A stretch of 64,000 nt of DNA from Clostridia bacterium (GCA_017429165.1 JAFRPL010000037.1:3009-67008); one strand, 5' to 3'. Positions 1-64,000 are shown, counted from the stretch's first letter. Notes: generated by a model from the sequence alone, not told the origin. Translations and numbers: made by a program.

Positions 1-380
1 GTGCCGTTCAAACAACCGACGTCCAGCTTTCTGGTATTCATACGCAAAAAGATATCGCATGCTTTTTCGGGGTCGGATTCGAGTTTGAGCGTATTCGCAA
101 AGTCGTTGGTCGACCCTGCCGGGATATACCCCAGCGGCACGTCGCACTCACTCGCCATATATCCGTTGAGCACCTCGTTGAGCGTGCCGTCGCCGCCGAC
201 GACAATGATCATATCGAATCCGCGGCATTTTTCGCGTACGAAACAAAGCGTCTGTTCCTTGCTTTGCGTGACGTAAACTTTGAATTCGTTCCCCTTTTTA
301 AGCTTACGCCTTATTATTTCAAGGTGCTCGGCGGCCTTTCCTCTGCCGGCTCTTAAGTTGACAATAACCAGAATTTTCAT
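1..380 (-). CDS. Diacylglycerol/lipid kinase family protein (DAGK catalytic domain, YegS/DagK-like); only about 126 N-terminal codons, gene runs off the left edge
   Basis: Not in the ORF track (no stop in window). The minus strand from ATG 380-378 reads MKILVIVNLRAGRGKAAEHLEIIRRKLKKGNEFKVYVTQSKEQ...DMIIVVGGDGTLNEVLNGYMASECDVPLGYIPAGSTNDFANTL. This carries the GGDGT and IPxGSxNDFA motifs of DAGK_cat. ATGA start/stop overlap with mtnA. The listed + ORF 1..276 is its antisense shadow. Confidence 0.8.
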   Translation of the reverse strand, partial: MKILVIVNLRAGRGKAAEHLEIIRRKLKKGNEFKVYVTQSKEQTLCFVREKCRGFDMIIVVGGDGTLNEVLNGYMASECDVPLGYIPAGSTNDFANTLKLESDPEKACDIFLRMNTRKLDVGCLNG

Positions 381-1423
381 ATAAACTCCGAAATCTCTTT
401 ATTGTTGAACACGCCATTTTCGGTTATATACCCGGTGACAAGCGACGCAGGCGTAACGTCGAACGCGGGATTGTAAACCTTGACTTCCGCGGGCGACATA
501 CGATCTTTGTAGAAGTATTCGGTCACTTCCTCGGGCTTGCGGTGTTCTATGACGATAGCGCTGCCGTTCGGTATGCTCTTATCTACCGTAGAGCTCGGGG
601 CCGCCACGTAGAAAGGAACGCCGAAATGAGCGCAGTTCACGGCAAGCGAAAGGGTCCCGGTCTTGTTTGCAAAATCACCGTTTGCGGCGACTCTGTCGCA
701 GCCGACGATCGCGATATCGATATTTCCAGCCGCCATAAGACCCGCCGCCATATTATCGCAGATAAGAGTGGTGTCGATCCCTGCGTTGCAAAGCTCAAAG
801 CAGGTGAGCCGCGCGCCCTGAAGCAGCGGACGCGTCTCATCCGCGTAAACGCGCACTTTTTTTCCGTTCGACGCTGCCTCGTAAATCGGCGCGAGCGCTG
901 TACCGTATTCAACGGCGCACAGTGAACCGGCGTTGCAGTGCGTAATGACCGCACAGCCGTTTGTAAGCAGTTTTTCGCCGAATGAACCGATTGAATGGCA
1001 TACTTCGATATTCTCTTTTTCTATGGCGAACGATTCTTTGCGCAGTTCGGCGAGCTTTTCTTTAACCGTCTTTCCTCTGCCGCATGCGGCTTCCATACGC
1101 TCGCACGCGTAAAACAGATCTCTTGCGGTAGGCCGCGACGAAGATATGAATTCGCAAGTCTTTTTGAAAGAATACGAAAAGCCCTCGGCTGTGACGTCTT
1201 CGAAACGGTACGCACACGCGTAAAGGCCCAGCGCTGCGCCTACGCCTATTGCCGGCGCGCCGCGCAAAGCGAGCGTTTTAATTGATTCATAAAGGTCGCG
1301 CGCGGTGGAAATACGTTTATATACGAGTTCGCCCGGCAGCCGCGTCTGATCTATTATGACGAGTTCTTCGGTTTCCGTATCAAAATACAGGGTACGAAGC
1401 AAACCGTTATTTATGTCTTTCAT
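377..1423 (-). CDS. mtnA: S-methyl-5-thioribose-1-phosphate isomerase (eIF-2B alpha/beta/delta-like MtnA family)
   Basis: ORF 377..1573 trimmed to ATG 1423 (MKDINNGLLRTLYFDTETEELVIIDQTRLP). Family hallmarks are LALRGAPAIGV, ADETRPLLQGARLT and GCDRVAANGD. The Arg-rich N-terminal extension in the track overlaps the upstream gene. ATGA overlaps on both sides. Confidence 0.85.
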   Translation of the reverse strand: MKDINNGLLRTLYFDTETEELVIIDQTRLPGELVYKRISTARDLYESIKTLALRGAPAIGVGAALGLYACAYRFEDVTAEGFSYSFKKTCEFISSSRPTARDLFYACERMEAACGRGKTVKEKLAELRKESFAIEKENIEVCHSIGSFGEKLLTNGCAVITHCNAGSLCAVEYGTALAPIYEAASNGKKVRVYADETRPLLQGARLTCFELCNAGIDTTLICDNMAAGLMAAGNIDIAIVGCDRVAANGDFANKTGTLSLAVNCAHFGVPFYVAAPSSTVDKSIPNGSAIVIEHRKPEEVTEYFYKDRMSPAEVKVYNPAFDVTPASLVTGYITENGVFNNKEISEFI

Positions 1424-2235
1424 ATCTCGGCTAAGACGTCTTTCATAAGTGCGCCGAACATCGCGGAAGCCTTGACGCCCGCTTCGATGACCTCTTCTTC
1501 GGTGAGCTTGTTGCCGGTGATGCCGGCGGCAGCGTTGGCTATGAGCGATATCCCGCACACCCTTATGCCGCAATGGCGAGCCTGTATTACTTCGGGCACC
1601 GTTGACATACCCACGGCGTCTGCTCCAAGTGCGCGGAACGCGCGTATTTCAGCCGGCGTCTCATAAGAAGGTCCCGTAACGCCGATATACACGCCTTCTT
1701 GCATATAAACGCCCATTTTGCACGCTTTGGCTTTTACGAGCTTGCCGAGTTCTTTATCGTACGCCTGCGTCATATCGGGGAATCTCACCCCCAGTTCGGG
1801 ATCGTTCGCTCCCACAAGCGGATTCGGCAGATAATTGATATGATCGGTGATAAGCATAAGATCGCCCGCAGTAAAGCGGAGATTGATACCGCCTGATGCG
1901 TTGGTGATGAACAGGGTGTCTACTCCGGCGGCTTTCATAACTTTAACGGGATAGACGACTTTATCGATACCCTTTCCTTCATAATAATGCGTTCTACCGG
2001 AAAAGCACAGCACGCCGTTATCGCCTATCTTGATAAAATAGAGACGTCCTTCGTGCCCGGGAGCGGTAGATACCGCCATTCCGTCGATATCCGCATACGA
2101 AAGCGAGGGTACGTCGCCGAAAAGCGAAGGAAAACCGCCGAGCCCGGAACCGAGGACCAGTGCGGTCTTGAATTTTACTCCGGGGAATTTTGCCGAGGCA
2201 AACGAAGTGATGACTTCAGCTGCTCTTTTGTACAT
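1420..2235 (-). CDS. punA: Purine nucleoside phosphorylase, trimeric PunA type (6-oxopurine specific); in this context possibly a methylthioinosine/5'-deoxyinosine phosphorylase
   Basis: 271 aa, collinear with B. subtilis PunA as I recall it. Motifs: LGSGLG, GRTHYYEG, ITNASGG, RFPDM, GPSYETPAE, GMSTVPE. The stop overlaps the mtnA start (ATGA). Confidence 0.8.
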   Translation of the reverse strand: MYKRAAEVITSFASAKFPGVKFKTALVLGSGLGGFPSLFGDVPSLSYADIDGMAVSTAPGHEGRLYFIKIGDNGVLCFSGRTHYYEGKGIDKVVYPVKVMKAAGVDTLFITNASGGINLRFTAGDLMLITDHINYLPNPLVGANDPELGVRFPDMTQAYDKELGKLVKAKACKMGVYMQEGVYIGVTGPSYETPAEIRAFRALGADAVGMSTVPEVIQARHCGIRVCGISLIANAAAGITGNKLTEEEVIEAGVKASAMFGALMKDVLAEI

Positions 2236-2238
2236 GAT

Positions 2239-3492
2239 TCATACTCCTATCTCGTATTTCAGTTTTTCGGTATCTATAGTAAAATATTCGCCGTCTTTGT
2301 ACAGTATCTTTCCGTTTACCACAGTCATATAAGCTTCGCCGTCGCAGGAGTACAAAAGCGTATCGGCTTCATCCGGCGAAGGCATGGTATTGACGGTATC
2401 GACCCTGAACAACGCAAGGTCTGCACACATACCTTCTTTTATAAGTCCGCTGTCCGCCCTCCCCTGCGAAAGCCATCCGTTTCTCGTCGCGGCCTTGAGC
2501 GTTTCCGCGGTGGTACATAAGGTAGGATCGCAAGCGGCACCTTTGGCGAGGAGCGCCATTAGTTTAGCTTCTTTAAGCATATTGAGATTATTGTTAGACG
2601 CCACGCCGTCTGTGCCTAAACAAACGGGAACGCCGTTTTTGAAACATTTTGAATAATCCGGTATCCCGCTTCCGAGTTTTAGATTAGAAGTGGGACACGA
2701 CGCCATAAACGCGCCTTTTTCCGCCATAAGCGCCAGGTCGTCGTCGGAACAGTAGACGCAGTGGGCGGCGATGACGCGATTTTCGAACGCCCCGCATTTT
2801 TCCATAAAACGCACGGGCGTCATCCCGCGGCGTTCGATACAGGCGGCGTGTTCTGCCTTTGTCTCGGAAATATGCACGTGGAACCCGGCGCCGTGTCTGC
2901 TTGCAAGTTCGGCGATGGCGCGCACGCTGTTTTCGGTATTGGTGTATTCGGCGTGGACGGAACAGTCGACCCGGATATCGCCGTCGTTTGCGCCGACTTC
3001 GGAAAACAGCTCTTCGTACATACGTATCTCGGGCCTGTTTATAAAAGGATCCGAAGGATCGAAGCAGACTACCGAGACTGAAACGTTCGCCTTTATCCCG
3101 GCGTCGCGGTAGGCGCGGATCATATCTTTGCCGGAGACGATATACATATCGTTCGAAGAAACGACGCCGTATTTGAGCATTTCCGCACAGGCGGCGAGAG
3201 TGCCGTTATAGATATCACCGCCGGTAAGCAGAGCCTCTTTGGGGAATATCGCCTCGTTTAGCCAGCGCTGAAGAGGCAGATCCGTTCCGGCGCCGCGCAG
3301 CAGGACCATCGCGTTATGCGAATGCGCCGAACAAAACGCCGGCGTCATCAGCAGACCGGTACAGTCGAATTCCTCTCCGTATCCTTCCGCATAGTCGCCG
3401 ATATGACAAATAACACCGTCTTTGATCCCGACGCACACTCCGGCGCCGGGCTTGAAATTTTCATCGAGTATCACAACGTTACGGAAAAGCAT
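2239..3492 (-). CDS. mtaD: 5'-methylthioadenosine/S-adenosylhomocysteine (5'-deoxyadenosine) deaminase-like amidohydrolase
   Basis: ORF 2239..3525 trimmed to ATG 3492 (MLFRNVVILD), preceded by GGAGGTGG. Metal-binding SAHSHNAMVLLRGAGTDLPLQRWL resembles the MtaD HxH...LxxWL block. The C-terminal part has GTDG and a VVNGKILYKDGE tail. Confidence 0.75.
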   Translation of the reverse strand: MLFRNVVILDENFKPGAGVCVGIKDGVICHIGDYAEGYGEEFDCTGLLMTPAFCSAHSHNAMVLLRGAGTDLPLQRWLNEAIFPKEALLTGGDIYNGTLAACAEMLKYGVVSSNDMYIVSGKDMIRAYRDAGIKANVSVSVVCFDPSDPFINRPEIRMYEELFSEVGANDGDIRVDCSVHAEYTNTENSVRAIAELASRHGAGFHVHISETKAEHAACIERRGMTPVRFMEKCGAFENRVIAAHCVYCSDDDLALMAEKGAFMASCPTSNLKLGSGIPDYSKCFKNGVPVCLGTDGVASNNNLNMLKEAKLMALLAKGAACDPTLCTTAETLKAATRNGWLSQGRADSGLIKEGMCADLALFRVDTVNTMPSPDEADTLLYSCDGEAYMTVVNGKILYKDGEYFTIDTEKLKYEIGV

Positions 3493-3515
3493 TCGACCAC
3501 CTCCGCTTTTTGAAT

Positions 3516-3544
3516 ATTTTAACATATAATTTTATGATTTTCAA
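3516..3544 (-). promoter_or_regulatory. Sigma-A type promoter for the mtaD-punA-mtnA-dagK operon
   Basis: Minus strand reads TTGAAA (3544-3539), 17-nt spacer, TGt-extended TAAAAT (3521-3516). It lies about 24 nt upstream of ATG 3492. Confidence 0.5.
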
Positions 3545-3551
3545 TATATAC

Positions 3552-3580
3552 TTGCAAATTTACGCGCGTTATGTTAAAAT
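3552..3580 (+). promoter_or_regulatory. Sigma-A type promoter upstream of the SGNH hydrolase gene
   Basis: TTGCAA (3552-3557), 17 nt, TGt-extended TAAAAT (3575-3580). It covers the ATG at 3571, which argues for the 3595 start. Caveat: the predicted TSS would fall at the very edge of the GAGGTG RBS. Confidence 0.4.
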
Positions 3581-3594
3581 ATCATGAGGTGAAA

Positions 3595-4725
3595 ATGATG
3601 GACTCTTACTATTTCGGCAAACCCAAGGCAAGCGGATACGACTATTCGAAAGCCGTAACCGTCAAAGCCGAGAAGATCAAGAAAGAATACGTTACGGAAC
3701 TTACCGACGAATACGTATATATAAACGCCGATAACGAGATTTTCGAAATCGGCGGATTGCTTCCTCCGCACCTGAATCACGGCGAATATTACAGGCTCGA
3801 CGCTTCTAAACGCAGCGAATATCACGACGGCAAAGATACGCTTTCCGACTGCACTTCCGGCGGTACGCTCCGCTTTTATACCGACGCGGACAGATTCGTG
3901 CTCAAAGTTAAATACCGTTCGTGTTGCCTGGGGATGCATCACTTCTGCGACAGGGGCGTTTACGGCTTCGATATGTATCTCGGTACCGGCACTGACAAGA
4001 CTTATTGCGGCGCCATGATGCAGACTTTCGCCGACAATCCAACTGAAAACGCTCAAATTCTGAAGATGCCGCAAGGATACAAAGAAGTAACTGTCGAATT
4101 CCCTCTTTACGGCGGTATCCAAACGCTCGATATAGGTATTCCCCGCGGCGCGCACATTGCTAAACCGGCTCCCAGGACGTTTAAACCGGTGGCGTTTTAC
4201 GGATCGTCCATCACGCAGGGCGGCTGCGTTTCGAGACCGGGTTCGATGTATTCGAACATAATTTGCCGCGCGCTCGATTGCGACAACATAAATATGGGCT
4301 ATTCCGGTTCCGCTTTCGGCGAACAGTACGTTGCGGAATGGATAGGCGAACGCGACATTTCGGCGTTCGTTATGGACTACGATTACAATTCGCGCTCCGT
4401 TGAGGAACTCGACGCGACCCACGAGCCGTTTTACGAGACCGTACGCAACGCGCACCCCGATATCCCTATTCTTATAGTTACGCATCCGTGCTTCTGGGAC
4501 GTCACCGAAAACGACCGCAAAAAGAGCCGCATCTGCCGCAGGACGTACGACAAAATGAAAAAGCGCGGCGACAACGTATATTTTATCGACGGCGGCAGGT
4601 TTTTCCCGGCGCCGATGAAAGATCTGTTCTGCGTGGACAACCTGCATCCCAATGATCTCGGCCACTATTATATGGCGAAAGCCATTTATCCCGTACTGGC
4701 TCGGGCGCTGAAAGGAAACAAATAA
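3595..4725 (+). CDS. SGNH/GDSL-family hydrolase (esterase) with an N-terminal beta-sandwich domain
   Basis: Block I FYGSSITQGG, block II GYSGSA, block V DNLHPND. Start moved to ATG 3595 behind GAGGTG; the track start 3571 lies inside the putative promoter. Confidence 0.7.
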   Translation: MMDSYYFGKPKASGYDYSKAVTVKAEKIKKEYVTELTDEYVYINADNEIFEIGGLLPPHLNHGEYYRLDASKRSEYHDGKDTLSDCTSGGTLRFYTDADRFVLKVKYRSCCLGMHHFCDRGVYGFDMYLGTGTDKTYCGAMMQTFADNPTENAQILKMPQGYKEVTVEFPLYGGIQTLDIGIPRGAHIAKPAPRTFKPVAFYGSSITQGGCVSRPGSMYSNIICRALDCDNINMGYSGSAFGEQYVAEWIGERDISAFVMDYDYNSRSVEELDATHEPFYETVRNAHPDIPILIVTHPCFWDVTENDRKKSRICRRTYDKMKKRGDNVYFIDGGRFFPAPMKDLFCVDNLHPNDLGHYYMAKAIYPVLARALKGNK

Positions 4726-5189
4726 TGACTGACGAACAAAAACGCACTTTATGGGAATTCCTGCGCTACTGCGTGGTGGGCGGAACGGCTTTTCTGTTCG
4801 AGACCGGCACGCACTGGCTGCTCTGGAAATTCATACTCAAGGAAGAATCTTCGCTAAACACCTTCATCGCCACCGCGGTCGGCTTTATCGTGGGGCTTAT
4901 AGTCAACTACGTGCTTTCGGTCCTTTGGGTATTCACCACCGAAAAGCAGAAAAAGCAGGGACGGAACGTCAAGGCGTTCATCATCTTTACCGTCGTGGGG
5001 CTTATAGGCTTTGCGCTCAAGGAGCTGCTTATGAACGCCGGCGCGTGGATTTTCGGCGTAAGCCTTTCGGAATTCGGCAAGGAGACCGTACCGTATTATT
5101 CCACGCACATAATCTCCGCAGGTATCGTCCTCATCTGGAACTATTTAGGCAGAAAGATATTCGTATTCAAAAAAGAAAAACAGGAATAG
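4725..5189 (+). CDS. GtrA-family membrane protein (polysaccharide/glycolipid synthesis associated)
   Basis: 154 aa with four hydrophobic segments. It has a GtrA-like N-terminus (EFLRYCVVGGTAFLFETG) and C-terminal NYLGRKIFVF. ATGA overlap with the SGNH gene stop. TAG stop. Confidence 0.7.
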   Translation: MTDEQKRTLWEFLRYCVVGGTAFLFETGTHWLLWKFILKEESSLNTFIATAVGFIVGLIVNYVLSVLWVFTTEKQKKQGRNVKAFIIFTVVGLIGFALKELLMNAGAWIFGVSLSEFGKETVPYYSTHIISAGIVLIWNYLGRKIFVFKKEKQE

Positions 5190-5192
5190 TTT

Positions 5193-6987
<1,795 letters not shown>

Positions 6988-7004
<17 letters not shown>

Positions 7005-8085
7005 ACGCGACGTTTCGCTCTATATCCATTTCCCTTTTTGTGTTAAAAAATGCGCGTACTGCGCATTTTTTTCCGCGCCGTGCCAAAACGAGGAGCTCAA
7101 AGACGAATACGAGCGCGCCGTTATAAGACGGATAGATTCGCTGCCGGAAATAAACGTCAAAACCGTGTATTTCGGCGGCGGCACGCCGACCGTGATGGGA
7201 AGCGCGAGACTGTGCCGTATACTCGGTTCGATATTCAAAAAATACGATATCGAATCAAATACCGAAATAACGCTGGAAGCCAATCCCGGCACGGTCAATG
7301 CGGAAGACCTTTATGATCTTCACAGCGCGGGATTCAACAGGCTGTCGCTTGGTATGCAATCCGCTAACGACGTCACGCTCGGGATCATGGGAAGGATCCA
7401 CGACAACGCGACGTTTTTGCAATGCTATTCCGACGCGCGACGCTGTTTTGACAATATATCGCTGGATGCTATATTCGGGGTACCGGGCGACGATTTTACG
7501 GCGACCGTCAAGCAGATGACCGAGCTTGAGCCGGAACACGTTTCGGCGTATTCGTTAATGATAGAAGAAGGCACGCCGCTGTATGAAAACAGAGACAAAT
7601 ACGTTTTCCCCGACGAAAACGAAGAAGGCGCGCAGTACGAAACGCTGTGCCGCGAACTCGGCGCGCACGGATACCGCCATTACGAGATCTCGTCGTTTGC
7701 CAAGCCGGGCTACGGATCGGCGCACAACACGGTCTACTGGAAACGCGGCGAATATATAGGCATAGGTCCGGCGGCGCATTCGTTTTATAATTCAAGGCGG
7801 TTCGAAACTCCTAAAGACACGCAGCGGTTCATCAAACGCTCGGTTTTGCCGTTTTTATCGGATACCGATTATGAGTCCGCCTTGCCGTTAACTCCCGAAG
7901 AAAGCGAAGAAGAACGCGTTATGCTGGGTCTGCGGCTCGCCGAAGGAGTCAGGCTTGCCGAAAACAGGCTGGAAAAGGCAAAATATTTCGCCGAAAGCGG
8001 GTTCGGCACGCTTCAAGGCAACGTGTTCGCGCTGAACGAAGCCGGGTTCAGGGTGTCAAACGCGATAATCGCAGAACTTATATAG
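6988..8085 (+). CDS. hemW: Radical SAM heme chaperone HemW (oxygen-independent coproporphyrinogen oxidase-like)
   Basis: [17 protein letters not shown] has the CxxxCxxC radical-SAM motif. Canonical lepA-hemW synteny. Overlaps the lepA end by 17 nt. TAG stop at 8083-8085. Confidence 0.88.
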
Positions 8086-8094
8086 CAAAAACAA

Positions 8095-8129
8095 AGATCC
8101 GCCGTTACGTATTTACGTCCGGCGGATCT
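8095..8129. terminator. Bidirectional hairpin between convergent hemW and the HPr-like gene
   Basis: Perfect 10-bp stem AGATCCGCCG (8095-8104) / CGGCGGATCT (8120-8129). An A-rich tract upstream gives a U-tract for the minus strand. Confidence 0.6.
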
Positions 8130-8170
8130 ACTGCAATTCAGACTTGGGCGGGTATTCGGTTGTTTGTCGA

Positions 8171-8422
8171 TTATTCGACGATGAATTTTCTGAACTCGCC
8201 ATAATAATCGCGGTCGCTTTCTATAATAAGATCGTTCCAGTCAATTTTACGGGCGAGCGCAACTCCGAGCAAGCTCTGCGCATTTGCGGTGAAGTTACCG
8301 GCACGGAGCGTAACTTTGGTCTCGCACTTTGCGGCGGCGGCAACGAATTCGCGCACGTCGCTCATTGTATCGAGTTCTACTTTGTATTTGTATTTTATTT
8401 TTTCGGTCAATACGTTTTCCAT
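8171..8422 (-). CDS. Small HPr-fold-like protein lacking the phospho-His motif
   Basis: ORF 8171..8509 trimmed to ATG 8422 (MENVLTEKIKYKYKVELDTMSDVREFVAAAAKC...ANAQSLLGVALA). It resembles the clostridial 'HPr family' small proteins (xAKSxLGVxxL block) but has no GLHARPA His-15 site. This is recollection-based. Confidence 0.45.
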   Translation of the reverse strand: MENVLTEKIKYKYKVELDTMSDVREFVAAAAKCETKVTLRAGNFTANAQSLLGVALARKIDWNDLIIESDRDYYGEFRKFIVE

Positions 8423-8749
8423 ATAGACGTCATCCTTTCTGTAAAGAGTATTGCCCTTGTCTGAATTCGCGGGTATTATACTCGCTATTTGTGAATATTG
8501 TGTTAACATATGTTAGATGATTTGTAATATTGCATAAAATATATACCAATGATTTGTGCACATAGTTCGTTTTTGGCGTCAAATTGCATAAGAAACGAAA
8601 AAGCGCGGCGAAGTAAGAGCCAACATAAAGCAAAAACAGACCCACTGTGGCGTCTTTCGATTTTGAAAGTGTCATAGTGGGTCGTTTTCTTTCGGTTTGT
8701 CTTATCAGCTAAATTGAAAACCTGCGGTTTTCAGCGCTTTTAGTATTTT

Positions 8750-9256
8750 TCAGTTCGTTTTCCAGTAATACCAGCTTCCGCCGGCCCGGACCGCGTACGC
8801 CGTGATCTCGAACGCTTTTGCGTTTTCGGAAAATACAGTCATTTTCACTTGCGCAAAGCGATCCGGCTTTTCTGCTTCCGGCATGCGCGCCGTATATTCG
8901 GCAAAAAGCGTTTCGTATTCCGCGTCTCCGGCAGAATACTCCCCTGTAATTTCTGCGTTATAAGTGAGCTTTTTGCCGGCGTAGCGCGAAGTGACGGAAG
9001 AATACTGCTTTTTTAAATAATCCTTGAGGTCGGTATTGCGCGGCGCGTGGTCGGTTAGAACGGCCGTGTTATATTCCGAAGAATATTTAAGCATACCGTC
9101 GGCGTCGTACAGCATAGCCGCTTTCTGATACCGCCATACCGCCCGGACCGGATCGTCGGCGCCCGTCCGCGTAAGCGCCCTCACTACGAGGAAAACGCCC
9201 AAAGCGACCGCCGCGACGCATACTGCAAGCAGTATTACAAAAAGCTTTTTGCTCAT
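8750..9256 (-). CDS. Hypothetical membrane-anchored protein
   Basis: 168 aa with an N-terminal TM/signal anchor (LFVILLAVCVAAVALGVFLVV). ATGA overlap with the upstream lipoprotein gene. No recognised motif. Confidence 0.6.
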   Translation of the reverse strand: MSKKLFVILLAVCVAAVALGVFLVVRALTRTGADDPVRAVWRYQKAAMLYDADGMLKYSSEYNTAVLTDHAPRNTDLKDYLKKQYSSVTSRYAGKKLTYNAEITGEYSAGDAEYETLFAEYTARMPEAEKPDRFAQVKMTVFSENAKAFEITAYAVRAGGSWYYWKTN

Positions 9257-10260
9257 TTTTCGGTAATGACGTCTTTAGCCACCTTGACCTCGCCGTCGCA
9301 GTTGATGACGTTGCTGCGTGCGCTGACAGTGATGTTTCCGCCTTCGACCGTCACTTTTCGAGTCGCCTGGATGCCGTCGTCGGAAGCGGTGATGCTTATG
9401 TCGCCGCCGCGGATATATACGAAACCTTTGAGGACTTCTTCAGTGTTGTCAGTCTTTATGCCGTCCTTGCATTTGGTGATATTGATGACGACTCCGCTGT
9501 TGATCGCCACGGAATCGTTGCCCTTGAGCGCGTTCTTGGATGCGCTGACGGTAATATTGCCGGAAAAGATGCGGAGATCGTTCTTGGTGCCTATGCCGTT
9601 ATTATTGTTCGCCTTGATCTCGAGCGACCCGCCGCCGTTTACGGTGAGGTCGTCCTTGGAAAACAGACAGGCGTTAGGTTCGTTATCAGCGTTATCGTAC
9701 ACGTAAGTCTTGCCGTCGGTCAGAAAGTTCTTGGTTCCGTCGGCGAGGGTAACGGCCACCTTGTCGGCGGATTTGACCCATACGGGAGCAGATTTGGAGC
9801 AAATGAGGTCTAGCCCATTGAAGACGAGGCGGACTTTATCGGTCTTGGGGACTTCGACGATTATCTGGCCGTTTGTCGATCTGCCCGAAACGACGTAAGT
9901 ACCGGCGGCGGTGATGGTGACGAATGAACCGTTTGCGGTCGCGCCGACGCCGGAAACAGTCACGGAAGATCCGTCGAACACGATAGTCGTATCGTCGCTG
10001 TCATAGGAAGTCGTCTGGTCGAATTTGGTGAAATACTCGTCTTCTACTATCTGCGAAACATCTTCGCTTTCCTGAGGTTCAACGCCGCTTTCATCAGGTT
10101 GAGGCGCGGAAACATCTGCGCCGGAAGTATCGGAAGAAGTATCAGCAGAAGAAGAGCTCTCTTTTCCGGAAGTTTCGGAGGTCTCGGTGGAGTTTCCGCC
10201 GCACGCCGCCAAAGCGAGGAGCAGGCAAAGCGAAAGCAAAACAGCAATCAAACGTTTCAT
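9253..10260 (-). CDS. Lipoprotein, Cthe_2159-like carbohydrate-binding beta-helix family
   Basis: Start moved to ATG 10260 (MKRLIAVLLSLCLLLALAACGG, lipobox LAAC). Ser/Thr/Glu-rich linker. Repetitive beta-helix sequence TITAAGTYVVSG...GQIIVEV...DKVRLVFNGLDL..SKSAPVWVKSADKV..TLADGT.N.LTDG...FSKDDLTVNG.GSL is typical of that family. Confidence 0.7.
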   Translation of the reverse strand: MKRLIAVLLSLCLLLALAACGGNSTETSETSGKESSSSADTSSDTSGADVSAPQPDESGVEPQESEDVSQIVEDEYFTKFDQTTSYDSDDTTIVFDGSSVTVSGVGATANGSFVTITAAGTYVVSGRSTNGQIIVEVPKTDKVRLVFNGLDLICSKSAPVWVKSADKVAVTLADGTKNFLTDGKTYVYDNADNEPNACLFSKDDLTVNGGGSLEIKANNNNGIGTKNDLRIFSGNITVSASKNALKGNDSVAINSGVVINITKCKDGIKTDNTEEVLKGFVYIRGGDISITASDDGIQATRKVTVEGGNITVSARSNVINCDGEVKVAKDVITEK

Positions 10261-10376
10261 ATGTTCATGCCCTTTCAAAAAAGTCATATTTTTCAGTATT
10301 TGAATTTTGTCATATTAAATAAAAATAGTCAAGAGATAAAGTGTTACTAATTATTGACTAATGCTTATAATAATTG

Positions 10377-10400
10377 AAAAACCGTCCCTTTCGGAACGGT
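10377..10400 (-). terminator. Rho-independent terminator after tRNA-Thr
   Basis: The minus strand reads ACCGTtCC-gaaag-GGACGGT followed by TTTTT. Confidence 0.65.
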
Positions 10401-10404
10401 TTTC

Positions 10405-10480
10405 TGGAGCTGATGACGAGATTCGAACTCGTGACCTCATCCTTACCAAGGATGTGCGCTACCACCTGTGCCACATCAGC
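10405..10480 (-). tRNA. tRNA-Thr (anticodon GGU)
   Basis: The reverse complement GCTGATGTGGCACAGGTGGTAGCGCACATCCTTGGTAAGGATGAGGTCACGAGTTCGAATCTCGTCATCAGCTCCA folds as a cloverleaf. 7-bp acceptor stem, anticodon stem CATCC/GGATG with loop TTGGTAA, T-arm ACGAG-TTCGAAT-CTCGT, encoded CCA. One A-C mismatch in the D stem. Confidence 0.9.
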
Positions 10481-10594
10481 AAAATAAACGGCAGAACCGT
10501 TTATTAAGCGGTATTTACCGCGTTACTTTTTTCGACGCCGGCACCCGAATCGAACCGTGTAAACACGCCGAACCAAACGGGCACGTCGAAAAAA
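10481..10594 (-). other. Structured 114-nt spacer inside the tRNA operon: 68-nt T6/A6-flanked stem-loop plus two small hairpins
   Basis: Outer stem TTTTTTCGACG (10527-10537) / CGTCGAAAAAA (10584-10594). Inner CGTG-TTTA-CACG hairpin and a T-loop-like GGTTCGATTCG on the transcribed strand. Further hairpins are GCGGTA-aat-TACCGC and ATAAACGG-ttct-CCGTTTAT followed by TTTT. No cloverleaf can be drawn. Confidence 0.5.
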
Positions 10595-10670
10595 TGGAGC
10601 GGATTACGGGGTTCGAACCCGCTACCTCCACCTTGGCAAGGTGGCGCTCTACCAAATGAGCTAAATCCGC
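10595..10670 (-). tRNA. tRNA-Gly (anticodon GCC)
   Basis: Reverse complement GCGGATTTAGCTCATTTGGTAGAGCGCCACCTTGCCAAGGTGGAGGTAGCGGGTTCGAACCCCGTAATCCGCTCCA. Anticodon stem CCACC/GGTGG with loop TTGCCAA, GTTCGAA T-loop, encoded CCA. Confidence 0.92.
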
Positions 10671-10690
10671 ATAAAACTATTCAATGATTA

Positions 10691-10766
10691 TGGTGCCTCC
10701 GGTCGGAATTGAACCAACGACACGGGAATTTTCAGTCCCCTGCTCTACCAACTGAGCTACAGAGGC
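10691..10766 (-). tRNA. tRNA-Phe (anticodon GAA)
   Basis: Reverse complement GCCTCTGTAGCTCAGTTGGTAGAGCAGGGGACTGAAAATTCCCGTGTCGTTGGTTCAATTCCGACCGGAGGCACCA. Anticodon loop CTGAAAA, encoded CCA. Confidence 0.92.
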
Positions 10767-10783
10767 GTGATCATTGAATAGTA

Positions 10784-10860
10784 TGGCGATTCGGATGGGA
10801 CTCGAACCCACGACCTCCGCCGTGACAGGGCGGCGTTCTAACCAACTGAACTACCGAACC
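10784..10860 (-). tRNA. tRNA-Asp (anticodon GUC)
   Basis: Reverse complement GGTTCGGTAGTTCAGTTGGTTAGAACGCCGCCCTGTCACGGCGGAGGTCGTGGGTTCGAGTCCCATCCGAATCGCCA. Anticodon stem CCGCC/GGCGG with loop CTGTCAC, encoded CCA. Confidence 0.92.
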
Positions 10861-10890
10861 GGATCGTTGGCTCTCAAACGGAGCTTTGTT

Positions 10891-10919
10891 ATAATACCAC
10901 ACTTTTTGCTATTTTGCAA
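10891..10919 (-). promoter_or_regulatory. Sigma-A promoter of the tRNA operon
   Basis: Minus strand reads TTGCAA (10919-10914), 17 nt, TGg-extended TATTAT (10896-10891). An A/T-rich UP-like tract lies upstream. The -10 box ends about 30 nt upstream of the tRNA-Asp 5' end (predicted TSS about 24 nt upstream). Confidence 0.6.
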
Positions 10920-11010
10920 TAGTTTTTTGAAAAAAAGTAAAAATATTTTTTTGGGTGCCAAAAGCGTAATGAATACAAGGTTTTCCGGCGAAATCCGGGC
11001 TTGAAACGCG

Positions 11011-11781
11011 CTATTTTACGACCGGATCGCGCGCGAAAGCTTCGGAAAGTACCGTGAGTCGAGCGGTATGTACTTTGAAAAGAGCGATATCTTCCGGCAC
11101 GTTTTTTTGCAGAAGCATCCTGACCAGTATGACCGCGTAATAGCCGAGCACGCTGCCGTACGAAAGGTAATGGAATATCATTAGCAAAATGGTGGAAAAC
11201 AGGAACGCCTGCAATAAAGCGTTATCCGCGAACTTGAGCCATCTGTTGGGCGGTTTCTGCCTGATATCGCGTAACGCCGTGACGAACGACACGAGTATGA
11301 ACGGAGCTCCGGCATACACGTTGGTGATACAGCATATCACGGATAGAGTCGTTATGAGAAGTAATGTGTTTATAAGCTCGAGCTTCTGATCGAGCACGTC
11401 GCCGAAGGAATTCTTGGACAACGCGGCGCGTTCCACGACCGGATCTTCCGGATCCATCATAGTAAAGCGGTTTTCCATATAGTCGAGCGCCCTTCCGAGC
11501 TCTTTTAAGCGCACCCGCTTATATATCATCTTAAAGACACGTTCGATAATGACGAGCGAAAAGAAAACGGTCGCGTAAGCCACGGGATTCCCCGTCTCGG
11601 CGACGGTATGGAAAAACATTGCGCCGAGTTCGTCGAACATACGCATGCCGGACCAGAATTCGAACGGTGCGATAACGGCGAGCGAAATCACCAGGAAGAC
11701 GTGAAAGCCGTAAAGAAAAAGACGCGACTTGTAGTAACGTCTGTATTCTTTTTTTAGCGGCACAGGCAGCATCTTACTCAA
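11011..11781 (-). CDS. Hypothetical polytopic membrane protein
   Basis: ORF 11011..11844. The 5' end of the track ORF is occupied by a promoter, so the likely start is TTG 11781 (8 nt after GGGGAGA) or ATG 11772 (MLPVPLKKEY). At least five hydrophobic segments. No family recognised. Confidence 0.6.
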   Translation of the reverse strand: MSKMLPVPLKKEYRRYYKSRLFLYGFHVFLVISLAVIAPFEFWSGMRMFDELGAMFFHTVAETGNPVAYATVFFSLVIIERVFKMIYKRVRLKELGRALDYMENRFTMMDPEDPVVERAALSKNSFGDVLDQKLELINTLLLITTLSVICCITNVYAGAPFILVSFVTALRDIRQKPPNRWLKFADNALLQAFLFSTILLMIFHYLSYGSVLGYYAVILVRMLLQKNVPEDIALFKVHTARLTVLSEAFARDPVVK

Positions 11782-11815
11782 AGCGGTACGTCTCCCCTTT
11801 CGGTTTGTCTCGATT

Positions 11816-11844
11816 ATTATACCATAAAAAAAGCGGCTTATCAA
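11816..11844 (-). promoter_or_regulatory. Sigma-A promoter for the membrane-protein gene
   Basis: Minus strand reads TTGATA (11844-11839), 17 nt, TGg-extended TATAAT (11821-11816). Confidence 0.55.
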
Positions 11845-11868
11845 GATATTTTTTATTCTTGCGATTCC

Positions 11869-11907
11869 AAAACAAAGACCGCCTTTGCAAGTAATGCAAA
11901 AGCGGTC
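11869..11907 (-). terminator. Rho-independent terminator of rpsB-tsf
   Basis: The minus strand reads GACCGCTTTTGCA-ttac-TGCAAAGGCGGTC (one mismatch) followed by TTTGTTTT. Confidence 0.75.
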
Positions 11908-11928
11908 GGTTTGCGATATCGTTCAGGA

Positions 11929-12867
11929 TTATTTGCCGCCACCGGCGAGTTTGGCGATCTCGGCTGCGTAGTCTTCTTCGACTTTTTCGATGCCTTCGCC
12001 GCGTTCGTATTTGACGAACGAAACGACTTTGATTTCGCCGCCCAGTTCTTTGGCGGTGTTCTGGGTGTAAGCTTTGACTTTGAGAGCTTCGTCGCGGACG
12101 TACTGCTGCTCGTCGAGGCAGTTGGTGTCGTAATACTTGCTCACGCGGCCGGTTACCATCTTTTCGACGACGGCTGCGGGTTTGTTGGCAAATTTGGGAT
12201 CGTTCTTGATCTGGGTGAGGATGATCTCTTTTTCGCCGTCGATGACGGATTCGGGAACGTCGGCGGGAGCTACGTAAAGAGGAGACATGGCGGCGATCTG
12301 CATGCAGATGTTCTTGGCGTATTCCTTGAAAGCGTCGGTGTTTTCGATACCGTTGGAGGTCTCGAACTTGACGATGACGCCCGCGGCTCCGCCGCCGTGG
12401 ATATAGGTGCCGGTAACGCCGGAGATGAGCTCGAAACGGCGGATAGTGAGGTTTTCGCCTATGGTAAAGATCTTATCTTTGAGTTCTGCTTCGACGGTGT
12501 TTTCGGTGCCTTCGAGAGTGCAGCCCATAAGAGCGGCGATATCGGCGGGTTTATTTTTGAGAATGGTAGCAAGAATGGATTTTACGAAACCTTTGAACTG
12601 ATCGTTCTTAGCGACGAAATCGCTTTCGCTGTTGACTTCGACCATTGCGGTGTAGCCGCATTTTTCGCACTTTTCAATATCGACAAGGCCTTCGGCGGCG
12701 ATCCTGCTCGCCTTTTTAGCGGCAACAGCAAGTCCTTTTTCGCGCAGAAGCTTGGTAGCCTCTTCGAAATCGCCGTTAGCTTCGACCAGAGCTTTTTTGC
12801 ATTCCATCATGCCGCAGCCGGTCTTTTTGCGGAGCTCCATTACCTGTTTTGCGGAAATCTCAGCCAT
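11929..12867 (-). CDS. tsf: Elongation factor Ts
   Basis: [45 protein letters not shown] is the UBA-like N-terminal domain. 312 aa. rpsB-tsf synteny. Confidence 0.97.
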
Positions 12868-13606
12868 TGTTTTCTTCCTCCTCGGTTACATTTTCTTCAT
12901 CTGCGGAAGAATCGGTGAACTGTTCACCCTGTTTGCCTTCCAGAACGGCGTCAGCCATAACGGAAGCGATGAGCTTGATGGCGCGGATGGCGTCGTCGTT
13001 GCCGGGGATGACGTAATCGACTTCGTCGGGGTCGCAGTTGGTGTCGACGATGGCGACTACGGGGATACCCAGTTTACGCGCTTCGTTGACAGCGTTTGCT
13101 TCTTTCTTGGGGTCTACGACGAACATGGCGGAAGGCAGAGTCTTCATCTCTTTGATACCGCCGAGGTTCTTTTCGAGGTCGCCCATTTCTTTCATTCTGG
13201 CGGCGACTTCTTTTTTGGTGAGCATATCGAAGGTGCCGTCTTCGGTCATTCTGTTGAGCTGATGAAGCTTGTTGACAGAACGTTTGATGGTTTTGAAGTT
13301 GGTGAGCATGCCGCCGAGCCAGCGCATATTGACATAGTACATTTCGGCTCTTTCGGCTTCTTCCTTAATGGCTTCCTGCGCCTGTTTCTTGGTGCCTACG
13401 AAAAGCACCGTGCCGCCGTCGGCGGCCACGTCGCGGATGAACATATAGGCCTCTTCGATCTTCTTGACGGTCTTCTGCAGGTCTATGATGTAGATACCGT
13501 TTCTTTCGGTGAAGATGTATTCCGCCATTTTGGGGTTCCATCTTCTGGTCTGGTGTCCGAAATGGACGCCCGCTTCGAGCAGCTGTTTCATGGAAATAAC
13601 TGACAT
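12860..13606 (-). CDS. rpsB: 30S ribosomal protein S2 (with acidic C-terminal tail)
   Basis: Start moved to ATG 13606 ([27 protein letters not shown]), 8 nt after GGAAGGAGA. The stop overlaps the tsf start by 8 nt. Confidence 0.97.
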
Positions 13607-13747
13607 TGGATATTCTCCTTCCGGGTCTTTGCCCGCCACACGCTTTTTTTGAATTTACCGTAATTCCCCGTCGTATTGACCGGCGAAGCACCCGCGGCAG
13701 AAAAGCGGTGTGTGTATTTTTTGCGCATTTTCCGCAAAAGACATTGG

Positions 13748-13776
13748 ATTATAGCACACTTTTTGCAAAAAATCAA
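13748..13776 (-). promoter_or_regulatory. Sigma-A promoter of rpsB-tsf, giving a leader of about 135 nt
   Basis: Minus strand reads TTGATT (13776-13771), 17 nt, TGc-extended TATAAT (13753-13748). Confidence 0.6.
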
Positions 13777-13825
13777 GTGTTTTTTACAATAATTTGCGCC
13801 TTTTTAAGCATTTTTGCCCGCTTTA

Positions 13826-15046
13826 TCAAAGAATGGGCTCCATAGGTTTGCCGTCGGCGATCATACCGAGAAGCTTATCCATAAGCATGAGCATACGCGG
13901 ATAATGGAAAGGACCTTTCCACATAGAACCCTTCTGAGTGTGGCTCACGGTGTTGTCGCGGTGCAGATAGCCGTACCATTCGCCGTATTCGTGATCGGTG
14001 AAATGTCCGAACGCAAAATCGTGGACTTTCTTGAACCAGTCGAAATACTTCTGCTCGCCGGTTATCCCGTAAGCGTACAGGGTGGCGATAAGCGCTTCGT
14101 CGTGGACCCACCAGAGCTTCATATCGTGTTCGAGCTGCTCGGGAGGTCTGCCGTCGCAATCGGTGAAATAGATAAAACCGCCGTACTGTTTGTCCCAGCC
14201 CCATTCGAGCGACCAGTTGAGTATATTGAGCGCTTTCTCAAGCAGATCTTTGTCGTTGGAATAAACCGCTTCGCTCATAAGGAACCAGCTGTTTTCCATT
14301 GAATGGCCGGGGTTGATGCACCTGCCGGCGGGGTTATCGATGAATTCCCCGTTGGCGCCCACGGTCTCGAGCACGCAATGACGGTCGGGCTTGTAATGGT
14401 ATTTTATTATGGAATCCACCATCTCGCGCGTTACGGCAGTATAGTATTCGGCTTTTTCGGGGTCGCACCTGCGAAGAAGCTGCGCTGAAGAGACGAGCAC
14501 CATAGGCACGGCGGAAGCTCTTTCTGCGCGGGTGGAAGCATAGGTTTTGGGTGTGATCTAATAAGGATCGCTCGAAGGATCGCGATATAATCTGAGCATC
14601 ATTTCAAAGCAGTCTTCGGCTTTTTTGAGCGCCTCTTTGTCGCCGGTCATAAGGCCGTATTCAGCCATGGAAAGCACGTAAAAGCTTTCGGAAAACATAT
14701 AGCGGCGTTTTCTGAGCGGTCTGCCGTCGCGCGTGAGGGTGAAAAACATCCTGCCGTCGGTATCGATGCATTTTTCGTTGAGGAATTTTACGCCGAGCTC
14801 GGCCGCGTCGACCCATTCGGGACGCTTGCCGTAGTTATTGCAGAGCGCCGAAAAAGTCCAGAGGCACCTACCCTGGAACCAGCCGGATTTGTCTTCGTTA
14901 TAAACTTTTCCTTCGCGGTCCACGTTAGTCATATACCCGCCGTATTTCCTGTCGAGCAGATCGCTCTTCATCCAGAACGGGATACAGTCGTCGAGCAGGC
15001 GGTTCCTGTAGTAGTTTTGATACGATTTGATCAGTTGTTTATCCAT
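13826..15046 (-). pseudogene. N-acylglucosamine 2-epimerase (AGE/cellobiose 2-epimerase family) interrupted by one in-frame TAG
   Basis: ORFs 14558..15097 (true start ATG 15046, MDKQLIKSYQNYYRNRLLDDCIPFW) and 13826..14509 are in the same frame. The join reads ...RDPSSDPY-TAG(14560-14558)-ITPKTYASTRAERASAVPMVLVSSAQ. Both halves together give a full-length (alpha/alpha)6 AGE-like protein with no other lesion. Confidence 0.8.
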
Positions 15047-15168
15047 TATTTTGCACACTCCTTTTCTGAAAAAATATTTTATCACAACGCTCGTCAAAAG
15101 TCAAGCGAAAGCGGCGGCGGCAAAGAGAAAATAAATGGACGGCAAAGGCGTTTAATCTGCAAAATCAG

Positions 15169-15196
15169 TTGACTTTTTTGAAATATATGCTATAAT
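15169..15196 (+). promoter_or_regulatory. Sigma-A promoter of alaS
   Basis: TTGACT (15169-15174), 16 nt, TGc-extended TATAAT (15191-15196). The leader is only about 35 nt. Confidence 0.65.
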
Positions 15197-15237
15197 AAAC
15201 TGAATTTATATGTGAAAGCATACGAAAGGCATATCAA

Positions 15238-17874
15238 ATGGAAAAATTATCGTTAAACGTCCTGCGCGAAAAATACCTTGAATTCTTTGCTTCCAAGGGA
15301 CATCTGCGTATGGATTCGTTCCCGCTCGTTCCGCAGAACGACAATTCGCTTCTGCTTATCAACGCCGGCATGGCGCCGCTCAAACCGTATTTCACGGGGG
15401 AAAAAATACCGCCGCGCAAGCGAGTGACTACCTGCCAGAAATGCGTGCGCACGCTGGATATAGAAAACGTTGGCAAAACCGCACGCCACGGCACCTTCTT
15501 CGAGATGCTGGGCAACTTCTCTTTCGGCGATTATTTCAAGTCCGAAGCCATTCCCTGGGCGTGGGAATTCCTGACCAAAGTGCTCGAGATCCCCGAAGAC
15601 CGCCTTTATATAACCGTCTATCAGGACGACGACGAAGCCAAAGAGATCTGGATGAAGACCGGCGTGCCCGAGGATCGCATATACAAGCTGGGCAAAGAGG
15701 ATAACTTCTGGGAGATCGGCGCCGGCCCCTGCGGACCGTGCAGCGAGATCCATTTCGACCGCGGCGAAAAATACGGCTGCGGCAAGCCCGACTGTCATTT
15801 CGGCTGCGACTGCGACAGATATATAGAGATCTGGAACATAGTTTTCACGCAGTTCGACGGAGACGGCAACGGCAATTACACCCGTCTGGCGCATCCGAAC
15901 ATAGACACCGGCATGGGACTCGAGCGTCTCGCCTGCGTGATGCAGGATGTAGGCAACCTGTTCGAAGTCGATACCGTGCGCAATATAATGCTCAGACTTT
16001 CGGATATCGCCGGGGTCAAATACACCGGCGGCAGCGGCAAGACAGACGTTTCGCTGCGCGTGATAACCGACCATATACGCACCGCCACCTTCCTTATAGG
16101 CGACGGCGTGCTTCCTTCCAACGAAGGGCGCGGATATATACTTCGCCGCGTACTGCGCCGCGCCGCGCGCCACGGCAGACTGCTCGGCATAAAAGGAGCT
16201 TTCCTCTGCGATCTGTGCGAAGCCGTTATAAAAGAAAACGAGGGCGCGTACCCCAATCTCGCCGAACGCCGCGATTATATAAAAAAGACCATCGCCGCCG
16301 AAGAATCCCGCTTCAGCCAGACGCTCGATTCCGGCCTGAATATTCTAAACAAGATAGTTGACGACATAAAGGACGCCGGCGGGAACACGATTCCGGGCGC
16401 TGACGTTTTCAAACTGTACGACACGTTCGGATTCCCCATAGACCTTACCAGAGAGCTCGCTGACGAGCAGGGTCTTGATGTGGACGAAGAAGGATTCAAG
16501 GCGCTTATGCAGGAACAGCGCAAAAAAGCGCGCGACGCGCGCCTTGCGCTCGGCGATTTCGGCTGGACCGACGAAAACGCGCTCATAGATAAATCGCTCA
16601 AGACCGAATTCGTTGGATACAAGGAAAACGAATGCGATTGCGAGATACTTTATATCATCAAAGACGGCGAACTCCAGTCGCTGGCTTCGGGCGGTAACGC
16701 CACTGTCGTGCTCAACAGGACGCCTTTCTACGCCGAAAGCGGCGGACAGGTGGGCGATACCGGCGTTATTAAGACGGCGTCCGGCACTTTTACCGTCACA
16801 GATACCAAGAAGACTCCCAACGGCCAGTTCATACACACGGGTATCATCACGGAAGGCGAGATCGCATTGGGTAAAGCGCACGCGCAGATCGATACCGCGC
16901 GCCGCGCCGCGATCGCGCGCAACCATTCGGCGGTGCATCTGCTCCAGGCGGCTCTGAGAAAAGTGCTGGGCACGCACGTCGAGCAGGCCGGTTCGTACGT
17001 CGACGAACGTATAGGCAGGTTCGACTTCACGCACCAGCAGGCGGTCACCAAAGAAGAACTGCTTCAGATAGAAAAACTCGCCAACGAAGAGATACTCAAA
17101 GGCGACGCTGTCACCTGCACCGAAATGCCTGTCGAAGAAGCCAAGAAGACCGGCGCAATGGCGCTTTTCGGCGAAAAATACGGCGATACCGTAAGAGTTA
17201 TCCGTATGGGCGATTTTTCCGCCGAGCTCTGCGGAGGCACACATCTCGACAACACCGCAAAAGCCGGACTTATGCGCATAGTTTCGGAATCTTCGGTCGC
17301 CGCCGGAGTGAGAAGGATAGAGATAATCACCGGTATGAACGTACTCGAGCAGATCTACGCCGATAAAAAGCTGGTTGAAAACGTGGCGACTTCGCTCAAA
17401 GCGCCTAATCTTAACGAGCTCGAGCACAGGGCGGATTCAGTAATGGCGGAGCTGCGCGACGTGAAGAAAGCGCTCGAAGCCGCCAACGCTTCCGCGGCGC
17501 TGGCCAAGATAGACGAAGCGTACGGAAACGCTTCCGAAGCCGGCGGATTAAAGATAGTCAAGGCGTGCTTCAAGGGCCTTCCCGTGGACACGCTCCGCAC
17601 TTCCGCCGATTCCCTGCTCGATAAGCATCCCGAATGCGTCGCTGTGTTCGCAACCGTAAACGACGGCAAAGTGATGTTCACCGCACGCTGCGGAAAAGCG
17701 GCGATAAGCAAAGGCGCAAACGCCGGCAAGCTGCTTTCGGCGATCGCTCCCATAGTGGGCGGCGGCGGCGGCGGAAGGCCGGACAGCGCGTCGTGCGGCG
17801 GCAAATGTCCCGAAAAACTGCCCGAAGCTGTAGACGCCATCGACGGAGTCGTAAAAGCTCAGATAGGAGAATAA
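15238..17874 (+). CDS. alaS: Alanine--tRNA ligase
   Basis: 878 aa. FFASKGH, QKCVRT.DIENVG.T.RH.TFFEMLGNFSFGDYFK, the editing-domain HxxxH region (HSAVHLL) and a C-terminal DHHA1 GGGGGR motif. Confidence 0.97.
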   Translation: MEKLSLNVLREKYLEFFASKGHLRMDSFPLVPQNDNSLLLINAGMAPLKPYFTGEKIPPRKRVTTCQKCVRTLDIENVGKTARHGTFFEMLGNFSFGDYFKSEAIPWAWEFLTKVLEIPEDRLYITVYQDDDEAKEIWMKTGVPEDRIYKLGKEDNFWEIGAGPCGPCSEIHFDRGEKYGCGKPDCHFGCDCDRYIEIWNIVFTQFDGDGNGNYTRLAHPNIDTGMGLERLACVMQDVGNLFEVDTVRNIMLRLSDIAGVKYTGGSGKTDVSLRVITDHIRTATFLIGDGVLPSNEGRGYILRRVLRRAARHGRLLGIKGAFLCDLCEAVIKENEGAYPNLAERRDYIKKTIAAEESRFSQTLDSGLNILNKIVDDIKDAGGNTIPGADVFKLYDTFGFPIDLTRELADEQGLDVDEEGFKALMQEQRKKARDARLALGDFGWTDENALIDKSLKTEFVGYKENECDCEILYIIKDGELQSLASGGNATVVLNRTPFYAESGGQVGDTGVIKTASGTFTVTDTKKTPNGQFIHTGIITEGEIALGKAHAQIDTARRAAIARNHSAVHLLQAALRKVLGTHVEQAGSYVDERIGRFDFTHQQAVTKEELLQIEKLANEEILKGDAVTCTEMPVEEAKKTGAMALFGEKYGDTVRVIRMGDFSAELCGGTHLDNTAKAGLMRIVSESSVAAGVRRIEIITGMNVLEQIYADKKLVENVATSLKAPNLNELEHRADSVMAELRDVKKALEAANASAALAKIDEAYGNASEAGGLKIVKACFKGLPVDTLRTSADSLLDKHPECVAVFATVNDGKVMFTARCGKAAISKGANAGKLLSAIAPIVGGGGGGRPDSASCGGKCPEKLPEAVDAIDGVVKAQIGE

Positions 17875-17878
17875 AAGA

Positions 17879-18217
17879 ATGGATTGTATTTTCTGTAAGA
17901 TAATCAAAGGCGAAATACCTTCCGCGAAGGTTTATGAAAACGAACACGTCTACGCGTTCAAGGATATAAATCCCAACGCACCGGTGCACGTGCTTATAGT
18001 TCCCAAAACGCATATCGCTTCCGTGGACGAGATCGACTGCAGCAACGTCTGCACAGCCGCAGAGGTGTTCAAAGCGATACCGCATATCGCAAAGATATGC
18101 GGCCTTGAAAACGGCTATCGCGTCATTACCAACGTCGGTGAAGACGGCGGTCAGACCGTAAAGCATATGCATTTTCATCTTTTGGGCGGGACAAAGCTCG
18201 CCGTCAAACTAAACTGA
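17879..18217 (+). CDS. HIT-family (Hint-like) nucleotide hydrolase
   Basis: 112 aa. CIFCKII at the N-terminus and the histidine triad HMHFHLLGG. Confidence 0.9.
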   Translation: MDCIFCKIIKGEIPSAKVYENEHVYAFKDINPNAPVHVLIVPKTHIASVDEIDCSNVCTAAEVFKAIPHIAKICGLENGYRVITNVGEDGGQTVKHMHFHLLGGTKLAVKLN

Positions 18218-18268
18218 AAAGCAAAGGACTGATAACGTCTGATCCGCAACCGTCTGCTTTCAATCGGC

Positions 18269-20311
18269 GTGCTGTTGTTTTCCGGCACCGCCTTTATAAC
18301 GGTATCGACGGGCAGCGTAGTTTTCCCGCTTTGTTTTGCCGCGCTTGCCGTATCGTGCTGCTTTTTGAGCGCGATACGGCTTATTCGTATACGTACCGCG
18401 GTCATACTTGCGATAATTCCGTTTATCGCGATCGCATATACGAAGATCTACGCGGCTGTCAGGCTGCCGGATTCGCAGACGGAAGGCACAGTCTACGCCG
18501 AAGTCACGAACGTCAGCACATATTTCAACGGCAGCAGCGCGACCGTCACGGCGCTTGAAGGAGACGCAGCGGTAAAGCGCGGTGACGGCATAAAGGTATA
18601 TATTTCCGGCACATCAGGTTACCGCTGCGGCGATATCATCCGGTGCCGCGGCAGGTTCGTACCGACAGATGACGCGAAGGCGACAGCGCGCGGCGAGTTT
18701 TACGAATTCGCCGGAGCGACGGCTTACGCCGGGGAAAGCGGCTCGCCGTTCACTCGGATTCGCCGCGGTATCGCCGATATGTGCGACAAATATCTTGACG
18801 CCGATGCGGCGTGGTTCGTAAAAGCCGTGACGATAGCCGACAGGTCGGATATAAGTCCGGAAAACAGCGCCGTCTTTGCAAAGGCGGGGGCGTCGCACGT
18901 GCTGGCGGTTTCGGGGATGCATCTTTCGGTAGTCGTTATGCTCCTTTATTCGCTGCTCGCAAGATTTGTAAGCAACAGATTCGTCCGCTGTTTTGCCGGA
19001 TGCTTTCTGGTTTTCTGTTTCTGCGCCGTTGCCGATTTCCCGTATTCTGCGGTGCGTGCCGGGCTTATGCTTTGCATCACGTTCATTGCGTCGGCGGTAT
19101 CGGCGCGAAGCGATTCTCTGACGTCTCTTTTCGCAGCGCTCGGGATCATCACGGTGATCGATCCGTACTCCACCGCTTCGCTTTCGCTGCAGCTTTCGTT
19201 CCTGTGCACGCTCGGCATGATCTGCGTGGGAAACTCTTACGAATACAAGGCCGATACAAAGCTCGGGAAGATCTTTTTCAAGCTCATCGTGACGCCGTTC
19301 GTCACATCGCTCGCGGTCGTGATCTTTACGCTGCCGGTGATACTGTATAACTTCGGAAAGTTTTCACTCTACGCGCCGCTTTCCACGCTGTTATGCATAT
19401 TGCTCTTCCCGCTTCTGCTTGGGGTTTCGTATCTGTTCTGCATCATTGCGTTTGCCGTGCCGTTCGCCGCAAGCGCCGTTGGGAGCGTCGTTTCGTTTAT
19501 TTCACACGTTTTTACCGGAGCGATCGACATTGTGTCCGGACTTCCCTTCGCATCCGCGCCTTTCTACCCGGCGCTTGTTCCCGCTATATGCGCGTTATGC
19601 GGTATCGCCGCGGCGGCATATCTTATCCTCGGCAAAAAAATCCGCAAAAAAGCATTTATCGCAACGTGCGCGGTCATACCGGCGCTGCTCTTTTCCGCAG
19701 TTCTTATCCCTTATATAATCCGTAACGATACAGTATACTATTCCGACGTTTTCGGCGGATACGGCGCAGCGGTGGCGAGCGACGGAGAATGCGTCTTTAT
19801 AGACAGCGGCAGCGCATATAACGCCACCGATGTGATAAGCGCCGCCGGTTTCGCCGGATGCGATACCCTGGTCATAGCCAATCTCGGCAGGAACTCGCAC
19901 CGGATGATAACTCTTTTTTCTAAAGTCTACGGGACAAAACGGGTCGCCGTTCCCGAACCTCGGACGCCCGACGAACAGGAATTCTTTGATTTGTCTTACG
20001 AAGCCGCGCGCGGGGAAAGCTGCGTATTTGAGCCGTATACCGAGCTCGTGCTCATGGTTGGTGACATAAGACTGTATATAAGCGAAGGCGACGCCGTGAT
20101 AGCGACGCCCGCGGAGAAAGTCTGCATTGCCAAAAAATACATGTATGACGGAAATCACATATATGACAAGATAGTTCTTCCTTCCGCCTATTACCCGCAG
20201 CCGAAAGGCGATATAGATCTGCATTCGCATTACTATTGCGTTTACGAAGATTTCCCTGCGGGTCACGCCACGTTCATCAAAAGGAACGAGTGCGTCGCCA
20301 TAATACCTTGA
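18269..20311 (+). CDS. comEC: ComEC/Rec2-family DNA internalisation channel protein, with a degenerate C-terminal metallo-beta-lactamase-like domain
   Basis: Competence-domain motif FAKAGASHVLAVSGMHLSVV and many TM segments. comEC-holA synteny. Only non-ATG starts are available (GTG 18269) and there is no clear RBS, so the start is uncertain. The C-terminal region reads VIANLGRNSHRM where HxHxDH is expected. Confidence 0.8.
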   Translation: MLLFSGTAFITVSTGSVVFPLCFAALAVSCCFLSAIRLIRIRTAVILAIIPFIAIAYTKIYAAVRLPDSQTEGTVYAEVTNVSTYFNGSSATVTALEGDAAVKRGDGIKVYISGTSGYRCGDIIRCRGRFVPTDDAKATARGEFYEFAGATAYAGESGSPFTRIRRGIADMCDKYLDADAAWFVKAVTIADRSDISPENSAVFAKAGASHVLAVSGMHLSVVVMLLYSLLARFVSNRFVRCFAGCFLVFCFCAVADFPYSAVRAGLMLCITFIASAVSARSDSLTSLFAALGIITVIDPYSTASLSLQLSFLCTLGMICVGNSYEYKADTKLGKIFFKLIVTPFVTSLAVVIFTLPVILYNFGKFSLYAPLSTLLCILLFPLLLGVSYLFCIIAFAVPFAASAVGSVVSFISHVFTGAIDIVSGLPFASAPFYPALVPAICALCGIAAAAYLILGKKIRKKAFIATCAVIPALLFSAVLIPYIIRNDTVYYSDVFGGYGAAVASDGECVFIDSGSAYNATDVISAAGFAGCDTLVIANLGRNSHRMITLFSKVYGTKRVAVPEPRTPDEQEFFDLSYEAARGESCVFEPYTELVLMVGDIRLYISEGDAVIATPAEKVCIAKKYMYDGNHIYDKIVLPSAYYPQPKGDIDLHSHYYCVYEDFPAGHATFIKRNECVAIIP

Positions 20312-20327
20312 AAAGGAGGTCGGCAGT

Positions 20328-21359
20328 ATGTCAGCCGAAGCGCTCACAGCCAAACTGAAATCAAAAGACATAACCGGGGTCTACGTTTTTTACGGCGACG
20401 AAGAATATACCAAGGACCATTATCTGCGCAAGCTGCGCTCCTTCTGCGGCGAAAGCGCGGCGGAATATGCGAATATCGTTTACGAACCGGGCGCGCTGAC
20501 GCCGGAATCGCTCGCGGTTGCCGTGGATACGCCTTCGTTCGTTTCGCCCTGGAAAGTCATTGAGATATACGGCTTTTCGTTTTCGGGGCAAACGAACGAC
20601 GCTTCGGATTACCTGGATATACTTTCCGAGCTGCCGTACGGGGTCGCTGTGGTGTTCGTCTACCGTTCGGGCGAACTGACTGAGGATTCTTTTATAAAAA
20701 GAAAGCCCGGCTCCAACGAGGTGCTGGATTTCTTTGACGAATCGTGCATACGAGTGAATTTTGAAAAGCAGTCGGGTGCGCGGCTCACCCAATGGATAAT
20801 ACGGCATTTTACCGGCAACGGAGCCAAGATAACACGCCGCGGCGCGGAATTCCTGCCCGAATACTGCGGCAGCGATATGTATATCCTCAACGGTGAAATC
20901 GAAAAACTGTGCTCGTATTATAACGGGACGCCGCTCGATATCGAAGACGTCAGGCTGGTTTGCTGCGAGAACTACGATTACAAGCTTTACGATATAGTCA
21001 ACTGTCTCGGAGTTGCCGACGCGCCGCGGCTCAAGAAGGTCTACGACGGTCTGGTGTTCGCCAAGACTCCGCCCGAAGTGATATCGGGCACCGTTGCGAA
21101 CTATTTCACCGATATGGCCGCCGTTAAAAAAGCGCTCGGCGCGGGGGTCCCGCCCGCCGAAGTCAAAAAAGCGCTTGCCATGGCGGACTGGCAGTACAAC
21201 CGCGTTTTCAACGCGATGCGGAACTTTTCGCCCGAAACCATAACAAAGGCGCTCGCCGAATGCCGTAAATGCGACGCCGAGGTAAAGACCGGCGCTTCGG
21301 ATCCGTACACGGTCATAGAGATAACGCTTTACAGGATAATGTCTTATGCCAAAAGATAA
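20328..21359 (+). CDS. holA: DNA polymerase III subunit delta
   Basis: 343 aa with a YVFYGDEEY-type N-terminus. The size and the position immediately after comEC are as in other Firmicutes. Confidence 0.8.
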   Translation: MSAEALTAKLKSKDITGVYVFYGDEEYTKDHYLRKLRSFCGESAAEYANIVYEPGALTPESLAVAVDTPSFVSPWKVIEIYGFSFSGQTNDASDYLDILSELPYGVAVVFVYRSGELTEDSFIKRKPGSNEVLDFFDESCIRVNFEKQSGARLTQWIIRHFTGNGAKITRRGAEFLPEYCGSDMYILNGEIEKLCSYYNGTPLDIEDVRLVCCENYDYKLYDIVNCLGVADAPRLKKVYDGLVFAKTPPEVISGTVANYFTDMAAVKKALGAGVPPAEVKKALAMADWQYNRVFNAMRNFSPETITKALAECRKCDAEVKTGASDPYTVIEITLYRIMSYAKR

Positions 21360-21948
21360 GCTCGAACTTTTATACCCGGTTGCGGTAGAAGGAAAATACG
21401 ATAAGATACGCCTTTCCAACGTCGTTTCTTCCCCCATAATCGTGCTAAACGGTTTTTCGGCGTTCAAAAGCGACGAGACGCTTTCCCTACTGAAAGCGTA
21501 CGGCAAGGAAGGTATCATATTGCTTACGGATCCTGACAATGCTGGGACGTTCATACGCGGAAAACTGAAGTCACTGCTCGGCGGCGTAAAGATATTCAAC
21601 ATCTACGCGCCGGCGATAATCGGGGCCGACAGCCGCCGGAACCACGTCTGTAAAGAAGGTGTGCTCGGCGTCGAGAGCACCGATGAACAGACGCTTTACG
21701 ATCTCCTTCTTCCGTTTTCACATACAAAAAGACGCGAAAAGCCGGCGTTTCTGACGCCCGGGCGGGCATACGCCGACAAGCTGAATGGCTGCAGCGGAAG
21801 TTCGGATTTAAGGACTTCGCTTTGCGCTGTTCTGGGGCTTCCCGGAAACATTTCCGCAAAAGCGCTTATTGAGTATATAAACGATAACCTAACGGAGCCC
21901 GAATACGTTTCGGCGCTCGAAAAAGCCGCGGGAGAAAACAGAAAATGA
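21346..21948 (+). CDS. Toprim-domain protein (RNase M5 / DUF4093-like)
   Basis: VAVEGKYDKIRL ... NG ... GIILLTDPDNAGTFIRGKL ... GVES parallels the RNase M5 blocks VEGKDDxxRL / TNG / ILTDPDxxGxxIR / GVE. Confidence 0.6.
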   Translation: MPKDKLELLYPVAVEGKYDKIRLSNVVSSPIIVLNGFSAFKSDETLSLLKAYGKEGIILLTDPDNAGTFIRGKLKSLLGGVKIFNIYAPAIIGADSRRNHVCKEGVLGVESTDEQTLYDLLLPFSHTKRREKPAFLTPGRAYADKLNGCSGSSDLRTSLCAVLGLPGNISAKALIEYINDNLTEPEYVSALEKAAGENRK

Positions 21949-23204
21949 AAACTGTGTCTTTCTGCACGCTTGGATGCCGCGTCAACCAGTATGAGATCCA
22001 GGCGATACGGGAAACATTCATAAACGGCGGTTACGCCGAGGTCGATTTCGGCAAAAAGTGCGATTTCTGCATAATAAACACCTGCGCCGTTACAAAAGAA
22101 AGCGAAAAGAAATCGCGCAACGCCATATCGCGCGCCGCGCGCTGCAGCGCCGGGGTGATCGTCACCGGCTGTTACGCCGAGCTTTGCCGCCTGACCGAAA
22201 ATATGCCTGCAAACGTGCTTTGGTGCGGCGGATGCAGCATGCGCGATAAAATATATGAAATATGCGAAGGCGCGGCAGCAGAATACGGAATAAAGACTTC
22301 TTACGAAAAGCTTAACATAGGGACCACCGGCGCGCTCCCCAACGAGCGCTACCGCGCGTACGTAAAAATCGAAGACGGCTGCAACGGAAGATGCGCGTAC
22401 TGCATTATCCCCAAGCTGCGCGGCAGATCGTATAACAGAGACGAAAGCGATATTATCGCCGAATGCGAACGTCTTATTCAAGACGGCGTTTCGGAACTCA
22501 TATTCACGGGTATAGAAGTTTCGGACTTCGGCTCCGCCGCGTTGTGCCGCCTTATTAAGAAAGCGGCGTTGATAGACGGCGTAAGGCGCATACGGTTGGG
22601 TTCCTTGAATCCTAATACCGTTACAAAAGAATTTGTGCGTACTGTAAAAGAGACGCCGGCTTTCTGCAAGCATCTTCACCTTTCGGTCCAGTCGGCGAGC
22701 GACAGCGTGCTCAAAGCCATGCGGCGTCCGTACGGAGCGCAAAAGTTATACGACGTCGTGGATTTGCTGTATTCAGAGATCCCGGAAATAATGATAACAG
22801 CCGATATAATATCGGGATTTCCGGGAGAAACGGAAAGCGATTTTGAAGAAAGCCTGCGTTTTGTAAAAGAGGCGCGCCTTATGCACGTCCACGCGTTCCC
22901 GTTTTCGCTTCGTCCGTTCACGGAGGCGGCGGCGATGACCGGCAAAGTGCCCGAACAGGTCAAAAAGGCCCGCAACGCGGCTGTTATCGAACAATCAGAG
23001 CGCAACAAACGGGATACGGCGCTTTCGATGTTTGGCAAAAAAGTTGAGCTGCTCGTTGAAAAGAACGAAAATTCCCGCGCTTACGGTCACACCGACGGTT
23101 TTATGGAAGCGTATGCAGCGGATTCGTGCGCGGCGCCGGGTGAATATATCGAATGCACCGTAACGGGTTTCGACGGCGCACTGATATGCGAGGAGACAAA
23201 ATGA
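21945..23204 (+). CDS. mtaB: tRNA threonylcarbamoyladenosine methylthiotransferase (MiaB-like radical SAM, MtaB type)
   Basis: UPF0004 N-terminal domain (FCTLGCRVNQYE, INTCAVT), radical-SAM EDGCNGRCAYCIIP and a TRAM-like C-terminus. Collinear with B. subtilis YqeV/MtaB as I recall it. Confidence 0.8.
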   Translation: MKTVSFCTLGCRVNQYEIQAIRETFINGGYAEVDFGKKCDFCIINTCAVTKESEKKSRNAISRAARCSAGVIVTGCYAELCRLTENMPANVLWCGGCSMRDKIYEICEGAAAEYGIKTSYEKLNIGTTGALPNERYRAYVKIEDGCNGRCAYCIIPKLRGRSYNRDESDIIAECERLIQDGVSELIFTGIEVSDFGSAALCRLIKKAALIDGVRRIRLGSLNPNTVTKEFVRTVKETPAFCKHLHLSVQSASDSVLKAMRRPYGAQKLYDVVDLLYSEIPEIMITADIISGFPGETESDFEESLRFVKEARLMHVHAFPFSLRPFTEAAAMTGKVPEQVKKARNAAVIEQSERNKRDTALSMFGKKVELLVEKNENSRAYGHTDGFMEAYAADSCAAPGEYIECTVTGFDGALICEETK

Positions 23205-24199
23205 CCGAAGATATTCAGGAACTTTTTTCGGAAAGCGGCGCGATAGGCCGCCTTTCGGCAAAATATTCAAAAGCGTCATTTGCCGATGAAACGCTTTACG
23301 CCGTGGCTGAACGTATGTTTTCGCACTTTTGCGGCAAGGACGGAACTTTGCGCGTATGCAATATGGATGAATATGCCGCCTGCCGCGACAAAGACGCCCG
23401 GTTCCTTGCCGGCGACGTGATATGGCGTGCGCAAAGCGTGACAGATCCGAAACGGCTTGGCGTGAAACTGAACAGATGCGTAACGTCCCTTGCTTCGCTT
23501 TGCGAAAAATGCACGGGTTTCTGCATAGACGTAACTCTCGCCGGAGGCGATACGGCGAGCGATATCGCCGAAAACACGTTTTTCGTCCTTCCGGCCGATA
23601 TCGCGCGCACGAATATGAAAAAGTACGAAAAATACGCTTACGGGCTGTGTGAATGCGGTATCGTCACCTGCGACGGCGCGATAACCTTTTTAAGAGACGG
23701 CGAAGAATATCTTAGCGGTACGTATCATGAGCTGACAGGGCGGAACGATCCCGAAAACTGCGCAGTCCGAAGCGCTGAAGACTACAGAAACGGGTGTTTA
23801 GCCGTGTTTTCGAAGCTTGCGGCGCTGAATTCGCCCGCGGTATTTGAGGACGCGCCTGTACCGGAACGCTCATATTCGGATCCGGTCGCCTACCGTCTGG
23901 GACTCGCCGCGGCGGGGGCTCGCGGATACAAACGCGCAAAGCGCAAGGTGCCGCTTCCGCAAGGTCGCAAAAAGCTTAATGCGTATCCTCTGCCGTGCTG
24001 TGACGGCATGCCCGATCTGCCCGCATGGCATTACGCGCTGAGAGTAATGCTCAAGCGCGCTTCCGTACGTTACGGCGAATACGCCGCCGCCGTATGCGAC
24101 TGCGATCCTTCGGTCTTTACGGAAAACGGCTACGAACTTGAATGCGAAAGCAAAGATTTCGCCGCTACGGGCTATATTGCGATAACGTATCGCCAATAA
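23201..24199 (+). CDS. Hypothetical protein
   Basis: Start moved to ATG 23201 (MTEDIQELF) behind GAGGAGA. ATGA overlap with the mtaB stop. No recognisable motif. Confidence 0.55.
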   Translation: MTEDIQELFSESGAIGRLSAKYSKASFADETLYAVAERMFSHFCGKDGTLRVCNMDEYAACRDKDARFLAGDVIWRAQSVTDPKRLGVKLNRCVTSLASLCEKCTGFCIDVTLAGGDTASDIAENTFFVLPADIARTNMKKYEKYAYGLCECGIVTCDGAITFLRDGEEYLSGTYHELTGRNDPENCAVRSAEDYRNGCLAVFSKLAALNSPAVFEDAPVPERSYSDPVAYRLGLAAAGARGYKRAKRKVPLPQGRKKLNAYPLPCCDGMPDLPAWHYALRVMLKRASVRYGEYAAAVCDCDPSVFTENGYELECESKDFAATGYIAITYRQ

Positions 24200-24203
24200 A
24201 AAA

Positions 24204-24237
24204 ACGCCTTTACGCATCCATAAATGCGCAAAGGCGT
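24204..24237. terminator. Bidirectional terminator between convergent genes
   Basis: ACGCCTTTACGCAT (24204-24217) / ATGCGCAAAGGCGT (24224-24237) with one mismatch. Flanked by an A-run upstream and a T-rich tract downstream. Confidence 0.65.
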
Positions 24238-24247
24238 ATTATTATGT

Positions 24248-25315
24248 TCAGAACGACAGCGCGGTCTCGGTCATCCAGTTGAGTTTTTCTTCCATATCGC
24301 GCACCAGTTTGAACTGAGTGCGGGCGCGCAGCAGATTGTGTTCGGGCTTGCTTATGTGGAAATAAACGTCGCCTTCGATATAATCGGCGAGGAAACGCAC
24401 ACCGCATTCGAGCGTCATCAGTATAGCGCCCCACGGGAGCATGCGCAGTTCATCTTGCGTAAGCGAGCCGCCGCAGGATGAAATGAAGCCCTTTGCGTAA
24501 GTGGAGTAAAGCTTGGGGACGAAGCGGACTTTTCTGAGATCCGGTTCGTCTTCAACGGCGCTGCTGGCTCCGAAACGGATGGAATCTCCGAAATCGTTGA
24601 CCGAAAGGCCGGGCATGACGGTATCGAGATCTATGACGCAGAGCGCCTTGCGGGTGGTTTTATCGAGCAGGACGTTGTTGAGTTTTGTGTCGTTATGAGT
24701 AACACGCAGCGGAAGTTTGCCCGCCTTGTAAGCGTCGGTGCAAACCGAGGCGTACTTTTGCCGGGAAAGCGCGAAGGCGATCTCTTCCTTTGCGTTTTTG
24801 GCTCTGCCGAGAGGATCTTTTTCGAGCGCTTTTATAAAGTTTTCGTATCTCTTCGGCGTGTTGTGGAAATCCTTTATTGTCTCGTAAAGGATCGACGCGT
24901 CGAAATCCGAAAGCATACGCTGAAAGTTGCCGAACCCGCAGGCGGACTGATAAAAATCTTCCGCCGATTCGGCTTTGTCGAGGCAGATGCTGTCTTTTAC
25001 GAATTCATAAACGCGCCAGCAGCCCTCGCCGCCGAAATACAGCGGCGAACCGTCGGCAGTGCTGACGACGGTCATATGCGAGCGCGGATCGGGATCGCGC
25101 GATGCGATATGATCGCACACGGCGCAAATATTGTGCATAAGCAGATCCGGCCGCGTAAAAATGCGCTGATTGATCTTTTGGAGTATATAGCACGCGCCGT
25201 TTTCGCATTTCACCAGAAACGTCTGGTTGATATGCCCGCTGCCGTAGCGTTCGCTGGTCAGCGGCTTTGACACAAGCGCGAAATTTGACAGTACGGATCT
25301 GTGGATCTGTTCCAT
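24248..25315 (-). CDS. nahK: Anomeric N-acetylhexosamine 1-kinase (NahK/LnpB-like; AmgK-like alternative), APH-fold phosphotransferase
   Basis: 355 aa. GSGHINQTFLV nucleotide loop, catalytic THNDTKLNNVLLD, then IDLDTVMPG. Confidence 0.75.
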   Translation of the reverse strand: MEQIHRSVLSNFALVSKPLTSERYGSGHINQTFLVKCENGACYILQKINQRIFTRPDLLMHNICAVCDHIASRDPDPRSHMTVVSTADGSPLYFGGEGCWRVYEFVKDSICLDKAESAEDFYQSACGFGNFQRMLSDFDASILYETIKDFHNTPKRYENFIKALEKDPLGRAKNAKEEIAFALSRQKYASVCTDAYKAGKLPLRVTHNDTKLNNVLLDKTTRKALCVIDLDTVMPGLSVNDFGDSIRFGASSAVEDEPDLRKVRFVPKLYSTYAKGFISSCGGSLTQDELRMLPWGAILMTLECGVRFLADYIEGDVYFHISKPEHNLLRARTQFKLVRDMEEKLNWMTETALSF

Positions 25316-25323
25316 ACTTTACG

Positions 25324-27027
25324 TTACCTCCGGATGATATCGTATAGTTTGCTTTCGAGCGCGTTATAATCATTTATATCGCACGAAAGCATTTTTTCTT
25401 TTTCGAGCACGTGATTTGGCGTGAAATACGTTTCTATGTCGAACGTTCGCATGACGAACGCGTAGAGCGCGCGCATTTCGTCGGCATCCGCTTTTTCTTT
25501 TGCCATACACAAAAGCTCAAACAGCTCGGCGGCGTGCCGCATCGCTTTGTATCTGAGCGAAAGCAGTACCCTTCCCCCGCGCGACGGATAGACGAAGTTC
25601 ACGTCGCCGCACGGGAAGGCGGCGTACTTTACGCTCGTGCGCGGATCATCGGGAAACACGGTGTAGTTCCAGCGCAGGAAACCGTCGAACCCCATAAAAG
25701 AAGTCAGAACGGCGAGGAAAAGCGTTTCGCAAAGTTCGTTCTTTAAGAACGTGTTGGGATAATGCGGATAGCAGCAGACGTACCACAAAAAGCGTTTTCC
25801 CGGCGCGCCCAGATAGCTTTGTATAGTCTTATATTGCGATGACACGCACGAAATGAACGGCACGAAGTCGGATATCACGTCGCCGAATTCGGGTATGAAT
25901 TCCGCGTGGTTGATGGCGGCTTTCATTACGAAAGACGGCGCCGTCTTATGCAGGCGCGTGACCGAACGGCGGTACGCTTCGATATCCGCCGGTTCGTCCG
26001 CGGCTATGCGGACCTTATCTATAAGGCGTTCGCGTATGAAACAGCGCTCGAGAGAACGGATATAGTTATCTATATCCTTTGAACGCCGCATAAACCTGTA
26101 AACTCCGGTCTTTTCGTCATAATACCGTATGCGTATGCCGTCGGGATAACGCGCCGCCGGCTTTTTGAACCCGTGCGCAGGGTCGCCGTTCCAGACGTTG
26201 ACAAGGCCGTAAACGGATATTTCCTTATCTATGCCGTTGGCAAAGCAAAGATCGATATAGCGGAGCATGGCGGAATAATCGTATTCGAATCTTCCGCTTG
26301 CGCGTTTTGTGACGCGGACCATAGAATATTCAAAAAGGTTCGCTTTTTCCTGAGCCGCAGCGCAGCTCTGCCCCGACCACGGGATCTCGGACACGACGAC
26401 GGTTACGGCTTTCTGCCCAAGATATGCGAGAGATTTGACGTAGCTTTCGAGCACTTCGAAATGCTCTTCCGAAAACAGAGGCGTTTCGTGCTTGCGCGCG
26501 AGATTCGACGAATGCTGCCAGAGATCGAGATAGAATTTGAATTCGTGCGCATCAGGAAGGATTATGTCAACCACTTCAACTGATATTTCGGTTTTATAAA
26601 ACAATTCTTCGTCCGAAAACATTGAGGAACGGTATACATTCAATACACACTTCCCGCTTTTGGAATTCTTAGTTATGTCAACTTCCGCCCAAAAGGCGCA
26701 TATATTCCCCGCGTCCACGTCGCAGAATTTCTGCGAAAGCAGGATATCTGCGCATTCGCCGACGTCGTCGGGGATCATCCCTTCGGGATATATATTGACG
26801 TTATAGTCCGAAACAATTTCAAAACGGTATTCAAAGCCGCCGCAGTGCTGCGGAAAATACAGCTCGTCGCCGCATCTGACGGCGCAGTCGGAATCGGAAA
26901 GCAGCATTATCTGGAACGCCGCCGCGCGGTTTTTGACTGTCTTTAACGAGTTTATCGCCGGAATATCCTCAAAACGGGTGTCCGAACGTAATTTAAAGAG
27001 CGGAGAAGCGATCTTGAACTGAATCAT
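25324..27027 (-). CDS. DUF4091 / GH123-like putative beta-N-acetylhexosaminidase, cytoplasmic (no signal peptide)
   Basis: Start moved to ATG 27027 (MIQFKIASPL) behind AGGAGGT. ATGA overlap with the upstream gene. The C-terminal region (LWYVCCYP..PNTF...GFDGFLRWNY) resembles DUF4091. This is recollection-based. Confidence 0.55.
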   Translation of the reverse strand: MIQFKIASPLFKLRSDTRFEDIPAINSLKTVKNRAAAFQIMLLSDSDCAVRCGDELYFPQHCGGFEYRFEIVSDYNVNIYPEGMIPDDVGECADILLSQKFCDVDAGNICAFWAEVDITKNSKSGKCVLNVYRSSMFSDEELFYKTEISVEVVDIILPDAHEFKFYLDLWQHSSNLARKHETPLFSEEHFEVLESYVKSLAYLGQKAVTVVVSEIPWSGQSCAAAQEKANLFEYSMVRVTKRASGRFEYDYSAMLRYIDLCFANGIDKEISVYGLVNVWNGDPAHGFKKPAARYPDGIRIRYYDEKTGVYRFMRRSKDIDNYIRSLERCFIRERLIDKVRIAADEPADIEAYRRSVTRLHKTAPSFVMKAAINHAEFIPEFGDVISDFVPFISCVSSQYKTIQSYLGAPGKRFLWYVCCYPHYPNTFLKNELCETLFLAVLTSFMGFDGFLRWNYTVFPDDPRTSVKYAAFPCGDVNFVYPSRGGRVLLSLRYKAMRHAAELFELLCMAKEKADADEMRALYAFVMRTFDIETYFTPNHVLEKEKMLSCDINDYNALESKLYDIIRR

Positions 27028-28628
27028 CTGTGACCTCCTGATCTTGCGTAGGATTCGGCGCATTTAATGCCGTCTGCCGCCGCAGACATTATACCGCCGG
27101 CGTAGCCCGCGCCTTCGCCGACCGGATACAGCCCTTTGAGCGATGACTGCATATCCTCACCGCGAACTATCCTGAGCGGACATGTGCTGCGGCTTTCCAC
27201 GCCGGTAAGGACGGCGTCGGGAGAAGCGAAGCCGGGTATGAGTTTATCTATCATCGGTATCCCCTGCGCCAACGTCTGACGGACGAACGGCGGAAGCACG
27301 TCTTTGAGGCAGGTCGGCGTGACGCCGCGCGGATAGGTGGGTTCGACCGAACCGAAGGAACGCGTTTTAACGCCCTTTGCAAAATCGGCGTATATCTGCG
27401 CCGGCGCCTTATATTCGCCGCCGCCTGATTCGTACGCCGCGCGTTCGAGCTTTCTTTGGAATTCGATACCGGCGAAAAGCGAACTGTCTGTCATGTCGCC
27501 CGGTTCCACGCTAACAAGCAGCGCGGAGTTTGCGTTTTTGCCGTCGCGCGCGCGGAAGCTCATTCCATTGGTGACGACGCAGCGCTCTTCGCTCGCCGCG
27601 GCGGTGACGTAGCCGCCCGGGCACATACAAAACGTGTAAAGAGTCCTGCCGTTAGGCGTATGGACCGCCGCCTTGTATTCCGCGGCGGGGAGCCGTTCGT
27701 CGCCCGTGTACGAGTGATAACGCGCTTTGTTTATCGCCGACTGCAGATGTTCTATACGCACTCCCACCGAAAACGGCTTGCGTTCGAGTGTCACGCCGCT
27801 TTCATGCAGCGAGCGGAACACGTCGCGCGCTGAATGTCCCACGCACAGAAAAACCGTATCCGTATCAATGATCTCGCCGTCTGCCAGCTTTAAGCCGCAC
27901 AGCGCGCCGTTTTCGGATATTACGGATTCGAACCGGGTGCAAAACCGGAACGCACCGCCGTACTTTTTGATGTGTTCGCGCATATTCTTTATAACGCCGC
28001 GCAGCACGTCGGTGCCGATATGCGGATGCGCTGAATACAGTATATCCTCCGGCGCGCCGAATTCAACGAAACGGCGCAGTATATATGCGCATCTCGCGTC
28101 TTTATCTTTTATCAGCGTGGTAAGTTTGCCGTCGGAAAAAGCGCCGGCGCCGCCTTCGCCGAACTGGATATTGCTCTCCGTATCCAGCTCGCCGGTCTTG
28201 AAAAAACGTTCGGTTTTGCGCGCGCGGACGTCTATATCGTCGCCGCGCTCTATTATGACGGGCGCGCAGCCGCTTTCGGCAAGCATAAGCGAGCAGAATA
28301 TCCCGGCAGGGCCGAACCCGACGACTACGGGCTTTTTTGTTTTGACGCCGGAAACAGGCGGAAAAACGTACCGAGGCGCGTCGTACGGATACACGCACTC
28401 GACGCCGTTTTTGACGGCGTTTTCGTATAGGATCTCTTCGCGCTCAGCCGAAACGTCGAAAGTGCAGACGTAACGCGGTTCGCGCCTTCCGCGGCAGTCG
28501 AGCGACCTGTGCGCGAAAGTATATTCAAGCTTTTCTTCGTTCCCGCAACCGAGCAGAGAACGCAGCGCATTTTCGCATGAACGTTCCGTATAACCCGGCG
28601 GCAGGAGCACGTTCTTTACGCGTATCAT
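27024..28628 (-). CDS. FAD-dependent oxidoreductase of the COG2509 type
   Basis: 534 aa. Rossmann VVVGFGPAGIFCSLMLAESG, then NIQFGEGGAGAFSDGKL and CPGGYV blocks typical of this uncharacterised flavoprotein family. Confidence 0.7.
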   Translation of the reverse strand: MIRVKNVLLPPGYTERSCENALRSLLGCGNEEKLEYTFAHRSLDCRGRREPRYVCTFDVSAEREEILYENAVKNGVECVYPYDAPRYVFPPVSGVKTKKPVVVGFGPAGIFCSLMLAESGCAPVIIERGDDIDVRARKTERFFKTGELDTESNIQFGEGGAGAFSDGKLTTLIKDKDARCAYILRRFVEFGAPEDILYSAHPHIGTDVLRGVIKNMREHIKKYGGAFRFCTRFESVISENGALCGLKLADGEIIDTDTVFLCVGHSARDVFRSLHESGVTLERKPFSVGVRIEHLQSAINKARYHSYTGDERLPAAEYKAAVHTPNGRTLYTFCMCPGGYVTAAASEERCVVTNGMSFRARDGKNANSALLVSVEPGDMTDSSLFAGIEFQRKLERAAYESGGGEYKAPAQIYADFAKGVKTRSFGSVEPTYPRGVTPTCLKDVLPPFVRQTLAQGIPMIDKLIPGFASPDAVLTGVESRSTCPLRIVRGEDMQSSLKGLYPVGEGAGYAGGIMSAAADGIKCAESYARSGGHR

Positions 28629-29470
28629 ACCGGCAGACGCGTGCAGAACGTTTCGAGAGGAGCACGCGTTTCGAGAGCTATGTGATTTTTCTTTATGTCA
28701 GTATATTCTATTTTGCGTTCGCGGGTGAGGAAGCGCGCTTCTTTATCGCGGTTGATCTCGTAATTGATCGCCCCTTTGTACCCCGCTTCGTCGAGCAGAT
28801 CCATAAGCTCGACCCAGTTTATATCGCCTTCTCCGGGCATCCAGTGGCGCTCGTCGATAAAATCGTAATCAGAAAAATGGGTGTTGACGATATATTTGCC
28901 CACGGCGTGAACGAATTCGCGGTGAGTCTCTTTCAGCAAATGGTTGACGTCGAACGTGACGCGCAGGCGGCTGTCGACCGATATGAGGTCGAGAAGCTCT
29001 TTTGAACAGTTGCCCAAGCAAGTGCGCGGAAGGTCTTCGACCGCAAGCACCGAACCGAACTCATCCGCGTATTCCGCAAGTTCTTTGAGCGAACGCTTGG
29101 CAGCGTTGATCCTTGCGGGACGGTCTGCGTCGGCTATGGGTTCGCCGCTTGGATGGATGACGAATATACGGACTCCGGCGGCGGACACCTTTTTTATAAA
29201 CGTTTTCTGGTATTCCACTGCGTAGATACGCTTCTCTTCGTCGGTATTGGAAATATCGATATTAAAGAACGGATAGAAGCGCAGATGGAAGCTGCGCACC
29301 TTTACGCCCGCCTTGGAAGCGAGCCGCACTACCTCGTCGATATCGAGAGTGTCGTACATATAGTCGAGCATAGATATCTCGACGCAGTCTATGCCGGAGC
29401 TGCGCAGCAACGCGTAATCTTCGGCTTTGAGCGTATTATTTACCGAAACGCTCGTGAGTCTTTCTGCCAT
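28625..29470 (-). CDS. Sugar phosphate isomerase/epimerase (xylose isomerase-like TIM barrel)
   Basis: Start moved to ATG 29470 (MAERLTSVSV). Pattern of IHP / LAVEDL / DVNH / H.SDY metal-ligand-like blocks. The stop overlaps the next start (ATGA). Confidence 0.6.
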   Translation of the reverse strand: MAERLTSVSVNNTLKAEDYALLRSSGIDCVEISMLDYMYDTLDIDEVVRLASKAGVKVRSFHLRFYPFFNIDISNTDEEKRIYAVEYQKTFIKKVSAAGVRIFVIHPSGEPIADADRPARINAAKRSLKELAEYADEFGSVLAVEDLPRTCLGNCSKELLDLISVDSRLRVTFDVNHLLKETHREFVHAVGKYIVNTHFSDYDFIDERHWMPGEGDINWVELMDLLDEAGYKGAINYEINRDKEARFLTRERKIEYTDIKKNHIALETRAPLETFCTRLPV

Positions 29471-29487
29471 TTTTTTCACCCCGGTCC

Positions 29488-29516
29488 ATTGTACCACAAA
29501 CTATTGCATTTATCAA
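29488..29516 (-). promoter_or_regulatory. Candidate sigma-A promoter for the 29470-24248 operon
   Basis: Minus strand reads TTGATA (29516-29511), 17 nt, TGg-extended TACAAT (29493-29488). The predicted leader is very short. Confidence 0.4.
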
Positions 29517-29536
29517 CACAATAAAGCAAAAATAAA

Positions 29537-29572
29537 CAAAAAAAGTACCCCGCGAATTGCGAGGTACTTTTT
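29537..29572 (-). terminator. Rho-independent terminator after solute-binding protein gene 1
   Basis: The minus strand reads AGTACCTCGC-aattc-GCGGGGTACT (one mismatch) followed by TTTTTTTGTTTATTTTT. Confidence 0.8.
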
Positions 29573-29583
29573 GAAAAGAAACG

Positions 29584-31173
29584 TTATTGATCAAGATCCA
29601 TGAAGTTCTGGATCGTCTGTTCCATAGCGGCATTGAAAGCGCCTTCTTTGCCCTGGAGGAACGATTCGACGTTATCGCTGCCGGAACTGCGAAGCTGGTT
29701 GTAATACTGTATGCAGTCCGCCCAGTTGAATATAACGGAGATATCGACGAGACGGTTTCTGAAGACGATGTCAAGGATCTCGGAAGAGTCGTCGTCGTCC
29801 TGGAAACGTTTGAGTTTAAGGGTCCTGTCGTAGTATTCTCTGGTAACGTCCCTGTTGCCGAGATAAGCCATGGCTTCGAGCGTGAAGGTGATCTCGGGCA
29901 GTTCGTCTTCGGTCACCCACGCGGGGATGCACAGAATGCCGAAGTGATAGGGGTTGACGGTGGAGGAATAGTTTTCCTGTGCGTCGTTATACTTGGGCAT
30001 GGGAAGTATGCCGTAGTGGATCTCGGCGTTGCGGAGCGCGTCGCCGCTTATGTTCTGAATGGAACCGGTCATGAAGAGCGCTTTGCCGTTGTAGAACTGC
30101 TGAGTGACGACTTTGCCTTCGGCGTCGTCCCAGCGGAAGTAGTCTTCCACGAACAGGGTGCGGTCTTTGTCGCCGACCATTTCGTACACTTTGAAGAAAG
30201 CGTTCTTGTTGGCTTCGTCACGCATAGCGAAAACGGGAAGGTCTTCGCTGTCTTTTTTGACCTGCGCAAGTCCGGAACCCATAACGAGCATATAAGTATC
30301 GAACGAAACGCCTACCAGGCCCCAGGTGTCGGCGCCGTCGTAGTCCATTCTGCCGTTATCGCCGTCGACAGCGGCTTCTTTCATCATTTCGTACATTTTG
30401 TCGATAGTCCATTCGCCGTCGCGGACGAGCTGGTACGGATGCTTTTCGAAAGCTGCGCTCTGGCCGAGATGGTTTTCGACGATGTCTTTGTTGAAGAACA
30501 TACATTTAGTCTGTTCGTCGTCGGTGAGGAGGAGGTCGCCGTTGATCATAAACAGATGGCCGCCTATGGACATCTGTCCCTGAGTTACGGGATCCCACCA
30601 TTCTTCATCGAGGGCGAGATAAGATTTGTCGCCCATTCCGTAGAAGTCGAGCGTGTAGCCTTCGATAGTAAGGGGAGCAAGGAAGTTGGAACCGCCGCAG
30701 AACGCCTGATAGTCCACGTCGGGATCCAAGAAGTCGTTCTTCACTCTGGTGACGAACGCGTCGTAGCCTTCGCAGGCTTCGACCTCGATAGTGACGCCGT
30801 ATTCATCAAATATCTTGTTGTTGCGGTTCTGTATCGCGGTCTTGACGGGGTCGTCTTCGATCTCTTCGTTGCCCTCGGGTCTGTAATAACCGCAGATCTG
30901 TTCGACCTGATACAGCTGATGGTTATCCATGGCGAGGATCTTGAACACTTTGCCGTCGAGGTTGAGTCCGGTGCCGTCGAGATGCGGGACGAGCGCCTGT
31001 GATTCCTCGGAGCTGATCACCTCCGAATTATCGGCAGAGTTATCGCTCTGACCGGAAATATCGGCAGATGCGGATTCTTTGGACGTATCGCCATTATTGC
31101 CGCCGCACGAAACGACGACGAGCGAAACGGCCATGATCAGCGCAAGCAGGATGCAAATGGTTCTAAGTTTCAT
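29584..31173 (-). CDS. Extracellular solute-binding lipoprotein, large (about 500 aa) family-1 type, paralogue 1
   Basis: Lipobox LVVVSCGG and a Ser/Asp-rich linker. HYGILPMPKY and a C-terminal DISVIFNW...Y block are shared with the three other paralogues in the window. Confidence 0.65.
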   Translation of the reverse strand: MKLRTICILLALIMAVSLVVVSCGGNNGDTSKESASADISGQSDNSADNSEVISSEESQALVPHLDGTGLNLDGKVFKILAMDNHQLYQVEQICGYYRPEGNEEIEDDPVKTAIQNRNNKIFDEYGVTIEVEACEGYDAFVTRVKNDFLDPDVDYQAFCGGSNFLAPLTIEGYTLDFYGMGDKSYLALDEEWWDPVTQGQMSIGGHLFMINGDLLLTDDEQTKCMFFNKDIVENHLGQSAAFEKHPYQLVRDGEWTIDKMYEMMKEAAVDGDNGRMDYDGADTWGLVGVSFDTYMLVMGSGLAQVKKDSEDLPVFAMRDEANKNAFFKVYEMVGDKDRTLFVEDYFRWDDAEGKVVTQQFYNGKALFMTGSIQNISGDALRNAEIHYGILPMPKYNDAQENYSSTVNPYHFGILCIPAWVTEDELPEITFTLEAMAYLGNRDVTREYYDRTLKLKRFQDDDDSSEILDIVFRNRLVDISVIFNWADCIQYYNQLRSSGSDNVESFLQGKEGAFNAAMEQTIQNFMDLDQ

Positions 31174-31249
31174 TACAAAACTCCTTTCAATTATTTATAT
31201 CGAGCCCGCGCTTGAGCGCAAGGCAAAATATAAGCGTGTTTATATGAAG

Positions 31250-32470
31250 TCAGTACCAGCCGAAAGCGCAGCTGAGAAGCGTCTTTGCGTCCGAAGTACG
31301 TGTGGAGGTGTTGCTGCAGTTCATTATGATAATGACTATATCGTTATTCTCAGCGTGGGCGCTCAGCGAGATGCAGTAGCCCGCCTCGTTGGTGCAGCCG
31401 GTCTTGAGCCCGTTGACGTAAGAATAATCGAGCATATTGTTGGTGTTGTCCCATTCGAGCTTGTAACCGTCTTTGGCGTGCTTTTTGGCGCAGACTTTTT
31501 TGACCAGAGGATAGTTCTTTACGACCTCGGCGGAAATAAGCGCAAAATCGCCGGCGGTGGAATAATGGGCGTCGTCGTGATAGCCGTCCGGGCAGGTGAT
31601 GTGCGTGTGCTTGCAGCCGATAGACTGCACGAACCTGTTAGCTTCTTCACAGAATGCGTTCAGGCACGCCTGGAGCGGCGCTTTGCTGTTGCCGAGTATC
31701 TTTCGGCCCACGTTGACGCCGAGCACATACGCGGCGTCGTTGCCGGAAGGAAGCAGCATCGCGTCCATGACAGTTTCGAGCGGTAGCTTTTCGCCGTTGT
31801 AGAGGTACGCAAGACTTGAATGCGCTTTGACGAGCTCGATCTCTTTGCCCACCACTATATCTTCGCTTTTATCGAGATATTTTTCGGCGAGCATGGCGGT
31901 GATGAGCTTGGTCATAGACGCGGGATAAGCTTTATCAGTAGCGTTTTTGGTATATATGAACTCACCTTTGGTGACGTTGTATATGGCAACGAAACCCGCG
32001 GTGGTGTTATCTGCTGCGTTTTTAGGGAACGTTTTGCCGTTGGCGGAAACGCCGCTGGTCTTGATATTGTACGGATCGAAATCCGGTACGGAGGGTTCTT
32101 CGCTCGCTTCGGTGCTTTCTTCTTTGCTTTCTTCCCTGCTTTCCTCGGCGCTTATTTGCGAGCTTTCTTCGGAAACGGGCTCGGATAAGGGTTCGGATAC
32201 TTGTGATTCGACAGGTTCCTGCGATATATCGCTGATCTCTCCGGCGCCGGATTCGTCCTGCGAAACGTCGGAAATATCGGAGCCGCTTTCCTGCTCCGGC
32301 ACAGATCCTTCTTTACTCACCGCCGATACGTCCGGTTCGGACATAGATTCGATATGTCTGCCGGAAGTAAAGCCTGCGATAACGACGAGCACGAGCAGAA
32401 CGACCGCGAGGATCGCCATTACTATTATGTAAAACAGTTTTCTTTTGTCGAATTCTTTGTTGTTCATCAA
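31250..32470 (-). CDS. D-alanyl-D-alanine carboxypeptidase (peptidase S11, PBP5-like), N-terminally membrane anchored
   Basis: SxxK (PASMTKLIT), SxN (LPSGND) and KTG (GLKTGCT) motifs, N-terminal TM segment, acidic Ser/Glu-rich linker. Confidence 0.85.
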   Translation of the reverse strand: MMNNKEFDKRKLFYIIVMAILAVVLLVLVVIAGFTSGRHIESMSEPDVSAVSKEGSVPEQESGSDISDVSQDESGAGEISDISQEPVESQVSEPLSEPVSEESSQISAEESREESKEESTEASEEPSVPDFDPYNIKTSGVSANGKTFPKNAADNTTAGFVAIYNVTKGEFIYTKNATDKAYPASMTKLITAMLAEKYLDKSEDIVVGKEIELVKAHSSLAYLYNGEKLPLETVMDAMLLPSGNDAAYVLGVNVGRKILGNSKAPLQACLNAFCEEANRFVQSIGCKHTHITCPDGYHDDAHYSTAGDFALISAEVVKNYPLVKKVCAKKHAKDGYKLEWDNTNNMLDYSYVNGLKTGCTNEAGYCISLSAHAENNDIVIIIMNCSNTSTRTSDAKTLLSCAFGWY

Positions 32471-32490
32471 ACCTGGTTATCCTTAAAATT

Positions 32491-33174
32491 TCAGTCGGAA
32501 GAAGTCTTTTTTCCTTCGAGAAAAGCGATTGAATCGATGAGGACGGCGCCGTTTTCGATACGGGTGGTGATAACGAGCGGACGCACGCTGTCGGAAGCGA
32601 CGTCGCCGCGGTAAGTGCCGTTGTTGTTCATTATCTTATAGCGCAGAATGAACTGAGATTCGCGTTCTCCGTCTTCGGTCGCCTTGCGGTTCACTACCTC
32701 GACGGAAATATCGTAAAGCTTTTGAGGAGTAAAAATTTCGGGGATGGTGTAATTGTCGAAGAAACCGCGGGTAAAAAACGACGGATAAGATACATAGTCG
32801 CCTTTGATGAGGCAGACGGCAAAATCACGGAAAAACGCCTGCTCTTCGCCTACGGAAAGGTAATACTCTCTGTCCGCAATGCCATGCCAGCACCGTTCCG
32901 CGGGACAGTTAAGCCCCAACAGTTCGGAGTCGCCGTATTCGGACCATGTGATGTTGCGCTCTTTTGCAACGTAAAACGGATCGTTGAAAATATCGGCGTC
33001 GTAATCGGCGGAAGAAAAGCGTATCGACTCGTCGACGACACGGGTGGGCTTCTTTTTGCGGAAAAGCCTGTTTACGCCGTACAGCACGATATAGAGCGCG
33101 AGCAGCGCGCACAGAACGATACAAACGAGCTTGACTATTCGTTTTAGCAGAAGTTTGCGTTTTTCGTCGTTCAT
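32491..33174 (-). CDS. Hypothetical membrane-anchored protein
   Basis: 227 aa with one N-terminal TM segment (LVCIVLCALLALYIVLYGV). No motif recognised. Confidence 0.55.
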   Translation of the reverse strand: MNDEKRKLLLKRIVKLVCIVLCALLALYIVLYGVNRLFRKKKPTRVVDESIRFSSADYDADIFNDPFYVAKERNITWSEYGDSELLGLNCPAERCWHGIADREYYLSVGEEQAFFRDFAVCLIKGDYVSYPSFFTRGFFDNYTIPEIFTPQKLYDISVEVVNRKATEDGERESQFILRYKIMNNNGTYRGDVASDSVRPLVITTRIENGAVLIDSIAFLEGKKTSSD

Positions 33175-33190
33175 AATTCAAAAGCGGTAT

Positions 33191-33219
33191 CTGACTGCCC
33201 GCAAAACGCGGGCAGTCAG
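33191..33219 (-). terminator. Strong intra-cluster hairpin (attenuator/terminator)
   Basis: Perfect 12-bp stem CTGACTGCCCGC / GCGGGCAGTCAG with a 5-nt loop. The downstream T-tract is weak (ataccgcTTTTg). Confidence 0.5.
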
Positions 33220-33234
33220 ACGGTACAGTACAAT

Positions 33235-34104
33235 TCAGCCGACGATCTTTTTCAAATTCTTAAGGCCGACGGAAATGCCTGTGATGGGATCTTCCATGCC
33301 TTCGAATTCGATCATAAGATAGCCGTCATAGCCGGCTCTGCGCAGCGCGTTGACGCACTGCTTTACGGGGACGTCGCCGTGCCCGATTATGGAGCCGCGC
33401 AGGTAGTTGCCGCCGCGCGACATAAAGAAGCCGTCGCCGGGGTTTTCGCCGTTGCCGGATTTGATATGGAAATCCTTGGCGTGTGCGTGGAAAGCGTAAG
33501 GAGCCATAATGCCTACGGAACGGGGATTATACTCGTCCGCGCAGGAGAAATTGCCGATATCCACGAGGGCGCCGAAATTATCGTCGTCGACCGCGTTGAT
33601 GAGCTTTTCGACCCTTTCGGCGTCCTGTGCGAAGAATCCGTGATTTTCCACACAGGTCTTTATGCCTTTGGTCTTGGCGTATTCGGTGACCGCCTTATAG
33701 CCCTTTACGAGCCGGGGGAGCGCGTTTTCGAACGCTCTGCCGTGCTTTATATTTTGCGGGAAGCCGCCGCTGGCGTCGTGTCGCATGAATTTGCATCCGT
33801 ATGCCGCGGCGACGTCAACGAGCAGTTTGACACGCGCGATCTCGGCTTCGAGATCGCCGCCTGAGCCGTTGAGGAAATCGCTGCCGACGCAGAAACAGCA
33901 CGCTTCTATGCCGACCTTGCGGCAATATTCGCCGATATCCGCGGCATACGCCACGTATTCTTCCTGAGTGGCGAAACGGGGACCTTCGACTATGTCGACG
34001 CCTTCGGCGCCGAGCTCTTTGACTTTGTCGATGCAGCCCTTGATCCCGAGTTTATCGGGGTTGGCGTAAGCGTGAAAGCTGTATAAGCTTATACCTAATT
34101 TCAT
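33235..34104 (-). CDS. Sugar phosphate isomerase/epimerase (xylose isomerase-like TIM barrel)
   Basis: 289 aa. Blocks VENH, DIGNF, HAKD and MIEFEG are typical of AP-endonuclease-2/xylose-isomerase-like TIM proteins. Confidence 0.7.
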   Translation of the reverse strand: MKLGISLYSFHAYANPDKLGIKGCIDKVKELGAEGVDIVEGPRFATQEEYVAYAADIGEYCRKVGIEACCFCVGSDFLNGSGGDLEAEIARVKLLVDVAAAYGCKFMRHDASGGFPQNIKHGRAFENALPRLVKGYKAVTEYAKTKGIKTCVENHGFFAQDAERVEKLINAVDDDNFGALVDIGNFSCADEYNPRSVGIMAPYAFHAHAKDFHIKSGNGENPGDGFFMSRGGNYLRGSIIGHGDVPVKQCVNALRRAGYDGYLMIEFEGMEDPITGISVGLKNLKKIVG

Positions 34105-34120
34105 TTTTATTTCCTTTTGA

Positions 34121-35884
34121 TCACTGAAGGATAACGGTAGGCATCTTGACCCAGTCGTTTCTGCCTATGATACCGCCGCCGTCGAGATATCTGACGTTCT
34201 TCCACTTGTCTGCCTTGGCGTCTTCTTCGGGCGAGTAGTTGATAGAGAACGAAACGGATATTTCTTTTTCGGGCTCGATATTGTCTATATTAACCTCAGT
34301 CCAGGGAATGGACACTTCGTAAACGGTGGTGTTGTCGTCGTCGGTAAGGACCTTGGCTTCGCCGGTGAAGGTCTTGTCGACGCCCATCCATACGACGCTG
34401 ATGGTATCGCCGTCGTTGTTTACGCAGAAGCCGTACTGACGGATGACGCCGTCGTTGACGGAAGTGGAGTCGGCAACGTAGTCATAGTGCTGGCTGACGT
34501 ATTCCGAAAGCGGGGACTGGTTCATAACGTTGACCTGGATGCAGCAGTATTTATACATATACGCCGCGTCTTCCTTCGTAACGGTGCAGTAGTTGGGTTT
34601 GTCGGAATCGACGACTACGCAGAAATAAAGGTTGTCGTCGTCGTAGGTCATATAAATATCGGCGGTGACGCCGTATTCGAGACCTTCGAACTGTGAGTAG
34701 TCCCACATAATGTTGTTTTCGTCCGCATTGTCGACGAGGTAGCTGTTCCATTCGCCGCCGCCGACTACGCCGTCGATGGTGGGAGCGGTGTCGCAGCGGT
34801 AAATTTCGTAAGTAGCGTCTTCATCGGGAACGACACGAAGACCGTGAGCGAAGAATCTGGAGTTATCTTTTACGTTGCCGAAATGGTTCGCGGCGACTTC
34901 GTTGTATTTGGAAACGATGAGCACGAAACCGTATTCGGGGATCGCGACGTCGGCTTTGCCTTCGCCGTCCGGATCGATGAGCTGTTTCTTTTCGAAATAA
35001 TACTTGGCGTGATCGTATTCGACCTGGCATACGTAATATTCGGACCAGTCGTAATCGCCGTTGTCGCCGAGGGTGTCGCCCCAGCCTTCTTTGGTGTAAA
35101 GAATGACGGAGCCGTATTCGGGCGCGGAGTTGACGCCGGTAAGTATGACGGAGGTGTTCTGGTTAGCGTTGGTGCCGATGCCGATGGCGCTGGTCTGGAA
35201 CGAGACGAACTTGTTGATGTTGGCGGCAAGTTCTCTGACGTATTCGAGTTTGTCAACGCCTTCTTCGTATTCTTTAAGAAGCTGGATATCTTTTTCTTCA
35301 AGGCCTACGATGGCGATGAGGTCGCCGGGCTGGAGAGCAGCGGCGGCGAGTTTGCCGGGAACGTTCTGGTAGGTTTCGATATCGTCCATATTGCTGGAGC
35401 TGGAATGTACCGCGAGAAGGATCTGATCCTCTTCGAAGGTGCCGTCCCATTCGCTGCCTGCGCCGGCGGCTACGCTGACGACTTCATAGAGGCAGTCGGC
35501 GGTCTTGTGCAGCAGGACGTTGATGGAATATTTGCAGTTGCCGCTCTTTGCGAAGGAATCGGTGGTGAAGACAACGACGTCTTCGCCGGCGATTTTGCCG
35601 TCAACGCTTACGCTGGAAGCGGTCTTGGTGAAATCGAAGTATTCCTTCGGTTCGGGTTCGCTGGGTTCTTCGCTCGATTCTTCAACGGAAGCGGGCTCGG
35701 GTTCGGAACTCTCTTCAACGGAAGCGGGTTCGGGTTCGGAGCTTTCTTCCACGGAAGCGGGTTCGGGTTCGGAACTGGCTTCAGCGGACTGATCGGGTTT
35801 GGACTGTTCGGCTTCGTTTCCGCCGCAAGCCGCGAGTGCAAACACGAGCACTAATGCGAGTAAAAGCGAGATGAGTTTTTTCAT
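34121..35884 (-). CDS. Surface lipoprotein with tandem SSEPEPASVEE linker repeats, two internal similar domains and a CBM9/DOMON-like C-terminal carbohydrate-binding domain
   Basis: Lipobox FALAACGG. Three exact 11-aa repeats. The C-terminal APTIDGVVGGGEW...YMTYDDDNLYFCVVV resembles the CBM9-like sugar-binding fold. ATGA overlap with the upstream gene. Confidence 0.6.
   Translation of the reverse strand: MKKLISLLLALVLVFALAACGGNEAEQSKPDQSAEASSEPEPASVEESSEPEPASVEESSEPEPASVEESSEEPSEPEPKEYFDFTKTASSVSVDGKIAGEDVVVFTTDSFAKSGNCKYSINVLLHKTADCLYEVVSVAAGAGSEWDGTFEEDQILLAVHSSSSNMDDIETYQNVPGKLAAAALQPGDLIAIVGLEEKDIQLLKEYEEGVDKLEYVRELAANINKFVSFQTSAIGIGTNANQNTSVILTGVNSAPEYGSVILYTKEGWGDTLGDNGDYDWSEYYVCQVEYDHAKYYFEKKQLIDPDGEGKADVAIPEYGFVLIVSKYNEVAANHFGNVKDNSRFFAHGLRVVPDEDATYEIYRCDTAPTIDGVVGGGEWNSYLVDNADENNIMWDYSQFEGLEYGVTADIYMTYDDDNLYFCVVVDSDKPNYCTVTKEDAAYMYKYCCIQVNVMNQSPLSEYVSQHYDYVADSTSVNDGVIRQYGFCVNNDGDTISVVWMGVDKTFTGEAKVLTDDDNTTVYEVSIPWTEVNIDNIEPEKEISVSFSINYSPEEDAKADKWKNVRYLDGGGIIGRNDWVKMPTVILQ
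35681..35779 (-). repeat. 3 x 33-bp in-frame tandem repeat (encodes SSEPEPASVEE x3)
   Basis: Units 35681-35713, 35714-35746 and 35747-35779 differ at only a few positions. A partial fourth unit follows. Confidence 0.9.
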
Positions 35885-38220
35885 TCTTTCTTTTCTCCTT
35901 TTTTGAATTTTGTTTTTATTATAATCGCCGCCGCAGCTATTACGGCTGCCGCCGCTGCGGCAACGGCAATGTATAATACGGTGTTATTCCCTTTTCCGGA
36001 CCCTTCGGGCGCGGAAAGTTCGGGATCGGACTCGGAAGGGTTTTTTTCATCTTCTATAAGATACAACGATTTTGTTACCGTGTCAAGACGTATTTTGTTA
36101 CCGGGTACGGCAATTTTTGTAAAATCTTTTGCCTTGTCGCCGCAGTACGAAAGCACGTACCCACCCTGCGGGACTACTGCACCGCCGGCGGAAGTAATTT
36201 CGGTGATGACGCCGTTTTCGTCGATAACGAGTTCGCAGAGCCCGGCAAGCGAAGGATCGGCGGACGTCGCCTCGCCGGCTTTGTCGTATAAGACCGCCTT
36301 GTTTTCTTTAAGGCGCGAATTTATGCCGTCAAAACGGACGACGTCGGGCGAAACGAGTATATTCACGGTGTAGATCTCGCTGACGTTTATCGCGTCGGTA
36401 AGCGAGAACGCGAACGAATCTTCCCCGGAATAGCCCGCTTCGGGCGTGTAGACGAAGAATCCGTCGCGGTCGAGCGAAAGCGTGCCGTGAGAAGGTTCGG
36501 TGCGTGACGCGAGCTTTATCTTGGCCTTTACGGTATCGGGATCCGAAAAGTTCAGGTTCCCGGTGTTATCCTTGGAGTCGGTCTTTATAAGTATGACCTC
36601 GGGCACCTGCGCAACGGGCGCGTACTGTTCGTACGTCGCGTTGATATATCTGTGGAGCAGGTCGTACTTGGAGCGATCGGTCTTGTAAAACTTGTAGAAC
36701 ACGCCGGGAAGCGCTTCCTGGTAATACATAGATATGCCGTCTTTCATACAACCGGCCTTTGCGGCGGAATTAATATAATCCGCGAAACGTTCCGTGGCGG
36801 CCGAAGCGACCTCGAGTTCCAGCGCCATGCCGTATTTTTTCGCCACGGCCATCGTGTCGTCGGTCATGCCGGCTATCTGAGCGCCCGTCTCGGAATCCTC
36901 GGCGCGCGGGAACGCCCAGCCGGACTGGAGCGCGGCGCAATCGAAACCGAGTTCGCGCCAGTAGTTGAAGCCCGGCGAGCAGTAATAAGGGATCCACACG
37001 CTGGCCACGCCTTTTGAATGGACGTATTCGTTATATTCTTTTACGAATTCGAATTCGTAAGAAGATTCGGAAAAGTCTATAAGCTCGGTGAACCAGTAGA
37101 AGCCCACGAAATTAAGATGCTTGAAATTGCACGCGTTGAATTTTTCGAGCACGAGATCGACGTACCATTTCGCTATATAAAGGCGGCTTTCCTTGCTGTT
37201 GGAACGCAGATTGCCCTTGCCTTCGAAATAGCCGAAAATATCATCGGAAACGTGCATCTGCGGTATGCTGAGGAACACGTTGTACGTGGGCGGCTCGGTA
37301 CCGAGCGCGGCGCCGACGGTCTCGGCGGCGTTTTCAAGCGCGGCGAGGTTGCGCGGCGTGTCGCCGAAGCCGAGCGTGGCGTCAAGATATTCCTCCCAGC
37401 CTTCCTTGTCGGTCTGACCCGGCTTTGCGCTGTAGCGCAGCGGCAGGAACAGGAAAGAATCGAACATATCGGCCGAAACAACGTTGCCTTTATTATCGAG
37501 ATATGCGGCGTAAGGCAAAAGCGCTTCTTCGGTGTTGGTATCTTCGGAATTGTTATACATGAGCACCACGTGGCGCGTGCCCTGAAGTATGGGCGTATCG
37601 GGCGAGGTGAAAGCGTTCGTATAAGACTTTTCGTCGCGTATGAAAGGGGCCGCGCCGCCGCCGCTACGAGTGCCGTATATCTCGATCTCATCGCAGTAGC
37701 AGAACACGTCGCACGAAAAAGTCAGGCGGGCATAACGGGCTTTATAATGGTCGGTCGAGGTCACAGATATGCGGTAACGCTTCTTGACGTTCAGCGAAGG
37801 CTGGGAGTCATCGCGCGAAGAATGCACGAAATACCAGTTTTCGCCGTCTTCCGAAACCGAAAGATATACTTCGCGAGGGATAAGTATTCCGTAAGCGTTG
37901 CCGAAAAAACCTACGTCGAAGCCGCTGACGTAAACTTCGGAATCGAATGCGAATTTGACCGTGGCGTAGGTGCCGCGGTAGAAATGAGCGTAAGCGGAAT
38001 CCGAATATGTATCGGATGCTTTTTTGCCGTCGGTGAGCGCATAGCCGGGATCGCTGAACACCAAATTGGGATAAGCTTTGTCGATAGGAGATTCGTACGT
38101 GACGGTATATTTCATACCGGCGACGAGGTTTTCATCGTCCGCGGCGCGGGCGGCGGTCGGCGTGAACAGCTGCATCATAATAAAAGCGATTATGAACGTT
38201 ACGGTGATTCTTTTTTTCAT
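35881..38220 (-). CDS. Secreted, C-terminally membrane-anchored protein: discoidin-like N-domain + DUF4855-like putative glycan-processing domain + Ig/cadherin-like domain
   Basis: Signal peptide ending TAARA-AD. C-terminal TM (VLYIAVAAAAAAVIAAAAIII) plus a KKGEKKE tail. FLFLP, FYWFTE and VWIPYY blocks are reminiscent of DUF4855. HGTLSLDRDGFFVYTPEAGYSGEDSFAF is a cadherin-like/Ig repeat. Confidence 0.5.
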   Translation of the reverse strand: MKKRITVTFIIAFIMMQLFTPTAARAADDENLVAGMKYTVTYESPIDKAYPNLVFSDPGYALTDGKKASDTYSDSAYAHFYRGTYATVKFAFDSEVYVSGFDVGFFGNAYGILIPREVYLSVSEDGENWYFVHSSRDDSQPSLNVKKRYRISVTSTDHYKARYARLTFSCDVFCYCDEIEIYGTRSGGGAAPFIRDEKSYTNAFTSPDTPILQGTRHVVLMYNNSEDTNTEEALLPYAAYLDNKGNVVSADMFDSFLFLPLRYSAKPGQTDKEGWEEYLDATLGFGDTPRNLAALENAAETVGAALGTEPPTYNVFLSIPQMHVSDDIFGYFEGKGNLRSNSKESRLYIAKWYVDLVLEKFNACNFKHLNFVGFYWFTELIDFSESSYEFEFVKEYNEYVHSKGVASVWIPYYCSPGFNYWRELGFDCAALQSGWAFPRAEDSETGAQIAGMTDDTMAVAKKYGMALELEVASAATERFADYINSAAKAGCMKDGISMYYQEALPGVFYKFYKTDRSKYDLLHRYINATYEQYAPVAQVPEVILIKTDSKDNTGNLNFSDPDTVKAKIKLASRTEPSHGTLSLDRDGFFVYTPEAGYSGEDSFAFSLTDAINVSEIYTVNILVSPDVVRFDGINSRLKENKAVLYDKAGEATSADPSLAGLCELVIDENGVITEITSAGGAVVPQGGYVLSYCGDKAKDFTKIAVPGNKIRLDTVTKSLYLIEDEKNPSESDPELSAPEGSGKGNNTVLYIAVAAAAAAVIAAAAIIIKTKFKKGEKKE

Positions 38221-38224
38221 AGTT

Positions 38225-39772
38225 TCAAGAAAGGCTGTTGACGTAGTCTTCGTAGAAAGACGTGAGTTTTTGCTCTATTTCGCGCTGGTAGCTTTCGTAA
38301 TACGAAGTGAGCGTGTTGGAGCTGTAATTGATGACGACGCCGTACATCCCGGCGAGACGGTCGACAGGGAGTATCGAACCGAGGTCGTAGAAACGCGAGC
38401 GGAAAATGAGGTCGAGCATATCGAAATCGTCTTCGGAATCCGACGCCTGAAGCTTGAGCGTGAGTTCGTAGTAAGCGTTTTTGACGTTTGAAGGCAGGTT
38501 GACGTTATAATAGCCGAGCGCGTTCAGTACGAAAGCGGCGGCTTCGATATTTTCGGAATTGGATACCGGTATGCCGATTACGCTGGACTGATAACGGTTG
38601 ACCGCGCAGTAATATTCGTTGTCGGTCTCGCTCATGTGGCATATGGGAAGGATGCCGACGGTAAAGCCGAGGTCCTGATTTTTGAGAATGGAGATGGAAT
38701 TGACGGTAGTGTTGTAAAACAGCCCTTTTCCGGTGGTGAACATATACTCGAGTTCGGCGAAACCGTAAGTGGAGTTATGCCCTTCGGGCGCTTTGCCTAT
38801 GATGAGCTCGGCGCGCTGGGTGATGACCTTGTTCGACATAAGCTGATACACTTTGTCGAAAACGGTCTGCGGATAATCGTCGACGACCGTGCAGCGCAGT
38901 CCGTCGGCGCTCTTTTCGACAGTAGAGACGCCGCAGCCGTTGACCATTATGTTTGCGCCGTAGGAATGCGAAAGGTTGCCGAACGTGGCGTTTATGCCGT
39001 ATTCGCCGTTTTCGTCGGGCACGGAGACCGCCTTGCACATCTCGATATAATTGTCGAGCGTGAACTTGTTGTCGCGCACGAGCTGATAAAGGTCGCCGTA
39101 TGTCCCGACAAGATCGGCGTTATTGTTATACATATCTTTATTGTAAAGCGTAAGGTAAATATGGTCGGTATCGGTGAGCATGCAGTCGCCGGAAACGAAA
39201 TAATGCTTTACGCCGTCCAACGAAAGGTTTTCCATACACCTAGAATCCCACCAGGGATCGGAAAAATCGAAATAATCGTCGACAGGCAGGAACAGTTTAT
39301 CGGAAATATGGGCCAGCATCCTGTCGACGGATTCGCACACCAGGTCGTAATCCGCCTGATCGCCGCCGATCTCGGTGAGCAGGAACTCGCTGGGGTATTT
39401 GGCGGCGCGGGTGACGATCGTCACGCCGTAATTGTCGTAAATATAATCGTTGCGCTCGCGCACCGCGTTGTTGACGGTGTCGGGGACGTTTTCCTCGTCG
39501 ACGGGAGCGAACTGCACCTCGGCGTAAGTGTGACGGTCGGTGGATACGGTGAAGATCTTTACCACTTTGCCCGCAAATTCGTCGGTGGCGTATTTGAATT
39601 CGTCTTTCCAGCCGCTTGACTGCGAAGACTCTTCGGCGGGACCGGAAGACTCGGCGGCACTTTCGCCGTCTATGGAAACGGGAGCGCTTTCGTCTGTTCC
39701 CGTGCTTTTGCAGGACGCGAAAGCGAACACAAGGAGAAGCGCAGCAAGTAAAAGCAGAATAGACCTTTTCAT
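38225..39772 (-). CDS. Extracellular solute-binding lipoprotein, paralogue 2
   Basis: Lipobox FAFASCKS. Same architecture and conserved blocks (GILPICH..., DLGSILP) as the other paralogues. Confidence 0.65.
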   Translation of the reverse strand: MKRSILLLLAALLLVFAFASCKSTGTDESAPVSIDGESAAESSGPAEESSQSSGWKDEFKYATDEFAGKVVKIFTVSTDRHTYAEVQFAPVDEENVPDTVNNAVRERNDYIYDNYGVTIVTRAAKYPSEFLLTEIGGDQADYDLVCESVDRMLAHISDKLFLPVDDYFDFSDPWWDSRCMENLSLDGVKHYFVSGDCMLTDTDHIYLTLYNKDMYNNNADLVGTYGDLYQLVRDNKFTLDNYIEMCKAVSVPDENGEYGINATFGNLSHSYGANIMVNGCGVSTVEKSADGLRCTVVDDYPQTVFDKVYQLMSNKVITQRAELIIGKAPEGHNSTYGFAELEYMFTTGKGLFYNTTVNSISILKNQDLGFTVGILPICHMSETDNEYYCAVNRYQSSVIGIPVSNSENIEAAAFVLNALGYYNVNLPSNVKNAYYELTLKLQASDSEDDFDMLDLIFRSRFYDLGSILPVDRLAGMYGVVINYSSNTLTSYYESYQREIEQKLTSFYEDYVNSLS

Positions 39773-39801
39773 AATTACCTCACCATAAATTTTTATGACT
39801 T

Positions 39802-39830
39802 ATTATAACATAGCAAACAGGAAAATTCAA
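39802..39830 (-). promoter_or_regulatory. Sigma-A promoter of the SBP2-DUF4855-lipoprotein-isomerase operon
   Basis: Minus strand reads TTGAAT (39830-39825), 17 nt, TGt-extended TATAAT (39807-39802). Confidence 0.6.
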
Positions 39831-39876
39831 TAGATTACACCGATTTTTATGTCATCTATGCACTGTTTTTATGCAT

Positions 39877-39895
39877 AAAAAAAGCGCACTTGCGC
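39877..39895 (-). terminator. Terminator after the aminotransferase gene
   Basis: The minus strand reads GCGCAAGTGCGC followed by TTTTTTT. The stem is short, so confidence is moderate. Confidence 0.5.
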
Positions 39896-39940
39896 AAAAT
39901 GCACAAATACGCTGTTTCGTTATTGTTTATTATAACATTA

Positions 39941-41176
39941 TCATTCCGCGCAGGCAAGTCTGACGCATATATCGAACAGCACGAGCGCCTCTTCGAGTTC
40001 GGCGAGAGTTGGGAAAGTGGGCGCGATGCGTATGTTGCTGTCGGCGGGATCGACGCCGTACGGATACGTCGCGCCGGCGGGCGTGAGCTTGAGCCCCGCG
40101 TCGTTTGCGAGCTTTACGATGAGTTTTGCTTTGCCGGCGGGAACGTTGACGTTTATGAAATACCCTCCGTTTGGACGCGAATATGTAAATCCTTCGATAT
40201 CTGCGGCGAGGCGTTCGAAATACTTAAAGCACAGTTCGAATTTGGGACGTATGACCGAAGCGTGCATCTTCATGACGTCGCCCAGACTGCGGCAAAGCAG
40301 GCGCGCGTGGCGCAGCATGGCGAGTTTGTCGAAACCGATGGTCTTGACTTTCATAATTTCCAAGAATTCGGCTTTGCTGTTTTCGCTCATGGCGACGCAC
40401 GAAATGCCGGCGCCGGACCACGATATTTTTGAAGTGGACGTATACAGATAAAAATGGTCGGCGGTGCCGTTTTGTTCGGCGAGCGGGAGCACGGGAAGGA
40501 GCTGATCCGGCGTGTCGTTGAGGTCGTGCACGGCGTAAGCGTCGTCCCACATGACTATGAAATCTTCGGCGGCGGGTCTGAGTGCGGCGAATTCGCGCAC
40601 TACGCGGTCCGAATAAGTAACGCCGGTGGGATTGGAATATTTCGGCACGCACCAGATGCCTTTGACCGAAGGATCGTTTTCGGCGTAGCTGCGCACGAGC
40701 TCCATATCCGGTCCGTCGCCGAGCACCGGGATGTTGATCATTTCTATGCCGAAGAGTTTTGTTATGGCGAAATGGCGGTCGTAGCCGGGGACCGGGCAAA
40801 GGAATTTTATCTTCCCCTGTCTGCTCCAGGGTTCGCAGCCGTGAAGCCCGAACGTGTACGCGCCGGATACGGTGTCGAACATAATGTTCAGACTCGAGTT
40901 GCCGCAGACGATAACGTTGCTTTCGCGGACTCCGAGTATCGCCGCGAAAAGGCGCTTGGCTTCGGGGATGCCTTCGAGACAGCCGTAGTTGCGGCAGTCG
41001 ATACCGTTTTCGGAAAAGCATCCGTCGATATCTGATATCTCGGTGAGGAGCGAAGTCATATTATCGAGCTGCTCGGACGAGGGCTTGCCGCGCGACATAT
41101 CGAGCTTTTTGCCCGAGTCCTTATATTTTCGGTATTCTGCCAGAAGTTCGGATTTCTGCAAGCGGATCATCTCCAT
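39941..41176 (-). CDS. Class I/II PLP-dependent aminotransferase
   Basis: 411 aa. KYSNPTG, DDAY and the TSTSKISWSGAG PLP-lysine block. Substrate not assignable. Confidence 0.75.
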   Translation of the reverse strand: MEMIRLQKSELLAEYRKYKDSGKKLDMSRGKPSSEQLDNMTSLLTEISDIDGCFSENGIDCRNYGCLEGIPEAKRLFAAILGVRESNVIVCGNSSLNIMFDTVSGAYTFGLHGCEPWSRQGKIKFLCPVPGYDRHFAITKLFGIEMINIPVLGDGPDMELVRSYAENDPSVKGIWCVPKYSNPTGVTYSDRVVREFAALRPAAEDFIVMWDDAYAVHDLNDTPDQLLPVLPLAEQNGTADHFYLYTSTSKISWSGAGISCVAMSENSKAEFLEIMKVKTIGFDKLAMLRHARLLCRSLGDVMKMHASVIRPKFELCFKYFERLAADIEGFTYSRPNGGYFINVNVPAGKAKLIVKLANDAGLKLTPAGATYPYGVDPADSNIRIAPTFPTLAELEEALVLFDICVRLACAE

Positions 41177-41193
41177 TCAGGGAATAAATCGTA

Positions 41194-42600
41194 TCAGAAT
41201 TCGGCGTTGCCCAGCGTACGCGGGAACGCTTCGACGTCGCGGATGTTGGACATGCCGGTGATATACATTATAAGGCGTTCGAATCCAAGCCCGTAGCCGG
41301 CGTGTTTTACTCCGCCGTACTTGCGAAGCTCGAGATACCACCAGTAATCTTTGGGATCCATGCCGAGTTCGGCAATGCGTTTTTCGAGCAGGTCGAGCCG
41401 CTCTTCTCTCTGCGAACCGCCTATGAGCTCGCCGACGCCCGGCACGAGCATATCAGCAGCCGCGACGGTCTTGTTGTCGTCGTTCAGGCGCATATAGAAC
41501 GCTTTGATATCCTTGGGATAATCGGTGACGAACACGGGCTTTTTGAAAATCTTTTCGGTAAGATAGCGTTCGTGTTCGGTCTGGAGGTCTATGCCCCAAC
41601 TCACCGGATATTCGAAGTTTTCGCCCGATTCGGTAAGAAGCTTTACCGCCTCGGTATATGTTACTCTTCCGAAATCGGAATTGACAATCAGTTCCAGGCG
41701 TTCGAGCAGGCCTTTATCAACAAAGCTGTTGAAGAACTGCAGCTCGGCAGGGCACTTTTCCATAACGTACTTTATTGCGTATTTGGTCATCGCCTCGGCG
41801 GTATCCATATAATCTTCGAGATCGGCGAATGCCATTTCGGGTTCTATCATCCAGAATTCGGCGGCGTGGCGCGGAGTGTTGGATTTTTCGGCGCGGAAAG
41901 TGGGGCCGAATGTATATACGTTTGCGAAAGCGAGCGCAAAGCATTCTGCTTCCAGCTGGCCGGAGACCGTGAGGTTCGTGGATCTGCCGAAGAAATCTTT
42001 GGAAAAATCCACTTTGCCGTCTTCGGTACGGGGAGGATCGTTTAGATCGAGCGTGGTGAGACGGAACATCTCGCCGGCGCCTTCGGCGTCGCTGCCCGTG
42101 ACGATGGGAGTGTTTACGTAAACAAAGCCGTTCTTTGCAAAGAATTCGTGTATTCCCTGCGCGGCGGCGGAACGCACGCGGAATACCGCGCTGAACGTGT
42201 TGGTGCGCGGACGCAGATGCGCCACGGTACGCAGGAAATCGAGCGAATGGCGCTTGGGCTGCAGCGGATAATCCGGAGTCGACGTACCCGTGACTTCGAT
42301 TGTTTCCGCCTTTATTTCGAACGGCTGCTTCGCCTGGGGCGTGAGCTCGAGCACGCCGGTGACTTTGAGCGAGGCGCCGATGTTCTGTTTGGATATATCT
42401 CTGTAGTTATTCAGACGCTCTTCTTCGGCGACGACCTGGACGGGCTTGAAATAAGTGCCGTCGTTGAGTTCGATAAAGCCGAATGCGTTGGAAAAACGAC
42501 TGTTGCGGATCCAGCCGCCCACGGTGACGCGTTTTCCGCCGTATGAGGCGGGAGAAGCGAAGACAGCTGATAACGGTGTGAGGTCTTTTTTGACAGACAT
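41194..42600 (-). CDS. asnS: Asparagine--tRNA ligase
   Basis: 468 aa. N-terminal OB anticodon-binding domain (VGGWIRNSR), class II motifs (FRAE...[17 protein letters not shown]) and an AsnRS-type C-terminus [10 protein letters not shown]. Confidence 0.93.
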
Positions 42601-42638
42601 GGTATTTATCCTTTCGGAAATTTCAAAAATATACTATG

Positions 42639-42666
42639 ATTATACTACTTTTTTGAGATTTTGCAA
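42639..42666 (-). promoter_or_regulatory. Sigma-A promoter of asnS
   Basis: Minus strand reads TTGCAA (42666-42661), 16 nt, TATAAT (42644-42639). The leader is about 30 nt. Confidence 0.6.
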
Positions 42667-42748
42667 GTGTTATTTGCATAAATTTTCTTTTCGCCTTGCG
42701 TTTTTTTGACTGCATTACATACAAAAAGCGTATTATGTGCACATCTTT

Positions 42749-42907
42749 TCAGTTTTGCGCGTTTACCAGCCGCGCGAGCGCGCTCCCTGCCGTTCTGCCC
42801 AGAACTTCGAGCCCTGCGGCGCTGAAATGGCCGCCGATGTACGGATTGCGGTATTCGCGCCGCTGCATATTGCTCTGACCGAGGAACAGTATCACATCGG
42901 TTTTCAT
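42749..42907 (-). pseudogene. 52-codon remnant of an SGNH/sialate-O-acetylesterase-like (DUF303-type) gene
   Basis: Below the ORF-track cutoff. GGAGGA-4nt-ATG(42907) gives MKTDVILFLGQSNMQRREYRNPYIGGHFSAAGLEVLGRTAGSALARLVNAQN-stop. ILFLGQSNM is the block I nucleophile motif of that family. There is no room for the rest of the enzyme before asnS. Confidence 0.45.
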
Positions 42908-43011
42908 ATCGTCCTCCGCATGTTTATTATCGTTTACGGATAAGTTTAAGAATTTTGCGCATAAATGTCAATAGGCTTTTCAGATTTCGTTTTCGGATTT
43001 TGCAAAATCGG

Positions 43012-43040
43012 TTGACTTTGGCTTTGCGTTGTGATAGAAT
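43012..43040 (+). promoter_or_regulatory. Sigma-A promoter of nagB
   Basis: TTGACT (43012-43017), 17 nt, TGa-extended TAGAAT (43035-43040). Confidence 0.6.
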
Positions 43041-43101
43041 AGCCGTGTGAAATGGCGCGCGATACGCGCCGCAATATTGAAATTTACGGAGGAATAATCA
43101 A

Positions 43102-43824
43102 ATGAAGTTCATCGTTTGCGAAAACTACGAAGAAATGTCCAAAGCAGGCGCCAAGATCATAGCCGACCTGCTCAAATCAAAGCCCAAATGCGTGCTCGGA
43201 CTCGCCACCGGTTCCACCCCCGTGGGTATGTACGAAGAACTCCGCCGCATGAACAAAGCCGGCGAGATCACGTTCAAGGACGTTACCACCTACAATCTCG
43301 ACGAATACTACCCTCTCGCTCCCGATCACGACCAGTCCTACCGCTACTTTATGAACCACAATCTTTTTGACCATGTCGACATAGATAAATCGCGTACTCA
43401 TGTTCCCAACGGTCTCGCCGAAGATCCCGCCGCCGAAGGCGCCGCCTACGACAAAGCCGTTGAAGACGCCGGCAACGTCGATATCCAGGTTCTGGGTGTG
43501 GGCCAGAACGGTCACATCGGTTTCAACGAACCCGAAGACGCGCTTTACGTAGGCACTCATCTTACCTCGCTCACCGACAACACGATCGAAGCCAATTCCC
43601 GCTTCTTTGCTTCGAAAGCCGACGTCCCCACCAAGGCGATCACAATGGGTATGGGCACCATTATGAAAGCCCGCAAGATACTCGTGCTCGCAAGCGGCAA
43701 GAACAAGCATTTCGTTATTGAAAATATGCTGAACGACCGCATCACCTGCCATATCCCGTCTACCCTGCTCAAGACCCATCCCGACGTCGTGGTCATCTGC
43801 GACAAAGCTGCTTTCGAAGGCTGA
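43102..43824 (+). CDS. nagB: Glucosamine-6-phosphate deaminase
   Basis: 240 aa. LGLATGSTP, YNLDEY and GVGQNGHIGFNEP. Confidence 0.95.
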   Translation: MKFIVCENYEEMSKAGAKIIADLLKSKPKCVLGLATGSTPVGMYEELRRMNKAGEITFKDVTTYNLDEYYPLAPDHDQSYRYFMNHNLFDHVDIDKSRTHVPNGLAEDPAAEGAAYDKAVEDAGNVDIQVLGVGQNGHIGFNEPEDALYVGTHLTSLTDNTIEANSRFFASKADVPTKAITMGMGTIMKARKILVLASGKNKHFVIENMLNDRITCHIPSTLLKTHPDVVVICDKAAFEG

Positions 43825-43842
43825 TCGTCTACTTGAATTCAA

Positions 43843-43882
43843 ACCGTGCCGAGTCCGCAAACGACCGGCACGGTCGCTTTTT
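43843..43882 (+). terminator. Rho-independent terminator of nagB
   Basis: ACCGTGCCG (43843-43851) / CGGCACGGT (43866-43874) followed by CGCTTTTT. Confidence 0.75.
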
Positions 43883-43903
43883 GACGGGATATTTTACTTT
43901 TTC

Positions 43904-43932
43904 TTGACAAAAGCACAATGTTGTTATATAAT
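43904..43932 (+). promoter_or_regulatory. Consensus sigma-A promoter of trkA-trkH
   Basis: TTGACA (43904-43909), 17 nt, TATAAT (43927-43932). The leader is about 65 nt and contains a CCCGCGC/GCGCGGG hairpin. Confidence 0.7.
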
Positions 43933-44003
43933 AGTTTATTAACAAAAAAGACCCCGCGCGTTTGCGAGATCCGGGCGCGGGAGCCGACGGAGGCCTTGAC
44001 AGT

Positions 44004-45383
44004 ATGAAGATCATCATAGTAGGCGCGGGCAAGGTGGGTTATTCGCTTTGCGAGCAGTTATCACGCGAGGACCACGATATCATAGTTATAGATACCGACG
44101 CCAAGCTTCTTGAAGAAGCGCAGCAGCTTCTGGACATCATGGTAGTCCAGGGCAACGGAGCTTCGCTCGAAGTGCTCAAATCGGCGGGAGTTCAGGATAC
44201 GGACGTGCTCATCGCCTGCACAAACGCCGACGAAATTAACCTGCTGTGCTGCATTTCCGCAAAGAAACTGGGCTGCAAGCATACCATAGCGCGCGTCAGG
44301 AACCCCGAATACAACCAGCAGATAGCGTTCTTGCGCGAACAGCTGGGGCTTTCGCTTTCCATAAACCCCGAACAGACCGCCGCGCAGGAGATATACCGTC
44401 TTATACAGTTCCCCCTGTTCCTGAAGCGCGACTCGTTCGATAAAGGCCGCGTGGAGCTCGTTGAACTCAAAGTCGACGAGGGCGGCAAGCTCGAAGGCAA
44501 ACGCATCATGGACGTGACCGACATCCTTGGCCTGCACGTGCTGGTATGCGCCGTAGAACGCGGAGACCAGGTGTTTATTCCCAACGGGCGTTTTGAGCTC
44601 AAAGCCAACGACCGCATAACGGTCACCGCCGCGCGCAGCGATCTCGCCAAGCTTATAAAGAGTCTCGATATAGTGCGCAAGAAGATCCGCTACGTAGTTA
44701 TAGTCGGCGGCAGCAAGGTCGCGGAATATCTGACCGAGGAGCTTGAAAAGAGCGGCGTTGAAGTCACTCTTATAGAAAAGAATGAGGAAGTCTGCAACCG
44801 GTTCTCGCAGCGGTTCCCCAAGCAGCTCGTCATCCACGGCGACGCTTCCAGAAAGGGGTTCCTCGAATCGCAGGGCGTGGGCAGGGCCGACGCGGTCATC
44901 GCGCTCACCGGCATAGACGAAGAAAATCTAATAATTTCGATGTACGTGGGCCGTCTGGGAGTTGAAAAAACGGTTTCTAAGATCGACCGTACCGAATACG
45001 CCAAGCTGTTCAGCGACACCGACATAGGCAGCATCGTTTGCCCCAAGGACCTTGTAGCCAACGAAATCGTGCGCTATATCCGCGCCAAGAGCAACAGCGG
45101 CGAAGGAAGCGTGCGTTCTCTTCACCGCATAGTCAACGGCAAGGTCGAAGCGCTCGAGTTCCTGGCTCCCGACAGCGCGCCGTATTTCAACGTGCCTCTT
45201 TCCAAACTGAACGTAAGGCAAAACGTTCTGATCGCGTGCATAAGCCGCAATTATCAGATCATCATCCCCCGCGGCGACGACTGTATAAAACCGCATGACA
45301 TAATCATAGCGGTCACCGACGCCGAACACCCGATAAGCGACCTTAAAGACATTTTTGAAAAGGACGCGGTGAAAGCCGAATGA
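44004..45383 (+). CDS. trkA: Trk potassium uptake system, NAD-binding subunit TrkA (two tandem RCK units)
   Basis: Start moved to ATG 44004 (MKIIIVGAGKVGYSL). A second Rossmann motif VVIVGGSKVAEYL lies mid-protein. Confidence 0.9.
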   Translation: MKIIIVGAGKVGYSLCEQLSREDHDIIVIDTDAKLLEEAQQLLDIMVVQGNGASLEVLKSAGVQDTDVLIACTNADEINLLCCISAKKLGCKHTIARVRNPEYNQQIAFLREQLGLSLSINPEQTAAQEIYRLIQFPLFLKRDSFDKGRVELVELKVDEGGKLEGKRIMDVTDILGLHVLVCAVERGDQVFIPNGRFELKANDRITVTAARSDLAKLIKSLDIVRKKIRYVVIVGGSKVAEYLTEELEKSGVEVTLIEKNEEVCNRFSQRFPKQLVIHGDASRKGFLESQGVGRADAVIALTGIDEENLIISMYVGRLGVEKTVSKIDRTEYAKLFSDTDIGSIVCPKDLVANEIVRYIRAKSNSGEGSVRSLHRIVNGKVEALEFLAPDSAPYFNVPLSKLNVRQNVLIACISRNYQIIIPRGDDCIKPHDIIIAVTDAEHPISDLKDIFEKDAVKAE

Positions 45384-46828
45384 ACATAAAGATCACCTGC
45401 AATTACTTAGGCAAGATACTGCTGCTTGTCGCGGCGCTGCTGTTACCGTCGCTGGGCATAGGCCTGCTGTACGCCGAATGGCTGCCTGCGCTGGGGTTCG
45501 GCGTGACGATAGCGATAATGGCGGTTTCAGGCGTGCTGCTCACCCGCATAAAGACCGAAGACAAGGCGATATACGCGCGCGAGGGCTTTATAATCGTATC
45601 GCTTTCATGGGTCGTCGTTTCCCTGCTCGGCGCGCTGCCGTTCGTTATCTCGGGCGAGATACCTTCGTATCTCGACGCGCTCTACGAGACGGTTTCCGGC
45701 CTTACGACCACCGGCGCTTCCATACTTTCGGACGTGGAATGCCTTTCGAGATCGATACTCTTCTGGCGCTCGTTCCTGCACTGGATGGGCGGTTTGGGAA
45801 TACTCGTATTCATAATAGCCATAGCGCCGCTCGGCAAGGGCAACGGAATGAGTCTGCATATCCTGCGCGCTGAAAGCACGGGACCTACCGTGGACAAGAT
45901 AACTCCTCGCATACATTCTTCGGCACGCATACTTTACGGCATATATTTCGGGCTGACGCTGACCGAGACGGTGCTGCTCCTCTTCGGAGGCATGACGCTA
46001 TTCGACGCGTTCACGCTTTCGATGGGCACGGCCGGCACCGGCGGCTTTGCGTTGCTGAACTCCGGTATCGCGTCGTACTCTTCGTACTGTCAGATCGTCA
46101 TTGCGGTTTACATGATGCTGTTCGGCATAAACTTCAACATCTACTACCTTATGATACTGCGTGAATTCCGCCAGGTGCGCAAAAACGGCGAATTCAAGAC
46201 GTATCTGTGCATAGTAGCCGCGTCGACCGCCGTGATCGCCACGAATATCGCTCATCTGTACGAATCTTTCGGCGAAGCGCTCAAGCATTCGTTCTTCCAG
46301 GTAAACGCAATTATCACGACCACAGGTTATTCCACCGCCAACTTCGACGCGTGGCCTGAACTTTCCAAGTTCATACTCGTGGCGCTGATGATGCTCGGCG
46401 CCTGCGCGGGTTCTACCGGCGGCGGTCTGAAAGTCACGCGCGCGATACTGCTTTTGAAATCGCTTAAAGCGGAACTAAAACGGATGCTGCATCCGCAGAG
46501 CGTCGTAACCGTTAAACAGGACGGCAAGCCGGTGGAACAGGAAACGCTCAACCGCGTGACGGTGTATTTTTCCACTCTTATAATCATCTCCGTGGTTTCG
46601 GTTTTCATAGTGTCGTTTGCGGGTTATGATTTCACTACCAACGTAACGGCCGTGATCGCGAACATAAACAACATAGGCCCCGGTCTGAATCTCGTCGGAC
46701 CTACCTGCAACTACGGATTTTTCCCGTTTTACGTGAAGATAGTGCTCATCTTCGACATGCTCGTGGGCAGACTTGAGATATTCCCGATGCTGCTTCTCTT
46801 CTCACCCGCGGTCTGGAAAAGAAGATAA
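45380..46828 (+). CDS. trkH: Trk/Ktr-family potassium transporter membrane subunit TrkH
   Basis: 482 aa, polytopic, with repeated selectivity-filter-like TTTG/TAGTGG/TTTGYS/GSTGGG motifs. ATGA overlap with trkA. Confidence 0.9.
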   Translation: MNIKITCNYLGKILLLVAALLLPSLGIGLLYAEWLPALGFGVTIAIMAVSGVLLTRIKTEDKAIYAREGFIIVSLSWVVVSLLGALPFVISGEIPSYLDALYETVSGLTTTGASILSDVECLSRSILFWRSFLHWMGGLGILVFIIAIAPLGKGNGMSLHILRAESTGPTVDKITPRIHSSARILYGIYFGLTLTETVLLLFGGMTLFDAFTLSMGTAGTGGFALLNSGIASYSSYCQIVIAVYMMLFGINFNIYYLMILREFRQVRKNGEFKTYLCIVAASTAVIATNIAHLYESFGEALKHSFFQVNAIITTTGYSTANFDAWPELSKFILVALMMLGACAGSTGGGLKVTRAILLLKSLKAELKRMLHPQSVVTVKQDGKPVEQETLNRVTVYFSTLIIISVVSVFIVSFAGYDFTTNVTAVIANINNIGPGLNLVGPTCNYGFFPFYVKIVLIFDMLVGRLEIFPMLLLFSPAVWKRR

Positions 46829-46860
46829 ACACATATAAACGCTTTAAAAACGCATTTTGT

Positions 46861-46891
46861 AAAACATGCCCAAACGCGGGCATGTTTTTTT
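46861..46891 (+). terminator. Rho-independent terminator of trkAH (left boundary of the phage-derived cassette)
   Basis: Perfect 11-bp stem AAAACATGCCC / GGGCATGTTTT, 6-nt loop, followed by a T-run. Confidence 0.85.
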
Positions 46892-46902
46892 GTGTAAGTA
46901 TA

Positions 46903-46916
46903 CGAACATATGTTCG
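46903..46916. promoter_or_regulatory. LexA (Cheo/SOS) box, perfect palindrome
   Basis: CGAACATATGTTCG equals the idealised Firmicutes LexA/DinR operator (CGAAC-N4-GTTCG). It is extended to the 16-bp palindrome ACGAACATATGTTCGT and lies 5 nt upstream of the -35 of the cassette promoter. Confidence 0.75.
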
Positions 46917-46921
46917 TTGCG

Positions 46922-46950
46922 TTGAAACGGCGCAAAACCGGGTTTAGAAT
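46922..46950 (+). promoter_or_regulatory. Sigma-A promoter of the phage-derived cassette
   Basis: TTGAAA (46922-46927), 17 nt, TAGAAT (46945-46950). The leader to the terS ATG is about 85 nt and GC-rich. Confidence 0.55.
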
Positions 46951-47040
46951 GAAAGTGTGACGGGCGGGACCGGATCGCAGCCGGCGCGGCCGAAGTCTTT
47001 TGCCCGCACAAAAACGGTAAGGCACAGAGAGGAGAAAGAA

Positions 47041-47397
47041 ATGAAAAAATACCCGTTTAAGATATCCTCGCTCGAAAACCTCATTGCGGATTATTTCGAC
47101 AAATATCTTTTGCAGAACCCCGCGACGGTACCCGATACCGAATCGCTCGCGGCTTACCTCGGCATCACGCGCGAAGAGCTCAATGAGCTTGAAAGCGGCA
47201 AGAACACTTCACGCGCGGTAAAAAACGCCAAGACGCGTATCGCCGCCGCTAAAAAGCAGTTGGCTTACCGCGGCAAGATACCCGCGGCAGTGCTTGCGTT
47301 CGATCTCAGGAACGACCACGGATACCGTGACAAGCCCGAGGATATGAACTGTTCCACGCTGATATTGCGCGGCCTGGCTGAAGAATGGAGCGAATAG
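47041..47397 (+). CDS. terS: Phage terminase small subunit (HTH type)
   Basis: Start moved to ATG 47041 behind AGAGGAGAAAGAA. PDTESLAAYLGITREELNELE is an HTH followed by AAVLAFDLRNDHGYRDK, matching the pattern of small terminases (xxEGLAxYLGIxxxTL ... IFxLKNxxGxxDK). Confidence 0.7.
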   Translation: MKKYPFKISSLENLIADYFDKYLLQNPATVPDTESLAAYLGITREELNELESGKNTSRAVKNAKTRIAAAKKQLAYRGKIPAAVLAFDLRNDHGYRDKPEDMNCSTLILRGLAEEWSE

Positions 47398-47403
47398 CAC
47401 GCT

Positions 47404-48753
47404 ATGCTGAAACAATTTGACATCCTTCCCAACCCCAAACAGCTGGAATTCTTTAAATCCAAAGCCAAATACACCGCTTACGGCGGCGCGCGAGGAGGCG
47501 GGAAATCGTGGGCGATGCGGATAAAGCTCGTACTTCTCGCCGCAAGGTACGCGGGTATAAACATACTGCTGCTTAGGCGCACTCTGGGGGAGCTGCGGGA
47601 AAACCACATCATTCCCCTGCGCGCGCTGCTGAACGGAGTCGCCGTTTACAAGGATTCGGCAAAAGAATTCGACTTTCCCAACGGCAGCCGCATCAAGCTC
47701 GGCTATCTCGATTCCGAATCGGACGTACTGCAGTATCAGGGCCAGGCGTACGAGGTCATAGGGATGGAGGAAGCCACGCAGTTCACTTATTTTCAGTTCC
47801 TGTGCCTTACCGAATGCAACCGCGTTTCCGGCTCGATGACCAAGCCGTTCACGCCGCGAATGTATTTCACCTGCAATCCCGGAGGAGTCGGCAACAACTG
47901 GGTAAAGCGGCTGTTCATAGACCGTGAATACCGCCTTAACGAAAACCCCGCCGATTACGTGTTCATAAAGAGTCTGGTGTACGACAACACGTTTCTTATG
48001 GAACACGACCCCGGATATCTGCGCACGCTCGAAGCCCTGCCCGAAACGCGAAAGCGCGCCATGCTTTACGGCGACTGGAATTCGTTCGAAGGTATGTTTT
48101 TCCCCGAATTCGACGAGGCGAAACACGTTATCCCCGACCTTCGTCCGTCTTCCGAATGGGTAAAGTTCCGCGCGCTCGATTACGGGCTGGATATGACCGC
48201 CTGCCTGTGGATCGCCGTCACGCCCGAACGACGACTGGTAGTTTACCGCGAGCTTTGCAAGCCGAATCTTATACTTTCGGAAGCAGCGGCGGCGATAATC
48301 AGAGCGACGCCCGAAAACGAGAATATCCGTTACACGGTGGCGTCGCCCGACCTTTGGAACAGGCGGCAGGACAGCGGCAAAAGCGGCGTGCAGATAATGA
48401 CCGAAGCGGGTCTGAAAGGACTGCGGCGCGCCGACAGCGCGCGTATACCGGGCTGGCGCGTGATGCGCGAATACCTGCGCCCGGGCGCCGAAGACGGAAT
48501 TCCTAAGCTGCATATCACGAGGTCGTGCAAAGAACTCATAAGGTGTCTCCCCTCTTTGGCTTTCGACCCGGATACGAGCGAGGACGCTTCGGACGCTCCG
48601 CACGACATAACGCACGCGCCTGAAGCGCTTCGCTACGCGGTGATGTCACGCGAACCGCGCTGCGAACCGAGGACACCGCCCGACACGGGCGGTACGTACA
48701 GTTTCGGCAGCCGCAGGATAAATGCCGGAAACGACGATTATTTTGAATGTTAG
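47404..48753 (+). CDS. terL: Phage terminase large subunit
   Basis: 449 aa. Walker A YGGARGGGKSWAM, Walker B-like ILLLRRT, coupling motif MEEAT, and a C-terminal nuclease-like region (ALDYGLD...DAPHDITHAPEALRY). Confidence 0.88.
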   Translation: MLKQFDILPNPKQLEFFKSKAKYTAYGGARGGGKSWAMRIKLVLLAARYAGINILLLRRTLGELRENHIIPLRALLNGVAVYKDSAKEFDFPNGSRIKLGYLDSESDVLQYQGQAYEVIGMEEATQFTYFQFLCLTECNRVSGSMTKPFTPRMYFTCNPGGVGNNWVKRLFIDREYRLNENPADYVFIKSLVYDNTFLMEHDPGYLRTLEALPETRKRAMLYGDWNSFEGMFFPEFDEAKHVIPDLRPSSEWVKFRALDYGLDMTACLWIAVTPERRLVVYRELCKPNLILSEAAAAIIRATPENENIRYTVASPDLWNRRQDSGKSGVQIMTEAGLKGLRRADSARIPGWRVMREYLRPGAEDGIPKLHITRSCKELIRCLPSLAFDPDTSEDASDAPHDITHAPEALRYAVMSREPRCEPRTPPDTGGTYSFGSRRINAGNDDYFEC

Positions 48754-48768
48754 GAGAAAACGACACGT

Positions 48769-50337
48769 ATGAAAAACAAAACTCCGACCACCGACGAATG
48801 GAAGCTTTACGAAAGCGGGAAAGAGTACAACACTTCGCTTGATCTGTACAACAAGGTCGCTTCCAACGAGCGGTTCTACCGCGGCGACCAGTGGGAAAGC
48901 GTGAGATCGGGCAATCTTCCTCGCCCGGTGTTCAACATCTTCAAGCGCATAATCAACTACTATTCCTCTTCCATACTTTCCACGTCCGTGGCAATGAAAT
49001 TCTCTTTCGCCGAACCTTTCGGCGAAGGACTTCCCGTCGGCAGAGAAACTGCCGCCGGCTACGAGAAGATGCTCAACGGCATCGCACAGCGGAGCTGGGA
49101 GGATATGCGCATGGAAGAGCTTATGGACGACGCGCTCCACGATGCGGCGCTGAGCGGCGACGCGGTGGCGTACACCTACTGGGACGCCGGCGTAAAAACC
49201 GGCCAGGAGCTCAAAGGCGATTTCCGCACCGTGCTGGTGGATAACACCGACGTGTTTTTCGGGAACCCCAACAGCCGCTGCGTGCAGAAGCAGCCGTGGA
49301 TACTCATATCCGCGCGCGAACACGTAGACGACCTGAAAACCCAGGCGAGGCGCAACGGAAGACCGGAAGAAGAGATCGCAAAGATAAAGCCCGACACCGC
49401 GAACGACTGCGGCAGCGGCGATCTTTCGAAGATCGAGCTCGAAAACACCCGGTGCATTTCGCTCATAAAGCTGTGGCGGGGCGGGGACGGCAGGATCCGC
49501 TACCGCAAATCCACGCGCGACGCGGTGATATGCGGCGAGACCGAGACAGGGCTTCGCGATTACCCGATCGCCGTGATGAACTGGACGAAATCCAAGAATT
49601 CATGGCACGGCGAGGCTGTCGCGACCGGGCTGACCGAAAACCAGATATTCATCAACAAGGGCTACGCGATGGTGATGAAGCATATGATGGACACCGCTTT
49701 TTCCAAGGTGGTGTACGACGGTACCGTGCTCGAAGACTGGTCCAACCGCGTAGGCGAAGCGATCAAGGTCGACGGCCCGGTCAACGACGTCGCCAAAGTG
49801 ATACTCCCCGGGCAGATGCAGTCCGGTATGCTGGAAGTCATAAATATGGCCATGTCGGCGACCAAGGAATGCTTAGGCGCGACCGACACGGCTCTCGGCG
49901 ACGTGGAGCCCAACAACACTTCCGCCATCCTCGCGCTGCAAAAGGCGTCCACGCTTCCGCTTGAAAGCGTAAAGCGTCAGTTTTACCGCTTTATAGAAGA
50001 TATTGGGCTTGTGTGGCTCGATTTCATAACCGCCTATTACGGCGAGGGGCGCCTTATAGAAACGGAAGGCGGATACGCGCGTTTCAGTCTGGGTGAAAAA
50101 CGCGACGCGCTGTTCAAGTGCAGGATAGACGTCGGGCCTTCGGCGTACTGGTCCGAGATCGCCTGCCTGAACACGCTGGACAATCTGCTTCAGGGCGGAC
50201 ACATAAACATAATACAGTATCTTGAACGGCTGCCCGAAAACCTGCTGGCTTCCAAGGATCAGCTGATAAACGAGATACGGGAAAACTATGAGAAAGGTTT
50301 GACAGATGACAAAGAAACGATTGATGGAAATACTTGA
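48769..50337 (+). CDS. Phage portal protein (putative)
   Basis: 522 aa. The position directly after terL, the size, and the N-terminal NERFYRGDQW...LPRPVFNIFKRII block are typical of portal N-termini. RBS AGGAGA. Confidence 0.65.
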   Translation: MKNKTPTTDEWKLYESGKEYNTSLDLYNKVASNERFYRGDQWESVRSGNLPRPVFNIFKRIINYYSSSILSTSVAMKFSFAEPFGEGLPVGRETAAGYEKMLNGIAQRSWEDMRMEELMDDALHDAALSGDAVAYTYWDAGVKTGQELKGDFRTVLVDNTDVFFGNPNSRCVQKQPWILISAREHVDDLKTQARRNGRPEEEIAKIKPDTANDCGSGDLSKIELENTRCISLIKLWRGGDGRIRYRKSTRDAVICGETETGLRDYPIAVMNWTKSKNSWHGEAVATGLTENQIFINKGYAMVMKHMMDTAFSKVVYDGTVLEDWSNRVGEAIKVDGPVNDVAKVILPGQMQSGMLEVINMAMSATKECLGATDTALGDVEPNNTSAILALQKASTLPLESVKRQFYRFIEDIGLVWLDFITAYYGEGRLIETEGGYARFSLGEKRDALFKCRIDVGPSAYWSEIACLNTLDNLLQGGHINIIQYLERLPENLLASKDQLINEIRENYEKGLTDDKETIDGNT

Positions 50338-50833
50338 AGATCTCGCCGAAAGCGAAGGCAGATCCGCCGAGGCGTTTCTGCTCGACATTGCGGAAAAAGC
50401 CGAAAACGCGCGCAGCGAAAGGTTCAGATCGTACCCGCCCGAGCTTCAGACCGAAGCGGCGGAAGCCGAAAAGATAAAGCGCAGCTACCGTGAGGAAAAA
50501 CGCAGGATGCGCGAAAGAGAGCAGTTCGACAAAGAGCTCGAAACGTTCATCAAAGCTTTCCCCGGCGTTACGCCGGAAACGGTACCGCAGCGCGTCTGGG
50601 AAGACGTTGCGGACGGTATACCGCTCGCGTACGCTTACGCCTTTTCGGTCGCCGCCGGCGGCAAGACGAGCGACGAGATCAATGCACGGAACGAAGCGAG
50701 ATCAGTCCCCGTCGCGCCCGGCAGAGCCGAAGAGCCTGCTTTCACCGAAAGCGAAGTGGAAAAAATGCCTCCCGCAGCGGTGAAGAACAACTTTGCAAAG
50801 ATCATAAGTTCCATGAAAAAATGGAAATCATAA
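50306..50833 (+). CDS. Putative scaffolding protein
   Basis: 175 aa, highly charged and predicted helical (EAEKIKRSYREEKRRMREREQFDKELE). It lies between the portal and capsid genes and overlaps the portal end. Confidence 0.5.
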   Translation: MTKKRLMEILEDLAESEGRSAEAFLLDIAEKAENARSERFRSYPPELQTEAAEAEKIKRSYREEKRRMREREQFDKELETFIKAFPGVTPETVPQRVWEDVADGIPLAYAYAFSVAAGGKTSDEINARNEARSVPVAPGRAEEPAFTESEVEKMPPAAVKNNFAKIISSMKKWKS

Positions 50834-50848
50834 GAAAGGAACGGTAAA

Positions 50849-51673
50849 ATGTCCAATTACAATTCTATAGAAAAGATCATCTCCGCGGAAATACTCCGCA
50901 CCAACGAAGACAATCTCATTGCCAACAAAATATGCAACACCTCGTTCGCGGGCGATATAAAGAACTCCGGCGATTCGGTGACTTTCATCGGGCTCAACGA
51001 TCCCGCGGTGGGCAGCTACAACGGCACTGTCAGCTATGAAGAGATCGACGACAACGCCATAAAGCTCAACATCGACCAGGATAAGTACTTCGCTTTCAAG
51101 GTCAGCGATCTTGAGGCGCTGCGCAGCTCGATAGGGCTCAAGGATTCGCAGACCAAGCGCGCGAGCTACAACCTTAAAAAGAGCGTGGATTCATATGTGC
51201 TGGGCCTTTACGGACAGGCCGGGACCACGCTCGCTTCCGCGACGGTCACTCCCGCCAACGCGCTTCAGGTAGTCGCCGAAATGAAAGAGGCGCTCGAAAA
51301 AGCCAACGTCCCCGACGGCCAGTCGTGGATCGTCATCCCGCCTTTCCTCAAGACAAAGCTCATACTCGCCGGGATCAAGTTTTCGGTAAACGAAGGCGTA
51401 AACGGCACCGGCGCTATCGGCTACACCGACGAGCTGGGCTGCGATCTTTACGTTTCGAACCAGCTTTCCAACTACGGCACCACCTACTACGCGCTCGCCG
51501 GTTCGTATTCCGCCATCGGCTACGCCGAGCAGATACTCGACACCCAGGTCATCGACCGCATGGAAGATTCGTTCGACACCGCCGTGCGCGGCAGGATCGT
51601 CTTCGGGGCAAAAGTCATAAAGCCGGGCGAACTTGTCTGCGCTCCCGTCATCGACGGCGGAAACAGCATATAA
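50849..51673 (+). CDS. Putative major capsid protein
   Basis: 274 aa. Position after the scaffold gene, strong RBS, and a following stabilising hairpin region. No protease gene is present. The call rests on synteny and composition only. Confidence 0.55.
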   Translation: MSNYNSIEKIISAEILRTNEDNLIANKICNTSFAGDIKNSGDSVTFIGLNDPAVGSYNGTVSYEEIDDNAIKLNIDQDKYFAFKVSDLEALRSSIGLKDSQTKRASYNLKKSVDSYVLGLYGQAGTTLASATVTPANALQVVAEMKEALEKANVPDGQSWIVIPPFLKTKLILAGIKFSVNEGVNGTGAIGYTDELGCDLYVSNQLSNYGTTYYALAGSYSAIGYAEQILDTQVIDRMEDSFDTAVRGRIVFGAKVIKPGELVCAPVIDGGNSI

Positions 51674-51697
51674 ACTGACTGAAAGGAGAATAACACA

Positions 51698-52087
51698 ATG
51701 GCTATCACCGTAACCCCCACCTACGTCAACCCTTCCAACACCGCAAAGAATGCTGCTTTTGCGGAAGGCGTTTCCGAAACCGCCGGCACCGCCGAGACCT
51801 TTGAGACCGTCTTCCCCGCGAGCGACGAGACCTGCTACATAATGGTCAAGAACGGCAACGCCGCCACGGTCCAGGTCAAGCTGCTCGCCGCCAAGGAAAA
51901 CAACGGCTTCAGCGAAGTGAACCACACGCTCGCCAAGAACGGCATGTGCGTCTTCTCGGTCGAGTCCGGATTCGTTAAGAACGCTGACGGAAAAGTCTAC
52001 GTAAAAGTGACGCCCAACTCCGCTACGACCGTCAAATCCTGCGCCGTAGGCGTCGCCGCGATATATTCCGGCGTGACGACCGCTTAA
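51698..52087 (+). CDS. Phage-like structural protein, unassigned (decoration/head-fibre candidate)
   Basis: 129 aa. RBS AGGAGA. Beta-rich, Ala/Thr/Val-rich composition. Confidence 0.5.
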   Translation: MAITVTPTYVNPSNTAKNAAFAEGVSETAGTAETFETVFPASDETCYIMVKNGNAATVQVKLLAAKENNGFSEVNHTLAKNGMCVFSVESGFVKNADGKVYVKVTPNSATTVKSCAVGVAAIYSGVTTA

Positions 52088-52123
52088 GGGTCCGGAAATC
52101 CGACCCCTCAAGGGCAAAAAAAT

Positions 52124-52155
52124 GCGCGTTCCGCGGCGAAAAGCCGCGGACGCGC
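52124..52155 (+). other. GC-rich hairpin after the capsid-region genes (mRNA stabiliser/attenuator candidate)
   Basis: GCGCGTTCCGCGG (52124-52136) / CCGCGGACGCGC (52144-52155) with a single bulge. No T-tract follows. Confidence 0.45.
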
Positions 52156-52174
52156 CATAACGAAAGGAGCTATT

Positions 52175-52591
52175 ATGAACGATAACTGGGTGATAAAGAC
52201 CGAGGTGAGCGTAAGCGCGGAAAAGATATTTTCCATAATGACTTCGTTCCTGGGTATCAACGGGAGTCTGGGGGCGCAGGAGCAGATTTCCGAACGTTGC
52301 CGCCCCGGCGCGCTCGACTGCATAAACGCGGCGATCCACGAAGTGAACAAGATAAACCGCGAATTTTCGAATAACGATATCACGCCGTCCGTTGTTACGA
52401 GCTTTGAAGAATCCGTCACAGCGGTATCGGCGGTCGCGTACAACGTTCTTCCGCTAAGAGCGGCGACATTCCTGGCGCTTCGCTACGACGTAAAGACTGC
52501 GCAGATCCTGCAAAAGATATACGATATGACTTTTGAGATCTATCACGGCGCGGCTCCGGCGAAAGCGGGGCCGATAAGCGAGGCGTACTGA
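52175..52591 (+). CDS. Phage-like protein, head-tail connector/adaptor candidate
   Basis: 138 aa. RBS AGGAG. The size, position and helical N-terminal half are as in gp6/gp4-type adaptors. No motif-level support. Confidence 0.45.
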   Translation: MNDNWVIKTEVSVSAEKIFSIMTSFLGINGSLGAQEQISERCRPGALDCINAAIHEVNKINREFSNNDITPSVVTSFEESVTAVSAVAYNVLPLRAATFLALRYDVKTAQILQKIYDMTFEIYHGAAPAKAGPISEAY

Positions 52592-54285
52592 TGGCTAAGA
52601 GAAGCGTTTATTACAGATCGTTCGGCGGACTTGACCGGTACGCCAAGGACGCGATATGCGCCGAAAGCGCCGTCGATTTCGTCGTCGATGCGGGCGGTTC
52701 CCTCTGCAAAAGCAAAGGGTTCGAAAACTTTATCCGTTCGCCGGCGGCAATCAAGGCGTGCTGGGCGGGTACGCTTTGCGGCAGGAACGCGATAGTGTTC
52801 CTTGCAGGCGGAAACATCTACGACTGCGATCCGGACAATATGACGATGACTTCGGAAGACGCATCCGGCGCGTCGAGAGCCGCGTTTTTTAAATACGAAG
52901 ACAAGCTCTACGCGCTTTGCGACACCGGATATTTCCGCTACGACGGCAGCACGTTCGAAAGCGCAACCGGATACATACCGCTTATTTCGGTATCCACGGC
53001 GCCTGACGGCGAAGGGACTGCGTACGAAGCGGTCAATATGCTGAGTTCCGCGAGAAGGCAGCAATTTTCACCCAACGGGACCGACGCATGCTTTCATCTT
53101 GCCGAAAAGGACATAAGCGCCGTGATCAAAGTGACGCTCGGGGGCGAGGAATGCGCCGCGAGCGACTACAGCTGCGACACGGCGAACGGCACGGTCACGA
53201 TGACGAATATCCCGGACGCCGGCGTGAACACGCTCGAGATCACATACGACACGGGCAGTTCGGGCAGGAGCGATTTCTGCAAGTTCAAGAACGCCATGCT
53301 TTTCGGCTCCAACGCCGACGAGCGCGTTTTTCTGTGGAACAATCCCGACCGCCCGTGCATACGGATCCACAGCGAGCTTGCCGACGGCGTGCCGAGCGCC
53401 GAGTATTTCCCCGTAACGAACTACACTTCGGTCGGCAGCGCGCCCATAACCGATATGGTCCAGGAATACGACCGGCAGCTGATATTCACCGCCGATTCTG
53501 CGTATTATTCGTACTGCGAGATGAAGACGATGACTTCGGGAAAAACAGTCGCTTCGTTCCCGGTATATCCGCTTCATCCGCGCAAAGGGAACCTGATATA
53601 CGGCAGTTCGTGCGTTATGAACGGGCTGGCGGCGACTCTGTGCCGAGACGGAGTGAATATCTGGCGGCCTTCCACTGTTGAAAACGAAAAGAACGCGGTA
53701 TGCATTTCGGGCGCGGTGAACGATATGATACTTCCCGAAACGTACGCTTACGCAACGGGCGCAAAGCTATTTGAACTTCCCTCTTTGAGCGAGCTGTATT
53801 TTGTGGGCGCGACGATGACGGCGGTGTTCAATTACGCCACGCAGAAATGGTACAGACTTTCCGCAGGCGGTATGACTAACGTGTTCGAAGCGTTCGGCAG
53901 CGTTTTCGCCGTTAAGGGCGAATACATAAAGCGCATGACTTCATCCGAGCGTTCGGGCAGCGCAAGTTACAAAACGCATTACAGCGAGCTGGGAAGCTGT
54001 GCGCTTAAAGACGTTCATTTCATAAACCTCACTGTAGAAGCCGGTTACGTCACCGCCGGGAGCGTGAAAGTATACTGGCCCGGGGAAAGCGGGGTTTTCA
54101 GTTCGGAACAGTATTTCGAGGTCGATCAGGCGCTTCACGGGAACGCGGTATCTGTCGCGCTGCCGTTCTATATCCCCAACGTGAGCGGTATTTCGGTGGA
54201 GTTTAAATGTCCGCCCGGCAAGGAACTGAAGATACTGGGATACGGCATCACATTTGACGACAAAGGAGTAAACAATGGATTATAA
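52591..54285 (+). CDS. Large phage-like virion protein, unassigned (tail hub/nozzle candidate)
   Basis: 564 aa. Its start overlaps the previous stop (TGATG). Beta-rich sequence with recurring aromatic-Gly motifs. Function inferred only from position. Confidence 0.45.
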   Translation: MAKRSVYYRSFGGLDRYAKDAICAESAVDFVVDAGGSLCKSKGFENFIRSPAAIKACWAGTLCGRNAIVFLAGGNIYDCDPDNMTMTSEDASGASRAAFFKYEDKLYALCDTGYFRYDGSTFESATGYIPLISVSTAPDGEGTAYEAVNMLSSARRQQFSPNGTDACFHLAEKDISAVIKVTLGGEECAASDYSCDTANGTVTMTNIPDAGVNTLEITYDTGSSGRSDFCKFKNAMLFGSNADERVFLWNNPDRPCIRIHSELADGVPSAEYFPVTNYTSVGSAPITDMVQEYDRQLIFTADSAYYSYCEMKTMTSGKTVASFPVYPLHPRKGNLIYGSSCVMNGLAATLCRDGVNIWRPSTVENEKNAVCISGAVNDMILPETYAYATGAKLFELPSLSELYFVGATMTAVFNYATQKWYRLSAGGMTNVFEAFGSVFAVKGEYIKRMTSSERSGSASYKTHYSELGSCALKDVHFINLTVEAGYVTAGSVKVYWPGESGVFSSEQYFEVDQALHGNAVSVALPFYIPNVSGISVEFKCPPGKELKILGYGITFDDKGVNNGL

Positions 54286-55567
54286 GGATTATCTGGACGA
54301 GGCAAAAAAGAAATTGGGCGAAACAGACGCGCTCAAGAATTACCGACAGTTTTACGAAAGCGCCGTAAAGCGCATAAAAGAACGCCGCGACAGTGAACTT
54401 GCGGAGATCGAAAAATCGTACCGCGACGGGCTGAACGAGGCGTCTGCGCAGGACCGCATACTCGCCAAAAATGCCGATCAGTATATGGCGTCGCGCGGGC
54501 TCGCGCGTTCCGGCGAAGCCGAGCAGGAATATATCGACCGTTCGCTGGCGTTTGCAAAAAAGGCGACCTCGCTCGCCGAAGGCAGGCGCAAAAGCGAAGA
54601 TGCCGCAAGGGCCGGCGCCGAAAACGCTATTTCCGTGCTGGACAAAGACTACGCCGAAAAGGCAGACGCCGAAAATCAGCGCGCCTACGCCGAAGCCGCG
54701 GAAGAGGCGAAGACGAGGTACGAAGCCGACCGCGATAACGAGCGTTACAGGCGCGAGACCGAAAGCGAGCGTGCCGAGCGCGAATACAATATCACGCTGG
54801 CGCGCATAAAGGCCGAGCTCGCCGAAGCCGCGGCTCAAAAGGAAAGAGAGTTCAACGCTTCCGAAGCAGCCAAAAAGCGCGAATACGAAGCGGCAGAGGC
54901 TGAAAAGAAACGCGCGTACGAAGCGAGTGAAGCCGAAAAGAAGCGCCGGTACGAGCTGGAGAAGGCGAAAGCTTCGAGCTCTTCGCAAAGTTCCGCAAGC
55001 GGAAACAAAAGCGGCGGATACGTTCCCAAACAGACCGCATCTCAGCTTGCAAAGCAGATAGTATCAAGCCGCACCGCGTCGGGGACCGTGAGCACCGTGA
55101 GCGAAGCCGCGGCCGTTAACGATTACCTCAAAGAGCTCGAAAGCGAAAACGGCATAGACGAAAGCTATATGCGCGACCTTAAGCTGGCGCTCGGAAGCTA
55201 CGGTTTCTTCGTCCCCACGCAGTCTGACTATAAGGCGAGCGAGATCGCCGCGCAATCGGAAAAAACGTATAAAACCGTCTATGACCGAGCGCGCGCCGAC
55301 TACAGGCGCGCAGGCGACCCGGACGCGGACAAAAAGGCGAAAACCGCCGCGCAAAACGCGCAGATGCAGTTCTGCCGTGAAAAATGCGAAACATACGAGC
55401 AGTTCGTGAGATGCTGCCGCGAATGCGGTATAAGCGACGCCGTCATAGCGCGCTTTACGGCAAGCAATCCGCCGGAAAAGAGCGCCAAAGCGACTGAAAG
55501 CGCGGTATCCGGCGCCGTGAGCGCGGCGAAAACCGCGGCGGGCGGCAAGGAAAACACGTTGAAATAG
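54275..55567 (+). CDS. Coiled-coil phage-like protein (needle/plug or internal ejection protein candidate)
   Basis: 430 aa. The N-terminal roughly 230 aa are E/A/K/R-rich heptad-like sequence that includes 3 x 11-aa repeats. Then a Ser-rich linker and a Cys-containing C-terminal domain (FCREKCETYEQFVRCCRECG). Confidence 0.45.
   Translation: MDYKDYLDEAKKKLGETDALKNYRQFYESAVKRIKERRDSELAEIEKSYRDGLNEASAQDRILAKNADQYMASRGLARSGEAEQEYIDRSLAFAKKATSLAEGRRKSEDAARAGAENAISVLDKDYAEKADAENQRAYAEAAEEAKTRYEADRDNERYRRETESERAEREYNITLARIKAELAEAAAQKEREFNASEAAKKREYEAAEAEKKRAYEASEAEKKRRYELEKAKASSSSQSSASGNKSGGYVPKQTASQLAKQIVSSRTASGTVSTVSEAAAVNDYLKELESENGIDESYMRDLKLALGSYGFFVPTQSDYKASEIAAQSEKTYKTVYDRARADYRRAGDPDADKKAKTAAQNAQMQFCREKCETYEQFVRCCRECGISDAVIARFTASNPPEKSAKATESAVSGAVSAAKTAAGGKENTLK
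54857..54955 (+). repeat. 3 x 33-bp in-frame tandem repeat inside the coiled-coil gene
   Basis: Units 54857-54889, 54890-54922 and 54923-54955 encode ASEAAKKREYE / AAEAEKKRAYE / ASEAEKKRRYE. Confidence 0.85.
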
Positions 55568-55580
55568 CGGGAGGCCGAAT

Positions 55581-55883
55581 ATGGATCTGTACGAATACAT
55601 AAAACCGGAACTCATCTCGCTGCTGCCGCTGTTGTATATCATAGGCGAAACGCTCAAAAGATCGTCGGTAGCGGATTGGAAGATCCCTTTCATACTCGGC
55701 ATAGCGGGCATTGCGCTTGCGCTCGTATGGCTCGTCGCGTGCGGCGTTCCCGAAAGCGCGGACGGGCTCGTAAAGCTAGTCGCCTGCGGAGCCGCACAAG
55801 GGCTTTTGTGTGCGGGAGCAACTGTCTACGCGCACAACCTTGTCAAACAATACGGCAAAAGGAACGGTGACGAAGATACATGA
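55581..55883 (+). CDS. Phage holin (clostridial Hol44 / phage_holin_5-like family)
   Basis: 100 aa. KPELISLLPLLYIIGETLKRS..DWKIPFILGIAGIALALVWL......AQGLLCAGATVYAHNLVKQYGK matches the conserved layout of that holin family as I recall it. Charged C-terminal tail. Confidence 0.7.
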   Translation: MDLYEYIKPELISLLPLLYIIGETLKRSSVADWKIPFILGIAGIALALVWLVACGVPESADGLVKLVACGAAQGLLCAGATVYAHNLVKQYGKRNGDEDT

Positions 55884-55950
55884 AGACGTTTATAAGCTGT
55901 ATAAAGAGGGCGTTTGAGCTTATAGCGGCTCTTATTTACGAGATAGGGGC

Positions 55951-56268
55951 ATGAGCTATATCACAGAGGCGCTTGCGATAATATTCTCTTCCTCGGGCGT
56001 TATAGGCGCGGTGATCGCAGCGCTGATGCGCAGGGCGATGAGAAACGCCGCCGAAGACGCCGAACGCAGACGGCGCGAATACGTGGAAGAGCAGCTTTCG
56101 CGCTTTGAGCTCGATCACGCGGCGAACGAGCTGCTGATAGCGCTCGCCCGCTACGCCCGCAAGCTTTGCACCGAAACCGAGCTTGAGATCGCCGAAGCCA
56201 ACTATACCGCCGCAGTCAACAAAGCCGATATGACGCTCAAGAAGAACTACGTTTCGCACAAAAAATGA
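55951..56268 (+). CDS. Small N-terminally membrane-anchored coiled-coil protein (lysis-accessory candidate)
   Basis: 105 aa with a TM segment (ALAIIFSSSGVIGAVIAALM) followed by a charged helix. Weak RBS. Last gene before the terminator. Confidence 0.45.
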   Translation: MSYITEALAIIFSSSGVIGAVIAALMRRAMRNAAEDAERRRREYVEEQLSRFELDHAANELLIALARYARKLCTETELEIAEANYTAAVNKADMTLKKNYVSHKK

Positions 56269-56269
56269 G

Positions 56270-56307
56270 AAAAAGCACGCAAGGTATACGCTTTGCGTGC
56301 TTTTTTT
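56270..56307. terminator. Bidirectional rho-independent terminator (right boundary of the cassette)
   Basis: GCACGCAA (56275-56282) / TTGCGTGC (56293-56300), flanked by an A-run upstream and T7 downstream. Confidence 0.8.
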
Positions 56308-56323
56308 ATTTATCTATTCTCTT

Positions 56324-57145
56324 TTATCTGTTCATATCGAGGTCGACGACGAATTCGCTGTCAGTGATCTTATGGCCGAAAGTGACACGCGTGCAGTCGT
56401 AATCGAACTGCCCGAACGAAATATCGGGCCACAGTCCGCGGTGATCGGTGTATTTATCGAGCCACGCGTGTTCCCTGCCGCCGTACCATATGCGCGCGTT
56501 TGTCACGCAGATGTTTTTGAGCTTGAGCCCTTCGTCGGTGTTATAGAGCGTTATCTCGGCGAAGTCTTCCGAAGGAGCGCCGGATCTGTCGAATTTGGTA
56601 TCAGGCGGATAATCGAGCGCGAAATTCATAAGGCAGGCGGTATCGCGTCCGCTTGCGCAAAGTCCCTTTACAGGGAACGTTCTGATATCGGCGTATACTT
56701 TTTCGTCAAGGTCGAATACCGAGATCACGGCATATCCGTCTATGCGGAGCGTGTCGAGTTCCAGGCGGTAGTTATGCACGCCGTCGAGCGTGATATTAGA
56801 TTCGTACCAGCCGGGAACGCCTTCCGCGGGGTCGTATATATTGTAAAAAAGGTGCCATCTGCCGGGGTTGCCGCTGTAGCAGAAACCGGTGTCGAAGCAG
56901 TTGATCCAGCTGCTGCCGGAATAGATGTCGCACCCTAAGAACATATAGCCGTTGACGGTCTTTCCGTCGGAAGCGCGGACGTTCTGTATTTCGAGTGAAG
57001 AAAAATCGATATCCATAGAACATCTGCCGCTGCCTAAAGCGCCGTAGACGACGTAGGCGGGGCCGTCGTTGTCGCCCATTTTCATTCCGGCGTTATCGTA
57101 TGCGCGGTTGGTGAATATCTTGGGAAGCAGGTTGATAGCTTTCAT
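56324..57145 (-). CDS. Hypothetical cytoplasmic protein (273 aa), beta-rich, W/Y/G/D-rich
   Basis: Start moved to ATG 57145 (MKAINLLPKIF) behind GGAGT. It has its own strong promoter, no signal peptide, and no family recognised. Confidence 0.6.
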   Translation of the reverse strand: MKAINLLPKIFTNRAYDNAGMKMGDNDGPAYVVYGALGSGRCSMDIDFSSLEIQNVRASDGKTVNGYMFLGCDIYSGSSWINCFDTGFCYSGNPGRWHLFYNIYDPAEGVPGWYESNITLDGVHNYRLELDTLRIDGYAVISVFDLDEKVYADIRTFPVKGLCASGRDTACLMNFALDYPPDTKFDRSGAPSEDFAEITLYNTDEGLKLKNICVTNARIWYGGREHAWLDKYTDHRGLWPDISFGQFDYDCTRVTFGHKITDSEFVVDLDMNR

Positions 57146-57175
57146 TATTAAACTCCTTACCTCATATTTATTGTT

Positions 57176-57204
57176 ATTGTACCACACCTGTACGGATTTG
57201 TCAA
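57176..57204 (-). promoter_or_regulatory. Sigma-A promoter of the 273-aa gene
   Basis: Minus strand reads TTGACA (57204-57199), 17 nt, TGg-extended TACAAT (57181-57176). Confidence 0.6.
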
Positions 57205-57213
57205 ATATTATCA

Positions 57214-57242
57214 TTGACAAAAGCGCAAAACGGATATAAAAT
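57214..57242 (+). promoter_or_regulatory. Sigma-A promoter of glycerate kinase
   Basis: TTGACA (57214-57219), 17 nt, TAAAAT (57237-57242). Its -35 box is the right arm of the inverted repeat TTTGTCAA-9nt-TTGACAAA. The leader is short. Confidence 0.45.
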
Positions 57243-57261
57243 CTATACAGGGTGATGCGTT

Positions 57262-58371
57262 TTGAAGATACTTGTCGCCTGCGATTCGTTCAAAGGCAGT
57301 TTTTCTTCCGCAAAAGCAGGAGATATTATAAGATCCGGTCTCATTGAAGGCGGGATCCGTGAAGTCGAAGTCTGCCCCGTTTCCGACGGCGGCGACGGGT
57401 TCGGCAGCGTGATAGCGCGCGCGGAAGGCGCGGAAAAGCGAACGGCAAAGGTAAAGGACGCGTTTTTCGGCGAAACGGAAGCGGAATACCATTTTATAAA
57501 CGGCGACGCCTATATAGAATCGGCGCGCGCGTGCGGACTGCGGTTCGGCAAAGACGTGATGCGCGCAACGTCCTACGGCGTGGGGCAGCTCATATATTCA
57601 GCGGCGGTGAACGGAGCCGAAAATATTTATCTCGGTCTGGGAGGCAGCGGCACCAATGACGGCGGCTGCGGCATGGCGTGCGCGCTTGGCGTTAAGTTTT
57701 ATTCGGATTATTCGTTCATTCCCACCGGCAGGAACCTGCGCGAAATAAAACGCATAGACACGTCTTCGCTTTTCCCGATACTCAAGAATACGAACGTCTT
57801 CGCCTGCACGGACGTTGACACGCCGTTTTACGGCAAAGACGGCGCGGCGCTGACTTTTTCGCGTCAGAAAGGCGCCACCGCCGAAGAGGCGCTTCGGCTG
57901 GACGACGGCATGAAACATCTTGCGTCGCTTTTGCCGGTCGACGTCAATTCCCTGCCCGGGAGCGGCGCCGCGGGAGGGCTCGGCGGCGGGATCGCCGCTT
58001 TTCTGGGCGGAAAGATAGTTTTAGGGTTCGACGTCATAGAGCGGCTTGTAGGTCTTGAAGAAAAGGTCGTAAAAGCCGATATAGTCATTACGGGCGAAGG
58101 CAGGACCGATTCCCAGACCGCACACGGAAAGCTCCCCGCGCGCGTGGCAGAGCTGTGCAAGGTGCACCGCAAGCCGTGCTACATTATAAGCGGAAGCGTG
58201 AAAGGCGACGTTTCGCCGCTTGCGGATATGGGAGTGAGCGGTATTTTTGCGTCTTACGCCGAATCGCCCGTGCAGATAGATAAGGAAGACGCCGAAAAGC
58301 GGCTGCGCGCCGTGGCGTGCAAAGCCGCCGAGACGATCAAAGCCGGTATGTATTTTTCCGATGATTTTTGA
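57262..58371 (+). CDS. glxK: Glycerate kinase
   Basis: TTG start. KILVACDSFKGS, VSDGGDG, GLGGSGTNDGGCGM, GAAGGLGGG and VITGEGRTDSQT are glycerate kinase family blocks. Confidence 0.88.
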   Translation: MKILVACDSFKGSFSSAKAGDIIRSGLIEGGIREVEVCPVSDGGDGFGSVIARAEGAEKRTAKVKDAFFGETEAEYHFINGDAYIESARACGLRFGKDVMRATSYGVGQLIYSAAVNGAENIYLGLGGSGTNDGGCGMACALGVKFYSDYSFIPTGRNLREIKRIDTSSLFPILKNTNVFACTDVDTPFYGKDGAALTFSRQKGATAEEALRLDDGMKHLASLLPVDVNSLPGSGAAGGLGGGIAAFLGGKIVLGFDVIERLVGLEEKVVKADIVITGEGRTDSQTAHGKLPARVAELCKVHRKPCYIISGSVKGDVSPLADMGVSGIFASYAESPVQIDKEDAEKRLRAVACKAAETIKAGMYFSDDF

Positions 58372-58387
58372 CTTTATAATTAAAATC

Positions 58388-58424
58388 AACGCCCGGGTAC
58401 AAGCCCAGGGCGTTTTGTATTTTT
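58388..58424 (+). terminator. Terminator of glxK
   Basis: AACGCCCGGG / CCC(a)GGGCGTT hairpin followed by TTGTATTTTTATTT. Confidence 0.7.
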
Positions 58425-58977
58425 ATTTGAGGCGTTTAATATTCTTTTCGGGCACGTTTGAAAGCAGCAGTTCAACGGCTTTTTCGTAATGTCCGGGTTC
58501 TGAAAAACATTCTTTTGCACAATACAACAAGTCCCAGGCGTTTTTTTCACCCATATAAAAAAGCCAGCAATCATGCAGTTCTTTCGCCTTGAAGACCTCA
58601 TCATAACGCACCGTAGCTGAGTTTTCGGAGTCTGACATAACGCGTCTGTCGGGATAATACACGTAGTGCTCGGGTCCCGGGTGATTTTTACGGAATTGCG
58701 AAACGCAGGCCTTTATTTTCTTTGGGATATCCAAAATAAGTGTTTTCGCGCAGAACAGCACGAAAATAACTCCGAGAACTATATATAAAACGGCGGTAGC
58801 GGTATAACCTTTCATGAAATCATAAACGGCGAGCATGCCGCACATTACAGTAATAACAGGAAATAAAATAATATAATAGATCCTGGCTTTACGGAACAGC
58901 GAGCCGAACACGTAATTCAAGGTCTCGTCGGTTATCGGAGTAAGATCGCCTTCTATAACGGGTATCGAATTATCCAA
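58423..58977 (-). CDS. Hypothetical membrane protein (two TM segments + cytoplasmic domain; possibly YcxB-like)
   Basis: 184 aa. TM1 is YYIILFPVITVMCGMLAVY and TM2 is AVLYIVLGVIFVLFCA. The family call is a weak recollection. Confidence 0.5.
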   Translation of the reverse strand: MDNSIPVIEGDLTPITDETLNYVFGSLFRKARIYYIILFPVITVMCGMLAVYDFMKGYTATAVLYIVLGVIFVLFCAKTLILDIPKKIKACVSQFRKNHPGPEHYVYYPDRRVMSDSENSATVRYDEVFKAKELHDCWLFYMGEKNAWDLLYCAKECFSEPGHYEKAVELLLSNVPEKNIKRLK

Positions 58978-59014
58978 TATTTATTTCTCCTTTCTGATAA
59001 ATGTTATCGGAAAA

Positions 59015-59043
59015 CACGGGCGCCTTTTTTGCAAAGGCGCCCG
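59015..59043 (-). terminator. Terminator of fba
   Basis: ACGGGCGCCTTT / AAAGGCGCCCGT 12-bp stem. On the minus strand it is followed by GTTTTCC. Confidence 0.65.
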
Positions 59044-59057
59044 TTTTTTGTTTTGAT

Positions 59058-60026
59058 TTACGCTTTTCCGCTGCAGCCGAGCACGTCGACGAGCTTATGG
59101 CGAACAAGTTCCTTGATATTGGCGCGCGCGGGTTTGAGATATTCGCGCGGGTCGAATTTATCGGGATGTTCGGCAAAGAACTTGCGGATCGAGCCGGTCA
59201 TGGCGAGACGGAGGTCGGAATCGATGTTGATCTTGCAGACGGAGCTGCGCGCAGCTTCGCGGAGCTGGCTTTCGGGTATGCCGACCGCGTCGGGCATTGC
59301 GCCGCCGTTTTCGTTGATCATCTTGACGTATTCCTGAGGAACGGAAGACGAACCGTGGAGCACTATGGGGAACCCGGGCAGGCGTTTTTCGACCTCTTTG
59401 AGCACGTCGAAACGGAGAGGAGGCGGGACGAGTATGCCTTCCTCGTTGCGTGTGCACTGAGCGGCGGTGAATTTGTAAGCGCCGTGCGAGGTGCCGATGG
59501 CTATTGCGAGCGAGTCGCAGCCGGTCCTGGAAACGAATTCTTCGACCTCTTCGGGATGCGTATAGGATTCAGCACCGTGTTCGACTTTTACTTCGTCTTC
59601 GATACCGGCGAGAGTGCCGAGCTCGGCTTCGACGACCACGCCGTGGGCGTGAGCGTATTCGACGACCTTTTTGGTGATCTCGATATTTTCGGCAAAAGGT
59701 TTAGAAGAAGCGTCGATCATGACGGAGGTGAAACCGCCGTCGATGCACGCTTTGCAGGTCTCGAAATCGGGGCCGTGGTCAAGATGCAGCACGATGGGGA
59801 TCTCGGGGCATTCGATGACGGCGGCTTCGACGAGTTTGACGAGGTAAGTATGGTTGGCGTATGCGCGGGCGCCTTTGGATACCTGCAGGATAACGGGAGC
59901 GTGTTCTTCTTTGCACGCTTCGGTTATGGCCTGTACGATCTCCATATTGTTGACGTTGAACGCGCCGATGGCGTAACCGCCGTTGTACGCCTTTTTGAAC
60001 ATTTCGGTACTAGTTACGAGTGGCAT
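59058..60026 (-). CDS. fba: Fructose-1,6-bisphosphate aldolase, class II
   Basis: 322 aa. GAFNVNNME, VILQVS, LHLDHG, SVMIDAS, EAELG and HGSS. Confidence 0.95.
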   Translation of the reverse strand: MPLVTSTEMFKKAYNGGYAIGAFNVNNMEIVQAITEACKEEHAPVILQVSKGARAYANHTYLVKLVEAAVIECPEIPIVLHLDHGPDFETCKACIDGGFTSVMIDASSKPFAENIEITKKVVEYAHAHGVVVEAELGTLAGIEDEVKVEHGAESYTHPEEVEEFVSRTGCDSLAIAIGTSHGAYKFTAAQCTRNEEGILVPPPLRFDVLKEVEKRLPGFPIVLHGSSSVPQEYVKMINENGGAMPDAVGIPESQLREAARSSVCKINIDSDLRLAMTGSIRKFFAEHPDKFDPREYLKPARANIKELVRHKLVDVLGCSGKA

Positions 60027-60061
60027 TTTTGTTCTCCTTGTTCTATGTAAAATAAGTTATA

Positions 60062-61573
60062 TCAGTTGCTGAAGTAATCGACGGTGTCCTGCATTTCGGT
60101 TTCCATTTTGCCCTGAGCGGATTCGAGCGAAGACATATAGTCGAACGACGAGCCGTTGGCTACGTTGGCAATGAAATCGCGCGCGCCGCCCCAGTTGAAT
60201 ATGGAGCCGATATCGTAAACGCGGCTTGCAAAGATACGGTCGAGCATATCGCTGTCTTCCTGGTCGCGAGCTTTCTGAAGCTTGAAAATGCGTTCATAGT
60301 AGTCGAACTTGACCGTTGCGGTGGAGGCGGCGTTCATGGCTTCGAGCAGGATCGCGGCGTTTTCGGGTTCGGGATTGCTCACGGGGATCACGCAGCCGGT
60401 GGCTTTGATGACCGAGATGTAGGAATAGTATCTATCCTGATCCTTGGTATATTTGGGCGTGATGAGCATACCGAAGTTGCAGTCGTAATCGGCGAGGTTG
60501 AGAACGTCGGAAAGCGAGATGGTGACGAACAGAGCGCCGTCGTTGCCGAGTCTGTCGCGAGCCGCCCAGTAGCAGTTCTTGAAGCCGTCGGCTATCGCCT
60601 GGCTGTTGAAGCCCTCGTCATATATGACTTTTTCGTCGTGGAAAATATCGAATATCTTCTTAGTGACGTCGACCTGACGTTCGCCCGCGAAAGCGAGCTG
60701 AGGAACGCCTTCCGCGCTTTTTGTGACGAATTTTTCACCGGAACCGATATAAAGCGAGTTGGAATAGTTCCAGTTGATAAACAGACCTATGGTGTCCTTG
60801 TAGGAAAGGCCGTCGACGCCGTCGGTATCCTGAGTGACCGCACGCGCCATCTCAAGCATTTTATCCATAGTCCATTCGCCGTTTTCGACAAGTTCGTAAG
60901 GACTTTCGAGACGGTTGTTATTGAGCACGTTCTTATTGAAGATCATGCAGTGGGTGACGTCCATGGTGAGCAGCGAAAAGTCGCCGGTAGTCATATAAAG
61001 CTTGTCGCCGAAAGAAAGGTCGGCGTCGGCGTTCTGATCCCAGTAGGGCGCGTCGAAATTGATGATATCCTTGAATTCGTAAAGATCAAGGAACAGATCT
61101 TCCATAATGAGGGGAGCGCCGGTAGTCATATACGGACATGCGATGTCGAAATCGGGAACGTCCAGAGCGGCGCTGCGCAGTTCGGTCGCCATATTGTCGG
61201 TACGTCTTTCGGCTATGGTGCAGCCGAGCTTTTCTTCTACAAGATTGTTCCTTTCGAGTACGGAGCTTGCGATCTCGGCGCCGTTTTCTTCGTTAGGCAT
61301 TATTTCCACAGAAGGATAGCCGAGCGCGCCGTTTTCGACGAGGAAGGTGATGGTGAGTCCGTTGAGCGCGAGATCATCGAGATGATCGAGAGGACCGCGG
61401 GATACTTCCTCGGAAGATTCTGCGGGAACGGAATCTTCGCCGGAAGGCTGTTCCGTATTGCTTTCGCCGGCGGGCTGGTCGGAATTTTCGTTCCCGCTGT
61501 TGGAGCAGGAAACGACCAGCGTGAGCGCAAGCAGGACAGCAAGGATGAGCGAAACGAGTTTTAATGCTTTCAT
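60062..61573 (-). CDS. Extracellular solute-binding lipoprotein, paralogue 3
   Basis: Lipobox LVVSCSNSG. Highly similar over its full length to paralogue 4. Only 35 nt separate its stop from the fba start. Confidence 0.65.
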   Translation of the reverse strand: MKALKLVSLILAVLLALTLVVSCSNSGNENSDQPAGESNTEQPSGEDSVPAESSEEVSRGPLDHLDDLALNGLTITFLVENGALGYPSVEIMPNEENGAEIASSVLERNNLVEEKLGCTIAERRTDNMATELRSAALDVPDFDIACPYMTTGAPLIMEDLFLDLYEFKDIINFDAPYWDQNADADLSFGDKLYMTTGDFSLLTMDVTHCMIFNKNVLNNNRLESPYELVENGEWTMDKMLEMARAVTQDTDGVDGLSYKDTIGLFINWNYSNSLYIGSGEKFVTKSAEGVPQLAFAGERQVDVTKKIFDIFHDEKVIYDEGFNSQAIADGFKNCYWAARDRLGNDGALFVTISLSDVLNLADYDCNFGMLITPKYTKDQDRYYSYISVIKATGCVIPVSNPEPENAAILLEAMNAASTATVKFDYYERIFKLQKARDQEDSDMLDRIFASRVYDIGSIFNWGGARDFIANVANGSSFDYMSSLESAQGKMETEMQDTVDYFSN

Positions 61574-61605
61574 TGATGTTCCTCCTTGTATTATAATTTA
61601 CCTTG

Positions 61606-61633
61606 ATTATATCACAAAACCCATAAATGTCAA
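61606..61633 (-). promoter_or_regulatory. Consensus sigma-A promoter of SBP paralogue 3
   Basis: Minus strand reads TTGACA (61633-61628), 16 nt, TGa-extended TATAAT (61611-61606). Confidence 0.6.
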
Positions 61634-61703
61634 TAGAAATTAACATATTAAAGCGACGAAAGCGCGTGATACGGCGGATAAATACGGTCTTTGCTTTTTA
61701 AAT

Positions 61704-63224
61704 TCAGTTTCCGCTGAAGAAATCGACCGTATCCTGTATCTGAGACTCCATCCTGCCGCGGGACGCTTCGAGCGACGACACGTAATCGAACGACGCGCCG
61801 CGCGCCACGTTCATTATGAAATCGCGCGCTCCGCCCCAGTTGAATATGGAACCGATATCGTAAACGCGGCTGGCAAAAATGCGGTCAAGCATATCGCTGT
61901 CTTCCTGGTCTCTTACCTTCTGGAGCTTGAATATGCGCTCGTAATAATTGAACTTGACCGTATCTGTCGAGGCGGCGTTGAGCGCTTCCAGAAGCAGCGC
62001 GGCTTTTTCGGGTTCCTCGTTGCCCGCCGGGATCACGCAGCCCGTGGCGTATATTACCGAAATATACGAATAATAGCGGTCCTGCTCCCTTGCGTACTTT
62101 GGCGTGATGAGCAGGCCGAAATTCGCGTCGTACATCGAAAGGTTGAACACGCCTTCCAAAGAAGTCGTGCAGAACAGAGCGCCGTCGTTGGCGAGCCTGT
62201 CGCGTGCGGCCCAGTAACAGTTTTCAAAGCCGTCGGCGATCGCCTGCGCGTTGAAGTTTTCTTTGTTGAGTATCATTTCGTCGTGAAAGATATCGAAAAT
62301 CTTTTTGGTGACGTCTGTCTGCCTTTCGCCCTCGAACGCAAGCACCGGCACGCCGTTTTTATCTTTGGCGACGAACTTTTCGCCTGAGCCGATATAGAAC
62401 GAATTGGCGTAGTTGTTGTTGCACAGCAGACCGATGGTATCGGTATACTGCAGGCCGGGCTCGCCGTTGTCGTCAAAGGTGACCTGATGCGCCATCTCGA
62501 CCATTTTATCCATAGTCCATTCGCCTTTTTCAACGAGCTCGTAGGGACTTTCCAGGCCGTATTTTTCAACGAGCCCCTTGCTGAATATAAGCACGTGCGT
62601 CACGTCCATCGTGAGCAGCGAAAAGTCGCCGGTCGTCATATAGAGCTTGCCGCCCAGCGTAAGATCACTGTCGGCGTTCTGATCCCAGTACGGAGCGTCG
62701 AAGTTGATGATATCCGAAAATTCGTACAGATCGTAGAAAAGCCCTTCTATTATGAGCGGAGCGCCGGTAGTCATATAGGGGCAAGCGATATCGAAATCCG
62801 GCTTGCTCGCGGCGGCGCGGCGGAGTTCGTCCGCCATATTATCGGTTCGCCTTTCGACAATGGTACAGCCGAGCTTTTCTTCTACGATATTGTTGCGCTC
62901 GGCGACATACGGCGCGTAGGCGGCGCCTTTTTCTTCGTTGGGGATTATCTCCACGGGGATATACGAGCCCGACCCGTTTTCCACTAAAAACGTTACAGTC
63001 TCGCCGTTGAGCGCCATGTCCTCAAGATGATCGAGCGGCCCGCGGGAAACTTCTTCGGAAGATTCGGAGTCGGGAGCCGAAGTTCCGTCCGCCGAAGCGG
63101 GATCTTCGCTGACATCTCCCGCCGAAGGAACGGAAGCGTCCTGTCCCTGATTACCGCACGAAACGGCGAACGCCGCCGCGATAAGCAGCGCGAGCAAAAA
63201 CGATAATATCTTCGATATTTTCAT
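61704..63224 (-). CDS. Extracellular solute-binding lipoprotein, paralogue 4
   Basis: Start moved to ATG 63224 (MKISKILSFLLALLIAAAFAVSCGNQ) behind GGAGA. Long identical stretches are shared with paralogue 3 (EEVSRGPLDHL, DFDIACPYMTTGAPLI, INFDAPYWDQNAD, LYMTTGDFSLLTMDVTH, DRIFASRVYDIGSIFNWGGARDF). Confidence 0.65.
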   Translation of the reverse strand: MKISKILSFLLALLIAAAFAVSCGNQGQDASVPSAGDVSEDPASADGTSAPDSESSEEVSRGPLDHLEDMALNGETVTFLVENGSGSYIPVEIIPNEEKGAAYAPYVAERNNIVEEKLGCTIVERRTDNMADELRRAAASKPDFDIACPYMTTGAPLIIEGLFYDLYEFSDIINFDAPYWDQNADSDLTLGGKLYMTTGDFSLLTMDVTHVLIFSKGLVEKYGLESPYELVEKGEWTMDKMVEMAHQVTFDDNGEPGLQYTDTIGLLCNNNYANSFYIGSGEKFVAKDKNGVPVLAFEGERQTDVTKKIFDIFHDEMILNKENFNAQAIADGFENCYWAARDRLANDGALFCTTSLEGVFNLSMYDANFGLLITPKYAREQDRYYSYISVIYATGCVIPAGNEEPEKAALLLEALNAASTDTVKFNYYERIFKLQKVRDQEDSDMLDRIFASRVYDIGSIFNWGGARDFIMNVARGASFDYVSSLEASRGRMESQIQDTVDFFSGN

Positions 63225-63271
63225 GATTTTTTCTCCTGCATGCAATGTGATGTTTTTATAAGCCAAAGCAA

Positions 63272-63299
63272 ACGCCCGAACGCAGGCGCGTTCGGGCGT
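63272..63299 (-). terminator. Hairpin after the phosphofructokinase gene
   Basis: Perfect 12-bp stem ACGCCCGAACGC / GCGTTCGGGCGT with a 4-nt loop. On the minus strand it is followed by TTGCTTTGGCTT, an imperfect U-tract. Confidence 0.6.
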
Positions 63300-63308
63300 G
63301 ATGAAACT

Positions 63309-64000
63309 TTATACGGTAGCTCTGACCTTTTTGAGATGCACGAACCTGGGAAGTCCGTCTTCCTTGACGAGTTTGGTCTCGCCCTGGATGAGCGGCAGCG
63401 CGTATTCGACGAATTTTTCGTTGAGTCCGTCTTTTTCTGCGTTGAACCAGTCGGCGGGGATCTTCTTTTCGGTGTTTGCGACCGAAGTGAGGTCAAACAG
63501 CTTTATATTGCAGACGTATTTGCCGTTTTCGTACGTGCGTTCAAATCCGACCATTTTGTCGGTCGTGCCTTCCACGGCGTATTCGACCGCTGCGCGGCCG
63601 GCGGCGTAGGATTCGTCGATATCGGTCTGCGAAGCGCAGTGCGCGGCGCAGCGCTGGAGCAGCGAAAGCTCGATGCCTCTGACCTTTGCGCCGGTCTGTG
63701 ATTTGATATAGTTTGCGAGGTAGGAGGCGAGCCCGCCGAGCTGGGCGTGCCCGAAACCGTCCTTGGCGTTGGAAAGGTCGTTGCCGTATTCGGAAATATA
63801 CTTGCCGTTTTTGTCCTTGATGCCTTCGGAAACGGCGACGATGCATTTGCCGGTGCGGGCGTAGATGTCCTTGATCTTTTCCATGCACGCGTCGAGATCG
63901 AAATCGTTTTCGGGGCAGTAGATGAGGTCGGGGCCGCATCCCTTGTAGGAAGCGAGCGAGGCGGCGGCGGTGAGCCAGCCGGCGTTTCTGCCCATTATCT
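63309..64000 (-). CDS. 6-phosphofructokinase family (ATP- or PPi-dependent), C-terminal roughly 230 aa; gene continues beyond the right edge
   Basis: The reading frame stays open to the window edge (..IMGRNAGWLTAAASLA). MGRxxG is the PFK active-site block. The long C-terminal extension is as in PPi-type/long PFKs. The phosphoryl-donor signature residues lie outside the window. Confidence 0.8.
   Translation of the reverse strand, partial: IMGRNAGWLTAAASLASYKGCGPDLIYCPENDFDLDACMEKIKDIYARTGKCIVAVSEGIKDKNGKYISEYGNDLSNAKDGFGHAQLGGLASYLANYIKSQTGAKVRGIELSLLQRCAAHCASQTDIDESYAAGRAAVEYAVEGTTDKMVGFERTYENGKYVCNIKLFDLTSVANTEKKIPADWFNAEKDGLNEKFVEYALPLIQGETKLVKEDGLPRFVHLKKVRATV

Follow-up and report, generated by a model that had tools for sequence, protein, structure and literature searches.

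A probable domesticated operon for a small podovirus-like particle in a Clostridia bacterium, of the same kind as the GTA-like FpGTA

Genes and boundaries of the block

The window analysed is a stretch of 64,000 nucleotides (Clostridia bacterium GCA_017429165.1 JAFRPL010000037.1:3009-67008). A block of ~9.4 kb located between trkH and glxK contains 11 intact plus-strand ORFs (47041-56268), encoding proteins of 118, 449, 522, 169/175, 274, 129, 138, 564, 430, 100 and 105 aa. The first-pass annotation had described these as co-directional genes with short gaps or overlaps, fenced by two terminators and served by a single promoter. The gene coordinates were confirmed, the same 11 ORF lengths are called independently in public assemblies carrying an identical nozzle protein, and both terminators (46861-46888 and 56268-56307) and the promoter (46922-46950) were located. 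Successive intergenic spacings, from o1 to o11, are 6, 15, -32, 15, 24, 87, -1, -11, 13 and 67 nt. The features are as follows, the loci used for comparison being cited by L numbers.

46861-46888, plus strand: rho-independent terminator of trkH, the upstream fence; 11-bp stem, then a T run; kept in L004 and L005
46903-46916, unstranded: putative LexA (Cheo/SOS) box CGAACATATGTTCG, the sole exact CGAACN4GTTCG in the 64-kb window
46922-46950, plus strand: strong sigma-70-type promoter, TTGAAA-17 nt-TAGAAT, 10/12 matches
47041-47397, plus strand: o1, small terminase of the P22 gp3 family, 118 aa (PF16677, E=4.5e-10; phrog_606); RBS AGAGGAG upstream; dN/dS 0.05-0.11
47404-48753, plus strand: o2, large terminase, 449 aa (PF04466, PF03237; phrog_979, E=1.4e-45); intact in 69/69 loci
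48769-50337, plus strand: o3, portal of P22/podovirus type, 522 aa (PF16510, E=1.6e-14; phrog_156); intact in 76/76 loci
50306-50833, plus strand: o4, scaffolding protein, 175 aa (hhalign, 96% probability against Page_5 and the scaffold-position proteins of L001 and A. chupaoyuni)
50849-51673, plus strand: o5, major capsid protein of the HK97 fold family, 274 aa (PF25209; phrog_267, E=8.7e-40); dN/dS 0.01-0.03; intact in 73/73 loci
51698-52087, plus strand: o6, 129 aa, in the slot that follows the capsid gene (hhalign, 86-92% probability against the proteins occupying this slot in L001 and A. chupaoyuni)
52175-52591, plus strand: o7, helical, 138 aa, directly before the nozzle gene; kept in 42 loci
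52591-54285, plus strand: o8, predicted tail nozzle, 564 aa (AlphaFold2 pLDDT 92.3, Foldseek); intact in 62/64 loci
54275-55567, plus strand: o9, 430 aa; N- and C-terminal domains conserved and Ala/Glu/Lys coiled-coil middle variable in the family alignment
55581-55883, plus strand: o10, holin of the Hol44 family, 100 aa (PF16079, E=1.2e-20; phrog_1129)
55951-56268, plus strand: o11, 105 aa, N-terminal transmembrane segment and coiled coil; after the holin in 26 loci; dN/dS 0.06-0.08
56268-56307, plus strand: strong terminator closing the operon; 18-bp stem then T7

The earlier calls of small terminase, large terminase, portal, scaffold-like protein, capsid-like protein and holin were borne out by Pfam and PHROGs, with the exception of the scaffold (o4), which has no Pfam match and was identified by hhalign. 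The o2 translation contains the Walker A motif GGARGGGKS, and the o3 portal is 33% identical to that of the Bacillus podophage Page. A helix-turn-helix-like motif, read by eye, is possibly kept in o1, whereas the TerS proteins of RcGTA and FpGTA both lack one; because of this motif, packaging by o1 may be sequence-specific. The slot of o6 is occupied across the loci by three families without BLAST links to one another, and a role in decoration or head completion is a guess. In the case of o7 the single-sequence AlphaFold2 model was unusable (pLDDT 42), so its assignment as the probable head-to-tail adaptor is made by position only; a weak hhalign match (40%) connects it to an A. chupaoyuni protein that itself displays a weak SU10_adaptor match. 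Searches of Pfam, PHROGs, NCBIfam and PDB, by sequence and by profile, returned nothing usable on the function of o6, o7, o9 or o11.

The structural model of o8 changes the picture of the block. All of the 29 top Foldseek matches of o8 in the PDB come from structures of podovirus tail or virion complexes, among them Pa223 (9nwi_Y, 1.5e-18), P22 gp10 (8eap_D, 1.6e-14, TM-score 0.60-0.70) and T7 gp12. The protein also aligns with the Page_15 virion protein at an hhalign probability of 100%, and its identity to the Page nozzle is 26%. As modelled, the 564-aa protein is a podovirus tail nozzle of the P22 gp10 and T7 gp12 type, and since it folds in this manner the cassette is, on the strength of the model, a short-tailed virion module, complete or nearly so, with a holin, rather than a tail-less one. 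The first-pass annotation had seen no tail gene at all and considered that the head-and-packaging half alone had been retained; both statements were wrong. A third suggestion, that of a capsid-forming satellite stealing its tails, falls because the cassette encodes its own nozzle.

Downstream of the nozzle gene, o9 is a probable virion protein. It matches Page_18 (hhalign probability 78%), has no PDB or Pfam match, and takes the position that the 'TolA'-annotated RCH50844.1 has in FpGTA. The last gene, o11, has no family match and is a possible lysis accessory. Neither an endolysin nor a fibre or receptor-binding protein is encoded in the cassette, in the 64-kb window or in the ~10 kb past its right end (~74 kb in all), which extends an absence already remarked on for the cassette and, as regards release and adsorption, counts against the particle function proposed below.

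The surroundings of the block agree with the initial description. Neither the cassette nor the rest of the 64-kb window contains an integrase, repressor or replication gene. There are no att-like direct repeats flanking the cassette, no tRNA adjoins it (the only tRNAs of the window lie at 10.4-10.9 kb) and no break in GC content occurs across it; the idea of integration at an att repeat or tRNA target was dropped on account of the missing flanking repeats and adjacent tRNA. Housekeeping genes stand on both sides, here and in ~60 other loci. The closing terminator is probably bidirectional, serving the converging 273-aa gene as well. An ORF at 59001-60050 on the plus strand, considered as a flanking gene, was discarded as a shadow ORF (dN >> dS), the real gene being a minus-strand aldolase.

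Control region, relocation and conservation

The cassette carries a consensus candidate LexA (SOS) operator next to its promoter. The published B. subtilis/Firmicutes LexA consensus is identical to the CGAACATATGTTCG pattern (PMC8270828, PMC2248561), and the extended box TACGAACATATGTTCGTT agrees with the Firmicutes consensus at 17/18 positions. The box lies 5 nt upstream of the -35 hexamer, without overlapping it, and recurs at this position in L004, L005 and L006. The -35, -10 and +1 regions of the promoter are likewise conserved in L004-L006 and recognisable in L007, L009, L010 and L042. No riboswitch or other RNA family was detected in the operon leader with Rfam. In other species the cassette loci display a different conserved element, CGGGATGAAA/direct repeat. 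The earlier statement that the block has no regulators stands as far as a repressor gene in the cassette or window is concerned, but it overlooked the candidate operator.

Relatives of the portal occur in 119 species-representative genomes, all of them Clostridia MAGs, 80 of which were fetched for locus comparison. The same gene order recurs in the fetched loci in a block of ~8.5-9.5 kb. In 33 loci lepA-hemW is directly upstream of the cassette, and several other flanking contexts are found among species. The window retains the corresponding site in an empty form:

8086-8170, unstranded: empty ancestral site, containing a hairpin, between hemW (6988-8085) and a 112-aa minus-strand gene (8171-8509)

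In L007 and L010 the cassette sits exactly between the orthologues of hemW and of the 112-aa gene, while the cassette of the window lies 38.8 kb from the empty hemW site, in the trkH/glxK interval. Judged from these alignments of gene order, the cassette of this lineage moved as one unit from lepA-hemW to trkH/glxK. Such a clean relocation means that the cassette is able to move as a unit, as a mobile element would.

The genes are kept intact throughout. Core ORFs are intact in 57 of the 59 complete loci, from species with saturated synonymous sites, in addition to the per-gene counts listed above for the large terminase, portal, capsid and nozzle; intactness was judged by ORF length, the BLAST-coverage criterion being too strict for the divergent C-terminus of the nozzle. 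The first-pass annotation had proposed a comparison of the trkH-glxK interval in relatives and had named disrupted or neutrally evolving orthologous loci as counter-evidence; the ORFs proved intact, with dN/dS of 0.01-0.27 for all 11 genes (against L004 and L005). Cassette dS values, 0.19-0.52 and 0.37-2.7 against the same two loci, fall among the values of the neighbouring host genes trkA, trkH and glxK. Distances of LepA and portal are tightly correlated (r=0.95, Mantel p=0.0005) among cassette-bearing species whose LepA divergence reaches 34%, and the unlinked LepA/portal pair of the window lies on the same distance line (|z| <= about 2.1). None of the ~60 loci contains an integrase, AlpA, a primase or replication gene, or an att repeat. 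By these comparisons the cassette has been inherited vertically and kept intact by purifying selection across many Clostridia species. The original reading of a host-retained, non-replicating particle producer, as opposed to random prophage decay, is strongly supported by the recurrence of the locus, its intact ORFs, purifying selection, co-divergence with LepA and lack of a recombinase.

These data weigh directly on two alternatives. Under the first, a P22-like or Page-like prophage has left behind an inert block that is intact by chance. Every gene has phage homologues, and those of portal, capsid and nozzle occur in the same order, at 30-44% identity, on the phage-like contig L094 described below; an inert remnant is nevertheless very improbable, and effectively refuted by dN/dS and ORF intactness, as neutral decay cannot yield 57/59 intact loci at synonymous saturation, dN/dS of 0.01-0.27 and a conserved position and promoter. 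The second sees in the block a cf-PICI-like, capsid-forming phage satellite or some other mobile element, which uses a phage or unlinked recombinase and borrows fibres and lysin. The compact size of the cassette, ~9 kb and roughly equal to the probable capsid capacity, would suit such an element, as would its clean move within the genome and the several flanking contexts among species, and a recent preprint points out how difficult it is to distinguish GTA candidates from capsid-forming satellites. Against this, the ~60 loci are devoid of the mobility and replication functions named above, a tail nozzle is encoded, divergence tracks LepA deeply, dS equals that of neighbouring host genes and only 10 short IMG/VR matches were obtained. 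A satellite origin of this sort is therefore considered improbable.

Proposed function

The block probably encodes a small podovirus-like particle in an operon that has been domesticated and fixed in the chromosome, and would be of the same kind as FpGTA, the GTA-like system of Faecalibacterium prausnitzii (Nat Commun 2026;17:2046, PMC12946183). FpGTA makes 40-nm particles containing 8.4-8.9 kb of random host DNA (PMC12946183). By analogy with that system we infer that the present cassette produces particles, that these contain DNA and that they transfer it; GTA activity proper, in which random host DNA is packaged and transferred, would be expected on the same analogy. In the proposed sequence of events DNA damage would lead to LexA cleavage and derepression of the single promoter, giving a single polycistronic mRNA of 9.3 kb. 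A small procapsid would form from the 274-aa capsid protein, the portal and the scaffold, and TerS/TerL would load it by a headful mechanism with pieces of cellular DNA, probably shorter than the operon (8.4-8.9 kb are packaged by FpGTA, compared with 9.4 kb for the present operon). The portal vertex would then be closed by the nozzle o8 together with the probable adaptor o7, with o9 in or on the particle. The holin would lyse the producer cell with the help of o11 and of a murein hydrolase, either unlinked or from the host, and the freed particles would carry host DNA into related cells.

A different outcome of the same machinery would be a domesticated particle of the PBSX type, in which SOS-triggered altruistic lysis kills or marks competitors, or releases DNA or other contents, the packaged DNA being incidental and not productively injected. 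Conservation, selection and the lack of mobility genes fit this explanation equally well, SOS-type control through a LexA box is shared with PBSX and bacteriocins, no receptor-binding protein gene was found within ~74 kb, and the authors of FpGTA keep the possibility open (PMC12946183). In contrast, the known killers (tailocins, PBSX) use contractile or long tails whereas only a podovirus nozzle is present here, and a full TerS/TerL/portal machine under strong purifying selection is needless for killing alone. A PBSX-like function is thus rather unlikely, though less so than a satellite or a remnant.

The preferred reading, an FpGTA-like particle operon, can be extended, but more tentatively, and the extension is perhaps somewhat easier to doubt than to accept. 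The cassette family could represent a GTA of great age in a large clostridial group, the Gram-positive and podovirus-type equivalent of RcGTA, resident beside lepA-hemW since before the species split and controlled by a dedicated factor binding the CGGGATGAAA/direct-repeat element. In the present lineage the unit would have been transplanted 39 kb and rewired to LexA, such that DNA damage directly triggers gene-transfer particles. Such systems could supply the missing clusters behind GTA-like packaging in gut Ruminococcaceae, Oscillospiraceae and Christensenellaceae.

Among the forms of bacterial DNA carried in capsids in human gut viromes, short host fragments from GTA-like packaging were recently reported to be the most frequent; Faecalibacterium is the only host for which the underlying genes are known. 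The cluster described here, conserved as one podovirus-type operon in at least 119 Clostridia species, bears clear marks of host-level selection and has a readable regulatory switch (the LexA box here, a different conserved element elsewhere); it therefore provides concrete candidates for unexplained gut packaging events. Through the switch, a link of DNA damage, for instance by antibiotics, with gene flow in gut or rumen communities becomes testable, and nozzle, capsid and portal form a marker set for finding such clusters. Clusters of this type are readily taken for phages, as in the case of GenBank MT836592, which shares the architecture of the cassette and was filed as 'Bacteriophage sp.'.

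Relation to known systems

The RcGTA-type GTAs of Alphaproteobacteria similarly consist of a structural cluster without replication or integration genes that is vertically inherited, under purifying selection, co-divergent with the host and under host regulation, for which the present element has its candidate LexA box. In contrast to the podovirus-like, scaffold-based element described here, RcGTA follows the siphovirus plan (long tail, tape measure, prohead protease), comprises ~15 kb and several accessory loci, is controlled by CtrA, GafA and quorum sensing, and has no sequence relationship to the present element. PBSX of Bacillus subtilis is also a chromosomal, defective phage-like element of a Gram-positive host, with a holin, host-DNA packaging and an SOS response, the latter two being predicted here; its ~28 kb, contractile myovirus tail, Xre repressor and killer particle have no equivalent in the cassette. 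The cf-PICIs share a small cassette with terminase, portal and capsid genes. They are mobile, with integrase, AlpA, replication genes and att sites and without tail genes; each of these traits was tested here, and the cassette has none of them.

Among phages, the Bacillus megaterium podophage Page resembles the cassette in its portal, nozzle, scaffold and o9 N-terminal domain, and the order of the structural genes is equal. The IMG/VR contig L094 (35.7 kb) appears phage-like, judged from a run of small upstream ORFs. Page and L094 are genomes of 36-40 kb, and Page additionally has an annotated tail spike, fibre and endolysin. The contiguous lysogeny, replication, tailspike/fibre and endolysin modules of temperate podophages are absent from the cassette and from ~60 other loci.

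The closest known system is FpGTA. The order of its operon I (RCH50844-RCH50852), deduced from the accession numbers of the proteomics table and the text of the paper (PMC12946183), appears to be TerS-TerL-portal-X-MCP-2 genes-nozzle(8eap)-X-TolA-like. Both systems are integrase-less podovirus-type operons of ~10 kb in gut Clostridia, near-ubiquitous within the host lineage, and compared by order and not by sequence they share TerS, TerL, portal, scaffold slot, MCP, two small genes, nozzle and coiled-coil protein, the nozzle having the P22 gp10 (8eap) fold in both. The 'TolA'-annotated RCH50844.1 is the third most abundant protein of FpGTA particles (PMC12946183). The window capsid protein does not match TIGR04387 N4-gp56, the model that names the FpGTA capsid, while 3 of 36 wider-family members do. 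Homologue searches with it recovered close relatives only, a search with the MT836592 capsid led to Acidaminobacterium and not to Faecalibacterium, and an exhaustive TerL search led to metagenomic proteins. FpGTA further differs in having a second, unlinked locus for fibre/RBP, holin and endolysin, whereas no such locus lies within ~74 kb here and the holin gene is inside the main operon. The scaffold-slot protein of the present cassette lacks a Prp annotation, this copy carries a LexA box and the host lineage is another one. Particles and their DNA are on record for FpGTA only; for FpGTA itself, delivery of DNA to recipient cells was not demonstrated and its authors leave a non-gene-transfer function open in their Discussion (PMC12946183). 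A very similar system has already been published, and the cassette is probably a further member of this recently described, FpGTA-like kind.

The cassette combines packaging, head and short-tail genes with a holin

All eleven plus-strand ORFs (o1–o11) claimed in the first-pass annotation were found between trkH and glxK, and a signal scan recovered the two terminators and the single promoter proposed for them:

46861–46888: terminator
46922–46950: sigma-70 promoter, TTGAAA-17-TAGAAT, the one good promoter
47041–56268, plus strand: ORFs o1–o11
56268–56307: terminator

The first gene starts at the ATG at 47041, with the ribosome-binding site AGAGGAG upstream, and independent gene calls of equal lengths occur in public assemblies encoding an identical 564-aa protein (o8), one of these being the 'Clostridia bacterium' MAG NCBI GCA_017439145.1 (contig JAFRTP010000029.1). 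The leader of ~90 nt (46951–47040) matches no Rfam family and contains a GC-rich segment, CGGATCGCAGCCGGCGCGGCCG, that is kept in the relatives L004 and L005 and not in L006.

Pfam and PHROGs identify a small terminase of the P22-gp3 type (o1), a large terminase (TerL, o2), a portal of the P22/podovirus type (o3), a major capsid protein (o5; PF25209, phrog_267) and a holin of the Hol44 family (o10). The 175-aa o4, earlier described as scaffold-like, matches Page_5 of the Bacillus megaterium podophage Page at 96% in hhalign and is, on this profile match, a scaffold homologue. Tail genes had been reported absent, leaving the head-and-packaging half alone, but this does not hold for o8, which is 26% identical to a virion structural protein of the B. 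megaterium podophages Page and Pony and folds like a podovirus tail nozzle. The AlphaFold2 model of o8, built with 72 homologues, displays a mean pLDDT of 92.3, and in the Foldseek search, which had also been proposed earlier, its best 29 PDB matches are all podovirus tail or virion complex entries. Matches include Pseudomonas phage Pa223 (1.5e-18) and P22 gp10 (8eap_D, 1.6e-14), and also T7 gp12, SU10 and Sf6. The helical 138-aa o7 lies directly before the nozzle gene, at the usual adaptor position; a weak profile match (40%) speaks for that role, and its single-sequence structure model failed. In the family alignment the 430-aa o9 displays conserved N- and C-terminal domains with a variable coiled coil between them, and hhalign links it weakly to Page_18. 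By the nozzle, scaffold and other assignments, the cassette thus unites packaging and head genes with a short tail and a holin, and is not a head-only half.

Nothing resembling an integrase, repressor, replication protein, endolysin or tail fibre was found in the cassette or the rest of the 64-kb window, in agreement with the absences of integrase/recombinase, replication, endolysin and tail fibre genes noted initially. The cassette likewise lacks flanking direct repeats, a nearby tRNA target (the sole tRNAs in the window lie 36 kb away) and a GC break, and its flanks are, as described, housekeeping genes, the remaining window carrying mtnA, lepA, hemW, rpsB, alaS, comEC, asnS, trkAH, glxK, fba, pfk and sugar-utilisation genes. 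Together the ORFs, terminators, promoter, missing mobility genes, lack of repeats, distant tRNAs and even GC thus confirm the original observation. A capsid-forming PICI is ruled out by the missing integrase, replication genes and att sites together with the presence of the nozzle.

Other features of the region were observed in passing. The gene for the ComEC competence channel lies in the same window (18269–20311, plus strand) and may be relevant because DNA uptake in the RcGTA system uses competence proteins. Beyond the window's right end, at a distance of about 6–9 kb, lie five ORFs in one direction of 250, 184, 244, 303 and 94 aa (L099:2443–5749), for which Pfam and PHROGs gave no usable match. 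Adjacent minus-strand ORFs of 227 and 179 aa (13826–15097) correspond to the C-terminal and N-terminal portions of a single GlcNAc 2-epimerase Pfam model and are a gene split via frameshift, pseudogenisation or assembly error. A 349-aa plus-strand ORF at 59001–60050 was rejected as a shadow ORF, with dN far above dS against orthologous loci; the true gene, at 59058–60026 on the minus strand, encodes class II fructose-bisphosphate aldolase.

The cassette is conserved under selection and has relocated in this genome

When bacteria were scanned with each species represented by a single genome, 119 genomes proved to carry a portal relative; every one is a Clostridia, Oscillospiraceae or 'Ruminococcus' MAG, the sources being gut, rumen and digesters. 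The 80 fetched loci share one gene set in a constant order over 8.5–9.5 kb. All ORFs are stop-free and of full length for TerL (69/69 loci), portal (76/76) and capsid (73/73), as are 62/64 nozzle ORFs. Frame-disrupted orthologues, which the first-pass annotation had named as contrary evidence, were limited to two nozzle ORFs, the sole disrupted core genes seen (L010:10151–11167 and L076:14825–15856), whose shortening may reflect decay or assembly error. No recombinase family recurs next to the block across the fetched loci; its recurrent neighbours are the host genes secDF, dagK, lepA, hemW and gtrA, and in 33 loci it directly follows lepA-hemW. Among 21 lepA-hemW-linked loci, where LepA diverges by up to 34%, pairwise distances of LepA and portal correlate closely (r=0.95, Mantel p=0.0005). 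Against L004 and L005, the two closest relatives with the same trkH/glxK context, all eleven genes display dN/dS of 0.01–0.27, and at synonymous sites they have diverged to the same extent as trkA, trkH and glxK. The comparison of presence, synteny and dN/dS advocated at the outset returned the same order, intact ORFs and purifying selection. As judged from sequence comparison, the pattern is that expected of genes inherited vertically under selection rather than of a decaying prophage or mobile satellite, and the central proposal of a host-retained particle system instead of random decay stands, the feature being judged real and biologically meaningful.

Three loci or slots deserve separate description. 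L001 (GenBank MT836592.1, 9588 bp, human faeces), filed as 'Bacteriophage sp.', has the cassette order terS-terL-portal-scaffold-MCP-small-small-nozzle with a TerL 51% identical; rather than a phage genome, it probably represents packaged host DNA or a GTA-like cluster of a chromosome. L084, from the cultured Oscillospiraceae isolate Acidaminobacterium chupaoyuni (CP176394.1, 1929669–1950505), is a rearranged relative in which coaX and an ECF transporter gene split the TerL-scaffold-MCP block from the adaptor-nozzle block and the portal is shifted ~9 kb downstream. This locus also includes an XkdX-like gene and, upstream, regulator genes of the Xre-type HTH, DUF722 and PAS-GerE kinds. The post-capsid o6 slot (51698–52087 and equivalents) changes fastest of all cassette slots, holding three BLAST-unlinked families across species that are linked at profile level, and its protein may be surface-exposed.

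The window also holds the ancestral neighbourhood (3571–10287), comprising an SGNH hydrolase gene, gtrA, lepA (5193–7004) and hemW (6988–8085), followed by an 85-bp hairpin-containing spacer (8086–8170) and a minus-strand 112-aa gene. In the next closest relatives, L007 and L010, the hemW and 112-aa gene orthologues directly flank the cassette on either side; the spacer is therefore the empty ancestral site. The cassette now stands 38.8 kb downstream in unchanged orientation, having moved in one piece, accompanied by neither recombinase nor repeats. Since the LepA–portal pair of the window lies on the line fitted to linked pairs (|z| ≤ ~2.1), the distances favour a move within the genome, or replacement by a close relative's copy, over distant import.

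A conserved LexA box precedes the promoter

At the trkH/glxK site, CGAACATATGTTCG (46903–46916) stands ahead of the promoter; it is the sole exact CGAACN4GTTCG within 64 kb and agrees fully with the LexA consensus of B. subtilis/Firmicutes. In L004, L005 and L006 this box and the -35, -10 and +1 regions are kept while the surrounding sequence diverges, and 46903–46916 is a predicted LexA operator. Elsewhere (loci within L012–L080, e.g. L014:8020–8217 and L046:8070–8265) an aCGGGATGAAA element occupies the -35 position upstream of terS in 17–19 of 62 upstream regions against ~1 expected, often preceded by 2–3 direct repeats such as AAAAGCGGGATTTTCTTCGG. This CGGGATGAAA/direct-repeat element occurs in lepA-hemW-linked clusters; the window clade lacks it and has the LexA box in its place. 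The element is probably the binding site of another regulator, and with its repeats hints that the ancestral arrangement had a dedicated regulator of another kind.

Proposed mechanism and comparison with known particle systems

SOS would trigger transcription of a single polycistronic mRNA, leading to scaffold-dependent assembly of a small capsid, which would be filled by the headful mechanism with host DNA fragments shorter than the operon; adaptor and nozzle would close the portal vertex, the holin would lyse the cell with a murein hydrolase from elsewhere, and DNA would be delivered to related cells. The last steps are drawn wholly by analogy with FpGTA, the GTA-like element of Faecalibacterium prausnitzii, in which transfer is likewise unproven. 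A PBSX-like role other than gene transfer is a real alternative. The logic of PBSX, like that of RcGTA, is analogous to that of the cassette, although both are structurally unrelated to it.

FpGTA, described in 2026 and termed by its authors the first podovirus-like GTA-like element, comprises a 10.5-kb operon with TerS, TerL, portal, a scaffold-slot gene, major capsid protein, two genes, 'tail nozzle (PDB 8eap)', one gene and a 'TolA'-annotated protein, abundant in virions, the order being inferred here from proteomics-table accession numbers and the text (PMC12946183). A second locus of 5.5 kb carries fibre/RBP, holin and endolysin genes, and cultures display spontaneous lysis and 40-nm capsids with 8.4–8.9 kb of host DNA (PMC12946183). 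Its authors found the operon in Faecalibacterium only, and GTA-like packaging also in other Ruminococcaceae, Oscillospiraceae and Christensenellaceae (PMC12946183). No description of the broadly distributed cassette lineage was found in the literature searched; the present analysis adds the breadth and depth of its vertical inheritance beside lepA-hemW, a clean relocation with the empty site in the same window, and a direct predicted LexA operator. In the wider capsid family, 3/36 members match N4-gp56, the model from which the FpGTA capsid takes its name, and the window protein does not; within ~74 kb (window plus right extension) no FpGTA-like second locus was found. Compared by gene order and fold rather than sequence, the cassette matches FpGTA almost gene for gene, including the nozzle fold, but differs in carrying its holin in cis, in lacking a Prp annotation in the scaffold slot and in its predicted LexA operator. 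The fitting place for it is among the podovirus-type GTA-like elements recently described from gut Clostridia.

Follow-up and report, generated by a model that had tools for sequence, protein, structure and literature searches.

A predicted LexA operator at the promoter of a podovirus-type, gene transfer agent-like operon in uncultured gut Clostridia

Packaging of host DNA into particles resembling gene transfer agents (GTAs) is common in gut Oscillospiraceae and Ruminococcaceae (PMC12946183), and the closest described architecture to the operon analysed here is that of FpGTA of Faecalibacterium prausnitzii (Borodovich et al., Nat Commun 2026, PMC12946183). Operon I of FpGTA (about 10 kb) comprises terS, terL, portal, scaffold and capsid genes together with conserved hypothetical genes, has short-tailed (podovirus) parts, lacks integrase and replication genes, and is conserved genus-wide; a second operon contributes fibre, receptor-binding protein, holin and endolysin (PMC12946183). 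FpGTA particles of about 40 nm carry 8.4-8.9 kb of host DNA, and lysis takes place in late stationary phase; PMC12946183 makes no mention of regulation or of LexA.

The alphaproteobacterial GTAs (RcGTA and the Caulobacter GTA) are, like the cassette described below, domesticated and vertically inherited head-tail clusters with production tied to stress or DNA-damage circuitry, a tie that for the cassette is a prediction, but they are of siphovirus type and under indirect control via GafA/GafYZ, CtrA, quorum sensing and RogA. In Rhodobacter, LexA acts on the GTA indirectly. RogA of Caulobacter is a LexA-like repressor of GTA activators (PMC9632790). No report of a LexA operator on the promoter of a GTA structural operon was found in the GTA literature searched.

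Precedents for phage-derived packaging genes under the direct control of LexA are SaPI operon I, GIL01 and the colicin operons. In the colicin operons of enterobacteria, a LexA box directly gates an operon ending in lysis of the producer cell, an altruistic form of release triggered by the SOS response; these operons consist of plasmid-borne toxin, immunity and lysis genes and encode no capsid. In SaPI operon I, a LexA box directly controls terS and the capsid-morphogenesis genes (Ubeda et al. 2007, as cited in PMC3152322). It shares with the present cassette the status of a packaging operon of a phage-derived chromosomal element under a LexA box, which in SaPIs lets the SOS response induce packaging functions with no need for a late activator from a phage. 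As mobile satellites, SaPIs have an integrase, the Stl repressor and a replicon, and take their capsids from a helper phage. The cassette has none of these features; capsid, portal and tail are encoded within it, and its inheritance is vertical. The tectivirus GIL01 of Bacillus thuringiensis is kept silent by host LexA and not by a CI-type repressor (PMC4551915); GIL01 is a self-replicating linear plasmid prophage on which LexA requires the phage co-factor gp7 and occupies several boxes in promoter P1, whereas the cassette is not a phage.

The DNA under study is a stretch of 64,000 nucleotides (GCA_017429165.1, JAFRPL010000037.1:3009-67008; C34:3009-67008), hereafter the window, from the 2.16-Mb, 37-contig genome (53% G+C) of an uncultured Clostridia bacterium assembled from a metagenome. 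Between host genes for the potassium transporter component TrkH (Pfam PF02386, E 1e-56; preceded by trkA) and glycerate kinase lies a cassette of 11 co-directional genes (47041-56268) separated by gaps of at most 24 nt save for two of 87 nt and 67 nt. Its features and those of the region ahead of it are as follows.

46861-46896, plus strand: intrinsic terminator of trkH (terminator scan; hairpin 46861-46888 of 11 pairs, then a T-tract)
46902-46917, no strand assigned: predicted LexA (SOS, Cheo-type) operator, ACGAACATATGTTCGT with core CGAACATATGTTCG, the top-scoring site of the genome
46922-46950, plus strand: predicted cassette promoter (10 of 12 matches in a consensus scan; phylogenetic footprint)
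46957-47040, plus strand: putative 5' leader, GC-rich at about 46960-47010, with the ribosome-binding site GGAG ahead of the ATG
47041-47397, plus strand: terS, P22 gp3-like small terminase, 118 aa (PF16677, E 2.8e-10; phrog_606)
47404-48753, plus strand: terL, large terminase, 449 aa (PHROG 979 and 2; Terminase_3, Terminase_6N)
48769-50337, plus strand: P22-like portal, 522 aa (phrog_156; PF16510 P22_portal)
50306-50833, plus strand: 175-aa protein in the scaffold position (weak match to phrog_14606; syntenic in all type A loci)
50849-51673, plus strand: major capsid protein, 274 aa (phrog_267, E 9e-40; PF25209)
51698-52591, plus strand: two small proteins, 129 aa and 138 aa (no family match; dN/dS 0.10-0.21)
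52591-54285, plus strand: podovirus tail nozzle or hub, 564 aa (AlphaFold model, pLDDT 88.6; Foldseek)
54275-55567, plus strand: 430-aa virion-associated protein, role unassigned (no family match; syntenic)
55581-55883, plus strand: holin, 100 aa (phrog_1129, E 3e-16; PF16079, E 1e-20)
55951-56268, plus strand: 105-aa coiled-coil protein (faint holin-like PHROG match)
56268-56307, plus strand: operon terminator (18 pairs; terminator scan)

The modelled 564-aa protein matches the tail nozzles of Pa223, P22 (gp10), T7 (gp12) and Sf6 in the PDB (Foldseek, E 4e-18 to 1e-12, TM 0.5-0.7), and, since it is by fold a podovirus nozzle or hub, the cassette encodes a short tail. From their positions in the operon, the 175-aa protein (dN/dS 0.06-0.18) may function as a scaffold, and the 129-aa and 138-aa proteins as head-completion or adaptor proteins. 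The capsid gene has dN/dS of 0.01-0.03, its product being only about 32% identical to the nearest phage capsid proteins and about 30% identical to homologues in other families of the order; the 430-aa gene is the fastest-evolving of the cassette (dN/dS 0.19-0.27). Domain and family searches recognised neither an endolysin nor a fibre in the cassette, and found no integrase, repressor or replication domains in its proteins. The statement of the initial annotation that the cassette encodes no regulator of its own is borne out by PHROG and Pfam searches, in which no cassette protein has a regulator domain. Gene order and size are the same as in FpGTA operon I, and both are of podovirus type (with a P22/T7-type nozzle here); the hosts appear to belong to the same bacterial order (Oscillospiraceae, Eubacteriales), but the holin gene is in the main operon of the cassette and in the second operon of FpGTA. 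A genome search for a second operon with the CGGGTTTAnAAT promoter of the cassette returned one unrelated match only.

Of 151 genomes sampled from the family, 138 have a large terminase gene when both cassette types are counted, nearly always as a single copy, and terL identity follows genome relatedness across the family. The type A cassette, to which the window belongs, retains its full gene order in 8 genera, with capsid identity of 65-72% or more. Other genera have a terL of about 50% identity in a different setting; about 40 type B loci (L061-L101) have a single-copy terL 57-63% identical to that of the window and no LexA boxes, and no other cassette genes are recognisable near type B terL. 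In comparisons with the three closest species, each of the 11 cassette genes has dN/dS of 0.01-0.27 against the two nearest, and dS of the cassette equals that of the flanking trkA and trkH. The carriers on record are uncultured Oscillospiraceae, Eubacteriales and "Ruminococcus sp." metagenome-assembled genomes from ruminants, chickens and humans. By these measures the cassette is a vertically inherited podovirus-type operon under purifying selection, of the GTA kind. It had been taken for a temperate element, a description that does not hold for a single-copy cassette, syntenic across genera, that has the dS of its flanking genes and lacks integrase and replication genes; what is present is not a complete self-replicating phage genome but a 9.2-kb structural operon only, chromosomally fixed and family-wide.

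Ahead of this operon, the 14-nt sequence CGAACATATGTTCG (46903-46916) agrees at 14 of 14 positions with the LexA/Cheo consensus CGAAC-N4-GTTCG with an A/T-rich spacer, and the perfect 16-bp palindrome ACGAACATATGTTCGT encloses it; at 23.8 bits it has the highest score in a matrix scan of the genome. The -35 element TTGAAA (46922-46927) begins after a gap of 5 nt and is followed by a 17-nt spacer, ending in conserved CGGGTT (46939-46944), and by the -10 element TAGAAT (46945-46950), from which transcription is predicted to start near 46957. This arrangement is that of the initial annotation, which had described an idealised 14-nt operator within a 16-bp palindrome (confirmed by reading the sequence) situated after the trkH terminator and 5 nt before TTGAAA-17-TAGAAT (the terminator and consensus scans agree). 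Its designation of TTGAAA-17-TAGAAT as the promoter is supported by genus-wide conservation of TTGAnn-N17-TAnAAT, and its designation of this promoter as the only one of the cassette by the remaining gaps, which are too small for an obvious promoter, barring those of 87 nt and 67 nt. A hairpin in the 5' leader (-27.4 kcal/mol) was considered as a regulatory element and dropped, being no more stable than the folds of shuffled sequences (z = -0.88). An Rfam scan of this region of the window and of five SOS loci yielded nothing at gathering score.

A motif scan agrees with the earlier observation that GAAC-N4-GTTC occurs only once in the 64-kb window, but this loose core is not significant by itself: 1.34 occurrences are expected by chance per 64 kb, and 74 of 100 shuffles contain at least one. 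The significance of the site derives instead from the rarity of the exact 14-mer, the distribution of scores in the genome, and conservation at orthologous loci. The exact 14-mer has three copies in 2.16 Mb, all intergenic, versus about 0.008 expected for one 14-mer. The genome has 9 sites that reach 20 bits, against 0 in three shuffles, and 19 that reach 16 bits, against 3-4 in three shuffles, counts that are partly circular because the score matrix was derived from the same 9 clearest sites; unrelated loci totalling 736 kb, which provide a control independent of this, contain one site of at least 16 bits.

The genome encodes a single, canonical LexA (TIGR00498, 219 bits against a cut-off of 111; PF01726 DNA-binding domain and PF00717 S24 peptidase) with the Ala-Gly site and the Ser/Lys motifs evident in its sequence. 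Two of four canonical SOS loci carry the motif: recA (TIGR02012, 549 bits) has TGAACATTAGTTCG 4 nt 3' of the -10 element of its promoter TTGACA..TAGAAT, and, of the two boxes at the gene for DNA polymerase IV, CGAACATTTGTTCT overlaps the -35 element and AGAACAAATGTTCG lies 8 nt past the -10 element. The uvrBA operon and lexA have no LexA box (best scores 5.0 and 5.9 bits). Thus, a scan upstream of recA, lexA and uvrAB, proposed at the outset as a way to confirm the operator motif, succeeds at recA (and dinB) but not at lexA and uvrAB, where there is no operator rather than a different one. As uvrBA and lexA are box-less, the regulon is non-canonical, and the SOS regulon predicted for this organism is small and atypical. 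The lexA gene lies directly behind other genes (L119, G000 C35:33500-41000) and may lack autoregulation; the uvrBA operon is at L141/L143 (G000 C37:63781-68503).

The site in the window is, judged by these comparisons, a genuine LexA-type operator of this organism. The opposite supposition, that the palindrome is due to chance or serves a factor unrelated to LexA, whether in restriction, in recombination or in the termination of trkH, can appeal to the chance frequency of the GAAC-N4-GTTC core, about 1.3 per 64 kb; it is contradicted by agreement at 14 of 14 consensus positions, by identity to boxes at other SOS-type promoters of the genome, and by conservation of the box at orthologous loci together with its independent gain in another genus, which effectively refute it as far as sequence comparison can.

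A box is located 110-140 nt 5' of terS in the window and in four related species: L033 (97% TerL identity), L034 (91%), L035 (74%) and L036 (75%), that is, in five of five species of the sub-clade. In an alignment of the five loci (A1), 12 of 14 box positions are invariant, the two that vary being central spacer bases. Besides the box, the T-tract, the TTGA of the -35 element and a CGGGTnTAnAAT.AAAG.GT block stand out as conserved islands; apart from these, the intergenic region has diverged in the four related species. Relative to these loci, in the order given above, dS is 0.2-0.5, about 1, and 1.1-2.0. With synonymous divergence saturated or almost so among these genomes, the box is under selection. 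The footprint TTGA..N..CGGGTnTAnAAT.AAAG.GT is retained in nine species of the genus, whether or not a LexA box is present. A second box is present in L035 and L036, located 14 nt past the -10 element and 62 nt from the first; the lineage of the window does not have this second box proximal to the transcription start, and alignment A1 has a GC-rich segment in its stead.

LexA boxes accompany about 7 of 60 non-redundant cassette loci, leaving about 53 of 60 without. The sister species L037, L099, L038 and L040 have the same near-consensus promoter and no LexA box, and in L037, L099 and L038 the -35 element is adjoined by CGGACTTTT in place of the box. Outside the sub-clade, boxes are found among the approximately 60 non-redundant loci only in G147 and G132, of another genus, where CGAACAAATGTGCT lies within the spacer of a family-type promoter; G147 has three more upstream. 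The different promoter position indicates that the box of G147 and G132 is an independent gain. Thus, LexA wiring of the cassette appears to be lineage-specific and to have arisen at least twice, in different promoter positions. The most likely account is that, within one small lineage, a functional LexA operator was added to the sole promoter of a domesticated podovirus-type operon for GTA-like particles.

The placement of the box deserves attention. Other strong SOS promoters of the genome have the box in the spacer, over the -35 element, or just 3' of the -10 element, whereas the box in the window is centred near -48, upstream of the -35 element, and stops 5 nt short of it, so that any overlap of bound LexA with the -35 element hinges on the size of the footprint. 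Inspection by eye found no alternative promoter with acceptable -35/-10 spacing that would give the box a canonical position. Among the predicted SOS promoters of this genome, the box in the window has the least canonical position for a repressor.

LexA as an activator is rare. The position upstream of the -35 element resembles an activator site, and the canonical second box has been lost from the lineage of the window, features that would suit a LexA-bound site acting positively (activator-like, at about -48) or neutrally, as the decaying remnant of a two-box arrangement. Although dS is about 1, the three species with a single box keep it intact or nearly so, which points to selection that is still acting, and a positive or neutral role is accordingly rated very improbable.

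Repression by LexA is the preferred reading of the operator. LexA likely binds the box and lowers initiation at the cassette promoter, and damage-triggered cleavage would free the packaging, head, tail and holin transcript, with release of particles by lysis. In the undamaged cell, a LexA dimer would reach the upstream edge of the -35 element and the UP-element region, hindering RNA polymerase; upon DNA damage, RecA filaments would provoke self-cleavage of LexA, and the promoter would fire. The resulting 9.2-kb transcript would supply terminase, portal, capsid, short tail and holin, and the cell would package DNA into small capsids and then lyse. Because its match to the consensus is perfect, LexA may leave this box later than nearly all other SOS sites, which would confine a lethal programme to severe damage. 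Binding, repression, the site of initiation and particle production are steps that we infer from the sequence, and in these uncultured Clostridia of the gut, a small group, particles are probably produced in response to DNA damage.

For GTA-like particles of the gut, the conserved and perfect LexA operator suggests a concrete trigger, DNA damage, the candidate agents being quinolones, other genotoxic drugs and oxidants derived from inflammation. The implication is that gene flow by way of capsids could increase in gut and rumen communities under antibiotic or host stress. The repeated, lineage-restricted gain of boxes would represent a domesticated viral machine being plugged into the stress circuitry of its host.

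LexA is probably not the sole layer of control. Another silencing control must exist in the box-less sister species, which have the same promoter and a holin, and silencing cannot in general rest with LexA, given that about 53 of 60 cassette loci are box-less; this other control may persist in the lineage of the window too. Thus, of the proposal that host LexA is the direct gatekeeper of the operon, the part that stands is the conserved LexA-type box at the promoter. Sole control by LexA does not follow: the box is upstream of the -35 element, the second box proximal to the transcription start is missing, and box-less sisters keep the promoter.

A candidate for indirect control is a gene for a 146-aa protein on a contig other than that of the cassette (C14:113622-114062, minus strand; L114:2123-2563). 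An identical box, CGAACATATGTTCG, lies about 90-100 nt upstream of this gene, with two more farther up (L114:2651, 2834, 2866). Among 30 orthologues, 25 are accompanied by a box that scores 18 bits or more and lies within 150 nt, in five of six sampled genera, and the box-bearing orthologues include those of species with a box-less cassette; the regulator is evidently a deeply conserved member of the predicted SOS regulon. The protein is similar to phrog_36, "transcriptional regulator" (E 5e-8), and its model (pLDDT 86) has structural neighbours among the sigma-70 region 4 and DUF1492 proteins of phages (E 2e-6 to 1e-2), those in BFVD annotated as such having E 2e-4 to 3e-2. It has no match in Pfam or NCBIfam, a fold search of the model against the PDB gave no significant match, and a tblastn search of phage records matched one unannotated record. 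One copy of the gene is present in each of 90 genomes among the 151 of the family, and it is distributed over exactly the 8 type A genera, being found in 0 of 7 genera without a type A cassette.

Proteins of the Ltr type (RinA, ArpU, LtrC, DUF1492) are small and basic and bind repeats upstream of terS (PMC3753634). They are encoded beside, and upstream of, the terS operon that they activate, whereas the 146-aa regulator is not linked to the cassette: in 80 loci examined, it was never within 10 kb of the cassette terL. In other genera, the cassette promoter is GGATGAAA-N17-TAnAAT with GGGAC(W5) direct repeats ahead of it. At L045, L050, L054, L103, L109 and others, 2-4 repeats of GGGAC or GGGAT plus five A/T are found 115-290 nt 5' of terS; their spacing of about 11 nt resembles an activator binding array.

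The main SOS input to the operon might then come from the LexA-repressed 146-aa regulator activating the terS promoter, in the manner of late activators in phages of Gram-positive bacteria, with LexA on the cassette box doing no more than fine-tuning and the box being a recent, feed-forward addition. The boxes of the regulator gene and of its orthologues, the phrog_36 match and sigma-70 region 4/DUF1492-like structural neighbours, the exact coincidence with the type A genera, and the presence before GGATGAAA-N17-TAnAAT of repeats in the kind of region that Ltr activators bind (PMC3753634) are all in its favour. The coupling is loose, however: in G080 and G106 (95-97% complete), the regulator is present with its box although terL and the capsid gene are both missing, and G077 has the cassette without the regulator. 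The absence of linkage, the acidic pI of 5.5 in contrast to the basic Ltr proteins (PMC3753634), and the lack of a Pfam or NCBIfam match also count against it, as does the promoter of the window, in which the -35 and -10 elements are both good and repeats are missing upstream, where the terminator directly adjoins the box. Relegation of the cassette box to fine-tuning is considered doubtful for these reasons.

A broader scheme, offered tentatively as a possibility that is less than probable, is that the 8 sampled genera of a clade of uncultured gut and rumen Oscillospirales share an SOS-triggered GTA that operates through a retained phage late-gene circuit. LexA, in place of CI, would repress the unlinked activator, the activator would act on the terS promoter via the GGGAC repeats, and at least two lineages, that of the window and that of G147 and G132, would independently have short-circuited this cascade through LexA boxes set directly on the terS promoter. 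If true, it would be the first regulatory logic described for a GTA of Firmicutes and would entail repeated rewiring from indirect to direct SOS control. Direct repression of the cassette by LexA remains the preferred reading for the window.

Several other loci came to light in these comparisons. On the minus strand, L116:2417 (G000 C10:59416) and L117:2766 (G000 C29:2766) are near-identical SOS promoters, TTGACA-aa-CGAACAAATGTTCT-g-TATAAT, with the box within the spacer. The approximately 300 nt of conserved sequence behind both have no ORF and no Rfam match, and in C10 are followed by an AAA_25 (RepA-like) gene; the transcripts may represent a non-coding RNA that the SOS response induces, or else a mobile-element leader. 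Two perfect LexA boxes, CGAACATATGTTCG and CGAACAAAAGTTCG, lie 26 nt apart (L118:1592 and 1618, G000 C11) about 220 nt 5' of mraZ-rsmH, the start of the cell-division cluster, and may tie division control to the SOS response. Another box, CGAACATTTGTTCT, is located 1 nt 3' of TATAAT between divergent genes for proteins of about 340 aa (L115:1185-3311, G000 C10:102681-104813), each with only a C-terminal HTH, LexA/sigma-70 region 4-like in one and ArsR-like in the other. Two unannotated "Bacteriophage sp." records from human faeces, both in the range of 6.8-9.6 kb, encode homologues of the capsid protein (MT836592.1, 29% identity) and of the 146-aa regulator (MT837452.1, 27% identity), and may be fragments of GTA-like elements deposited as phages.
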